Source of the DNA: Podarcis muralis
Taxonomy: Eukaryota
Length of the DNA stretch: 64,000 bases
Assembly: GCF_964188315.1 (NCBI RefSeq)
Contig: NC_135656.1
Span: 62,868,001 to 62,932,000 of the forward strand
Direction: 5' to 3'
Shown here: piece by piece, positions 1 through 64,000 of the stretch
Layout: every line of letters starts with the position of its first letter
Numbering within the stretch: position 1 is the first letter of the stretch
The notes under the pieces: model-generated
The model's input: the letters and a program-made list of their open reading frames with translations, nothing else
The model's database searches: none
What the model was told of the DNA's origin: nothing
Made by a program: the position numbers and the translations under genes

Positions 1-1775
1 CACATTTCTGCTTATGGACTTGAGGTGAATTAGTATGCTTCATCTCTAGTCTCTAGATAAATGAGAAGGGTAATAGTCCCTCCCGAACGCAGATTGCTAT
101 CGTTTGCACTGGGAATGTCCCGATTTAAAGATACTGTATTGGCATAAAAACATAAATACTATCTCTGCAGGGACTTGTTACAAAGTATCTTTAGAACGGT
201 TAGTCAACTTGTTGAACTATTTCAAAGGTGTCAGCCTGTTGCGTCTCAGTATATATATAGGTTGCTTCTAGAAAGCTGACACAGTTAAAAAAATTGGAAG
301 ACCCCAAATCTCCTTCAGCTTTAGCTTTGTGGGGTTTTTTGTTTGTTTCCTTACAATTCTATGTGCAGAAATGAAAATGCTTGCAGCGTGTGTATCCTGA
401 TGGAGTATACTGTGTAAATATATATGTGTGTGTATATACTATCTTGAAAGACACATGACACCATGGGTGAAATCCATTGGTGACCATCCACCCACAAAGT
501 AGATACTGCTGGCAGAAGAGATTCCCCTTTTCCTGATTCACCCAATGTGGCTGGCATCAGATTCAGAAGAAAGCAACGTTCAGTTCTTCCTCACATAACC
601 CACACTCACCTTACAAAATTCATTCCCGCAATATGGGGCGATGGACACCATCTGCCTCACGGGAGGGATGAGTTTCCAGTATTAACTTATTGCAACTTTA
701 TTATCGCAGTTTGATTTCACTCATAAGCCAGCTTGATTTGTATTTTTCAAAGTGAAATACAAACAATTAGAACCAATGAATAAGCCGTTAGTTGCCTAGT
801 CAACAAGAAAGAACAAACTACTGATCAGATGTGCGGGGGTGGAGGAGTCAGGAGTTAACTGCTCTGAGGGATTTCACAGACCCATGACATTAAATTCAAT
901 GACGCAAGCATTTCCATATACATATAAAAGTACTATTCCCCCCCCCCCATTCATGATCTGCATAAACCCCTCTGCCATACACTATAGTTCATTAGAACTC
1001 CCGTCACCCTGCCCCATATCAGCAATTTTGTGCATTCTGACTATGGAAATAATCAAATCACTCAATTGTGGCAGGTGCAGGCCATGAGTCCTGGATTCCA
1101 GAGAATTTTGGTGTTTGTTTGTTTTTAAATAAAGTTTCCAGTCCTCGTGTTACACGCACTAGCACCAGTTCTGTAAGATATGTTTGCTTATTTAGGGCAG
1201 CAGAGGGAGGCTAATCAATGGCCTTCCAGGCCATCTTGCAGGCCACAATGACAACTATCATTACCCGTAGCCAGTGTGGCCAATGGTGGAATTTGGAATC
1301 AAAAATCTGGAGGACTGCAGGTCCACCTCTGACTTAAGCGAGTTGTGCCCTGCTCTTCTTCTTGATTTTAACAATGTTCTCTACCACTTTAGCTCCTCCT
1401 GGAGGCTGCATTGGTAGAAAGCATTGCTAAAAACAAGAATAATGAAAACACAGAGCAGAATAAGCCTTGTTGAGAAAGAATCAGTTTACTCATCTTAACC
1501 CTTTGAAACACAACTATATTTAGATATCAGATCACCTCAAGGAACAATATTTGGACTTCCAAAAAACTTTTGAGAAAAGTCCCTCATGATTTTGCAGAAA
1601 TGGGTAATGTGACATGCTTTCACAGGGATCATTCAGTGGTTAAAAAATAATTGGATAGGTCCCACACAGGACTTTGGAACTGGTGCTATCTAACTTACTT
1701 GCAAGTTATCTGGAGTCGGGGTGAACAATGAAGTTGACTACAATTCAGTACTACTGTTATTTAGTTATTTAGTTG

Positions 1776-2078
1776 CAGGCGACTTCCTATTTACACACAC
1801 TCTTTGTGTGCGCAACCACACACCTGCGTGGTGCCGGGAACCCAGAAGTGGATCCCAAAAACGGGGAGCACCCTGGAGAGTCCTCCTGACATGCAAGGAG
1901 ACCCTCCCGGGAGCCCAAAGAGAATGTGGCATGGCTCAGCTGTGCAAGCCGTACTTCTGCGCGTGCTTCTTCCCCATGTGTTAGCTGAGCTGATACAAGC
2001 GACTCCCCATTTCACATGGTTTCACTGATGCATGCAGAGGTCTGGAACGTAACCCCCACATAAATGGGGAGTCAACTG
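1776..2078. mobile_element. Non-autonomous Tc1/mariner-type MITE
   Basis: Imperfect terminal inverted repeats (CAGGCGACTTCCTATTTAC versus reverse complement of the right end CAGTTGACTCCCCATTTAT); TA at the right flank (2079-2080); CpG-richer than the surrounding DNA. Confidence 0.55.
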
Positions 2079-3984
2079 TATTTAGTTATACCCTGACTTT
2101 TTCCCTGACAGGACTCAAGGAACTCAACTTTGCCAATACCTCCAAAGGCAGGATTCAGCTAACCTGTTGTTCCTAACAGGGTTGTCCCAGTCCACCAGTC
2201 CTCCCTCAGAGGAAGGGGTCCTTTTAAACAGAGTGAGGTATCAGAGTGATTTGCCATCAATCAGGCAACATGGCAGTAATGAAGGCTCTCTCCATAGCCA
2301 GCTCAGTCACAAAGCATCACTCAAAGAAGGGGTCTCAAAGGTACCCCAAATTAGAGAAGGTGACAGCAGAGGGAGGAGGAGGAGGGAGGGAGGCAAAAGG
2401 AGGAGGGGGAAGGTGATAACAGCAGCAGCAACTCCTCAGGCAGCACGCAAGTGTTTAGGTCTAGCGTTCTCAATCACTATAGGTCTGTCTTCTTAGCACA
2501 AAACCATCCTTTTTATCCTTCAAAGGCAACCAACTTGCAGAAAATGCTTTGCCACACAACCTGTGTCAAAGAAAAGACAGACAGATGGCACCCTCCAGCT
2601 GCAAGAAAGCGGCAGAGCAGGCAACCGCTACTGCACAACAAAAGCCTGCAAGGTCTCATCTCTGGAGGTGTTTCCCAGTTTACACAACCTGCCTGTCAGG
2701 AATGCTGGGGATTTTCCAGCCAAGGGTTGAAACCTGGCATAATCCAGGACCAGAACAGCAATTAAATGCCTGATGGTTAGGAACATGGGGGTTTTTTCTT
2801 CCCACAAAGGAAGGTTCTTAAAAAGCTAGGTGAGAAAACATTGTCATAAATGTTTTCCATCTGAGCATGGCTCTTTCAAGGAAGTTTCCATTTCTCATGA
2901 TACTAACAGTTCTCCTGACACACCAAGTAAAAACTGAGTAACTCCTATTTATTTATGATCTGGGCACCTAGTTACAAAAGTGAGTTGCCTCCTGTCTCTA
3001 AACTCATATGCACACGAGTCCCAGTTCTTTCAATGAACATTGCTTGCACGTGAAAACGCAGAGACACAACAATTGTTAAGCATTCTCCCTGCACTGTTCA
3101 AGGTCATGCGACACCCCCCCCCCCCCGCAAGCTCTTAGCAAATATATTATCTCATCCTTCCACTAAGTGGTAGGAAATACTTCAGAGGTAGTTTCTGTAG
3201 GGGCCATTTTTTATGACGAGGGTGTTTTTCATGCTATCAGCAGATTTACAAACACACAAGTACCTGGGTAGTCAATACTCATATTTAGGGATGCCCCAAT
3301 TTTCACAAAAGCGACAACATGTCCCTGGGACACACCCCTCTCCTTGCTCAGACTTCTGTCTTTGTAGGCTACATTCCAATTCCAAAATCACTTTTTCAGT
3401 CATCAACGACTCATTAACAAATTATATTTATCTATCAGCTGTGCAAAAGCCAGGACGGGGGACAGCATTTCCCCCACACAATGGTCACAACAATATATTT
3501 AAGATCTCTTTCTTTCCCTCTATACAAAAACACAGACGTGTCCCCCCCCCCAACGCAAAAGCCACAAGAACGCAAGATGATTTAAGGCAGTGCACAGGGG
3601 GTTGAATGACTCCAGGCTGCTGTTAAACGCCTTTGGTTTCCAAACTTCTCATTTGCCATGAATTAATGTAGGGAGTTTCCCCTGAAGGAAACCACCACGT
3701 CTTTTACAAGAAAGACTTCCAAGGGAATGTTTCGGAGGAATGGGGAGAACTGGAACAGGAGAAGAAAAATCCTTCTTCCAATACATTTCCCTTATGTTTG
3801 ACCTTAGTTTGCACATGTAGCACCATTGCCTCTGCGGTGGCCCAGAACTTGATGGGGTGGGGAAAGGACACATGCAACTAGGAAGAGAACGACGAGGATC
3901 CTTGGAAAAAGAGCAAAGATCTCTTTAGGCCAGGATCCCATAACTGGGGACATACCAAGCTGGGCACAGGAAACTGCCTTACAT

Positions 3985-4152
3985 CAATTCAGATTATTGA
4001 TCCATCTAGCTCAGTATTTTCTCCACTGACTGGCAGTGGTTCTCCAGGGTTTCAGGCAGGGCTCTCTCCCAGTCCTACCTCAACACCCCAGGATTGAACA
4101 TGGGACCAACTGCATGCAAAGCAGATGCTCTACTACTGAGCTACAGCCCTTC
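3985..4152 (-). mobile_element. Old tRNA-derived SINE (tRNA-Ala-like head)
   Basis: Minus strand reads GGGCTGTAGCTCAGTAGTAGAGCATCTGCTTTGCATGCAG...GTTCAATCC (pol III A/B boxes), followed by a body ending in CTGAGCTAGATGGATCAAT. A related copy is at about 60000. Confidence 0.6.
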
Positions 4153-5197
4153 TAGTAAGGTAGCCCACCAGCTTTGCCACATCCTTGTCAACTTTCCAGT
4201 TTTTACAGCCCTGGGCAATGGCAGGTTGATTGAGCCTCCATAACATGGCTGGTCAGCTGCATTTGGCCTAGTGGGTCACAGGTAGTCCAGGTTTGACTGA
4301 AGCCCATACAGTTTGCAGGAGGGCAAGCAGATACATGGTGGCCCCTCCTGCTGTCAACACTGGCCCATAGGGGTGGACAGGGGCATAGCAGGAGTAGTTT
4401 AGTTAAGTAGTTTCTACTTAACTAAAAATAGAAATAGTCAGAAAATCCTAGCTACTCCCATGGGGATGGAGAATATAAAGATCTGGTCACAAAGGTTCCT
4501 CACTTCTGCATTAGGACTTGCGCCTCCACAACAGAACTTCCCCTCCCTCTCCTTTCTCTGCATATCCCCACAAATCTGCTCTGGAAGATTATGGGAACTC
4601 CCAGAACAGATAGGAAGGGGAGAGATAGGAAGCTCCAATGCGCAAACGAATTCCTCAAACTAAAAGGGACAGTATTGTTGGCTACAACCAATTTTAAGCA
4701 AAGCAAAAGATGAAGAACTCAAAAACAAGAAATCCCAGAGCACGCCAGACCATAATTGCATTTTTGGAGCCTTGTCACAAATTTCACTTTTGTGCTTCAC
4801 TCTCTTGGAGTGCACTCTCTCTTGTTGCCCCCCCCCCCCAAATCTTATGCATAAATACAGACCGAGAAATTACATGCAAGTATGTCAAGTAGCAGCTATT
4901 TTGGAAGTTAGCAAAATGTGTTTGGCATTCAGCTGCACAGATCCTCTGGCATGTATCTGGAGTGTGTGTGTGTTTTAAGCCTTGACCAACCACAGGAAGA
5001 TTTACACTTCATTAAAATAAGTGTAGCTTTCATAACTTGCCCAAAAATTCATCTCCCTGGAAGCAGTGCATTAAACACTCTACAGGCAATTTGGGCAACA
5101 TATTGTAGAGCAATGCCAAGGGGTGGGGAACCTCTTTTAAGAGAGGCTGGAAATGAAAAGCCTATTCAATTCTCTGTGATGCTTGCCTTAGTCAGCA

Positions 5198-5437
5198 AGC
5201 CAGTGTGGTGTAATGGTTACAGTGTCAGACCAGGACTTGGGAGACCAGAGTTCGAATCCTCACTGAGCCATGAAGCTCACAGGATGACCTTGGGCCAGTC
5301 ACTGCCTCTCATCCTAAGCTTCTTCACTGGGTTGTTTTGAGCATAAAATGTGGAGGCGGAGAACTGCGAACACCATCTTGAGCTCCTTAGGGGAAAGGTA
5401 GGATATAAATGTAACAAAGAAAAGGAATAAATAAAAA
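5198..5437 (+). mobile_element. Diverged Squam3/MIR-like tRNA SINE
   Basis: AGCCAGTGTGGTGTAATGGTTA...GAGTTCGAATCC...TGACCTTGGGCCAGTCAC core and an A-rich tail; same architecture as the younger copy at 62490. Confidence 0.6.
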
Positions 5438-6289
5438 TACTTGCAGCTGGTGACCCTCCTGCAGTTTGAGAAGTTTTGCATGCTTTAGGAAATGGCAAGA
5501 ACTAATGGCACAAGAAACACACACCCCTCTCTTTGCCTCTCTGCATTTATCTCATTGGCATATGACATATTTTTTCGGCACTTTTAATCCACCGGGCACC
5601 CACTCTGAAAGCAGGTCAAGGTCAAACAAAGCCTGACAATTCAGGCCCAGCTGACAATGAAGCAGAAAGCTTATCAAAGCAGTGAGACAGAGTCACTGGC
5701 TCACCAGGTGACACATGAGTACAGTGTCTATTTCTGGAGAATCGCTAGCAGCTGACAGGAAGCTGATTGAGAAAAGTGGTGTGTGTAGGTCTCTGAACGT
5801 GCTGATCACACAATGCACAAGCACCCCCCCCCCAGGAGCAAGGAACATTAATCTCTGCCGAATCTGAATGTATGTTGTAGCCAATTCGGGGGGGGGGGGG
5901 CGGGGCAGGGTGGAACCACTCCCCATGGGGTTGACCCTGACAACAGTCCAGAATTGGTAACTGGTGCAGGGCCCTAGCTATTGCCTTGGGGACTTCACAT
6001 ACAATGTCAATTCTCAGACAATTGTTCTGACTGCCTTCTGGGCCCAATTTAGGGTGCTGATTCTGGCTTTTGAAGCCCTAAAGGACCCAGGCCCAAAATA
6101 CTGAAGGAACGCCTCCTCCCATACCAACCTGCCTGAATTTTAAGATCTACAAAAGATATTCTGCTGGTGGTCTCCACACCTAATGAGAATCATAGTCTGG
6201 GGCCCCACAGGGAGGCTCTCTCTGTGGCAGCCTTACACCTTTGCAAAACCTCACCATGCCATTGCTTCTATTTCAGTAGCGGAAGAAAA

Positions 6290-6473
6290 GCAAAATTGCA
6301 GAGTTGGAAGAAACCCAAGGGTCATTTAGTACAACCTGCTGAATGCAGGAATCACAACTGAAGAATCCCTGACAGATGGCCAGCCACCCTCTATCTAAAG
6401 ACCTCCAATGAAGGCGAGTCCATCACCTTTTGAGGTAGTCCATTCCACTGTCAAACAACCCTTTGCCCAGGTT
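6290..6473 (-). mobile_element. CR1 LINE 3' fragment
   Basis: GAGTTGGAAGAAACCCAAGGGTCATTTAGTACAACC...GAATCCCTGACAGATGGCCAGCC matches the reverse complement of the CR1 3' UTR as recalled. Confidence 0.7.
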
Positions 6474-7970
6474 TTTGAGGAGGGGTGAGGTGTACTGGGT
6501 GCCTATAAATTCTTGTCCCTGACGGTTGCATAATTGGGAATTATGTATTTTGTTTTATATTGGTTTTTGAACCTCATGGGTTGTTTTCAACATACATTCC
6601 ATCAACGCAAGGACTTCACTTTACACAGTGGATTGTTCTCCTCCTCTCCCTCCCATCCCCCCTTAAATCTGTTCTGAGTTTCCCCCCAACCTTCCACAGA
6701 GGATTTGGGGATGACAGAGGGGGAGGCGGGGAAACTCCGCTTGTGCTAGTGGTAATCCTTGCACTCACACTTCATTTAGATGAACAGTGCCCTCTAAACA
6801 CTTTAATATATATTATACGTATTATATTAAAATAATAAAGGAAAGAAAATGGGCAGTATAATATAGAAAACAGAATAACCAATAAGAGTCCACAGCACCC
6901 CAGTCACAAGGACGGTCAACTTCAATCTAGGTATTTGGCCATTTGGGTGACTACATTTGAAGAAGAATGTAATTTACATCATTAATCTACCTTTCTGGAG
7001 ACAGGATAAGCTATGACCATGACCACAATATCCACAGGAGCCAGATTAATTTGTTGAAGACTAATAATAAGTCACATCAGGAGAGAAAACGGGGTTTCCC
7101 TTTTTTAAAAAAACAACACTTGTACAGACAATCTCTATGCTGATTTGTGATGGAGCCAGCATTCACATGTCCATCCTGTTCACAAATGAAGTGTGTGTGT
7201 GTGGGGGGGGGGGTTTGGTCTTCATTCTTAGTGGTTAGGTTCCATCCTAAATTAGCTATCCCAGAAAATCTTTGGAATATGAGAAGTGGAGAGCAGAAAC
7301 ACCTTGAACACATGAGAAACTACTGTAGTCATTGCATTACTCAGAGACGAACCAATGAGTGAGAGGTTTTCAACAGGTTCCCAATGGACAGCACACATAC
7401 ATTGCTACAGCATGAGCTGGGCTTCTTAATGCTTTCCTGCCACCCAACCTTCTTGTTCTAGATTCCACTGTTGCTAAATCTGTCCTCCCATGAACTTTGT
7501 CTTTTCGGGCGTCAGTTGTATGTTGACATAGAATGGGCCAGTAAGTGATACTCATGCATATGCAACAGAGAGTATCTGGCTTTTGTAGACCAGAAGAACT
7601 TGTTCATGCTGTGCTAGAGAATGGAGAAAATCTCCATACAGAGAGTTCTACATTCCCATCACATTCCCTTTAAGTAGCAAAAAAAAAAAAAGTTGCTTGC
7701 ATACATCAGGAACTCTAGCACTCACCATCCCCAATTGGCTATGCTGGCTGGCACTGACGTAAGATGGAGCCTAGCATCATTACACAGGATTGTTCCACTG
7801 GAAGTGTTTACAGGCCCCAAGGCTGAAACAATTGTATCTGTTTTGGTAACGAACTGGATATACAAGTATAATCTAGAACAGCATTTCCCAACCTGCAGGT
7901 CATAAACCCTGCGCAAATGGGTCACATGCTTTATAAGCAAACCCAAAATAACTATGGCTTGTAATACTTA

Positions 7971-8323
7971 AAGGTACCCCTGCCCATACGGGCCAGTCGT
8001 GTCCGACTCTAGGGTTGCGCGCTCATCTCACTTAAGAGGCCAGGAGCCAGCGCTGTCCGAAGACACTTCCGGGTCACGTGGCCAGTGTGACGAAGCTGCA
8101 GCTGCCGAGCCAGCACCAGTGCCGCACACGGAAACGCCGTTTACCTTCCCGCTATAAAGCGGTACCTATTTATCTACTTGCACTTAGGGGTGCTTTCAAA
8201 CTGCTAGGTGGGCAGGAGCTGGGACCAAATGACGGGCGCTCACCCCGCCGCGGGGATTCGAACCGCCGACCTTACGATCAGCAATCCCTAGGCACTGAGG
8301 TTTTACCCACAGCGCCACCCGCG
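7971..8323 (-). mobile_element. Full-length Sauria SINE (Squam1)
   Basis: Diagnostic AAGGTACCCCTGCCC...TTTACCTTCCCG...GGTACCTATTTATCTACTTGCAC...GGATTCGAACCGCCGACC; target-site duplication TGTAATACTTA at 7960-7970 and 8324-8334. Confidence 0.95.
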
Positions 8324-11300
8324 TGTAATACTTAACTGATACAATTAATACCCCTTACAACTCTTTTGCTCAGTTGGTATATCATAAGGCTGCTTTGACA
8401 CCTGTAACAAAATGATGGAAAAGCTCAAAAAAGCCCTTGGGAACTGCTAGCAGTGATGGCCCGCCACAAAGTGCTCACACAAGGAGGAGCCCTGAGTGAT
8501 CACCACGGCCTTTGGAACCTGAGCACCAGAAGCGAGCTGTAACACTCCCTGCACAAGGATCCCATGGTGAGCCATCATTGAATCTACCGCCAAGTTAATT
8601 AACAGTTAAACCAAGGGTGAGTTGAAGTTTGTTACATCTAACACTGCTTGTGCAGCTGTATTCATTTTTATTTTTTTTAAAACAGCTTATGAAGCAATAT
8701 CCTGCAAATTGGTGGTTGGAACTCTTACATTCCTATAAACAAAATAGTAAATAACTATAAATATTTTAACAAATTCCATGTTAAGTAAATTTTTGCTTGG
8801 ATGTCTCAAGAACAGGCAAACCTACAGTTAAAATGAATGAAACTGTTGGCTGCCAGAGACCTAAGCTCCAAAATTCATCTGACAATAAGTTGATGGGTAA
8901 ATTTGAACCCATGCATCACCAAGCTGAAAAGGCTGGAAAACGCTGGTGTAGAGAAAACTCAAGATTGAAGTGTTAATGCACAAATCCAAATAAATCCTGG
9001 TTGACAAACCAGTACTCCTCAGATGAAAGGCATTTCAACTGGTATAAAGAAACTCTGGCTACAATCCACACAGAAATGCAACCCTATGCATGTTTACTCT
9101 GTTTAATGAGGCTTATTCCCAGATATGTGTGCACAGGTGTACAGCCTTAGTCAATTCATTCATGTGTGAGTGCGAATGGATCAGTCAACCAAATCTTCAT
9201 AAAATCTGCATCTGGTAACTAAACCTCTATATTTTTTTTGGGGGGGGGTACACTTTTTATGCACCTGTGTGTACAAGATATGGACAAATATCTCCTCTGT
9301 GATGACACTGTGGAATGGCAAGCAGATGCACAAAATACTAACTGGTAGAAAATCAAATCAATAGGTTTTCAGGAGAGGGACTTAAATAATTGTACATCTT
9401 TGAACAGTTCTCTCTCTCTGTCTCTGTGTGTAATTTATATGGAGTGTTTTAGACTGCTATCTTACACCTACTTACCTGGGAACAAACTCTGTGGAACTTA
9501 CTCCTGAGTAGGCATATATAGGAAAACATTGCTTGCACTAGTACAAATTTTCTTTTCAGTTACCATCAGCAATATTTTGTTGGAAAGGCAGGATATTAAA
9601 AATGCTTAATAAAATTAAGAATACGCTTTCTATGACAGCATCTCAGCTGTGGAATGTGCTCCCAAATAAGGCTTGCCTAGTGTTGACCCCTATGTATTTT
9701 AAGTATTTTCATTTGCCCAGGTCTTATTACTATTTTCTTTCAGATTTTTAAAAATTTTAGTACCCTATTTGCTTTAAATTCAAGATGTGTCACTGCTGCT
9801 TTGAAGGTTATTTTGTTTTCACACTTTATTTTTATTCATCTGAAGACTTTCAAAGAAGCTCGCAATTAAAACAACAACAACCACCTTAAATGCAGGTCTA
9901 AATTTTTTTTTGCAAGTCCGACAGGGTTGCAGTTTTCTGACATTCATACTAACACTTAGGTATAGAAAACAAAATCACAAGAGGGTCAATGAAGGGAGTG
10001 AGGAAAGGATGAGGCTAAAAAGTGCATGAGGCTGGGTACGTGTGTTAAAAATAATGGAAGATGGATCAACGTTGCTCCAACTTATGCTGGCAAAGATATA
10101 GTATGCTGATATTTGGATGCAACTGCAGCAGTTGGCAACATGCTTCCTTCCACCCACAAGTCATGCCTTGCTCAACCTGAAAGAAGGCACACTGTACACT
10201 GACCTTTGCATTGAAAAACCCACATGCCTACGCACACAAGCATAGCAAAACTCCATGTGCTTCAGAGCATCAAATGTGGCCAGGACCTGTCAAAACTTTT
10301 TAGAATTAAACTTGCAACTCATCTCTGTTCCATCTGGTAACAATAGATCATGAAAAACTAAAGCGATTCTTCTATTTACACAGAGAGAGCGCAAAATGCA
10401 ATACAGAGAACAATTTTAATTTTACTAAAGAGATGGTAGTTAGAGAGAAACACATTCACAAACTTTCAATAGGAACTGCAGCTTCCCTTGGCTGCCGGGT
10501 TCGAAATTAGCAGGGTGCCAGGCGCATTTTGCGCCTAAATATTCTCCATTTGGGAGCACCTCAAAAAGTCTGGATGCCATTTTTTGTGCCTGGCTAACAC
10601 TCAAGGATTACTGAAATGTATGTGCTTTGAAGCCTCGGAGTATATGTTAAGGATAGACAATATGTAAAGGAGTTTAACAATAAAGAGTAGAGTGTTTTGA
10701 AAACTAAAGTTTGGTACCAATGTTTTTAATGCAAACACCAAATTAAACATGTATTAACAATTTCTGCTAAGATGTGATATTAACAATGTGTCAACAATGT
10801 GTTATTTATGTGATTTGTGTATTAGTTAATGCTTATCAAAATAATAAATAAAAAGTGTTGCTGCCCCCCCCCCCATGGCGACTAGACATTCTGTTTTGGC
10901 GCCCACAACTCATGTCCCAAAAGACATTTGGCCCCTAGTTTTTCTATCCCAGTTTCTTGGCTTTAGAATTTTGTTTATCAGACATCCCTAATAGAATATG
11001 AAGTTCAGAAAAATGTCACAGAGAGAGAAACACAAAATTGCATTAAGCACTTTCCCAAAGTTTAGGTCCCGATGCAATGGATTCTAAACCAGAATGCGGA
11101 AATTGTGGCTCTCCAGATGTTCCTGAACTATAACCCACATCAGTCCCAGCAAGCATGGCGAATGGTCAGTGAAGATGGCAGTAGCAGTTCAGCAACATCT
11201 GGAGGGGCATAGGTTCCCTCCAGGCCTACTCTAAACCTTCACCTTCAAACAGAAAACCACATGGGGAAAAGAAAAAGAGCCTGTCATGTACCCAATCCTT

Positions 11301-13701
11301 TTTGTGTCAAACAGAATAGAAACAGCCAGCAAGACCACAAGTTCTGATCAACTTATCAAACACACCATAATGATATTAAAATTAGCACCTCTCTTTGCAC
11401 ATTTATAAGCAACACATTTACCCCTCTCCAACTCTATGCAACTTGCAATATACAAATTCTGGTGGTAATTGTCAATATAGATCCTCCAAGTTTGCTGCAG
11501 GCAAAATAATCTTCAATTAACCATTTAAACACTACCACCCCCATATTAGACTTTCTGAAGTCACTAAATATTATATACATCACTTAGAATCACATGAGCT
11601 TCACATATATTCTACACATATATTCATTGAGAAACTGATGAAAAAGGCTCCAAGACAATAGCTATTACTGACAAGAGCCTAGAAGCAACAATAACACACT
11701 TCCCTCTTCTCTTGGGTTCACTAAGCACATGACTGCATGTAACAAAGCTGGGTTTTACCTTCATGAATGCTACAGCTTAGAAACTCAGGATATCTCCATC
11801 AGAATGCTACCTTGAAGTGAAGCCTTCCAATATGATTTCATTCGCAAGAGGAGAAACCATGAAGTCAGCTTTCCTTACAAGAAAGTACAGATACATAATT
11901 CAATAGTCAAAATTCCATCTGCTACATGACCAGAGTTAACTACTTATGTAACATTCTGATTACCTGAAAAGAATGCAGGAATACCAAACCATTCAAGTTT
12001 GGGAAGGCTAGGTAATTCACACAACCAACAGCATCACTGGAGGAGACTAACAACATTGACATATGTAATCTAATAATGCCATCCTTGGGATTGCTTACTC
12101 ATCACCAGAATTTCAACATAGTATTCCATTATTACTGTGGTAGCATTTGGTCATCTGTACAACATGTGCCAAGAACATACATAGCTTGGGGGAATGTGTG
12201 TCCCTGAGATTGCTCATATTGCTAAAGATCTATAGGAAGAAACAACTGGTTCTATGTTCCAGAACTGAAGCAAACACATCCACAAAAACAGCTTCTATTT
12301 TATAAACAGAATAATATTAGATTAATAAGCAAAATGTTAGCAGATATTTGTAAAGGCATTTTCTGAGTTGCTACTTTCTGCACACTGCAATTCTGTATCA
12401 CCTTCACATTGGTACACAACTGATCTATGGGTTTGTTTGTTTTTAATGGTCTATAAAAAAACAGCTAAATATCCATTCACAATACGCAGAATATGCAGTT
12501 ATTTACAAAATGTGCTTTGTGCCCTGCTGGAAGACCACTTCAGCAAATTTCTCATTGGAAAGGTTTAAGTGGAAATACCTTTATTCCATTTTGATGTATT
12601 TCAGTAGCAATTAGAAAAGGAGTGTAGACACTATGGGGGCATCTAACTTTTTTAACATTTACAAATTCTGCTGGCCAAAATACCTCAGCATGTATCAGCT
12701 ATTGGAATTAGGGCAAATAGCTGGTGAGAATCATTTCTATCCTTTATTTATCCTTTATTTTTTCATCAGTCAACTAGCCAGTTCATAGTGAAAAAAATTA
12801 GAAGGGCCTGCCTACTCTTTCTCAAGGGTAGAAAGATATTGTTTGGAACCAGGCATACATTAACAACACTCCTTTTCTTTTAATTCCTGTTTCATTTAAA
12901 GTTACTGACAATGAACCATGTGTCGTTATTTGGGCTTGCAAGGTTGCAATCCAATTTCATGCATGTTTATCCAGACATAAGTCACACAGGAGCATTTACT
13001 CAAATAAGCATGCATAGACCTGCCGCTTTAGAGTCACTATCATGTACAAAGTGAAACCACTAAACCTTGGCTTCATTTTCCCCAACTGCAAAACATGGAT
13101 AATACCTCCTTTCACTATTTTGAAAAAGAAAAGTAGCTGAAGAAGACAAAAGTGATATAAAAAGCCAGAGTAGCGTGATAGCTGTAGTGTTGGCTTCAAT
13201 TCCCTGCTCACCCAAGAAGCTCACTAGGTAGCCACTATCTTTCAGTCTAGCCTACCTCATAGAAGTGCTGAGAAGACAAGATTGTACAACACTCTGCATA
13301 TCAGCCAGAGCTCCTGGGGAGTAGGGTAGGACAGAAATAAATACATGAAGTTAAGACTACAATCCTAATCACATTTATTTGTGAGTAAGCTCCACTGCAA
13401 TCAGTGGAGGCTACATGAACAGGATTGGGCCCTAGGTGTCATAAGCCGGGACTTAAATATTTGAATCAGCACCTCCCCGTGCATTGAGATCTTCAAAGGA
13501 GGTCCTTCCTTCTGTCCGCATCAGGTGTTATTAGTTATGTGGCCATGGTGACACACACACCCTTTGGAATGCCCCCCTTAGAGGTATGGTTGAGCATTGA
13601 AAACATATCTGTTTGATCAGGGTCTTGGTGTTTCTAAGTCGTAATACAGCTAGTCAACTCTATGAAGAACATATTTGGTTTATACGAGTAATGCAACAGT
13701 G

Positions 13702-14053
13702 TAAAGGTAAAGGGACCCCTGACCATTAGGTCCAGTAGTGACCGACTCTGGGGCTGCGGCGCTCATCTCGCTTTATTGGCCGAGGGAGCCGGTGTACGGC
13801 TTCCGGGTCCTGTGGCCAGCATGACTAAGCAGCTTCTGGCGAACCAGAGCAGCGCACGGAAATGCTGTTTACCTTCCCGACGGAGCGGTACCTATTTATC
13901 TACTTGCACTTTGACATGCTTTCAGACTGCTAGGTTGGCAGGAGCTGGGACCAAGCAATAGGAGCTCAGCCCATCGCGGGGATTCGAACCGCCGATCTTC
14001 TGATCGGCAAGCCCTAGGCTCTGTGGTTTAACCCACAGCACCACCTGCGTCCC
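13702..14053 (-). mobile_element. Full-length Sauria SINE, different subfamily
   Basis: TAAAGGTAAAGGGACCCCTGACCATTAGG tail, same conserved core as the 7971 copy, and tRNA head ending GCGTCCC. Confidence 0.9.
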
Positions 14054-14090
14054 ATGTGTACTGTAGTCCTAATCATGTTTTCTTCGTGTT

Positions 14091-14477
14091 CATAGATTTC
14101 AATTCTACAATGGAAGGGATCATGAGGATCATCTAGTCCAACCCCCTACAATGCAGGAATATGAAGCTGTCCCATGTGGGGATTGAACCTGCAACCATGG
14201 TTATCAGCAGTAGCATGTGGTCAGTTGACTAGGGGAACTAGGTTAGTCCCTTAAATGTCCCGAGTAAATTAAAATATTAAAGTCTGTCACCTCATTCCCA
14301 AAGCCCAGGAAGCTTTTGCCCAGCTTGGGGGGGGGGGTGGATGTGATGGCCACGTGCACGACGTCACCCTGCCCCCTCCATCGCCCTCACAAGCGGGTGC
14401 CTCTGGCCCTGATGAAAAATGTCACTGCACACCAGTGGTTATCAGCACTATGCTCTAACCACATGAGCTATCCAGTG
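14091..14477 (-). mobile_element. tRNA-derived SINE with CR1-type 3' tail, interrupted by a nested insertion
   Basis: Minus strand: CTGGATAGCTCATGTGGTTAGAGCATAGTGCTGATAAC[insert]CATGGTTGCAGGTTCAATCCCCACATGGGAC, then CCTGCATTGTAGGGGGTTGGACTAGATGATCCTC (CR1 tail). Confidence 0.7.
14208..14437. mobile_element. hAT-type MITE nested in the SINE
   Basis: 8-bp duplication GTTATCAG at 14200-14207 and 14438-14445; removing the insert restores the SINE head; weak CAG/CAC-starting inverted termini. Confidence 0.6.
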
Positions 14478-14793
14478 GTATTTTTAAATCTTATAATAAC
14501 AGGTCTTTGTTGCATAGCATTGTATTTCAGTGCTTATATTGATGTGCCTATGCCTTCATTAAGGACAGACTAAAAATGCGTTAATAACATAATGCATATG
14601 TTCAGCCACGAGCAACACAGTAAATCAGTAAATAATTTTACTTATTTATGTGGAATCGCAGTCTGGAACAATCTTTAAACCTGAACATGTTTTTCTCAGC
14701 ACAACCCAAGGCTGAGAGGTTAATCCAACTGAATCCAATGGTGCTTACCTCCCATATAGAAGATTGTAGCCTCATTAAAGCAAAAGATATGAC

Positions 14794-15528
14794 CAGTGCC
14801 GGATTTGCATATAAGCTAAACAAGCTATAGCTTAGGGCCCCACACTCTTGGGCCCCCACCCCAAGAAATTTAAAGGGGGGGGGAACTGGATGTACATATC
14901 CTAAATATGAGATAAAAAACAAACAAAATAAAACCTACATACAGCAACAGTGTTTTGTGTTGTGTAGGCTCCTATGATGTAAGTAATGGGCCCCGCCTGC
15001 TAGCCTGCTCCCTAAAATATCACTGGTTTGCTCATTTCTATATATAGGGTGCCTACATTCTGCTATTTATAATTATTAGTAGTTTGCATCATATATTTAC
15101 ACCTATTATTTCATATTATAGCAAGTTTCTAGAGACTAGATTATGAGTCTTTGAAAATTGTGTTTCTAAAGGAACTTTTGTTATTGCCCAATGCCAATGT
15201 GTTTGCATGATTGTTTGTTATGAATAAAAAATCATTTTAAGTTAGAGCTTAATAGTTATTTCACCATTAATATATTTCTTCTTAATTGTATTTCACTATT
15301 AACATACTACTTAATTGTATTTCAGTTCAACAATTACTTCGATAAAATACATATTTTGTTATGTGCAAATGGCTTTAGATACCTATTAGGTCCATAAATT
15401 ACCATATATAGCATATATTCAACACAAAAAACAGCGACAATTTGTTGCTGACAAAAGACAGCTGGACTTCTAAAGGGCCCCATTAGCTTCAGTAGCTTAG
15501 GGCCTCATCAAACCTAAATCCGACCCTG
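14794..15528. mobile_element. Non-autonomous hAT DNA transposon
   Basis: TIRs CAGTGCCGGATTT / AAATCCGACCCTG; near-perfect 8-bp TSD GATATGAC (14786-14793) / GATCTGAC (15529-15536); AT-rich interior. Confidence 0.75.
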
Positions 15529-15899
15529 GATCTGACCTCCTTTAACAATCACTATGCGAACATGACCTGAGCATTCTGTTACTGCCACTGTAGAGAGCTT
15601 TGAAATAAAGAAACCCTTCAGTTAATTCAACAAAACAGGGGCAATAAACCCCTCAGCTATAAATCGCGTTTGTTATCCAGCACTATGGAGTGTGTGACAG
15701 GTTCCCTGTTGATAACTCCAAAGGAGATACACACAGCGCACAGGTGCGTTTGTGAAACCTTGCACCAGCCACTTGTGCCTGCGTCCTGTTGTGAACGTTG
15801 CAAAGGACTCCTCTCACGGAACACAGAACCCACCAGGCACTGGGAGAAACGGGGTCTCAACTTTTACAGAACTTCAACCCCTGACACCTCCCCGCTTTA

Positions 15900-16580
15900 G
15901 GGAGCGGGGTCTCCGTTCTTAAGGTGGGCTGACCTTATTTTCATTTGCTTTTCCAGGACCGGAGTTCTGGGGCACAAGGAACCGTGGAAGAGGAGGCGCA
16001 CCATTTGGTCGCCCCCCTCCCAAGAAAACACCACAAGCCCGTTGCTAAGCATCCATCCCCTCCGACTTTAAGCGTAAAGCATCCCTTCTATCCCCACAGG
16101 GACAAGGAAGGGGGGGCATTTCTTTCCCCGTAGGAAAGGAGAAAGGAGGCTGGCTTGGGGTAATGGGTGCCCCGATCCTACCTGCGGGAGATCCTGCGAC
16201 AGGGACCCAATCAGCTCCCGGATCTAGTGGGCTCTGAGCCGCGGGCATCTCCCCTTTCCCCCCGCCCTCCCCCTCGCGCTCCGCTTCCTCTCTCTCTCTC
16301 TCTCCTGAGGAAGGAAGCGTGAGTCAGAAGGACCGCCCCTCTGGAATTTCCCCGGCGCGTGATTGATAAGCCGAGCGGCTAATCAGCGAGCTGCTTCCTC
16401 CCAACCGCCCCCGCGCGCACGGACGGCGTCTCGAAAAACCTCAAGAGAGCGAAGGGAGCCGCCAGCCCAAGAAAGGAAGCGGCGGGGCGAGGGGAAAGCC
16501 CGCGCGGGCGAGCTTAGCTGGCATCGCCGACCAGGGCAACTGCTAGGCAGGTCGCTTTCTAGCCTGATCCCGTAGGTTGC
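15900..16580 (-). promoter_or_regulatory. CpG-island promoter, probably of TNIP1 (by synteny)
   Basis: Dense CpG and GC content; GC boxes (CCCGCCC at about 16261); AP-1 TGAGTCA at 16320-16326; kB site GGGGAAATTCC (minus) at 16343-16353. In human, TNIP1 is the next minus-strand gene downstream of ANXA6. No coding exon confirms the identity. Confidence 0.7.
16182..16300 (-). other. Candidate first exon (mostly 5' UTR) of the TNIP1-like gene; 5' boundary approximate
   Basis: Minus-strand donor CCCGCAG|GTAGGA at 16182/16181 just downstream of the promoter motifs. Confidence 0.45.
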
Positions 16581-16924
16581 TGACTTAGGAGTGGAACGGG
16601 CTTTCTCTTATATTTGACTTTCTTATGCAATGTTTTCTTCTGGATTTTTTATTTTATTTTTGGATGTTTTAATGCAGGTTGTAAACTGCTTTGTGATTCC
16701 CCCCCCCCTTAAAAATAGAAACGGTGCGGAAATAAATAATAATAATTAATGAGCAAGCTGTGCAATTGCCTGTCCTTCCCCCAGGTGGTGGTCGGGGGAT
16801 TCGATGGAAGCTCTCTATATAAAATAGTCCGTTTCCTTTTTAAAAACAAAGCTTTCCTTGGCCCAGTGAAAGAAGTCTTGAGATTTTTCTTCGATTTTTT
16901 TAGAGGAATTGCAGAGCAAGAGGG

Positions 16925-17165
16925 CCACCACTCGTTGCCGAGTAAGCTGCTATAAACACAGTTTTAACAGTGAGTCCATAAGTTCTAGATCCTCACGTCC
17001 TTCCACAGTGGGGTCATAGGTTTCCAGGCGGGAGTTGATCACAATGAGGGTTTGCCAAACGTGCCTTCCTCTTAGCGTGTTTCTCGCTTTTTTCCTGAGT
17101 TCGAGCGTCTTCAAAGCCCATGACACCTTTGGTAAAGACTGTTCTCGCAGACCAGTGTTTCCCAG
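16925..17165 (-). mobile_element. RTE-clade LINE 3' fragment
   Basis: Minus strand translates to ...FTKGVMGFEDART...ANPHCDQLPPGNL*PHCGRT*GSR, a degenerate C-terminal CCHH finger of RTE ORFs. Confidence 0.7.
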
Positions 17166-18248
17166 TTGTCAGTGTTTATACTACACTAGTGGCTAAAAAT
17201 GAACTCAAGTAAGCTTCCAGATTCCACAGGATCCCTCCTCCAAAACGAGCATGAAATAAAATGGGGGTGCCCTTGGGGGGGGGGGGTGAGCCTTGCTGCA
17301 AGGGTATTTATCTAGGCCTATAACAGGTGTAATAAGCTGGTTCTTACAGGCTTGGCAGGGCTGCCTTTCCATGCTGTCAACTAAACAGTGCCCCAGACAC
17401 ACTTTATCTTTGGAGCAAGGTTTTCATTAGCCCCGGTCCAAAAGCAGCATTGCAACCAGATGTAGCTGGGGGTGGGGCGGGGCGTAGATGATCTGCTGGC
17501 CATTGTCTCTTTTTTAAAAAAAATCTGCCTGGCCGCAGAGAGAAGGGAGCTTCTGCACATTTAAGAGTTGCATAGAAGAAGGAATTTTGGCAGTGCTGCT
17601 TTATCATGTGGTGCAGGGATTGGGAAAGTGGTGTCCAAAGAACTTTCCTCATTTGCACAACCTGTTGGAGGTGCAGGAGCCCTGCCCTCTGCATGGCATC
17701 TGGTCACCTGAGGAGCACCCAGCTTCTAAATTATATGCATGGATGAGAGAGAAGTCATGAAAAATGGTGGTGAGAAATGGGGCGTGGTTCTCGTGTTGGG
17801 TTTTTGAAAAACGGTATAGTACTTATATTAGAAAATCAACCTCAGAACTGTATAGCAAGCAGCTTTTTCTCATACATACACAACCTGGTCAATGGAAATA
17901 GCAGGAGGAAGAGGAGTCGGTCCTCTTGGCCAAGAACTGCTGTCAGTTCTTCTCTGCCATTTGGATCCTCTTTTCCTCTCAGAGCAGGAGATGTTGCTTA
18001 TCATTAATAATGTTCAGTGCTGGATTGATGCTGGTGTGGGTAGGTTCCCTGCACAATTCTTTTACCCTTCCCTTCTTGCCAGAGTGCAGGACATATCATA
18101 GCAATCTTAAAACGATATACAAATATCATAAAACAGTAACAGAAATTCTGACCGGTAGCAAACTTTAAAATACAATTCAGAGGATAATAAATTATACTGA
18201 AAAGTGTAGGCAACTACTGCTGAGCTGAATATATTTTATGTTAACATT

Positions 18249-18380
18249 TGTTGTTGTTGTTTAGTTGTTTAGTCGTGTCCGACTCTTCGTGACCCCATGG
18301 ACCAGAACACGCCAGGCACTCCTGTCTTCCACTGCCTCACGCAGTTTGGTCAGACTCATGTTTGTAGCTTCGAGAACACC
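18249..18380 (-). mobile_element. 5'-truncated BovB (RTE) LINE 3' end
   Basis: Minus strand CAGTGGAAGACAGGAGTGCCTGGCGTGTTCTGGTCCATGGGGTCACGAAGAGTCGGACACGACTAAACAACTAAACAACAACAAC; 9-bp TSD GTTAACATT at 18240-18248 and 18381-18389. Confidence 0.9.
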
Positions 18381-18814
18381 GTTAACATTACGAATGTGAA
18401 AAGACAACCAAATCTCAGTCAGGAAGGACAGTGCTATAGGTGAGGGACATTACCAAGAAGCTTGATGTAGGATTTTGACTACCTTCCACCAATGGCTGCA
18501 TGAAGAGGGCAGATCTTAAAAGCATGGGCTGGAAGCTATGCAGGTAGGTCAAGCTCCTGTTTGGGGAGCCTTCAACCATGAGACATGAATTAATGAGTTC
18601 CTCTTGCACTTCTCAGAGCCAAGAGTGTTTTTTAGACCCACCAGTAAATCTCTTCTCATCTCTTCCTTTTATTCCAACCCAGTGATTATCAAGATTCTCT
18701 TTTTACTCCCCATGCTTGTGCCATAGGAAAAGTAGACAAAAAACCCCTTCTCTTTAGCTGACCAGCTGGCCAGTTTGACATCACCAAGGCTGCTCAAATA
18801 AACATTGGTTTGTT

Positions 18815-18975
18815 CATAGAATCACAGAATCACAGAACTGTAGAGTCGGAAGGTACCCCGATGGTCACCTACAATGCAGGAATCTCAACTAAAGCATCCA
18901 TGAGAGACGGACACCCAACCTTTGCTTTAAAACCTCAAATGAAGGACATTTCACCACCTTCCAGATAGTCTGTTC
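18815..18975 (-). mobile_element. CR1 LINE 3' end
   Basis: CATAGAATCACAGAATCACAGAACTGTAGAGTCGGAAGG octamer-repeat tail of CR1 on the reverse strand. Confidence 0.7.
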
Positions 18976-21099
18976 TATAAACATGGACTCTCATATGATG
19001 TGTTTCCTATACTAGGTCAGAGGCACAGAACCAACAGTATACGTTCTTCTAGCTCACGAGCTGGGAGTGGGGAGCCAGCAGGGAGCAGAGAGAGATGTCA
19101 GCTTCTTGTGATCAAATTCTGAGCTATATACCACAAGCTACGTAACCCCCTCCCAAACTCCCACAATGTCCAAAATAAGGAGTTAAAATGTCTTCTTTGA
19201 CTACTCACTCAGATAAGTAAGAGAGGGGGGTCCAAAAGATCCTTTCGGGGTGCTTTAATCGAATGTGAGGAAGAAGGCACGCCTAAGCTTACTTTTAGCT
19301 TAGGAGATGGGGAATTCCCCAGCGGAGGCCATAGACAGCTCTTCTTCGGTGGTTTTTGAAGAGGATCCAAAAGTAATTTAAAGGGCTCCCCTCTAGCCCA
19401 GAGGGGTATGCTGAAGTACGTCACCATTCAGTGAATAATTCACTGAGGAAAAATGTGATTCAGTTTTGGAAAGACTATTATTCCATGCCACATTCCTTAA
19501 AGGGCTACGTATTCTAACCACAAAGCTGTTTTGTTGTTCCTGGGGAAAGTCTGCATGATTGATAGGCCTCTGTAACCAGGTATTCCAAATCCTTTGGAAT
19601 ATAGAAATAACTACCATTTTAAATTTGTTAACATTACAATGCGACACGGGAGATCCATGACTGAGGGTGCATCCAGACTGCAAATATTTGAGGGGTGAGA
19701 TTCAATCACATGCCAGCAAATCCAGGTTTCTCCGTTACAGCTGATAGGGAGGTCTTACACACAAAAAAGCCCCACTTCCCCCAAAGACCAGACTTTGTGA
19801 TAAGGAAAGTGATGGGGAAATGCCCTAGACAGTGTGGGATAATGCCATCAAGCCTCCCAGTGGAGAAAATAGGGGAAGGATTTATGTCATGGAAATGGCA
19901 GGAAGAGAAAGGATCAAACCCTTCCTCAGGGCCGCTAATCAAAAGCCTGTTGCTGCTTTAAAAAAGAAGTTCAGAGATCCAGTCGCAGATGAGTCCAAGC
20001 CACAAGCATTTGTGGGCCTGAGGCTCCAGGGTTGCCACCTGACCTGTAGTCTGCCGTCATTCCATGTGGCTGACAGATGGCAATTGGGAAAAATGGAAAT
20101 CCATGAAATGAAGGGTCATAAAAAATGGGTGCTAGGAAGGGTGGAAAAAGGAAGGGGGGAAATCCCATTTGTCCCCCACCCCTTTGCATCTCTGGTCTTA
20201 GAGGAGGCTTCTCATAATTAAATGATTTTTCTGCTGTTACAGTCTTTGGCCTCTGTCAAATCACAGCAAATATAGTCTTTGTTTTCTGTGAGAAAAGTAG
20301 GGACATTGGCTCGGCATTCAACTCACATAACCAGGATCTACCTTTTGCAGCCAGTGTCTGAAGATTAAGCTTAGGAGCAGTGCTGGTAGAGTGTAGACAG
20401 CAACCCAGGTATGTTCAGATCTCCTGGGGAAGCTTGATCCTCCACATGTGGTTGGACTGCAGCTCCCATCAGCTCCCCAGACAGCATGGCTAATAGGTCC
20501 AACAACTTCAAGAGGTTCCACCTCTTTGCTTTACAGCACAAAGTCTGCTGGTGGATAACACAGCAGTATTGCTTTATAGCTAGGGTGGCCATGTGTGTCA
20601 ACCTTTACAGGTGGCACTGCTCTCTTTGAAAGGGCTATCAGGAAATCAGTCTTTGAAATCATTCTCTGTTTGAAGGGCTGGCCTACTGAAGTCTATTTTT
20701 AAAAAGCATATAAGAAGGGAGAGCAGGAGCCTTGAAGATGCTCATCAATGGTTAGCACCTGGACAGCAAATTGAAAAGGCAGATAGGCCGCTTTTCTATT
20801 TAAATTACGGAAATGTTTTCTAAATGTGCAAGTGCACATATGAAGTAGCATGTGCAGATTTGTGTCTATTTTTGTCCTCATTTTGGGGTACGTGTGCCTT
20901 CTTTGACACTGCAACGCAGGCCACACTATATATGCACAATCCAGAGTAAACTTCTTTTCAGCAGTGAACATATTGCAGAGGTATTTCTGTGTGCATGTCA
21001 GTTTTCCACACACATGTGCACGTATACCACGTTGCTACAGATGCTTCCAGCCTCTGAGAAATTATTAGCTGGACAGATTTACCCACAAATGCCTGTCTT

Positions 21100-21740
21100 C
21101 TTTTTCTTTTTTAAAAATTTGTTTATTTGGTTTTTCAGATTAAAATTTTACAGTCACATGTCCAACATACAACATTAAAACAAGATCCCAAGGAATCTCT
21201 TGGACTTTCCTTCTCCCCTTTGTGCATCCTGTTATTAATAATTTCCTCTCGCATCTTTCATAATAATCCAAATCTTTTATCTCTCCATTGTATCCAAAAT
21301 TCACCATTAAACTACAAGTGGTATTCCAGTCCTACTAAGGATTTTAACTGTTTACAATGGTCTTTAAAATAAGTTATAAATTTTCCCCATTGCTTATTAA
21401 AATTTTGGTCTTTCTGATTCTTCCAGTCGTTTTAGCCATTTCAGCATAACCCATCAACTTGATCTGCCATTCTTCTCTGGTAGGGACTTTATCTTCCTTC
21501 CATCTCTGGGCCAATAACATCTGCGCAACCTGGTTTTTTATGATCTCTTGGGATTTTGGCACCTAGAATTCCTAAAAAGAAAGCTTCAGGTTTTTTAGGA
21601 AATGTTATTTTAAACATTTTTTCAACTCATCATATATCATTTCCCAAAATTCTTTTACTGCCTTACATTTCCACCACATATGATAAAAGGTGCCTTCTCC
21701 TGTCTTCTTTTTCAGCTTTCTCTCCCAGATTAAGAAAGGT
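21100..21740 (-). mobile_element. L1-clade LINE, ORF2 C-terminus and 3' UTR
   Basis: Minus strand encodes GTFYHMWWKC...FW and LLAQRWKEDKVPTREEWQIKLMGYAEMAK; AATAAA and an A-rich tail at about 21100-21127. Confidence 0.85.
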
Positions 21741-22220
21741 CAGACAGGAACACAAATAGCACAAGGGAGACCTAAAGGTGGTTTTAGCGTCATATAGAAA
21801 AATGTCCTTGGGACCAACCTTACTTACATATGCCTTTACCAGGGCAATGGTCTATACAGGGCAATGTTTACAGGACACCACTCACAACACCCAGCCCTTT
21901 TACCAATCCATTGTGTGGTATGCAGAAGCCTTGGTGTACCCCTGAGTGGCAGGGGGACAACAATGAAGGCAGTGGCACCCACTCTGCTTTAGCTCAGCAG
22001 TACCCACCCCCCCAATGCTGAAAACTAAAATTCAGCCCCAGCCAGCATGGTCATGGATGATGTAGATTTACAACATACGGAGGGCCTACACTGGCTACCC
22101 ACACCTTTCTATGCATTCAGACATGGGCATTATTACATTAGCTTTCCTGGTTATAATGCTAGCACTTCTGTCCTGGTTGCTAACATTCCTTCTATTCCGC
22201 ATTATGGAATTGTGGCTTTT

Positions 22221-22712
22221 TGATGAACATGCTGCCTTGTCCTGCTAAGCTTCATTTGCCACCAACGGCACAGCAGCAGATGCCATTGGACATGACTCCT
22301 CCTCTCCAGGGCTTCTTACAAGGAACTGGAGACTGTGCCTGTGTGCAGCCCATCTTTGCTGCACTCATCTCATTCCTCTCCTGCTCCTGGGAATTAGGGG
22401 GAGGGGACTTTGTTGTGACAGGAGGTGGAGACACCCATGCATCTTTACTAGCCTGGCTCATCTCTGCCTCTTGGTCTCCCTCCCTCCCACTCTTCTGCTT
22501 CAGCTTCCCTGCCTCTGGTTCTGGACTTCTCTCGGTCATAGACTTTCCTAACTCACTGAGCCCTGTTACCCCTTCAGATTCTGACACCTCCTCTTCCCAC
22601 TCTTCCCCCTCTCATTGTTGTCCCATCACCACTCCTTGGACTCTGAAGTTTCTTTTGTGGTTCCCCAGCTGCTTCCACCCACCACTCCTCTGTGTCCAAC
22701 CAGTTCATGACA
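22221..22712 (-). mobile_element. Probable solo-LTR-like interspersed repeat
   Basis: Starts TGTCATGAACTGGTTGGACACAGAGGAGTGGTGGG on the minus strand with a purine-rich body; resembles a repeat recalled from lacertid genomes. No TSD found and the left boundary is uncertain. Explains the spurious 203-aa and 111-aa ORFs. Confidence 0.4.
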
Positions 22713-23790
22713 GCTGTGGTATACAGCCCCCAATTTCATCACATGGCATGATCCATGGAAACGGGGGCAATTACTGGGCAAAACTCCAGGCAAACAGATC
22801 TTTTTCTTTTCTTTTCTGGAAGCAGTTCTGAGCACTAAACTTCCACTAGATTCCCAGAAGTGGCTTTTACGTTGCGGGAAAGATCACATAAAATACAAAA
22901 TTATTGGATAAGGAAACAATGGGGAAATGGAATAAAGTGCAGTCTGAATGCAGCCTTGCAACTTCTCTATGGTGCCAGAGGCAGATTGGAAACACCAGTT
23001 GTTGGACACACACACACACACCACAGCAGGCCAGATTGGGTGAATGCTCTGATGTAACCAGCACAGAGCTCTCAGTTATCTGGTCTGTCAGAATTAACCG
23101 AGACCTGTTCCTGGTAGGTTATAAGGAAGCACTGAGGCGTGTGTCTAGCTCTGTCTCTGAAAGCAGTGGGGGAAAGCTACGTTGTTTGACCTTTTCATTG
23201 GCTCCTATTTCTCAATGTCAGACAGTGTTGTGCCTAACAGCTCTGAGGTAAAAGGAGCAGGCAGGAAGAACAGGGCAATGTGTGCACTTCAGGTGGCAGG
23301 TCAAGACGCCGCCACATTCCACTTACCTATCAAGGTGGTGCATACTGCTGAAACATAAAATGGCACAATGCTTTCTGGGTGACCTAGGGCTGCTCACTGT
23401 CTCTTAGCCTAACCTGCATCACAGGATCGTCGTCGTAAGGATAAAATGGAGACAGGGAGAATCATATCTGCCCCCTTGGGTTTCTTGAAGGAAAAGGCAG
23501 GATATAAATGTAATGGTGAATTAAATAAAACGCAAAATATAAGATTAAAATATATGATTGTAAAAGGAAAATTTTACTCCCTTCAAAATGGTGCAGTTCA
23601 TTACAAATATAGGTTTTCATCCTCAGTTGCCTCATGTGAAGGATGAAGGATGCAGATCCCTGATGTATTCCAAAGTACTTTATTTCAAACCTATGTCTTT
23701 GCTTACAATTGTCATTTTCTTCTGAGTTTTGTCCATTCCTACTTTACTCAAACTTTTATAACCACCACTTTCCCCCTCTCAGTGTTTCTC

Positions 23791-23855
23791 CCTTCTCAAT
23801 CTCATGCCTTCTCAATCTCCCTTCTCCCTTCTCAATCTCCCTTCTCAATCTCATG
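23791..23855. repeat. Degenerate pyrimidine-rich tandem repeat, unit about CCTTCTCAATCTC
   Basis: Four to five imperfect copies visible directly. Confidence 0.8.
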
Positions 23856-25306
23856 CAGGTTATACTCACTGCTGTAGTATAACCTGCCTTCGCATTTGCT
23901 CCCCAATTCCGCCCTGACTTTATGCAACTCCAGGATTGTGATGTGGCACTAGAAATCCTCCAATGGGGCTTGCGTGATGACAGTCTTACATTTTTATTAT
24001 ATATAGGGAGAAATTCAGAACTCAAAAGGTGGCACAAATTTGCCATAATGCTATCACCACCACTATGGAATGAAGCATTAACATCCTTCGTAATCAGTTT
24101 GATTTTGGAAAGAAAAGCTGTCTTCTGCGCAACAGGATGGATGTTAGGTAACTAAAAAGGGGCTGAACCCACAAAGTCAAGAAGGAAGCTGTTTGCACTG
24201 CCTGCCAGTTCACATCAGGAGTGGGTTTTGTTTACCCCTTCAGTTTGCTCTGTTTGGTTGCTCTGGTCTGAAAGAAAGCAGTGAAACAAAATGATGACGC
24301 CTTCTGAGCCTAGGGAGGAAGTTTTGGTCAAGAGAAGGGGATTTCCAGAACACAGAGATATGCAAATCATGTACTTGGGTTAACCTGAGTGCATTCTGAA
24401 CAGGCCCAATACAACTGATTCTTGTGAACTTATAGAAGGTGGTCTAGTGGCCCAGGGGAATGAAAAGAGTACCACTGAGGTAGGCGAAAGCAGTATTAGA
24501 AGTCCAAGGAAGGAGAAGAATGGGGAAATCAGAACCTAAAGCACTAAAGGCAACATCACTACCAGACCCACTTGAGAGGAACCATCTATGCAAAAGCTTA
24601 TGGCTACCACAGATGAACCATTCCATTTGGGCATTTCTGCAGGAAACCTTACTCACATTTTCTGGAGAAACATAGGCCTTGAGAAAATTCATCAGCTCCC
24701 AAACCCTCAATACTTGCACAGTCAGGCATAGAGGCTTGTGTTGCCATCATGACATCGTGGGGACATAGCTGGGTGGCAGAAAATGGTCCCCATTTCAACC
24801 ACTGACATTTCCAGGTAAAAGTGTTTCAGACAGCAGAACTGGACAAGGCATCTATCTGCCAAATATCTCATGGAATTATTGCCAACTGGAGCAGATAGGA
24901 ATAGCCTGATTCAGTATAAGCCAGCTCTCTATTGCAATGTCTCCCTATAGTATCATGCTGTTTTTTAAAATTGCACAGGTTTAGTTACTGATTAGGACAC
25001 CCCATGCTCAACTTAAGGAAGGGGTATGGAACTTAATGGATGGGGGTCTGATTTGGCCCACCATGACTTCCCCTAGCCACGCCTTCTGTCCTCAGGCACC
25101 ATCCCTCACTGGCTTTGCATCTCAACTTCTTTTACTGTATTTATTAGGACAGGATGTGGGGAGGTTCTACACCCCGATTTAGGGCCTATTAAAATGTTTA
25201 TCAATCTGCATGGTATAGGCCTGAAAGGCTTGCAGATGATGACCCACAAGCAGTGCATGGCAAGCCAATTGAGTGCGCCTGTTTTGTATGCAAAATGGGT
25301 GAAAGA

Positions 25307-25379
25307 TTCCTGCATTGCAGAGGTTTGAACTAGATGATCCTTGTGGTCTCTTCCAGCTCAACTATTCTATGACTCTATG
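25307..25379 (+). mobile_element. CR1-type 3' tail
   Basis: CCTGCATTGCAGAGGTTTGAACTAGATGATCCTTGTGGTCTCTTCCAGCTCAACTATTCTATGACTCTATG. Confidence 0.6.
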
Positions 25380-28300
25380 GGTGCTTCCTGATGCACCTAG
25401 GAATCTTGGGATGTGGTTCATGACATGACAGAATTCAAATTAACCAGAAAAGAAGGTTTGGGCCTACACAGATCTTCTTCTTCTTCGTTTAAAAAAGTGT
25501 GTTCTGGACTTCTTAAATTAATCCATGTAACCAAAAGTCTATTGGCTTGGGTATTGCACCACCCTGTAGATAAATTAAAAGTCATTTTTAGCATCCAAAG
25601 TAGATTTTCAGAAGGATTTTTTTATAATTTTTATTTGTGCATTAGGGTGTGAATCTCATGCTTCTTTGGAGGAATCGCGATACTTTAAATGTAGGGTGTG
25701 CATGCAGCAGCCATTATTAGAGGGGCCAGGTAAAAGGAATGGAGAAGGACCTTGAACAGCTGTACAGGAGAGGGAATTTCAGCCGGTGCTATTTGTCATG
25801 GGAGCAACCCCAGATGAAGTTCCCATTTCTTCTACAGAAGCATTAAAGGCACAGGAGCCCTAACTTCTCCCCCACGCCATCTAAATACTTATTAGCTAGA
25901 ACATGCTGCCTCCTGACAATCTCTTTCTTTCTAATCGAATTCAACTTGCTAATATGGCTCAGCTCACACACCTTCAGAATCTGGCTTCTTTGTGACCTAA
26001 TGCTTGGTATCATCAAGGCATGAAAGATGAAACCCTCTGGGCTGAGCAGGTATATTCAGTGGCTGGAATGCATTTGCCAGGGTGAGCAGGTTCATACATA
26101 GTAAAACCCTACAGGCAAGATATGTGTCTTGAACACCTTAAAAATAGCATTTGAACTCCCCCCCTCCCACCCCCGGCATGACTAGGTGACAACTCTTGTA
26201 GTAAGATTCCAAAACAATGCGTATCTTTGCTATGTTTCGGCTCCTGTGCAAAGATGACGTTATCTTGTGAGGATTATATGTTTTGTTTGCTCTCATCAAA
26301 TAAGAAGATGCTAAGATAACTCCCAAGTTTTTCTCATCAGAGCTGATATTTACAGATTGATACAGATGATGGCAGAACTCGAGACAGGTGAGGAGGAAGA
26401 GAAACCAGAAAGCGTGACTAGCATATACTTAAAAGGATATGCCGTATCCTGCAACCTTGGAAGTACTTTTGCAACACCCAAGTTCCAAGAGTGTCACTGG
26501 TTTACCTATGTCCCAGGCCCAGTGCTTTTTTTTCTGGAGGGAATATAAGTTTGGCCTCATTGAGGGGCAGTATTTCAATGAGTAGGAAAATGAGAGTACC
26601 CCTAAACATTTTTTTTTGGGGGGGGGGGGGAGCACTGGTTCCAGCTATTTCTTCCTCTGGTAAATCAGTTTCCAATCCCAGCAAACTTGGCCTAAGGGTG
26701 GCGGGGGTGGAGTTGTTGTCCAACACCATATGGAGGGTGGCAGCTTCCCCATTCCTGCCCCATAGCAAACATTCCTTCTAGAGTCTGCTAGTGGCAAAAC
26801 TGATGTGAAATATTGTTGCCCGCTGAATCAGGGAGGATATGCTCCAGACATCTGGATGCAGCATGAAGAGAAGAATTATAGTTGGTGGAGGTTTTTTGTT
26901 TTGTTTTAAATGTTGCAACACACAAATAATAATTTAGCTTTTCCTGGAAGTTTTCTCTGGGCTGCCCAATTTGAAATGAGAACATGCAACGCAGCTGAAT
27001 GCAATTGTGAACCTGTAACCTTTAGCAATGGTGGTTTTTCCTGTGGGAACTATTTAGGGTATTGTTTTTCTCATGACTTCAGTTTTCCCTTGCCTTCCTT
27101 AAAATGCATTATTTGCTGTCCTCATTTCTCCTAAACACTAACACATTATTTCCTGTTGTGTCGCTTCAACACAGCACAGCCCTTAGCAGAGGTAGGAGTT
27201 GGGGAAAAGAAGGGACTAGAGGAGGTACAACCAGGAAAGAGGAACTGGCACCTCACTATAGGGGAGCATTGATATTTTCTTCAGGGCAGGGCCCTTTGAA
27301 TGTTAAAATGTGGATTGTCAGCTTTGCTTTTCTTGCACACACAACCCTTTCCAAAACACTCCTTAGGAGCAACATGTTTTCACCACACCTCAATTCATAT
27401 TTGATAGGGATGGGGGTAGAAAAAAAATATTGCTCCATTTCTAACTCAGAGACGGCCAGCTGGCAACCTACAGCTCAGATGTGGTCCCTAAAGCAGTTCT
27501 ATATGCAGCTGTTAGGTGGTCCTTCCCAGTATGTTGCAAGAAATTAGTTTCCATATTTAAACATCTTTAGATTCAAACGTGCTGTGACTGAGTGAGTGGG
27601 AGAGGCCTTTATTCCTCATGGATCACTGTGGGGCCCCTTTGTTGCAGGAAACGGTCCATTCTGAGAACAACGGATTTGAAAAGTTTATTTAATAAATGTA
27701 TACCCCGCTTCCCGAGAAATATTCTCCACAAAATAAATTCTACAGTAACTAAAATTTTTACAATTTTTTTTAAAAATAAAAATCATTGCATAATCTAATT
27801 AATAAGGCAACAGAGCAACCTGAAAACCCAGGCACTGAAAGGAGGTAGTCTTAAAAGTCCTATTCAACTTTGCAAGGGTTTGAGACTGTACCTCCAAAGC
27901 AACAGGGCCACTGCTGAGAAAGCCATGGGCAGATCACAATTTGGGGAAGTCATGAGCAATAACCCCAGTTGTCACTTTTGACATCAACGACAACCGCTTA
28001 CAATGAGAGCGAAGGGTCCGGCAGCAGATCCATGTGAAATAATATAGAAAGGGCCCAATTATAGAGGTGAGGAGCTTAGAGGTGGTCACATTTTAGCAAC
28101 AAAATAGGCATGTGGGTGAGGAATGCAGACCCTTTCCCCTTCGTTATCTTCCCTCTGTAGCCCCTTGCTGTTATTTCTCTCCTACACAAGACTCTTCTCA
28201 TATCGGAGCTTAGCTGAGGGAGAAAAGCTGTGTGAGGAACAGACAATTGGAACAAACCTTTTATTCAACAGCAGGATACGATCAAGATGGATGTATCAAA

Positions 28301-29739
28301 ATGACAACATTTTTAGCTCTCCACAAATTCAGCACCATGTGTCTCTTAAGTTAAGTGCGTCAAATTTGGGCTAGGGAGACCCAGGTTCAAATCTCCACAC
28401 TGCCATGGAGCTAAGTTGTTGACTGTGAGCCAGTCATGGTCTTTCAGCGTAACCCACCTCAAAGAGTTGCTGTGAGGATAAAATGGGGAGGGAGTGGTAT
28501 TTGGGAGGAGAGTGGTGTATGGTCCCCTTTCTGGACCACCTTAGTCTAGGAAGCTGAGGAAGAAGTGAGCGAGAGACCATCTTGGCCCATGCTTCAAGCC
28601 CCCTTAGTTCAGTGAGAGGCCTGTGATCCCCCCGTTGTTCTTGCAAGCAGATTTAGAGGCCTTCACAAACAAAAGTATTCCACATTGGGCCTTCACGTGG
28701 TCTTAAGTAACTTTTCTAAAGCCTTCTGCCCAAATGAAAACCGGGAATGGATAAGGATGAGCTGAATATATTATTATGCATGCAGCTTGGGGAAAATCCT
28801 CATGTGCAAGATCAAATATTTCAAGCTTATGGTTTCTGGTAGAAACTGAGGTCATGTTGTGAGTGATTCTACAGCTGGGCCTCAGGCCAGATAAAATAAT
28901 CAGCAAGCCACTTACAAGCCTCTTTGTTGACTCTTCCTAGCTTTGGAAAGCTCCTATACATTTGCTGTTTTATTGAGTAACTTGAATATCATGCTTATCT
29001 TGTTGCTAAATGAGAGCCCTGCCAGCTACTTGCTTGGGTGAACTGAATTCACACAAGCAAAATATGTTTACTGGTGCTTAGAACGGCCTCATTAAAAGCA
29101 ACCGTTTAAATGTGGGTATGTAAAATATAGAGTTCTTATTTATGACGACAATTCTGTGAGGGTCTGTCACTATTATTCCCCGGCCCTACCTGACACACAA
29201 AATCTAACTGGAGAGGCACTAAAAATAACAATAATAATCAAGTCTTCTTAATTCTCACAAAGATGCTGATGAATTTTCATGAGGACTTGGTGATTTTTTT
29301 TAAAAAAAGTGATATGGAAATGTGGAAAAAGAATGAAAAAACGAGAAACTGAAACATACCAACTGGCTCAATGCAAGCTGATGGGGGCGGAGCTCTTCTT
29401 TTCTCCAGGCTTAGGAGACAGGTCAGGTCTCACCTCTGCCACACTAAGCTTTGGAGACTCAAAAGCAGAGAAGAGCCATATTGCCTCCAAGTTTCTCTGA
29501 AGTCCACTAGACCCCAAATATCATTCATTTTGTGTTGTGTCAGGCAGCTGCCTAACTCAAGAGAGGGTCACCACTTGTGACTACACAGTTGTGAACTGCT
29601 ACATAGGAACTATGTGAGAGCTTTTTGCACGCCCAGCACCTTACTGAGAATCAGTGTCTCTTGTTTACATATTCTCTTCTTACAACAGAAGAGGGGAAAA
29701 GCAGACCAGAGCCTTCCGGTGGCCAGCAACGTGTAACAT

Positions 29740-29866
29740 TTTATTTCTTTGGTTTAAAATACCTATAACAGTGCTACTTCATTGGACTTGTGTACATTAC
29801 TTAGTTTTGCACCAGTTTAGACAACTCCCCCACCACTGGACTGAGCAATCCCCCGTGGTCTTTATT
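29740..29866 (-). terminator. ANXA6: Candidate ANXA6 polyadenylation signals (AATAAA at 29861-29866 and 29740-29745)
   Basis: TTTATT on the plus strand about 180 and 300 nt downstream of the stop codon. Confidence 0.45.
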
Positions 29867-30047
29867 GTTTGCAGTGTTCAGCTCTTCTGCAATATCTTCC
29901 CCCCCTCCCAGCCAATGTGAATCTTCTCAGTGGATCCAAAGCATCCCCTGATGCTTCTAAAAGCAACAGTGATATATCTAGGCTACACATATGTGAGTGA
30001 CGCCGGCACAGACATGAGGACGAGCTTCCACAAGAGTCACCTGCTGG

Positions 30048-30107
30048 TTACTTTTCTTCCCCACAAATGGCTAGCAAGGCTTTGCAGTAATCTCCAGAGG
30101 TGTCCTT
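30048..30107 (-). CDS. ANXA6: Annexin A6, last coding exon (human exon 26 equivalent)
   Basis: TTTCTTTTTGCAG| then KDTSGDYCKALLAICGEEK*; human equivalent GDTSGDFLKALLALCGGED. Confidence 0.95.
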   Translation of the reverse strand, partial: KDTSGDYCKALLAICGEEK

Positions 30108-30839
30108 CTGCAAAAAGAAAGGAAGACAAAATGAAAACCAGAAAGTGATCAGCCTCACTGGTAAATCAGAGGATACAGAAACTTAAAAATGATCTTTTTA
30201 AGGCAATTCCAACATGTGTCTTTTGATGTATCTACACTGCAGCCTTTAAATGGATTTAACTATCATTACTTTGTGCCGGAGAAGCCTCAAACTACTAGGA
30301 CTCTTTAGCATAAGCCATAACTATTAAGATAGAATAAAATGCTATCATTTCTTAATGTGGATGTTATATTTCCTTTAGCATCTCCTTAGTGTCGTTTGCT
30401 GATGAGTTATTCTTCAAAGAAACCTGAAGGGCTGCTTTTGAAGGTTACAGTTTTGCTCATTCTCTGTCTAGGAAAAAGCCCAGGTAATTTTGGAAGTGTA
30501 CAAGTACATTGATCAGGCACCTGCTACTCATAGCAGCTGTCTGATTAGATGCTATCGTGGTAAAGCACATATGCCCATACGCGTCAAATTTTAGTCTACG
30601 GTTGTTCTTACAGGAAGACACATCTCTATGGAGGAAATTCTAATGGTGTGAAGTAGTCTTACTATGACTGCACATTCTTTTTGCCACCTATGCTTGGGTG
30701 GAACATTCACCTGGTATGAACAGGCTGCTGTGAGTACAACCAGTCAAAGATGTACATGAAACAAATCATAAAGGTCAGCACAGCTCACTGCACACAAACA
30801 GGCACATTTGTGCTGGCAAAAGCCAGAACCTCTCATTAC

Positions 30840-30962
30840 CTCGATCATGTGATAGAGAGATTTGTCATAAATATCCCAAAATTCACGCCGGATGTTGAGC
30901 AGATCAATTTCACTCCTTGAGACAATAATCCTGATAAGAGTTCGGTCGTCTGTGCCAGCACC
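30840..30962 (-). CDS. ANXA6: Annexin A6 exon 25 (123 nt)
   Basis: AG/GT-bounded; [41 protein letters not shown], containing the annexin GxGTD motif. Confidence 0.97.
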
Positions 30963-31590
30963 CTTGGGAGATCAAAAAACCAGTGAGAATTTATTTATTT
31001 TTTAAAAGAGAGAGCAAGGGCAGGAAGTGAGGGGACTTTCCCGCACATTGCTATCAGCAAAATATTTTGAAAAGGTGGCAACAAGCTCTATCAACCAGAG
31101 GTAGAGTGCTTTTGTTTACAGTGATACTTGGCAGATGGTAGAATGGGAGCTTCATGATCTGTTCTGCTAATGCACATCAGCACTGAGTGATGAGCTGGTG
31201 CTGGGCACATACCAGGTAGCTGGTTCACTCAGTTGTTGCTGCCACCCCACTCAACCTCTTTGGAGCAAAGCTCTATATTTGAAATGGGAGAACGATGCAA
31301 GCCTTGAGCACTGTGACTCTCACTGCTGCATCTGTTTCACTTCCAAATTCTCCAAATTGACTCCCTTCACTCAAGCAACACACTATTTGCTGAAGGGGCC
31401 TCCTGGTTGTTTCAGTGAATCACAAGCAGGAATTAGCCATCCCTGGCCTTCTCAAATGCAGGCCTGTTCAGGAAACCACCCCAAGCTCCTACTTTGCAAT
31501 CAGATGATTATTATCGTAATTAAAAAGCTACTGATCTAGCCTTCCCTTCCCTGGTGAGAGTCAAAACAGCAAAGGGAGTGTAGTTTTTAC

Positions 31591-31649
31591 CTTCATGGAC
31601 TTGTACAGCTTGTCGGCAAAGAAAGCTTGCTTGTTCTTGACACTCCGCA
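31591..31649 (-). CDS. ANXA6: Annexin A6 exon 24 (59 nt)
   Basis: (V)RSVKNKQAFFADKLYKSMK; canonical splice sites; phases compatible with neighbouring exons. Confidence 0.97.
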
Positions 31650-33162
31650 CTTGAAAGAAAGAGCAGTGCAACATAAAAACATTGTACAGGAAGCCCCATC
31701 TCAGTCAACCCCCACACCCATGTTTTTAAAGAGCTACGGTGTCTCAAGTTGCATTTTTAGTTTGTGTGTAGAAAGAAAGGAGTGGAGAGGAAAAGACAGC
31801 TCTTGGAAAGCACCCCCCCCCCAATTACTGTATTGAATGTCCAGATTTGGTTGACAGGGTGGGAGAAATGGTTCATGTTTGCTGTCTGGGTCAATCACAG
31901 ATGGATGTAGGTTTCTAGAGCCCAAGTTTGCAAGCAGAGGGCTCTAAATGTATAGTGTGGTTGCCTCATCTCCATTAAAGAAAAAAGCCATAGATATTTT
32001 TTGAAAAACTGCACATGATTCTGTTGTTTGCAGTAGGAGGAAAGCCATATGGATGGTTGGGTAGCCACTTCCTGCTCTGTGAGGGAATTGCAAAATTTAA
32101 GTGTGCAAGGATGTTGCAAAATGTTTTAACTATGCAGCAAGGGGCAATGCATCCAGCAGGTGTTGCTTCTCTCATGACTGTTCTCCAGGCTTCTTGTCTA
32201 TCCAGCGTCCTTCTCTGGACACCACTGGAGGGGATCTCTGGGTCTGCAGTGAATTCAACAGGCCCACTGACATGCTACAAGATGACTAGAGAAGCAGCCA
32301 TTGAAGAAGCCACATTCAAGCTCAGTGGTGGCAAAGCTCGCAGCGGGTGGCAGCCATTTCCTGTTAGTCTTGGTGAAGGTACATTTTTAAAAGTCTGTTC
32401 AGGAGAACAAGATAGCAGGCAGGTCAGCCAGCCTGAGGGAATCAACATACTGCAACCAAGCAGAAAATCGCTGATAAAGAGAGATAGTGCTTGAAGCCTC
32501 TAAGACCTATATGACATACTGCTGAGCCATGCCAAGGGTTACGGTGTCAGTGAGATCCTATTCACTGATTCTATCTAACAGCCAAGTCTCAGCCGAAGGT
32601 GTTTGAAATCTGCACAGCAATCACCAATAGCAAGTTTCTAGCTCTCAAAGCTGTACAAATAAAGACTGAAAACATGCAGACAAATGTTGGGAAAGGTGCA
32701 TAGTGCACCAACGTAAGATCCCAGCTGGTTAGGAGGCATTCCACCTACCACTCCTTCCCCAACAGGCCAACAGCTAAGTCCCCACTGGATACATAATAGG
32801 TCGCCCATATAGCCTCTCTTAGACATTAATACCATTCACCGGAATAGCTGAATTCTGTGAAATACTTTATTTTTATTATATTTATTAAATTTGTATACGG
32901 CCTATACCCATAGATCTCAGGGCAGTTCACAACATAAAATTACAATTACCACCCCACACATTTCTTTGCAAGTGGAATACAACAGGAAATTTAACCAAGG
33001 CCAGCTTTCTTCATCTCAGGAATATTATAAAAATTTGGTTGACTGTCGAGGTGGACTAGTTGCAAGAGCAAGTTCGGCAGGGCAAGGTTTGCTGAAGTCC
33101 ACACTCAATGTGCAAGGAAAGCACAAGCCTCTTTCTTTTATGCCCGTGCAAGAGACACTCAC

Positions 33163-33258
33163 CAATGGCTAAAAAGACGTCGCGCACATCTCCAGACATC
33201 CGCTTGTTGATGGCATGTGCCACGTCATGGTTCGTCATCTTAACGAACTCCTGGAAGA
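33163..33258 (-). CDS. ANXA6: Annexin A6 exon 23 (96 nt)
   Basis: (V)FQEFVKMTNHDVAHAINKRMSGDVRDVFLAI; acceptor TTGTAG, donor GTGAGT. Confidence 0.97.
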
Positions 33259-33763
33259 CTACAAGGATTGAAGGTAGAGAATAAGAAATCAGAACCCTCT
33301 ACGGCGTTGGAATGACCTAAAAGCTAAGCTAGGGAACTAGCCAACTGTCCTCAGTGAGGAATGGGACTGGCAACAGCAGGGTCATAAAACTGCTATGCCC
33401 TTAGTCCACTTCTACAGTGTGTTAGGCAAGGTCAAGTATGTTCAAGGGCGATTAGGTGCTGCCACAGGGAAGTATCAAATATCAAGATGTTCTACAGAAA
33501 AGTACAGTTAGGGAAACAAACCTCCTAACCCTGAATTCCATCAGAGGAGCAGGTGTTCTTGAGCTAAAGGAGAATTTCTTTCTTTCTTTTTTGTAGCACA
33601 ACAATTGCATCAGCAGCCTCTTTCCTTCAAAGCCCCTGAGGAGGTAATAGTTGCCCTTTTCCAAACTACAATAACACGGCCTGAGAAAGGTCAGGTCAAT
33701 GAGTCTGCATCTAGGCACGGGCTCCACAACATTCAACAAACACACCACTCCCTCCCTATTTAC

Positions 33764-33857
33764 CTCTCCGGAGCTGGGGGTAGCTCTGCGTACACAAGAC
33801 GGTCATGAAGCGTGTCTCCAGAGATGTCGAATCATCACCGGAAACATCAGACAATTT
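33764..33857 (-). CDS. ANXA6: Annexin A6 exon 22 (94 nt)
   Basis: KLSDVSGDDSTSLETRFMTVLCTQSYPQLRR; the SLETRFMT-LCT-SYP-LRR segment is ANXA6-specific (repeat 7). Confidence 0.96.
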
Positions 33858-35705
33858 CTGCGAAACCAAAGAAGATTGAAGGGATGGGGAAGAACAGCAA
33901 AGGATACAGGCTAGTGAAATATTTTCCTTTTGATTCCTGAGAGCCTATATACTAGTGCATTCCTGTAAGAAGGTTGCTGTGTATTCCTCCATTAATATGG
34001 CAGCAAAGATTGTGAAAGCAGCTCAGCAAAAGCTTCTGTGACTATTATGAGAAGGCTGGCAACAAGTAGAAGTCTGCCCAAGTAGGATTCTCTCTCCAAG
34101 TGTACTAAACATATTGCCATTTGAGCTGATCCAGTGAGAGATCACCATCAGGCTCAAAAAGGTTCCATGTGACTATAACTGAGAGACACTCCCTAATCAT
34201 TAGGGCTCTGACAGCCCTCTCCATTTGGCCTGCAAGGCTGTTTTGGTTAAGCCACATATTGGCCCTACACAAGTAAGCATATAGGACATCAAGTGTGGGG
34301 CAGGTAAAAAGATGCAGGTGGGCTAAAAGGGGGACTGTAGTTGATCGGAATACCTGAAAAGTCCCATGCAGGGCACTTTGCAAGCCTTGACAATCCACTT
34401 TTTGTTGGGGGTTTGTAAAGCAATGTGCCCTTGCCCACATGGGGCAATGATGTCAGGTGACTGACTTGTCAAACTTGGCCTGTGGTGGTGAGGGAGATGT
34501 GGCAAGCCAGACAGATCCAGTTCCCCACTCCTGCCCTAATGGGTCTATAACAGAAGACACCCCTCACCCTCGAGAAGCTTATGAACACCTCAAGGCTATA
34601 TGTAACTCTAACATCTTTTCCTACCCCTAAACTGACAACTCAACTGGTTTTTTAAAATTTTGCCACAACAGGTAAAAAAGGAGGTCATATTTTGCATCGT
34701 CACCTGTGGGACATTAACACACAGAAATAGCAACCATTTCTTCCCAAGCACCAAAAAAGGTTGCGTGAAACTGCAACCTTGTTTTTATTATTGCTTGTAA
34801 GCCGCTCTGAGCCCGGCCTTGGCTGGGGAGGGCGGGGTATAAATAAAAAATTATTATTATTATTATTTTGACAATAAATACATGCAACAATGCAATGACA
34901 ATTCATCTTCCCATGTGCTTCATATGTAGTGAGAACTGTACAGCACATCTAATGGCACTCTTATGTTTTGGAACACTTAGCAGGTCACTAACAATTTCCC
35001 AATTGTTTTTAATTGTCCTCCCTGTGCAGTTAATTAGTTATTATGCAAACTTTTGACATTCTCTGCTCCTCTCCGGGTACTTTAAGAAACATTCCCCCCT
35101 CCCTTGCCTTCCCAGTTTTGCAGGCAAGAAGTCAGGCCTAAACAAGCCAACGGTAGATTTTTTATAATTTATCCTCCAAAACTACTGTAAGGGAATGTTT
35201 TCAGGTTATCTTTGGTTGGAGAGCCAGATAAATACAGGCAGTAGGGCAGGCCCAACAGCCAGTGAGATATGGGCTAAGATGGGTTTGGCAAACCTCTGAG
35301 TGGCCATGTGCCCAACTCTCAGCAGAAGACATTCCTCCCTTTGAAGGGCTGTCAAAGGACAGTTTGCTGTTTTAAGAGCTGTCCAAGGCAAGCCTACTTT
35401 AAAAGGTAAAGAGCCCAAAAAAGGAAAGCAGGAGGAGCCTTGAAGCTGCCCATTAGCCATTAGCAGCTGGACAGCAATGTGAGTCTGCACAAAGCTCACC
35501 TGGCCACAGTCTTCCCACTATGGCGAGATGTATTGCACTTCTATTTAAATCTTCAGCAATTTTGCATCTATATGTACGTATAAATTACCAAATGCACATT
35601 TTGTGCGAAGTCACGTCCTCATTTTTGACAGTGCACAAGCGGTCACTCTAAAAAACCTCCCTGTGATTTGGAAGGCACTGTTGTGTGAGTCCACCCCATG
35701 AGTCC

Positions 35706-35905
35706 NNNNNNNNNNNNNNNNNNNNNNNNNNNNNNNNNNNNNNNNNNNNNNNNNNNNNNNNNNNNNNNNNNNNNNNNNNNNNNNNNNNNNNNNNNNNNNN
35801 NNNNNNNNNNNNNNNNNNNNNNNNNNNNNNNNNNNNNNNNNNNNNNNNNNNNNNNNNNNNNNNNNNNNNNNNNNNNNNNNNNNNNNNNNNNNNNNNNNNN
35901 NNNNN
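35706..35905. other. Assembly gap (200 N placeholder) inside ANXA6
   Basis: Run of exactly 200 N; ANXA6 exons 5-21 were not found on either side. Confidence 0.99.
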
Positions 35906-37840
35906 GGTTCACTTTGTCAGAAGATGTCTCATTGGTCAGAATGGCCCTGTGGCCTAACAAGCAATTTCAAGGTTCAGAGTTCAAGGTTATTGTCAGAGCC
36001 AGGTCTACTTATTTTGCTAGATCACATGTGGACAGAGCAGCAACAGGAAACTATGGCTTGTAGCCAACCAAGTAGTACTCAGAGAAGACCCACTGAAACT
36101 AATGGATCTAAGTTAGTTAAGTCCATCAATTTCAATGGTTCTGCTCCAACTATAACCGGCATTGTCCTCACGTACACAGGGTTGTAGCCAATGATATATT
36201 TGAGGCTGAATTTCTGCAATGAAACTGAAGTCAATACCACTGTTGCTACTAATAATTAATATAACCTCTTTGTTTGAATGTAATATAACACTTGTTTGAA
36301 TGTTCAAACTACCCTATGAGGTAGTTCCCTATTATTCTCATTTTGCAGATTGGAGACACTTGCCCAGGGCAACCTAATGTCTCCATGACAAAGGCAGATC
36401 CCAATACCGAGTAAAGGTCATCTAACTCAAAGACTGCCTTTCTTGCTACTGGATTACAGTGGTTCTCAATGAAATTATTTGAAAGCACGCATTGGTTTGA
36501 GAGCAAGATAAAGAATTTGCTTACTAAAGGCATGTTATTATCTAGCAACTTTGAGAGATTAAGGTGGTAGTGGGGGTGGAGACAGAGAAACGGAACATCT
36601 TGGCTGAATGCACTTCACTATGCAAAGACCCTCGTAATTCTGAAATATTTTCCAACATCCCATTTCTACAGTGCTAAAGAAGCCATCTCACACTAGACTA
36701 ATGGACACATATCTGTGCAGCAGTTCACAAATTCTGGCTTAGCAGGCAATCATTATTTGTGGTTGACACCAACTCCTCCTTGCCCCTCCCCACCCCACTC
36801 TCAGCATGTCCCAGGGGACTCAGCAGTGGGAAATAATATTGCCTTTCACTTTGCCCTGGACAGAGACACAGCAAACTTTCTTCTCTCTGCCTCTCTTTAA
36901 AGTCCAGTACAAACAGATGCTAGATCCAACCTCTTTCTTGGAGTTCCTCCCCATCCCCTGCAGATTCATGAGTGAGCACTATCATGACAGAACAAAGAAA
37001 GAAACTTCTCACAATCAGGGTTCTCTGCATCCCTATTCACACATTACAACCATGTAGGGAATGAATGAACTAAGGGATTGGGGCTGTACTGCTGCCCCCT
37101 CCTTAAAAGCATAAATGCCCTACATACATGTGTTTTGTGAACAGGGCTTAAGACGTGTGGAAAATGTAGACAAGGGAAGGGTGTCTTTAGCTCTCTCTCT
37201 CTCTCTCTCTCTGCTGGGTGTGAAAGGTAAAGTTATCAGAATGAAGGATATAAGTACCACTGGCAAATTTGGCATCCAGCTTTGTGGACTTCCAAAAAGA
37301 AATTCATTTCTATGAATGTTCTTGGTCCCCGTTGATCAAACCCATCTGTGCTGCAAAATACAGGCTTCTGGAACTCACTCACCCTCTGTCTCTCTTTGTG
37401 TGTGTGTTTGTGTGTAGTGGGTTTTAGGCAGTCAACACGGCCAGCAGGGTATCTTATGCCTAAAATAGTAGATTCGAGATTCCCAAACAGGATGCTCAGG
37501 TAGGATGAACTCTAGTGTGTTCTCTGATCCCGTCACTTATGTCTGCCCGTGTTGTATAGGAGGGGTTCTGTGTTGCAAGGGAGGGATTCCATTCACATCC
37601 CAGTAAAGAGATATAGAATTAGGAGCCTGGTGCAAATTCTACCCTCCATGTTCCTCAGGCTGCTTCCTTTGAATTGCCCCATGCTGTGTCCAATTTTAGA
37701 ATCTATGGATCACATCTGAAAGGTTTCCACTAACTGCATTCCCCAAAAGTCAAATAGATTTTTCATTAATCTCCCCAGCCAAGATGAAACTTGCATGTGG
37801 TAGTTGCTTGCAAAACAGAACAATCCCTTCTCAAACTTAC

Positions 37841-37935
37841 CTTGCCATACAGAGCCTTGTATGCCTGGCAGATTTCATGTCTTTGCTTATTGCTTCTGGA
37901 TGTTATTAGTTCAAGTATGGCTTCCTTGTCACTGC
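37841..37935 (-). CDS. ANXA6: Annexin A6 exon 4 (95 nt)
   Basis: (G)SDKEAILELITSRSNKQRHEICQAYKALYGK; acceptor CCGCAG, donor GTAAGT. Confidence 0.97.
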
Positions 37936-38159
37936 CTGCGGAAGACAAAGAGGATGAGTCATGCCTAAAACAGTAAAACCATACAGTTCCTATTAGAAAC
38001 TATTATATATTTATTTATACCCTGACTTTCCCCCCCGATGCAACTCCAGATAAAAACAGGGACCACAGAAAATATAGGGAAAATGAAGCCAAAATCCTGT
38101 TAATGTCACAGTAATTTTTAATTCAAGTGCACAGAAGACAACTGTTGCAGGACACATAC

Positions 38160-38250
38160 CAAATCCCTTCATAGCATTATAGAGGGCCTCAGCATCCTGG
38201 TTGGCATCAAAATCTGGATAATCCTTCACTGAACCCCTGTATCTCCCAGC
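38160..38250 (-). CDS. ANXA6: Annexin A6 exon 3 (91 nt)
   Basis: AGRYRGSVKDYPDFDANQDAEALYNAMKGF(G); human equivalent GAKYRGSIHDFPGFDPNQDAEALYTAMKGFG. Confidence 0.97.
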
Positions 38251-40844
38251 CTAGAAACAAAGAGAAAAAAGCAATGAGGCTGTTACCAATTAGGCGGCTC
38301 AATAAGGAAACAATATGCCATGTGCAGAATGTATACAATGATGGCACGTGGGAGGGCATGACCAGCAGTTGCTCCACACTTGTGGAGTTCTTCCCCCTGA
38401 AGGATTTCACTACAGCCCAGAACAGAACAATACAGACTCCAAAGCAGCCAGGTTTCAAGTTGCATCAGAGCACAGGTCAGCCAAGGTGGCTTAGCTGGCA
38501 TGAGCCAAGAGATATTCTTTAAGCTGCCAAGGCCAGACCTAGGTAGGCATTTTGGAACTACGGTGTTTGCCTCCACACTTTTGGAAATCTGGGAACCAAA
38601 ATGTATGGCAAGACTACATCTGGTAACACCTGTCAGGGTTAACCTTTGCAAAGTAGATTTGAGGCAGAGGTATTTAGACTGTTCAATGCATAAATGAAAC
38701 CACAATGGAAGTCAGAGCACTGCCCTTGAGCATTTGATGTTCCATCGCAAGGACTGAAAGGAAGGATGCCGGAAGCTCAAGGCCAAACAAGCCTTCCCTA
38801 TCCCTGATCATGGTGCTCAGGTTGTTTCAGGAGAAGACTATCGCCTCCCACAGTCAGAAAGTTGTGCATCATCTTTCAACGTGCCCCACTAGACAAAGAC
38901 TTAGAATCCTTCCTACAAAACTATTTTGGCTGCATGCAATACTGTTACTTTCCTTTTCACATGTGGTGCTGTGGCCAGTGTTTGGCCTCATATATGTCTG
39001 GAATCATATGGGGAAGCCTGTAAAAAAAGGTTTATGGACCTAGCACTGGTTTCCATGGCTGCAACTGCCACATCCATGGGAATTCCCATGCTCCTTCGTG
39101 TCACAGGTTCAGAGCTTCTCATGCGGGGAAGAAAATAATGGTGGGAAATGGGCCCCTAGATTTTGAAGAAAGCTTAAGAGATCTGAATATCCTAACTGCA
39201 CAGGCAATTCTTGAAATCAGTTTCTCCTTATCCCTTCCCCCACACTGATGAGTCAGTCTGGCTTCCTGACAGATGGCCAGAGCCCTTGGAGTTATTAATA
39301 GAGGCACTGCTCTGCCCAGAATTCTGCTCTTCTATTCATATTGCCAACTTGGTCTCACAATGACAGTTCCCTACTTGCACATCCACCCCTCTAGAAGTAT
39401 CAATGCACAAGGAGCTGAGGCACTGCTGCCCATCCTACACTAATCTCTCTGGAAGAACCTTCTGAAATATCTGTCCTGAGATTCCAGGACTTATGACACA
39501 TCACTTCACAATTATTCCTCTTTCTGCAGAAGGTTGGGAGAATGCTCTCATGTAACAAGATGTGAGAATGATAGATGTCATCTTCCCAGCATCTCCCACA
39601 CACATACCCAACTGGTTATTCAGAGGGAACAACCTCTGCAAACTCTATTTACATCTAGCTCAGGGATTCTAAGACTTTCCACCCCCCCCCAGACCCACTA
39701 GAAACAGCTGGAAATTACTGAGGACCCCCAGTGACAAAATGGCGGCAGATGGAGGCAGTTTGGCACAATCCATGCACAATTACCAACATCAGTTTCTACT
39801 GATAGCTAATCCATCTTTGGAAATGGCCAAATTTATTTGCCAGAGGGCTTTCCTTCCGGCAAGGAGTTGCACAGCTCAGTTTTCCTCAAGCAAAGTACAG
39901 ACATTTGCTGTGCAGATTTTGTGAATCACCCTCTTTATTTAGGCAGATTTTGCTGATCCGGAAGTGCTAAGTGAAGAAAGCTTCCCAGTTCCACATCCCT
40001 TTCCAAGTTTTTTTTACTCATTTCCCATTCTCCTTTCACAATGAACTGGTTCTTTATTTCCCCTGCAACCACCAGTTTCCTTCACGCTATACATTCACTT
40101 CCTCCTATAGCGGTGTCCCTCGCTTATCTACAGTACTTCCTTTCTATTCCCAGTTTATTATTTTAACCACCACCTTTTCCCTCACCTTAATTTCCTTTAA
40201 TACCCCCTGACTCTTTGCCCTCACCCCCCCCCCCCGTAACCTCTCTGGTCCTAAACACCACTGCAAGGAGTTGCTGGTGCTGGCATGGCAGGCAAGTGAG
40301 GAGGCACTGGGCAAGAAGTGGTTCTGGTAGGTCCTGGCTCACTGCTTGACAAACACAGACCTAGAGGATTTCAATCATGTAGGGATCACCAGGAAATGCA
40401 AAAGGAAAAGGAAAACCCACCCTTGAGAGTTTCCAGAGACACATGTGTCATGCGATATGTCCCTGAACAAATCCGTAAATAACTGCCTCGCCCTCAAAAT
40501 GGGAATTGGAAATCTTGTCTCCATAGTCCAAGTGCAACACACAGCCTAATTACGTTATGCTAGCTCTATGAACTGTACCAGATCTCTGGACTGGCTGTAC
40601 AAAAAGTGAAGGTCACGTTGATACATCCCAGCATTACTTCCGCAAAAATCACTTGCATGTAGGGAAACCACATAAGCCTATGATAAGTGGCTCACACTTC
40701 CTCCAACAGAGCCCAGAGCCTGTTAAGCATAACAACTAAATTGCATCAATAAATGAAAACCAATACGAAGTTAAAATACTGCCCTATCAAATTGACAAGA
40801 TCTGGGTAAAGAGATCTGGGCAACTCCAAGAGGAGATTGTTGGG

Positions 40845-41040
40845 ACTAGGACCTGGGAGAGCAGGGTTTGAATCCCCACTCAGCCATGAAGCTCATTTGG
40901 TGACCTTGGGCCAGTCACCATCTCTTAGCCTAATCTACCTCACAGGGTTGTTGTGAGAATGAAATGGAGAGGAGAACCACAAGTACACCACCTAGAGATC
41001 ATTGGGAGATAAAGCTGGAATATAAATTAATAAATAAATC
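40845..41040 (+). mobile_element. Diverged Squam3/MIR-like SINE
   Basis: GGGTTTGAATCCCCACTCAGCCATGAAGCTC...TGACCTTGGGCCAGTCAC...CTACCTCACAGGGTTGTTGTGAG and an AATAAATAAA tail. Confidence 0.65.
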
Positions 41041-44000
41041 TATACAAAGAAGGCCTTTTTTGCTCCTGCTCAGGGTTGAGATGGGATAAGGCACATTTTC
41101 CCAGCTGCTAGGAAAGCACAACATGCCTAATAGTCCAGCTTTAAGAAAAGGCATGTGACAACAAATGTGTAACAGCACATTTGTTGCACTAGAAATTGAT
41201 TGGGAAAGCATCTGGAATAAACAGATTCTCAGGAAACAGAATCTGCATGACCTAAGCAGCAGCTTCCAAGTCTTATAGTTTTGGCGTTCCATTTTCATGC
41301 ATTTTTAGAAACGGATAAGACTCCCCAAAGTGCATCTGTGCTTGTCACAAGATACCAACACAGATTCCTGTAACTTGAGTACAGAATGTCCTCTTTGTGC
41401 CATTTGTATGGTGGGTTTTTTTAAAAAAATATCACCTGCCGCAGAAGAGACTGTGTTCTTAGGCACTATTATTCTACTACTGACAGATGCCCCTTCTTTT
41501 TTGGCCACAAAGTTAGGCCTTTTGTTTAGCATTCAGCTGTGCTTTAACAAATTTCATTCCATCGTTTCATTATTCAACAGAATTACAAAAAATAAACAAA
41601 ACCCCAAAATCCAAACCCCACACATTCGGAACCCAATTACGTTATAATACCAGCTTGGTATGGGGAGGAAAAAAAGAAAAATACCTCCAGCTACAAGTTT
41701 GAAGTATTGGAATAAAAGTTGGTATGCATCTTTGGGAGGTCCATTACCTATTTTCATGTTTCAGCAGCAGCATGCCCCAAGAACTGATTTTCAAGGATAT
41801 AAATGGTATTACTATGCAGCATCTCCCTTGCCATGCACTCAGATCTCAGAATGAAAACTAGCGTGTTCATTTATAAAACTTAATCAACCCTCATGCTCAT
41901 ATACGGGGGCAGAGGGAGAAGATGGTATTATCGACGAAAGCAGATAGTATCTTATTGAACTTTATGTTTTGGTTATAAGTTACTTAACCAAAGAACACCA
42001 GACAAACAAACTAGTAGATACTAGTGGTTCAGGGTGCATCTACCAAGTTCCACAGTCCATAGTTCCCTTTTGTCCTTGCTGATCCATATCATTGATCGAG
42101 GAAGTGGTGGGCAAGCGCTGACCGCACAATCTGCATGGCTGTCCACATATGGAGCCAATGCCCACTATTCCATCAACTTTAAGCATTTCCTGTTTCTGAA
42201 ATTGCCATAGATGTTTAAAGGGTCGTTAACTTTCGGCCTCCAAATGTCTTTTTGTTTCCATCTTTGGAAAGAGAGTTAGGCAACAAAAAAGACTGCATGA
42301 CAAGAATTGCCCCCTGGAAGGTGTGTCAAAAACAGCAGCTGTGTGGGGCTTCCATTGGCACCTGCCCTGGGTGATTTCCTCTAAGACTCCCTGAAATATT
42401 TATCAGGGCCCCAGAGCTATTCAAAGTGCATCAGAGCAAAGTTGGGGGGATGCCCACGGTGTGCTGTCAAAATGATTTTCTGCCTGTGGGGAGTTTCTCC
42501 TGCATGGCAGCTTCTGGGTTCTAAACATATGAAGTGCCAGGGTGCTTTTTTTTGCAGCTTGTCACCCTGTGTGGCAATTAACTAACATAGCAGAAACAGG
42601 GCCATCTATAGAATGAAGCAACATTGTATTTTTTATTTATTTAAAAAATGCCATCAAGAAACATATGTCAATGGGCCAGAGAGGGAAATGCGCAGGAACC
42701 CGTTGTTGCAAAGTAACAGAAAGGATTATGAAGGTCCAGTCGATTATCTCAGACTACACTTGCACCTGACTAAACTTAGGCTGCAGTTTTTTCCAGAGAG
42801 ATAAACGAAGATTCACTGCTAGTGGCGTGTACACTAATATCACTTTCATCTCTAGAAAGTAGGTTTATGCAAGGTTTTGCTGTTTCTAAAACCTACAGCT
42901 CACAGCCCCCTTTTAAAGCATAGGCCAGCCTTTGACAACCTGATGCTCTCCAGTTGCTTTGGACTACAACTACCATCAGCCCAGTGACCCAATCTAGTAG
43001 GCTTAGGCTCTACTGCCCTTTAGATGATGGGTGGTACAGCTGAAGCCTTCTTTTCCTTGCCAATGCCAGGTTCAGCCCAAGACATGCTTTCCAGGATGCA
43101 AAATCCACATAGTGTCCTCACTCACCCTGCCCAGTTCACTGATGTTCTTTCACTGCCAACTGGTAGGTTACATATTGCTGCTGGTGTAGCCCAGTTAAAT
43201 ACATTTAATAAACTGTAATAATCCATCACATTAAGAGACATTCAAACCTCAACTGTTCCACGTGTACAAATGGTACAAAGCACTTGTTCTTCTATTTCCC
43301 CCCAGAAGGCGTGCCACTATGATGATGCAACGTAGAATGAACTGTCTCAGAACACATTAAACCATTGGAGTCTTTCAAATTATGCCCACACGAAAAGAAG
43401 AGAAATTCACAACTGCTGGCATCCTTTTTACGGTGAGAGTGTTCATTTAGACTCAGAACCAAAGCATGTATGAAAAAGAGCCTGGCCACATCATCCAGCA
43501 ATACCCACTGGCACATCTACCCTGACCAATATCCTCTGCATGACAAAAAAAATTATTAAGTACAGTACCAAGAGAAAATCAATTAAGTAGTATTACATTT
43601 AGACTGATTTCACACACAGATGCTTGGCACTTACTGATTTCACAACCCAGGAGATCTTTAAATGTCATCCTAGTCGTGCAGGTGCCAGCTTTCTGGAAGC
43701 AGCATCCTTGTTGCTTGCATAATATTTAAGTGACCCAATCATGCGCAACCCAGTCAGGTCATTGGCAGCCTCACTCCTGTGTCCACGTTGTTTAATCATT
43801 ACTCCAGCAGCCACCCAGGAGCCACCCAGGCAAAAGCAGCTCCCACACATCTCAGGCAATGTTTAAAGGAAGATTTCGCTTCAGATTTATTTAACGTGGC
43901 AACCCCCTCTCTTTTCAAAAAGAAAAAAGAATCAGTTTTGGACTGACTCTGTTCACAATGCTAAAGGTGGTTCCCAGCCCCTTATTCTAAATAGCACATG

Positions 44001-44180
44001 TAGTGAGAGCCCAATTAATGAACTCCCTCTTTGCTCCTCCTTTTGCAGCCCTACTGCCTCTCTCAGCTGCCCCCACAGCAAACCCCTAAACACAGCAAAC
44101 CCCTAAAGTGGTGCACTCAGAACAAGGCCTCGACTCAGCCCCTCAATTAAGATGCCCTTGCAGCCGAATATCCCCTAACA

Positions 44181-44317
44181 CAGGCTTCCTCAACCTCAGC
44201 CCTCCAGATGTTTTGAGACTACAGTTCCCACCATCCCTGACCACTGGTCCTGCTAGCTAGGGATCATGGGAGTTGTAGGCCAAAAAACATCTGGAGGGCT
44301 GAGGTTGAGGAAGCCTG
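44181..44317. mobile_element. Palindromic hAT MITE
   Basis: TIR CAGGCTTCCTCAACCTCAGCCCTCCAGATGTTTT at both ends; perfect 8-bp TSD CCCTAACA (44173-44180, 44318-44325). Confidence 0.92.
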
Positions 44318-44775
44318 CCCTAACACATCTGCTATGGAAGCCTCTGGAAATCTGAACTACATCTACTTTTATTGACTGAACGAACAGAGCTCCTCTCTTC
44401 CCACCTTTTCTGCTTCATTTTCTATTCCCCCCCCCCAGCTCATTCATCCTACTCTGTCTGCACTGTAGAGATTTCATTTTTGGAATTTAGCATACATCTG
44501 CTTTTTGTTTAGCTCCAACGCTGGCTGCAGGAAGAAAGAATGTAAACTGTGCTCAAGATCGTATTCTCAGAAACAAACCACAGCTGCAAGGAGAAAGATT
44601 CGTTCCTTCACTCCTGATATCAAAAGCCTGAGTGACCTTCCCTCATTAGCAGGGTGTTGCAAGATTAGAAACAAGAGATGCCCACCTAGGTTATCACACC
44701 AAGGCAAAATTGTCAGTATGGTGGTTGTCACCAACCTGAAGTATCTTAAGCGAGCAGGAACTGAAAATGCCTTAC

Positions 44776-44793
44776 CTTTCCTCTGCTTGACAT
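44776..44793 (-). CDS. ANXA6: Annexin A6 exon 2 coding part (MSSRGK); exon probably spans 44776-44831
   Basis: ATG TCA AGC AGA GGA AAG|GTAAGG gives 18 coding nt like human MAKPAQ, in phase with exon 3; pyrimidine-tract acceptor TCTCCTTTTCTTCTGTGATGCAG at 44832. Confidence 0.75.
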
Positions 44794-45092
44794 GACTTCT
44801 AGATCAGTATTAACAGAAGAGGTGGTGGATGCTGCATCACAGAAGAAAAGGAGATATATTAACCATGTGGATGGCAACAACAACAAAAAAAATCCTTTAA
44901 TTTTATTATTCTGATGGACCTAAACTTCAGCATACTCCACACAGGAAACACAAGAAGCTGCTTGGTTCACCCAACTCCAACTATACTGAGAGCAGGTCTC
45001 TAAGAATACATTTCTGCCTCCCAGTATTAACAATAAACTACGATGAACAAAACTGTGATACAAAATAAATATTCTAATTGCTCTATAATACA

Positions 45093-45134
<42 letters not shown>
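45093..45134. repeat. Compound (CT)n(AT)n microsatellite
   Basis: Seen directly. Confidence 0.95.
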
Positions 45135-45135
<1 letters not shown>

Positions 45136-45775
45136 AAATTTAACATAAAATGACAGTACAGCTTCTATGAAAAGTCAAAACTCACTTAAATGTGCTTTCA
45201 CTTAAATGTGCCATACTGAAGATATCAGGGGTGGAACCTGGGGCTTCTGCATGCAAAAGGTGTGCTCCAACACTGAACCATCCTCAGGGGATGCTCCTAT
45301 GTAAAACTCACCCTTTTGGGGAGGGAGATATATTGAACTTTATGGTACATCAGAAACTGGCCCCTATAGCACCACCCACCAGTTTCCCTGCAAGACCATC
45401 CTTGGGCTGGGCTTGGTGAACATCACAGCTCTCAGCCACGACTTTGACGGCGGAGGGAGGGTGGGAGGCCCACATCAAAAAGATTGTGAGCACAGTCCAG
45501 CTCGCCAATGAGTGGAGGCATTCCAGCTAGTAAAAATGTACGCGAGCTCCTTGCAGACATCTCATCTCTGCACTGCGGTCTGTCTACTGGGCTGAGTTCC
45601 AGTAAGAAAGTAACCCTTTAGTATTCGGGAAGCATGCTACAGAGTACCTAAAGCAAGACAAAGGAGCCAAGGGCTGCTTTGGGCATTATGTTTTAATACG
45701 TGCTTTCGAATAGTTCTTACATACAAACACATAATTGGGGCATGCAGTAAGATACGCACACATCACAGCGTAAAT

Positions 45776-46022
45776 CAGGGGTCAGCAAATTTTTCGGCAG
45801 GGGTCTGGTCCACTGTCCCTCAGTCCTTGGGGAGTAGGACTATATTTTGATTTTAAAAAATGAACAAATTCCTATGCCCCACAAATAACCCAAGATGCAT
45901 TTTAATTAAAAGGACACATTCTACTCATGTAAAAACATGCTGATTCCCGGACCGTCTGCGGGCTGGATTTAGAAGGCAATTGGGCTGGATCCGGCCCCCG
46001 GACCTTAGTTTGCCTACCCATG
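45776..46022. mobile_element. hAT-type MITE
   Basis: Termini CAGGGGTCAGCAAA / TTTGCCTACCCATG; TSD GCGTAAAT / GCATAAAT (7 of 8 match). Confidence 0.8.
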
Positions 46023-49000
46023 GCATAAATCGTACAAGTACATAACAAGGAGACCTAGATGGGTCACAGATCTCTGACTTGCATATATAATGGGAAGGAC
46101 ACCTGCCATTATATATGGGCTCTGGGTGGTGACACCAAGCTTTGTTTCTCCATGACCTCAGAAGCAGTTTGCTGCAAGGGGCGGAGCCACTGCACTTGTT
46201 TCCCAGCTGCTTACAAGGAAGGAGAGGGGTAGGGTGGTGGTGGGACTGGTATGGTGAAAGACCGGCTGGTCACAGCAGTAACTGCCTGATTAGGTTACTG
46301 CAGTGGGCTCTCCATGAAGCTGCCCTAGAAGATAGCACAGCAGTTGCAGCTAGCGTAGAATGTGGCAGCTGCCAGTAGTCTCATATAGAACCCCTGTATC
46401 CAAACATTCCTGATGTGCTGGCGGGCGGGGAGTTTGTTTCCCATCTGCATCCCATCTCCACATAAATTGGAGACATGGGAAAGAGCCAAGTGACACGTCT
46501 GTTACAGAATGGTCCTCCCTTGAAGGCCCAGATAACACTAACATTGGGTATATTTTGCACCAAATTAAAATCAGAGTGAGGACAATACAACCTGCCTTCT
46601 CTTTGCTGCTGCATCACACAGCTGGAGGGGAAGGGGCTGGGGCAGGAGAATAGTGCCAAGCAAGAGTGTGGTCTCTGCTTACAGTAAGTTGAACAAATTA
46701 TTTGCCTTGTTCACAGGCCCCACAGTGAAGGACTATGAAAAGATAACCTGCCTCTTTGCAGCTTTGGAAACACAGCCGCAAAGCCAGGGATGCTGTTTCA
46801 ACTTATCCCTAGTTGAAGGCTACATACGTAGAGATTTGTACATGATCAGTGGTACTAACACTTCATCATTTGTCCACGCAGACCCTACGAAAGCTGGAAT
46901 ATATTGAACAAAAATCGGTGTGAAAGGGAACACATTGGGAATGACGATGGTTCTGAGGCTAGATATGAGGTGGGGAAGCTTTTCAACCTGAAGGAACAAA
47001 TGGATGCAACCATCACTTTTTTATCGTAGGTTACATCCCAGCAGCAATGCAGAAAGGCAGAGGCTTCTACACAAGCACACATACACACTGCCTTGCTTCA
47101 GGCAGGCAAGAGGCACTGTGTCACAGTTCAAGGACACACTGCAGCCACACAAAAGTACTCAAAGAGGATGTGGCCTGGGGAGGGGCCCAGGGTAGACGAA
47201 CAGAAAGCAACCAAGACAAGATCATGAACGGCAGCAACTGACACACACATCCATGGCTAAGGAGAAGGGCCTGTGGGAGGGGCATATCCATGCAATACTT
47301 TAGCCTGGATCAATAACCATTCTGCACCTCAGTGTTTCTAAGAGCTAAGAGGACACAGTCCTATTGCTCTTAGTAGAATCTTAGAATGTTGTGGTTATGA
47401 CAGTAATGCTTATTTGGCAAAATTTATACACTGATGGATTGCTTTAAAAAAAATATCTTAACATTGTGGTGTGATTGAAGCATGCCCCATTTCCTGTCCC
47501 AGTACCCAAGGAGCTCACATCCGGTGTATGCAAAATTTTGGGTGCACCGTGTATAAAGTCTCCAGATTGAAAGTTTGCTTTCACCCTGCCATGAAAATGA
47601 GATTTCCCCCCTCCATCCTGGGGCCAAGGGAGTGGGGGGAGATCACATACATTCAGACAAAGATGCACAGAATAATGACAGGAGTGAAGGGTGGCAAGCA
47701 TACTCTGATGACTAATAACTCTACTTCATTTGACTCTGGAAAGAACAAGTGATGGGTACACAGTTCTTAGCCCAGACATTTTGTACCGACTCAAAATAAG
47801 AAGGGCACACCAGTACCAACCCCCCAAGTTTGTGCAGTACTAGGTTTCCAAAGAACTGCAAGGTTTTCCCCCATCTCTGGTGATGGTGTCATTTTGTCTC
47901 TATGACAATAGCTTTTAAAGATCAAACAGACAAAGGCATTTACAACCAGCGGACTTCAGTTGCCTAAAAGCAAATACACGCTATTGAATGGAAAAGTGGT
48001 GAAAGAGAGTACAAGCAGCAGCAAATGTTTAGTTCTGCAACACATCTAAGGGTAGTCGGTAAGAAGAAATTCAGTTTGTGCAAAAATGGGGCCTATATGC
48101 CATCCCTGAAAACTGCTCTTCAAGCCTAGCATCTCAGCCTTATTGCATGTGCATGATAAAATGTTCCAGTTAGCAGAAGCACTACAGTATTCTGTAGTAG
48201 ATGAAGCTTCTGGACCAGCTGTAAGGGCAACTCCAGGAAGAGAGCATTACAGTAACCTAATATTAAGGTTACCAATGCATGGATCCCTCTGCCCAGGAAT
48301 GGTCATCACTGGCAAACCAACTGAATCTAGTAAAAGGTTAGGGAAGGCCTTTATTTTGTAGGAGCTTAAAAGAAAAACATTTTGAAACCACCACATGACA
48401 AATGATTTACTAGAGCGAATGAATGAGATTGCAATGCACCCATGTCTCTGAATGGAAAACAGAATGAACAAATAGCCTGTTAACATTTTGAGAACCGTTA
48501 GGATCTCTTGAGGAAGCAGCAAGGTAGCCTGTTCTCTTCTTTAGTGGCTTCCTAAAAATTGCCTTGCCTTCTCCACTCTTGAAAGAGTGTGCCTGGTGGG
48601 TTAAACATAAAGGCAGCTTGCTCACGCGTCTAACCTTTCCTCACAACAGCTAGAAATCTGTATTTTCAGGTATATATTTTCTTGCTCCATGAATCCAAAA
48701 CAGCATGAGCTGAGGGCTATTTTTAAACACTGTAAGCAGTATGCTGTGAAGGCAGTTATTAAGCACTAACACTCACACTGTAGCCTGCATCAGAAACATT
48801 TCATTCCCAATTTAAACAAATAGCCTATAGCAGAATCCAAAAACATCTATTCAGAAGAAAGCCTCACTGAGTTCAATGGGGTTTATTCCCAGATAGCAGC
48901 ATAGAACAGCAGCCTAAAAGTCATTCCAGAAACAATATGGCACAGGCAAGCCCCACCCAGTCCGAAGGAAATAAGGGCTTTTACAAGGCTGGGTAGATCT

Positions 49001-49801
49001 CATAGCTGTAGCACACAGCGTACATCTGCCAAGGGCCTTCCTTTAAGACCCCAGTTGCCAACATAATAGAAATACTTAGGTTCTCAAAAACAGCAGAATC
49101 CGATACATATTTATGCAGAAGTAAGATCCACAGGAGGGCTTACTCCATTGTGCAATTGTCTTCAGGGTTGAAGAAGACTTAAAATCAATACACGAAACAG
49201 ACTAAAAGCAAAATATTTTAAATGCTACAGTTTGTGCTCACATGATTTTTGAGGAACGACTCGTGACTATTTAAGCCTTAGCTATCCAATCCTATTTTTG
49301 TTCAGGATACTACATACATTCTATTAAAATCAGATCAGAAGTCACAAAAATGGTCACTGCCCGCACCTAAAATAGAAAAAGCCCCAAACATTTCCATGCG
49401 CTTGGACCCAGCCCTGCCTGTCCTGAATCATAAGGACATGATTTTCCTCCTGCAACTTCTCATCAAGACAGGAATCATATATAAAACTTTACTCATATTT
49501 TATTAATTAAGAAAAGCAGACATACCTCCCTCCCCACAGGAAAATTGGTAACAGTTTAAACATATGCCTAACATTTTATGCCAACATGTGTTTTGGGGGG
49601 AGTGGGTTACTTTGGAAAAAAGATTCTTACATTATTGATTTGCTACCAGTTTCACTCTCTGGGTCCATAGCGCCAACATTCCTAATAGCATTTTGCCTTA
49701 CAAATATGGATTAGCGTTATGAATACAGCTTTGGCGTGGTGCTCAACTTCTTCTGCTCCTATGCTGCATCTACTGGTGGTCAAAGACTGTAGACAGACAG
49801 A

Positions 49802-49920
49802 CATGGGCGTAGCCAGGGAGGCAGGGGACATCTGCCCCTCTAAATCCATCAAAATCAATACAAATCTGAGGTTCTGCCCCCCCCAAAGCCTGCCCACCCC
49901 CAATCCTGGCTACGCCCATG
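49802..49920. mobile_element. hAT-type MITE
   Basis: Perfect 16-bp TIR CATGGGCGTAGCCAGG; 8-bp TSD CAGACAGA. Confidence 0.9.
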
Positions 49921-50435
49921 CAGACAGACAAGACAGCCAAAACCACCACTGCAGCTCAATCCAAGACTAGTATTTGGGGCAGTGCTAGAAACTGAGATAG
50001 AAAAGCCAGGTGCGAAAAGGCACTAGGTTTTCAGCTGGCACATTTTTTTCTTCTCCACGATTGCAAAGCAAATGAAGACAAGATGGGGAATTTAGCTAAA
50101 AATGGAACAAACGTGCACAAAAGACAAGTCCTTTTAGAACAAAGACGCCATCGAGTGCCAAAGCAGCCTAAAGAGATGGGGCTGCAGTTTCACCCCAGCA
50201 AAAGTAGAAACCGAACCTCTTTGACTCAAATAGATCAGGCAGTTTGCCAAAACTGGATCTGCCAGGGCCACACCCACCGGCTTCTACAAAGAGCCAAGTC
50301 ATTGAAAACTCAAGGCAAGTTTCCTAGCTAGTGAGGAGCTTGTACTATGCGGCTCCTGAGGGCTTGCATTGCAAAGCAGAAAGCCATATGTACTTCTTAA
50401 GAGAGAGAAAGTCTGGCTTTAAACGGGCAACGAAA

Positions 50436-50920
50436 GTGAGTGAAGAGATACCAAGGGAAGATAAAAGACTGTTTATGTATGCAACAACAGCAGCAAGAAT
50501 TATTTTAGCCCAAAAATGGAAAGAACAAGAAGTAGCAAAGAAAGAAGAGTAGCAGTTGAAAACGATGGACTTTGCAGAGCTATCGAAGTTGATGGGAAAA
50601 ATCCGAAACCAGCAGGATCAAAAGGACTGGTGTGAATTTATACGATATTTGGAAGATTATTGTAAGCAATTAACATCCCTAGCAGGGTTGACTGAAGACT
50701 TGTCGTGAGAAATATTCTCCCTTTTTATATTTATTTAAACTTGGGGGTATTTTGTAATGAGTGCAACTAGAATTGGAAAACGTAGACAATGCAATGATAT
50801 AAAGGTTAATTTTGAAAGCCACGAGGCGGGAGGGAAGGAGGTCCGTGAGCGGTAAAGTGAATCATAATGATGTGATTGTGTATTATTAAATGGAAAACTA
50901 ATAAAATTATATAAAATAAA
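50436..50920 (+). mobile_element. 5'-truncated L1 insertion
   Basis: Encodes RLFMYATTAARIILAQKWKEQEV; A-rich tail; 16-bp TSD TAAACGGGCAACGAAA at 50420-50435 and 50921-50936. Confidence 0.9.
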
Positions 50921-50929
50921 TAAACGGGC

Positions 50930-51440
50930 AACGAAACGCAGCACCACACCATTCTGGCGGGATCTTGGAAGGATGCTAATGTATTCCTTCCATCTCCCCC
51001 AGCTCACCTCACCCCGCTCCCCTTTCCCAGCAAGCTAGGGCTGCCCCCGTTTCTTGCCCCCCGTTATTAACTTACTTTACGGGCACCAGGAGGCCTCTTC
51101 TGCTAGAGCCGTTAGGAAGAAGCGCCTCCGTCGGTGCGCAGCCAGGCCGCGGGGCACTCGAGACGCCGGAGGAAAGGCTGACCTCGAAGCGCCGCAGCTG
51201 TTTCCTTTCCCTCGCCTCGGCTCCGCTCGAGTAGCGACGTCACGCGCTCCGGAGCCGCCCAGTCCCGGGCTGCCTCCCTCCCTCCCTCCCTCTCGCCCTG
51301 GCCGCCTCCTCAGGTGGGCGACGGAGCGACGCCCGCTGCAGAGGAGGACCCTGGCTGACGCAGGCGCCGCAGGGAGGTGGGAAGGGGGGACTCCCCAAAT
51401 GGGGCGTCGTTTCAGCTTGCATCTCTCTCCTGCCAGACGG
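50930..51440. promoter_or_regulatory. ANXA6: CpG-island promoter / first exon region of ANXA6 (possibly bidirectional)
   Basis: CpG-dense; CRE-like GACGTCA at about 51236-51242; minus-strand donor candidates GTAAGT (51070-51075) and GAG|GTCAGC (about 51183); about 6.3 kb upstream of exon 2. Confidence 0.7.
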
Positions 51441-51597
51441 TAGCGGCTGGATCACCTTGGCTTGGGTGTTTAGCAAAGGGAGGCAGAGGAGGGAGCTACT
51501 TAAGGCTCAGGTTTATACGCACGTACGTGGGAATATATTCTGGCGCACGCTCAGATTTACTCCTGAGTAAACGTGCATAGGATGAGGTTGCGCAGCT

Positions 51598-51842
51598 TCT
51601 GCTTTTTTGGCGATCACTCGTAGCCGAGTAAGATTGTCTTCCATGAACACGGTTTTGACAAAATAAAATTCCTTCCAGTAGCACTTTAGAGACCAATTCA
51701 GTTTGTTATTGGTATGAGCTTTCGTGTGCATGCACACTGTGGAAGCCAGTTCTGGATCCACACGTCCTTCCACAGTGTGGACATTGGTTTCTGGGCGGGA
51801 GTGGATTTGCCAAACCTGCCTTCCTCTTAGCATGTTTCTCCC
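51598..51842 (-). mobile_element. RTE-clade LINE 3' end, interrupted by a Penelope fragment
   Basis: Minus strand translates NQCPHCGRTCGSRTGFHS (CCHH finger); homologous to 16925-17165. Confidence 0.7.
51660..51737 (-). mobile_element. Penelope-like element fragment with partial hammerhead motif
   Basis: GTAGCACTTTAGAGACCAATTCAGTTTGTTATTGGTATGAGCTTTCGTGTGCATGCACAC matches the reptile Penelope terminal repeat as recalled; absent from the homologous RTE copy at 16.9 kb. Confidence 0.65.
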
Positions 51843-51846
51843 TTTA

Positions 51847-52062
51847 CAGTGGTACCTCGGGTTAAGAACTTAATTCGTTCCGGAGGTCCATTCTTAACCT
51901 GAAACTGTTCTTAACCTGAAGCACCACTTTGGCTAATGGGGCCTCCCGCTGCCACCATGTGATTTCTGTTCTCATCCTGAAGCAAAGTTCTTAACCTGAG
52001 GTACTATTTCTGGGTTAGCGGAGTCTGTAACCTGAAGCGTCTGTGACCCCAAGGTACCACTG
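51847..52062. mobile_element. Tc1/mariner-type MITE
   Basis: TIR CAGTGGTACCT; TA duplication at 51845-51846 and 52063-52064. Confidence 0.9.
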
Positions 52063-53940
52063 TATTTGGCCCTTAGGCAGAGGCAAGGAGCTGTATCAGT
52101 GCCCCTGTCCCCAACTCCTTGACAGCTCTATCACCCCTTCACACTCCAGGCGATCTAAGCAGCACAATTCCCCCCTCCTGCCCCCCCAACATGCTGTGCC
52201 ACTGAGCCCCCAGGTGAGTGTATGAGGGTGCATCCTTAAACATCATAGTTGTGCACCTAAAAAAAGTCACGTGTTAAGTCATCATAAATCTCATTTCATT
52301 GTTTTTAGTGGGATATGCAACCTGATCCTATGCTTGTCCTCCATTGCCCAGCAAGTCGCGTTTTGTTCGCTAGGAAAGTGCAAACCATAATGCTGTTTTA
52401 GTCATGGCATTAGTAACTTTTGCTGTCAAAAGTTGAGCTAGACCTACACAAAGAGCAACCTTAGGAATGCTCACCATTTAAATGCATTCAGTAATTGTAC
52501 TTGGGACTGGCATCAGCACCTGGCATCCTTGGGCAGCTGAGTCTAGTCCCCATTTTAATTTCCACAATGTTTCCAGTGTAGCGTCTCTCTGGTGCTTAGG
52601 AGGTGGCCAGACTTGGCTGCCTAGTGCTCCCACTGCTTTTCTAGCATGATAATAGCGGAGGTGGAAGCAGATCCTAGGAACAAACGAAAAAAGGAGCAGA
52701 AGAAGAACACAAGGGGGTTATGTGGCTCACATCCAGAACAGCTGCCATGAAACATAACCATCAGGCCATATATGGCAAAAATAGAGATTGACTTTTTCTT
52801 TTCTTTTTTATCCCACTTGGAACAGCTTCTTGTTCTTGCTCTGTGAGATATGATCTCTCAGCAATTTTCTTAAGCAGCTTTCCCTGTAAAAAGAAGTGTT
52901 ACAAAGCATAATATACATATTAAATTCTCATATAGCATATGCTTGTACTCTGTTTTCTGAACACTGGGATCTGCAAACTTCAAGGCCCTTTTCAGTGCGA
53001 AAGGCAGCCATTTCATGCTTATAGCCTACTAACTGGGAAAAGCTCCCCTCTGTGCTTTTCAGGGTGGCTTTTGTTAAACCAGTTGAACATGAGTGCTGGC
53101 GCGGGTGATAACCCTATTCATCACGATGAGTGGCTTAGTCCAAGCACCGAACCCTGGAACAGGAAACTCAAGCAGATCTCTGTCAAGATGACATATTGCA
53201 GGCACCACTTGCCTTCGCTTCACTTTGCATAGCAGCTGCAACACAAGCTGTTGCCAGAGACACCCAGGCATGCTCACTAGCCCCCAAACAGCTGCCCAGA
53301 CTTGCTCCAATGGAGTCCAGAGACACGATTCCCTTGCCATCACTCTAGACATTTCCAAAAAGTCAAAAAGGCCTGACTGTATCAGTATTCTTTTATACTT
53401 CACACTATTTTTGCCAGGGCATTTTGGCAACAGGGTCCAGGAGTCACGCAGCCTGATCTTATGCATGATTACTCGGTGAATAAGCACCAATGGATTCCAG
53501 GGGATTCAGATGTGATCATTCCCAAGTAAATGGTAATGTAGCTTTCTTGACCAAGGTTCAAATGTTCCAGAATTCACCTTGAATTGCCTTTCTAGTTATT
53601 CTAACAGAACAACATGAAAGGCTTTCATATAATGGTGATATTGTTTATAGGATCGAAGCAGACAGTACAAGATAATTTATTATTATTTATTATATTTACA
53701 TGGTGGTGGTTGTTTTACACTGAAGTGTCTTAAAGTGACTTACATAACAAGCAATGAAATAACAAAAATGTGTGTGCGCATTTTTGGATTCTTTCCAGGA
53801 CTGCAGTTTTCAGAAAGCCTCAAAGTGCTTTTTCAATGAAAACTACAAATGAACCCTTTCTGTAGATTATTAGGTAAGGCAACTCTGCAACCTGCTGGTG
53901 GAGGCGGGAAAAGGAAATGACCCATATTTTCCAGTCAATA

Positions 53941-54191
53941 CAGTGGTACCATGCTTCTTGAACTTAGTCCGTTCTGGGAGTCCGTTCGACTCCCAAAACC
54001 ATTCAAAAACCAAGGCACGGCTTCCAATTGGCTGCAGGAGCTTCCTGCACTCAACTGGAAGCCACAGAAGCTGCGTCGGACATTCGGCTTCCGAAAACCA
54101 TTCGCAAACCAGAATACTCACTTCCAAGTTTCAATCATTTGGGAGCCGATTTGTTCTACAACTAAGCTGTTCAGGAACTCAGGTACCACTG
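53941..54191. mobile_element. Tc1/mariner-type MITE (same TIR core, different interior)
   Basis: CAGTGGTACC ... GGTACCACTG flanked by TA at 53939-53940 and 54192-54193. Confidence 0.88.
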
Positions 54192-56589
54192 TATCTGTTT
54201 GGGAGACTGTAAGGCTTCTTTATACATGTCATTTCTTTTTGCCTTTGGGGACCATTTTCTGCAACCATTTTCATCATGGTTACCTGTTTCTAATAATTGA
54301 AACACCCCAAATTAAAATGTAGCATGCATTTACATTGATAAAGAAATCATCACTTGTAAAATAAGCAAAGCATTGTCTCCCCCTTTTGCGAGACCAAAAC
54401 GTTGGTTAACTCTGATGCAGTTTCACAAGGCATTCCACAGTTTCTTTTTGCTTGCAAGTTACACCCTTTCATTGGCTGGGGTGATACTCATATTTGTTGA
54501 CATAATCTGCTGTGTGATGGGGGGACTTGTGTGAGATGAATGTGCAAGACAATCAGTGCTTTGTGAATAACTGCACGCGTTTTCAGACTGCCCTCTAGAA
54601 AGCAAAACAAAATATTGGCCTCAAAGCTGTGCCTTATTAACAGCATTCCACCACAGCTTGGCCACCAAACATAACATGCTGAAAGTCGGAACAACTGTTA
54701 TGTATAGCAATTACAGCTATACTCCCAAACGAACACCTTTCAGTTTAAAATAGTATACTTTAGAGTTTGATTCAAGAGCCCTGGGAGCCTGATGAAAGAC
54801 CAATCAAGGCTACAATCATAAAATGTATTAGTGAGGAGCCCAATTGAACACCTCTGATCCTTCAGCCACATACTGCCCTTCATATGGGGGATGCACACAT
54901 CGTACAATCATATGGGAAGACAGTCATCAGGTGTATCCAGTCATGTGATGAGACATGTTTGCTCATTCTACATGGGTAGGTGCCGGCAGGGGTCATTATC
55001 CGGTATATATTTCCAAGGCAGGCAGCCTCTCATTTTGTGGAAAGCAAAATGGGAAACTTCAAAGTAACTGCAACAAAAATAATATGTGGTTCCTCACCCT
55101 TAGAAATGTATCCTGATCGATATATAGAAAGCCTACCAAGATATATCCAAAACCTACCAAGTGGGCAAAGGCCACTATTTTGAAATACCAGAATTGTTGT
55201 TGTTACTCTGAGTGAAATGAACTTTGAAGTGCCAGATAAGGGCGTTTAAAAACAAGAACAAGAACAACAACATCATTGAATTGATACGAAAAAGATTAGG
55301 AAAATAAGAAACTTGAAAAATAAAAATGGCAGATCGGCCCATCCCTACCCCAATGCCCTTTCCTCCTTTTTAAAATTTACTTGATCCTATTTTGCTTAAT
55401 GCCTCAACTCCACTCCTTGCACGTATCCTGCCAAATGCTTCCATTCCCATTCTCAAAGGCCTTACCCTCTATATGCCAAGGGGAACCGAGACGGAGAGAA
55501 AAGAAGATGGAGAGAGGACAAATTTGTTCAAAAGGGATGGGAGCCCCTATGTCCCGCCAGCCTGGGCAATCCTCAAATGTTAATTAAAGCTTTCCAGCAG
55601 AGCACTGAGCCGCTTTGAATTTGCATGCAGCCGCAGGAGTGATTTGGAAACTGTTGGGGATGGGGTGGAAATCTACATAGGTTCCCCATGACCAAAGTGG
55701 GGAGAGGAGGGCAGAGGTGGGTGGTCGGAGAGAAAGAAGGTTGGGCTCCACATCTTATGAAATACATTCAAATGAGGCAGAAACAAACCTACACAGTGAC
55801 TCTGGATTTGCCTCCCTCCCTGCATTTCTGACTCTCGGCATGGAGCTGGTGCAAGTGTCTGGAAAAAGAGCAAAAGTAAGTAGATTAGTTTACAAACTGG
55901 GGCCTGGGTGGTGGCCAAGAGGATTTCGCAATTCAATTTTGCCCTGCAAAAGTGAAAAAAGTGTGCAAAGCACAATTTTCAAAAGTGTGACAAATGTGAG
56001 AAGAAGAAAACTGAACATAGGAAGTGGGAAAAGGGCTGGAGTAGGACCGAGGTGTCCTCCAAGAGAGGGGAACGATTCACTGAGAGCCAAAACAAGCGAC
56101 AGTGAGTACTGAAGAAGCACGTTTTGAAAAGGGAAATCCTGAGAAGGGTAAGTGAATGATATTGTAAATGAATGACCTGAGTGTAAGTGCATGATTTTGT
56201 TGATTTAAAAGCAACACCTGGTTGGTGCTGTGTTGTAATCTATGGTGAAAATGCTTTCTTGTCATTTTAGTTCCACATACTAAGAGGAAGTTCATGCATT
56301 GCCTCACAGATTTGCCAGTTACACCTGTTAGCTGAATAATAATGCACATCAAAATTGGGATGGGGGTGGGGCTACAGAAAGGAATGCATGAATGGAAAAT
56401 GATAGTAAACTGCAAGAGCCAGCTACGAAATGATTTTAGGCAGTTTCCAAATTAAGCTGGAATCCCAGGAGGGTTAGGATGCAGTGCACATCCAGCCCAT
56501 GGGGCAATAGCCAATGGACATTCCGTGGACAGCCAGACTTAATATCTGACAGAGGAGGCAGGAAGAACAACATAGAGACATGAGCTGCC

Positions 56590-57157
56590 CTAATCAAACT
56601 AATGGAGTATGCTGAAATGGCCAGATTAACTGGGAAACTTAGAAATCAAGACCATAACAAATATAAAAAAGAATGAAATATGTTTATTGCTTATGTACAA
56701 AATCATTGTAAGGAAGTTAATGCATTAGTAGGATTTTTAAAACACTTGTAAGATTATGGAGAATATTTAAATTTGGAGATAATCAAAGATAAAGACGTTA
56801 TTGACGTGCATAAATTAAGACAATACAAAGGATCCCTCGACTTCCCTCTACTCCAGTCTTCTTCAACCTCAGCCCTCCAGATGTTTTGAGACTACAATTC
56901 CCATCATTCCTGACCACTGGTCCTGCTAGCTAGGAATCATGGGAGTTGTAGGCCAAAAACATCTGGAGGGCTGAGGTTGAAGAAGACTGGAGTAGAGGGA
57001 AGTCGAGGGATTTGAGTAATTCCAAAACATAGATTTAATACTATGTGAATACAGTTGTTTGAAATTTCTTATTTTATGTTTTTATTTTTACTTTAATGTG
57101 ATGGTTTTGTTTAATTGTAAAAATTAATAAAAATATTTATAAAAATAAGAAGAAGAA
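56590..57157 (+). mobile_element. 5'-truncated L1 insertion hosting a MITE
   Basis: Encodes KLMEYAEMARLTGKLRNQD; AATAAA and an A-rich tail; 14-bp TSD AGACATGAGCTGCC at 56576-56589 and 57158-57171. Confidence 0.9.
56854..56989. mobile_element. Palindromic hAT MITE (same family as 44181) lacking a direct TSD
   Basis: TIR CAGTCTTCTTCAACCTCAGCCCTCCAGATGTTTT at both ends; flanks are inverted rather than direct repeats. Confidence 0.9.
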
Positions 57158-57970
57158 AGACATGAGCTGCCTTACAGTTTATATTCTTTTTATTTAAAAT
57201 TGTACACCACAGCAATATGTTTAAGGAACAGTGCTAGAGAAATAGTTTGTACCAAGAGACATCCAGTGTCATACAAATGGACTTCCCTCGGCTCTCCTCC
57301 CTCTGCAGTCAACTTTGAAACAACCACGTTCAGAATTCTGCAAGCTGGAGAACTTTCCCTCACAGATGCATTACAATGTGGAACAGTCTGAAGTTCACTT
57401 TTAGAATGCTATGTCCCAGGAGGCAAATGTGTGTTCTGGGGACATTTCTTCCCAGACTTTTCTCTGTGGGTGCTCTGTAACTATGGATTACCTTCCCTTT
57501 GAGACTTCATTGGCCTCTGTCCTCCCACCCATTCACCTTTCTTTCTAGGCTGGCCGCCAGTTATGTTATCTAACTCAAAACTCAAGTCTATTCTGAGTTT
57601 CTGGCACATTAGGCAGAATCTGTGGTGTGTAATATATGAAGGAATGATATGGTCAGCACCATGTCTCATCTCATTTGATTTCTCCACTCCAGTGGCTCCA
57701 GTCCCCAGTTATGTGCCAGTTCTTCTGTTAGAGTACACCAACCACCTCAGGGAACACATGCTGAGGGACAGTGACTGCAGCTCCTTAGGTGTTCCTCCTG
57801 GTAATTCTCTTGCGTTGGAAGACAAGTGTTGGCCTGTCCCAAACTCTCAGAACTAGCCATTACAGAAATAAAATTCAGTAATGAAAGAAGCCTTCTGTGC
57901 ATGGAATGGTGAGGGTGCCATCTTGTCCTTCGTCTTGGGCAGAAAAATGTTTTGAATTGGCTTTGGAGCA

Positions 57971-58007
57971 GCCGTGATCGTATAGTGGTTAGTGCTTTGC
58001 ATTGTGG
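57971..58007 (+). pseudogene. tRNA-His(GUG) 5'-half retrocopy
   Basis: GCCGTGATCGTATAGTGGTTAGTGCTTTGCATTGTGG is 34/37 identical to vertebrate tRNA-His positions 1-37 as recalled, stops right after the GTG anticodon, and is flanked by an imperfect 15-bp direct repeat. Confidence 0.8.
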
Positions 58008-59494
58008 ATTGGCCCTGGAGCCTGCTCATATACCAAACCAGCGATTTTCAGGAGTAATGAGTTGTCCTGCCAATTTGCAACAGAGAACAAATTTCCTTAG
58101 CTCCTTAACTCTCTGCTAATTGCCTTCATTTGCCTGTCTCCTCCCTTCCACCTCATATATGGGTGGGATATAGCCTTTAGCTAGTGCTATTATAATTTAT
58201 CTAGGAGGACTTGGGTGTTATTTTTCAGGTGCAGGGTAATAATACCGGCTCCAAATTGAAAAGTACCCGTTTATGTTGGTAGTGGTGGTGATGCAGATCC
58301 AAAGATGGGTGGTGGGTTCTCAGCATGGATGAACTGGAGTGTAGTAGTCATTGTGTTTCTAAGATGTGTGAAGCAACAGCTCAAGATTCCACTGGGTCAC
58401 CCAGCAACTTTAATTCAGTGGTAGTCAATGTGGTCTCCTCCAAATATTGTTGGGCTACATCTCCCATCAGCCCTAGACGATATGACCAATGCCATGGACG
58501 GTGCAAGCTGGAGTCCAACATCTGGAGGGCACAGGATCAGTTGCCCCTACTCTAAACCCTAAAGAATATGCAAGCCATGTGAACAACTAACCTTTTCATA
58601 TGACTGCAAATATGACTGTATAACACTATGACTGTTCATAGTGAATTGCTTTGTTGTCAGCCTCCAGACTCACAGAAAGCTATAAGCAGCAGATTATCAG
58701 ATTTGCAGAGGAACAGCCTCTTGGATCCAAAGTTGCAGGGAGGTCCTAGAAGTAACATGTAGAAGATAGGAATGTAGCACATTTTTCACAGCCAATGTGA
58801 AATGATATTAAGGTGGCAAGTGTTGTGGGAAGAGCTTTAGTCTGAAAGCCATAGCCAGGGATATCTAAAAGCTGAAATATGTTTAGATTGTACTTAAGAA
58901 AACTTAATTCCCAGGAAGTTTGTCCCATTGGACTCTGAACTGTATGAAGGATTACCTACAGAGTACTACTGTTTCAGGGATGTAGAGCTGGAAGCAGAAC
59001 GGATAAATCTGCTCTAGTTTTGTGGGTTCAGAGTAATTTTTTCCTCCTCCTTTCCTTTCCACCACAAGTTTCAGTCTAAGTGCACAGGGAATCAATCATT
59101 CAAAGCCCGTATAGATCATGAATCAAAACCATTTTGCTATTGAAGACTATGGGTGACCGGCTGGTTCTTGAACTAGTTGCATGTTAGTTAATATCATTGG
59201 GGAAAAGTCACCCTGCGATGGTCTGAACTGAACCCCTGATGATAATGCCATTAACTCATGATAGTGCCGTTTCTCTGAAGAAAGAGTTTCAGCCATTGGA
59301 GAGTGTTGCGTTTTAGACAGTGAAGAATATGCTTGCTGGAGGGATATTCTGCTTGCTATTTCATTCTCATGGACCTCAAAGGTCATCCAGTCCAAAACAC
59401 AGCCGAGGCAGATTGTCAGGAAGGTTTCTGATGTTGTTACTCTTTTTATAGTCACACCACTGTTTATGATCTCTCTGGATTCTTTCTTTTTCAG

Positions 59495-59870
59495 ATGTCG
59501 ATCTCGGATTCCGTGCTCTCCTTCTATCAAATGGTTTCCCGTAGAAAAAGAATAACAGCCGGTGCCTGTAGAGAATCGAACTTGCGTCGCTGCCTTTCCA
59601 CCTCGGACTTAGTGGCTCTGGGTGTGGGCAGTACTTTGGGTGCAGGGGTGTATCTCTTGGCAGGGGAAGTAGCCAAGACCACCGCAGGCCCCAGTATCAT
59701 CATTTCTTTTCTGATTGCTGCTCTGGTGTCCATCCTGGCAGGACTGTGTTACGCTGAGTTTGGAGCCCGGGTGCCTTTGACCGGATCAGCTTATCTCTAC
59801 AGCTACATAACAGTTGGAGAGCTGTGGGCATTCGTCACTGGTTGGAACCTGCTGCTCTCCTATATAATTG
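59495..59870 (+). CDS. Cationic amino acid transporter (SLC7A1/2/3-like), first coding exon
   Basis: TCTTTTTCAG|ATG; [18 protein letters not shown]...[26 protein letters not shown]...[43 protein letters not shown](G)|GT; same exon boundary as SLC7A1. Confidence 0.96.
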
Positions 59871-59999
59871 GTATAAACAAGTTTTGGGCTTCTGTGTTTT
59901 GACATCTACCGTGTGGTTTCATTGATAAGCCAAAGAGATGGGCCTAAGAAATAATAACTAGGCAGGCAGAACTTTTTTTTTTAAGTTGATGTGAGTTGA

Positions 60000-60150
60000 A
60001 TTTGTAGCTCAGAGCATGTGTTATGCATGCAAAAGGTTCCAGGTTCAGACTCTGGTATTTCCAGTAAGGCTGTGAAAGGTCCCATTCTTAATCCCTGGAG
60101 CACTGTTGACAGTCAAGAGAAGGGTCTAAGTCAGCTTCATCTGAATGGTT
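60000..60150 (+). mobile_element. Old tRNA-derived SINE (tRNA-Ala-like head)
   Basis: TGTAGCTCAGAGCATGTGTTATGCATGCAAAAGGTTCCAGGTTCAG...; related to 3985-4152. Confidence 0.5.
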
Positions 60151-61473
60151 CAGACAACCACATCCACTCATGCCCATTTCATCATTGGAAAACCTGGGTG
60201 GCATTCAACTAACTTTTTCTGTTAGTGCAAGGATTAGTGCTAGGGCAAGGGGATGTGTGCCCCCACACTATCCCCAGATCTTCTCTGGAGGCTTGGGAGA
60301 ATCCGCAGAACAAATTCAGGGGAGAGAACGAGAGAACGTTCTGCTGCAGGAGAAATCCTTGCACTGACGGACTGTTCACCTAAGCACAATGTTGAACGCA
60401 ACCCCTAGACTACACACAGTGTGGATGGAAAAAAATGCTGCATCTCCTGTCAAGAAATGGTCCCCTATTTCTTTTGGGCCTCAGTGAATTTAGTCTGTGG
60501 TTTTCCAGCGATGTGATGGGCACGAGAACTTCCACTACCAATCATTGGCAGCCAGTCATTTATTCATCTGAAATAATGATTAGCACAAAACCATGAAGAA
60601 TCCATATGCGAATACAAAATGGCAGTAGAGGAGAATAGGTTAGTATATACTTATTTAAGATGACCACCCTCCAATGTGATACAGTGACAGGACATCTCTC
60701 ATGCAGAGGTGTTTTTTTTTACTGCAAATAATGTGGTCATTTAAGACACATATTTATCTGACACATTTTGTAACCTGTCCTGAAGGTCAGTATAGAAATG
60801 TTTTGAATGATGAAATAAAATCCTATCAATGTCTGATAGCTAAAAGTTGCTGCTCATTTGACTTCTAAGGGGATCTTATATGATAGGAGAGCTTCCACTG
60901 CAAGTTCAAATCATGGTGGGTGCATCATTCCCAATTGGCAAAAAAGTGGGTTGAGTGATAGCACACTTAAGCTTTTTATTTTTTACTTGTTATTTGGCAT
61001 AACATAGGTGATGTGTCATCTGGACTGTCAAAAATGCAGTGTTCCCTATAAAAGCAGGATGAGCGTAAAAACTGCCCCCTCCATAAACTGAGATGAAAAG
61101 ACAGAATGAGGAAAAAGAATTATGCAGCCAAGGGGTGAAATGGGTGAGCACGGAGTCAAGAAGAAAGACATGCTCTTTGTAGTGTCATATATAATGTATG
61201 TGCTGCCCACACAGCAGTTTAAGGCTGACATGCTTCCTTTGAAAGAGAGTGCTAAAAGGGCACAGCTTCATAGTACACAATGGACATCTTATACCTGAGA
61301 AAGCTGTTGTTTCGCATGGACCATCAGAGGTCCATAAGCCTTGAAAAGCTGATGCTTTATACCTGTGTACATAGAACAGTACATAGGGCCCTGCAATATC
61401 CCTTATTTTTAAGGCTCGATGTACTGTACCCATATTTGGCAGTGTTATCTTTAAACTGGCTGATTCTCTACAG

Positions 61474-61629
61474 GTACCTCCAGTGTAGCCAGAGCATGGA
61501 GTGCTACTTTCGATGAGCTCCTGGGCAAACGGATCAGCACCTTTTTCAGCACCCATATGGCCATGACCTCTCCAGGACTAGCTGAATACCCTGATATCTT
61601 TGCTGTTTGCCTCATTGTCCTACTGACAG
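61474..61629 (+). CDS. CAT transporter coding exon 2 (156 nt)
   Basis: [51 protein letters not shown]; CAG|...|GTATGC. Confidence 0.96.
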
Positions 61630-62489
61630 GTATGCTTGTACTGATTTTTATTATATTTTTACTATTGTAAGGATCCTTGAAACCCACCCTGCACCAATTT
61701 TATTGGAGACTGCCCATTAAATTTTATACATGCAAGGAGTTTTTTCCTTCCCACCATGGGCTTAATGCAACTGTGACAAATTGGTTTTGAATAATAGTAG
61801 CATCTCAGTATAGTTTCCAAACCCTGTAATTCTCACCCACAGTAGGGTCAGGGGAGAAATTAACTTCGGTTTGCATTTAGCTTACCTAATTCACATTTTC
61901 AGACACAATAAGCCCAATTCTGAAACAATACCCAATTTGCACTTTCTGAAGCCATTCATGAGCACAGCAATCCTTTGAAATTCACACTTATCCAAATTTT
62001 GCAGTGCAGTTCTCCAGCCAAGTAATGTGAACAACAATGTGTGCGTATAAATGCATACGCATGAATGACAATAACATCCAAGATGCATTATATATGGGGA
62101 AATTGCCTTTCAAAAAGGTAAAATTGCATATAAAAATGTTTATAGTAGGAAAAATTCTCGCAGAAATGCTTATTAATTTTCCTGAGAATTTCTTCTTAAA
62201 AGACATATGCAAACTTGCGGGAATGTGGCAAACTGAATTTAAGATTGGAAAAATGACAAACTGAGAGAAACCAAAACTGGCCTATTCACCCATCCCTACC
62301 GACAGGTCTTTTGCATTTACACTGTTGCTGTCTTTCTTGTTTCTGCTGGACTTGCCACTTGTTCTTTAATAGTTCTCCATGGTTTCAAGCTAGGGTCTTT
62401 CTCAGCCTTACCTGAGCTTGCCAAGAATTGAACATGGGACCTTCTTCATGCAAAGTCCAGTAGTAAAGGACTAGAGGACATGCTTTGTG

Positions 62490-62743
62490 GAGCCAGTGTG
62501 GTGTAGTGGTTAAGAGCGGTAGACTCGTAATCTGGTGAACCGGGTTCGCTTCCCCGCTCCTCCACATGCAGCTGCTGGGTGACCTTGGGCTAGTCACACT
62601 TCTCTGAAGTCTCTCAGCCCCACTCACCTCACAGAGTGTTTGCAGTGGGGGAGGAAGGGAAAGGAGAATGTTAGCCGCTTTGAGACTCCTTCAGGTAGTG
62701 ATAAAGGGGGATATCAAATCCAAAACTCTTCTCTTCTTCTTCT
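62490..62743 (+). mobile_element. Young full-length Squam3-type SINE
   Basis: AGCCAGTGTGGTGTAGTGGTTAAGAGCGGTAGACTCGTAATCTGGTGAACCGGGTTCG...ATATCAAATCCAAAACTCTTCT(CTT)n; CpGs retained. Confidence 0.85.
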
Positions 62744-62933
62744 TTCCATGCAGAAGGTCTAATATTCAATTCTTGGCAAGTTCAGGTAAGGCTGGGAAAC
62801 ACCCCTGCTCTCAGATTTTTCCATATGGTACAAGCAATAGCTCATATCTACTGTACTTTGCAAAGGACACTGCCTCCATCCATAATAGTTGTGAGGCCCA
62901 AGCAATGAGAAATTGTATCCGTTGACTCCTTAG

Positions 62934-63102
62934 GTCTCCTCTCAGTTGGGGTAAAAGAATCCACCACAGTGAATAAAATCTTCACAGCTGTCAATGTGCT
63001 TGTCCTTCTATTCATTATAATAAGTGGATTTATCAAAGGGGACCTGAAGAATTGGAAGATGAGCAAGAATGATCTGTTAATGACTGCTGCCCTCAGATTT
63101 AG
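62934..63102 (+). CDS. CAT transporter coding exon 3 (169 nt)
   Basis: [55 protein letters not shown]; TAG|...|GTAAGA. Confidence 0.96.
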
Positions 63103-63364
63103 GTAAGAGAATGGCTACACAAGCTCTTGGGCTGCAGTAAACACAGGCCACACAGATTATATTTCTACAGAGGTTACAAATTATTTAAATATCTATTTGC
63201 TGTCCTTTCATGAAATCCCCAAACAGCTACCTGACTTTGCCTAACGGTAGGACGGATCCATGTCCACCTACCATTTCCCTGCCTCCTTTGCTGTACCTGT
63301 CTACCAACTATATCCAATCAGATCCTTCTGACATTGACTTCCTTTATGTCACCTTCCTTGACAG

Positions 63365-63495
63365 GAACCAATCTGAGAATGGAACTTGGGACTTTGGGGC
63401 TGGAGGGTTCATGCCCTATGGCTTCAGTGGGACCTTAGCTGGAGCTGCTACCTGCTTCTATGCTTTCATTGGGTTTGACTGCATTGCGACTACAG
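63365..63495 (+). CDS. CAT transporter coding exon 4 (131 nt)
   Basis: (R)[43 protein letters not shown]; CAG|...|GTAAGC. Confidence 0.96.
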
Positions 63496-63829
63496 GTAAG
63501 CAAGAAAGAAGACAATTACAAAATGTCCATGATTGGTAACCCCATCCGGCAGCTAATAAAGAAAGGAGAAAATATCTATTCACCTCACAAGGGAGCCATT
63601 TGTTATTAAAGCTCTCCTGTGTCCAATTCCCTTCCTAAGAGGAGTGGAATGTGTTGTGACTTAGGCATTGCTGTTGTTGGAACAGAAATCCATAGGCAAT
63701 CCTTTTGGAATAACCAAAGCACCACGTAAATCTTTGCTTAATCTCTACAGTGACAGGTTAACCATACTCATGTGAGACAAAATGTGTAGATTTTAGAATG
63801 GTGTGACTTCTTGTGTTTATGTTTACCAG

Positions 63830-64000
63830 GGGAAGAAGTAAAGAACCCCACAAAAGCCATCCCAATGGGGATTGTTCTCTCTCTGCTCATCTGCTTCTTA
63901 GCCTATTCCGGTGTTTCAGCTGCCTTGACCCTGATGATGCCTTACCACCTTTTGGACACCATGAGCCCTCTGCCAGTGGCTTTTGAATACAATGGATGGA
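63830..64000 (+). CDS. CAT transporter coding exon 5 (partial, runs off the window)
   Basis: (G)[56 protein letters not shown]. Confidence 0.96.

Follow-up and report, generated by a model that had tools for sequence, protein, structure and literature searches.

A probable fourth lineage of CAT-type amino acid transporters in jawed vertebrates, sister to SLC7A2, in the ANXA6 region of Podarcis muralis

The CAT family is usually listed as CAT-1, CAT-2A/B and CAT-3 plus the orphans SLC7A4 and SLC7A14, a list that was drawn from human and mouse. The end of a 64,000-nucleotide stretch of Podarcis muralis DNA (the window) carries the first exons of a CAT-type gene, with ANXA6 in the same stretch, and this raises the question of whether the gene is one of those on the list, such as SLC7A2 or a copy of it, or an additional member. 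An original prediction from the sequence alone favored the latter, namely a fourth, 2R-derived CAT gene adjoining ANXA6 that placental mammals had lost. The analysis points strongly in the same direction, and it is highly probable, taken as one explanation, that the window gene is a member of a fourth gnathostome CAT lineage (CAT2L), sister to SLC7A2, with a 2R-type block origin, a therian loss and CAT-2A-like transport. The features of the locus are as follows.

30060-38241, minus strand: ANXA6 coding region, head-to-head with the transporter gene; exons at 38155-38241 and 37835-37930 (both N-terminal), 33161-33262, 30840-30971 and 30060-30107
35706-35905: 200-N gap inside the ANXA6 coding region
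50501-52000, no strand: CpG-island-like stretch, GC 0.67 and CpG o/e 0.76 at 51001-51500
55840-55875, plus strand: upstream mini-exon of the database model P0171, contributing MELVQVSGKRAK
59495-59870, plus strand: coding exon 1, 376 nt from ATG to donor; N-terminus and TM1-TM3, with GSTLGAG and GELWAF
61474-61629, plus strand: coding exon 2, 156 nt, entry phase 1
62934-63102, plus strand: coding exon 3, 169 nt; TM5 and the beginning of extracellular loop 3
63365-63495, plus strand: coding exon 4, 131 nt; loop 3 sequons NQS and NGT, and GFDCIATT
63830-64000, plus strand: coding exon 5, truncated by the window edge; the exon continues to window-equivalent 64052 (L001 18213)
L001 19515-24992, beyond the window: six further coding exons, among them the Arg-type affinity exon (L001 19515-19651)

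Exons 1-5 form a single frame on the plus strand from 59495 to 64000 that contains no stops, with agreeing phases and AG/GT at all internal boundaries, and together they account for residues 1-334 of a CAT-type SLC7 transporter. This agrees with the five intact exons of the original prediction, and the motifs on which it relied (GSTLGAG, GELWAF and GFDCIATT, the two sequons and the N-terminal start) are all present. The entire gene has 11 coding exons and encodes 613 amino acids, while P0171 has 625, and the translation of exon 1 is 100% identical to residues 13-137 of P0171. The ATG at 59495 is also the start in orthologs, including the close relative P0180, and hence the mini-exon at 55840-55875 is probably 5′UTR or an artifact of the model. 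Window exons were searched singly, and full-length steps were run with P0171. Pfam AA_permease_2 / AA_permease matched exon 1 (E 9.9e-12), exon 5 (E 2.5e-6) and, weakly, exon 3, and PF13520, PF00324 and PF13906 were found on full-length P0171, the last (AA_permease_C, TM13-14) being the CAT-specific C-terminal extension, which is encoded past the window end in L001. With a dN/dS of 0.18 (432 codons, against a sister species with introns ∼9% diverged), the gene, whose 5′ half lies at 59495-64000, is intact and maintained by selection; it codes for a CAT-type transporter, a member of the SLC7A1-4/14 subfamily with the 14-helix APC fold.

The nearest solved structures are those of CAT-1 (9uat, 9fqt), which was the top structure match of exon 1 (E 5.6e-50) and matched the whole protein with E 1.8e-221. 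In the alignment to 9uat, GELWAF and GFDCIATT fall on Glu107 (TM3) and Asp263 (TM6 binding site) of MmCAT1, whose roles have been described (PMC13022406), and both residues are kept, as are the fold, the binding-site residues and N-glycosylation sequons in loop 3, although the sequence and length of that loop differ from those of CAT-1. In TM1, TM6 and TM8 the motifs do not differ from those of working CATs. Two further motifs vary within the lineage: the AYSGVS that had been put forward as a sign of divergence is indeed present, but together with FYAFIGFDC it is private to this lizard and P0180, other members having AYFGVS and FYAFVGFDC, so neither is a marker of the clade. In addition, the otherwise invariant Lys of ARVPKTGSAY is changed to Leu or Met in tetrapod members.

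Identity of the lizard protein is 64–65% to SLC7A2, 61% to CAT1 and 57% to CAT3, and its place was sought in a maximum likelihood (ML) tree of 64 proteins and 618 columns, from which four long-branch models flagged by a quick tree had been dropped (P0052, a jackal "CAT3-like" protein; P0066, pipefish; P0057, Lampetra; and P0090). The topology is ((CAT1,CAT3),(CAT2,CAT2L)), with the lizard protein among the squamates in CAT2L, and support is 99/98 for CAT2L, 100/98 for CAT2, 99/96 for (CAT2,CAT2L), 91/98 for CAT1, 100/100 for CAT3 and 87/78 for (CAT1,CAT3), while lamprey sequences are placed with 79/38. CAT2L takes in shark, bichir, sturgeon, bowfin, teleost, coelacanth, lungfish, amphibian, sauropsid and platypus members, and the true SLC7A2 of chimaera, gar, frog, lizard, bird and mammal lies outside it; chondrichthyan members are present in CAT1, CAT2 and CAT2L. 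The separate fourth clade that had been predicted is therefore recovered, and it nests in none of SLC7A1, SLC7A2 or SLC7A3. Its likeness to SLC7A2 extends to the gene itself, where the positions and phases of introns are the same as in stork SLC7A2 (the SLC7A gene used for this comparison) and in the platypus, bowfin and shark relatives. Unlike SLC7A2, CAT2L is without the acidic C-terminal tail ending FIL.E.TSEC/F.

The surroundings of the gene point to the same relationship. ANXA6 is in the window as predicted, but its coding sequence is ∼21 kb away rather than directly abutting. A regular-expression search for annexin motifs gave one ANXA6 exon and pieces of the chicken ANXA6 ORF gave more, and the repeat 8 exon (30840-30971) matches annexin VI with E 1e-43 versus 2e-24 for annexin V. 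The order in lizards is ANXA6, CAT2L, PDGFRL-like and CCDC69, of which ANXA6 and the PDGFRL-like gene flank CAT2L in this lizard and CCDC69 was found near it in the agamid Phrynocephalus. The chicken locus has both ANXA6 and CCDC69, and the PDGFRL-like gene lies beside CAT2L in platypus, bowfin and sturgeon. The linkage to ANXA6 that had been expected elsewhere thus holds in chicken, lizard and chicken being the only species in which it was directly observed, while it was not seen within 10 kb of CAT2L in Xenopus laevis, shark or the teleost Collichthys. The Collichthys locus has lost ANXA6, PDGFRL-like and CCDC69 as neighbors, and its CAT2L adjoins kinesin and ANAPC8-domain (CDC23-type) genes. 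The SLC7A2 locus is a separate one, with PDGFRL/MTUS1 in place of ANXA6/CCDC69, yet in both cases the transporter is followed by a PDGFRL-type and an MTUS-family gene, such that the three genes CAT2L, PDGFRL-like and CCDC69 make up a block with SLC7A2-PDGFRL-MTUS1 (human 8p22) as its paralog. The Ig-like neighbor of CAT2L is nearer to other CAT2L neighbors than to a CAT2 neighbor. CCDC69 (5q33.1), MTUS1 (8p22) and MTUS2 (13q12.3) are paralogs (PMC11621681) and MTUS2 adjoins SLC7A1 (PMC7584565), and CAT and MTUS-family genes are paired at 13q12.3, 8p22 and 5q33.1.

Could the gene nevertheless be SLC7A2 itself, or a copy of it that arose recently in lizards, sauropsids or tetrapods? Its NCBI name, "cationic amino acid transporter 2(-like)," would suggest so, SLC7A2 is the closest classical CAT, and a PDGFRL-type Ig gene follows both genes. 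This is, however, extremely improbable, given a clade that runs from shark to lungfish and leaves out true SLC7A2, the single affinity exon described below where SLC7A2 has two mutually exclusive ones, and the presence of both genes in one species (P0192/P0163 in Varanus, P0252/P0217 in Mycteria and P0327/P0250 in X. laevis). A tree in which the duplication is confined to tetrapods was rejected by the AU test (delta lnL 90.7, p 6e-77), in line with the original prediction that the gene is no recent duplicate. The reading as the SLC7A2 ortholog was considered separately and is ruled out, the protein being in a sister clade (AU p 6e-77 against its union with tetrapod SLC7A2) and the gene without the 2A/2B exon pair. 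It is likewise very unlikely that the intact frame in the window is incidental and belongs to a relic that is decaying or does not transport, as an orphan of the SLC7A4 kind. The clade has evolved faster than CAT1 (lizard-monotreme identity of 70% versus 79%) and its tetrapod members have lost the Lys mentioned above, but these points are set against the low dN/dS, a full-length frame retained across many lineages since the split from sharks, the Glu107, Asp263 and TM1, TM6 and TM8 motifs of working CATs, and zebrafish ESTs from intestine and kidney (PMC7584565).

A more serious alternative, although still an unlikely one, accepts that the clade is old but has the SLC7A2-PDGFRL-MTUS1 block duplicated locally or segmentally, either before 2R or after it, so that CAT2L would not be the fourth member of a 2R quartet. 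Human 8p22 is outside the classical ParaHox paralogon that the original prediction had invoked, the lamprey placement is weak, and the value for (CAT1,CAT3) is modest. On the other hand, the symmetric ((1,3),(2,2L)) topology with four gnathostome clades fits whole-genome duplication, chondrichthyans occur in CAT1, CAT2 and CAT2L, and three co-duplicated families (CAT, PDGFRL and MTUS/CCDC69) lie on different human chromosomes. Of the claim of a 2R-derived gene, a fourth gnathostome-wide clade sister to SLC7A2 therefore stands, while 2R as the mechanism is inferred and its timing is not proved, because of the lamprey support (79/38) and that for (CAT1,CAT3) (only 87/78).

On the preferred reading of a 2R-type origin, CAT2L and its neighbors would have been born when one block was duplicated, most likely in the second of the vertebrate genome duplications, which left SLC7A2-PDGFRL-MTUS1 on one copy and CAT2L-PDGFRL-like-CCDC69 beside ANXA6 on the other. 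The gene would then have been retained in sharks, ray-finned fishes, coelacanth, lungfish, amphibians, sauropsids and platypus, and apparently lost in therians together with the PDGFRL-like gene, bringing CCDC69 next to ANXA6. Unlike SLC7A2, CAT2L was not found in therian mammals: no therian member was among the best 120 matches to the platypus protein among predicted proteins, nor among the mammalian proteins retrieved, and platypus was the only mammal in which CAT2L was found. Since the gene is present in a monotreme, the loss is not one of mammals as a whole but therian or later. The block of ANXA6, CAT2L, PDGFRL-like and CCDC69 would be a clean case of differential ohnolog loss.

What the transporter may do is suggested by its affinity exon (TM8-TM9). 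This exon (AMARDGLLF..VS.RQSP) resembles the 2A exon of SLC7A2 (PRILFAMARDGLLF, VS.RQSP) in being one residue shorter and in having Arg and Ser at the low-affinity sites. The two residues are spaced 12 residues apart in the compared sequences, consistent with the numbering of the low-affinity residues of CAT-2A as Arg369 and Ser381. Tetrapod CAT-1 carries the high-affinity exon, with Glu and Asn, and SLC7A2 has the mutually exclusive 2A/2B pair, whereas CAT2L has one constitutive Arg-type exon, which was found alone and in single copy in all seven CAT2L loci compared (lizard, chicken, platypus, sturgeon, Xenopus, shark and bowfin); the positive control, the SLC7A2 locus of stork, showed both the 2A and the 2B versions. 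Both versions are thus in SLC7A2, and one or the other is in fish and shark SLC7A1 isoforms. Arg at the affinity site has been associated with low affinity (PMC7584565). It is also found in a hemichordate CAT and in plant CAT4 and so is ancestral, and it may not by itself set the kinetics.

Having only the Arg-type exon, CAT2L is predicted to be a constitutive low-affinity, high-capacity carrier of arginine, lysine and ornithine, a prediction from sequence that draws on one exon and two residues characterized only in human CAT-2A. It would be a facilitative, Na+-independent system-y+ carrier that acts like CAT-2A, combining a low apparent affinity with a high capacity and showing little trans-stimulation, possibly in absorptive or metabolic epithelia. 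More tentatively, with somewhat less than an even chance of being right, CAT2L is a constitutive CAT-2A-type carrier of low affinity and high capacity, the pair of Arg-type and Glu-type exons is older than the genome duplications of vertebrates, each ohnolog kept a different subset of the pair, and the therian loss left the low-affinity function to the CAT-2A splice form alone. If so, the handling of arginine by the liver, gut and kidney of non-therian vertebrates would use a transporter that has never been studied. CAT2L would also be a natural experiment on what makes the substrate affinity of a CAT low or high.

Literature searches gave no paper in which the clade is described, in keeping with the expectation that the gene is functionally uncharacterized, and CAT2L appears not to have been studied by anyone. 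It also carries the kind of automatic label that had been foreseen, the NCBI name being "cationic amino acid transporter 2-like" and the zebrafish name zgc:175280. The latter is linked through the name of a bichir protein (P0020, Zgc:175280), which falls in the ray-finned branch of CAT2L, and zebrafish zgc:175280 is therefore likely the teleost ortholog; it has been filed under SLC7A2, and its ESTs were obtained from intestine and kidney (PMC7584565). Hence most jawed vertebrates would possess one extra canonical CAT, in which the binding site is intact and an affinity domain of the CAT-2A type is built in, and work on arginine, lysine and nitric oxide in birds, reptiles, amphibians and fish, including poultry and aquaculture nutrition, credits three genes and may overlook it. 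This is an incremental advance in knowledge of the family rather than a new kind of system. Lastly, the interval from ANXA6 to the transporter gene has a single CpG-island-like stretch, at 50501-52000, which is a candidate promoter for ANXA6 or for both genes.

The plus-strand transporter gene at the end of the window is read there in five coding exons with AG/GT at all internal boundaries, and these exons, joined in phase, give 334 stop-free residues.

59495-59870, plus strand, coding exon 1 (in-phase reading, Pfam match, structure match)
61474-61629, plus strand, coding exon 2 (in-phase reading)
62934-63102, plus strand, coding exon 3 (in-phase reading, Pfam match)
63365-63495, plus strand, coding exon 4 (in-phase reading)
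63830-64000, plus strand, coding exon 5 (in-phase reading, Pfam match)
55840-55875, plus strand, mini-exon at the start of database model P0171 (36 nt, MELVQVSGKRAK)

Searched one at a time, exons 1, 3 and 5 match Pfam amino-acid-permease models and exon 1 matches solved CAT-1 structures (E 5.6e-50), while every motif named in the original prediction is found in this reading. The database protein P0171 (625 aa), on which full-length work was based, is 100% identical to the window reading across the 334 residues, and locus L001 (GCA_964188315.1, OZ076955.1), which equals window 45840-64000 base for base, gives the complete gene, whose 11 coding exons encode 613 residues when translation is taken from the ATG at 59495. 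The 12 extra N-terminal residues of P0171, encoded by the mini-exon, which lies 3.6 kb before the ATG exon, are missing from its close relative P0180 and from other orthologues, and because the sister-species model and all orthologues begin at the downstream ATG, the annotated start is doubtful. Intron 2 holds a tRNA-derived SINE-like element (62488-62720, plus strand) beginning with the 22-mer GGAGCCAGTGTGGTGTAGTGGTTAAGAGCGG, which is present once in the window; ARAGORN called no tRNA in the element.

When 1.84 billion representative proteins were searched with exon 1, the top full-length match came from a snake and bears the name "cationic amino acid transporter 2-like"; word searches seeded with this snake protein, a lamprey CAT and the platypus member found named CAT1, CAT2, CAT3 and "2-like" proteins across vertebrates. 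In a maximum-likelihood tree of 64 proteins, none of them marsupial (618 columns, LG+C20+F+G4; supports as ultrafast bootstrap/SH-aLRT), the window's protein falls in a CAT2-like (CAT2L) clade (99/98) comprising sevengill shark, bichir, sturgeon, bowfin, one teleost, coelacanth, lungfish, amphibians, tuatara, alligator, birds, platypus and squamates. True SLC7A2, from chimaera to mammals, forms its own clade (100/98) and joins CAT2-like (99/96), and CAT1 (91/98) and CAT3 (100/100) are united at 87/78; the lamprey sequences are placed only loosely (79/38). CAT2-like and SLC7A2 coexist within single species (Varanus, the stork Mycteria and X. laevis). The rival possibility of a recent SLC7A2 duplicate, which the original prediction had itself named as refuting, was rejected in a constraint test run after the tree was seen: with the tetrapod CAT2-like and SLC7A2 proteins held together as a single clade, the tree was worse by 90.7 log-likelihood units (AU p 6e-77).

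A further feature of CAT2L concerns the affinity exon (TM8-TM9). Two versions are visible in SLC7A2 models that include both members of the mutually exclusive pair, a Glu-type (PRVIYAMAEDGLLFK..IN.KTKTP) and an Arg-type shorter by one residue (PRILFAMARDGLLFR..VSKRQSP), the latter being the CAT-2A exon. Six such SLC7A2 models of 680-745 aa (P0224, P0252, P0192, P0310, P0244, P0222) hold both in tandem and are about 45-50 residues too long because both exclusive exons are translated together. Every CAT2-like protein examined is Arg-type, most with Ser 12 residues after the Arg, positions numbered Arg369 and Ser381 in human CAT-2A. By tBLASTn, the CAT2L loci of lizard, chicken, platypus, sturgeon, Xenopus, shark and bowfin each contain one copy, and the stork SLC7A2 locus contains both versions about 400 bp apart. 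In Acipenser sinensis, a 13-residue fragment equal to the exon's start (GSMFPMPRVLFAM) precedes the real exon by 2.6 kb (L006 10748-10786); it may be what is left of an exon, or a duplication made in assembly. Among CAT1 proteins, those of teleosts (P0294, P0283, P0291) and of the shark Scyliorhinus (P0365) include Arg-type isoforms, other shark CAT1 models being Glu-type. Since Arg is likewise found in a hemichordate CAT and plant CAT4, the Arg state is old; the exon pair is probably older than the genome duplications, and seems to predate the CAT1/CAT2 split and not to be peculiar to SLC7A2. Arg at this site goes with the low-affinity state (PMC7584565, citing Closs 1997 and Habermeier 2003), and we infer from sequence that CAT2L would be a constitutive CAT-2A-like carrier. 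For zebrafish zgc:175280, the likely teleost orthologue, the EST sources are intestine and kidney (PMC7584565, Table 1).

In the lizard, ANXA6 is on the minus strand and the transporter on the plus strand, and the two are therefore head-to-head with about 21 kb between coding exons.

38155-38241, minus strand, ANXA6 N-terminal exon
37835-37930, minus strand, ANXA6 N-terminal exon
30840-30971, minus strand, ANXA6 repeat-8 exon (E 1e-43 to annexin VI vs 2e-24 to annexin V)
30060-30107, minus strand, ANXA6 C-terminal exon
50501-52000, unstranded, CpG-island-like stretch (GC 0.67, CpG o/e about 0.8)

The CpG-island-like stretch is the only one in this interval and is a candidate promoter, either for ANXA6 or, acting in both directions, for the two genes; a run of 200 Ns lies within ANXA6 (35706-35905). 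The transporter is followed, in the same orientation, by a 399-aa Ig-like-domain gene (VEGFR1-3_N_Ig-like and VEGFR-1-like_Ig-like), named PDGFRL-like because the gene after true SLC7A2 in the stork has the same Pfam signature. Flanks of 10 kb were examined at other loci, and ANXA6 adjacency was thus assessed in sauropsids.

Neighbours of CAT2L at other loci
Chicken L002: ANXA6 (minus), CAT2L (plus), CCDC69-family gene (minus)
Agamid Phrynocephalus L008: a single fused model of CAT2L and the Ig-like gene, followed by CCDC69-family gene (minus)
Platypus L004, bowfin L011 and sturgeon L006: CAT2L, then Ig-like gene
Xenopus laevis L009: ZP-domain gene downstream of CAT2L
Shark L010: CAT2L with no neighbour within 10 kb
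Teleost Collichthys L005: CAT2L by kinesin and ANAPC8-domain genes

The X. laevis neighbour (L009 30919-38653), which runs opposite to CAT2L, is a zona pellucida gene of the ZP1/ZP4 type and is not PDGFRL-like. The human genes KIF20A and CDC23 are neighbours at 5q31. The Ig-like neighbours of lizard, platypus and bowfin CAT2L are closer to the agamid CAT2L neighbour (81, 60 and 52%) than to a sturgeon SLC7A2 neighbour (47, 44 and 45%); that of sturgeon CAT2L is ambiguous in this comparison. At human 8p22, SLC7A2, PDGFRL and MTUS1 are adjacent. CCDC69 (5q33.1), MTUS1 (8p22) and MTUS2 (13q12.3) are paralogues (PMC11621681), and MTUS2 adjoins SLC7A1 (PMC7584565). Given this paralogy and gene order, CAT2L-PDGFRL-like-CCDC69 is read as a paralogous copy of SLC7A2-PDGFRL-MTUS1, of which only CCDC69 is left beside human ANXA6. 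This pattern fits the predicted fourth ohnologue, with 2R as the likely, not proved, cause of the duplication.

The best 120 matches to the platypus protein (at least 815 bits) comprise reptile, bird, amphibian, lungfish, coelacanth, bowfin and shark members at 63-73% identity and true SLC7A2 proteins at about 56%, with no marsupial or placental predicted protein at the "2-like" level; none of the mammalian proteins retrieved for comparison falls in the CAT2-like clade. With a monotreme member present and no therian match in this capped list of predicted proteins, CAT2L appears to have been lost in therians. Automatic annotation of dozens of genomes names the gene "cationic amino acid transporter 2(-like)", much as had been guessed, and zgc:175280 has been placed under SLC7A2 without analysis (PMC7584565). 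In the open-access literature no description was found of the clade, its synteny, therian loss or single Arg-type exon, and we class CAT2L as a new and so far uncharacterised addition to a well-known family.

The lizard gene and that of a sister species (L012) are about 91% identical in nucleotides, introns included, and differ with dN 0.011, dS 0.060 and dN/dS 0.18 over 432 codons. The lizard gene retains the Glu of GELWAF and the Asp of GFDCIATT, equivalent to MmCAT1 Glu107, needed for transport, and Asp263, the sole charged binding-site residue (PMC13022406). The gene shares its intron positions and phases with stork SLC7A2 and with CAT2L of platypus, bowfin and shark. CAT2-like has a somewhat higher rate of evolution than CAT1, lizard and monotreme being 70% identical in CAT2-like and 79% in CAT1, and the Lys of ARVPKTGSAYLY (window 59760-59790 region), invariant in CAT1, CAT2, CAT3 and fish and shark CAT2-like, is Leu or Met in tetrapod CAT2-like.
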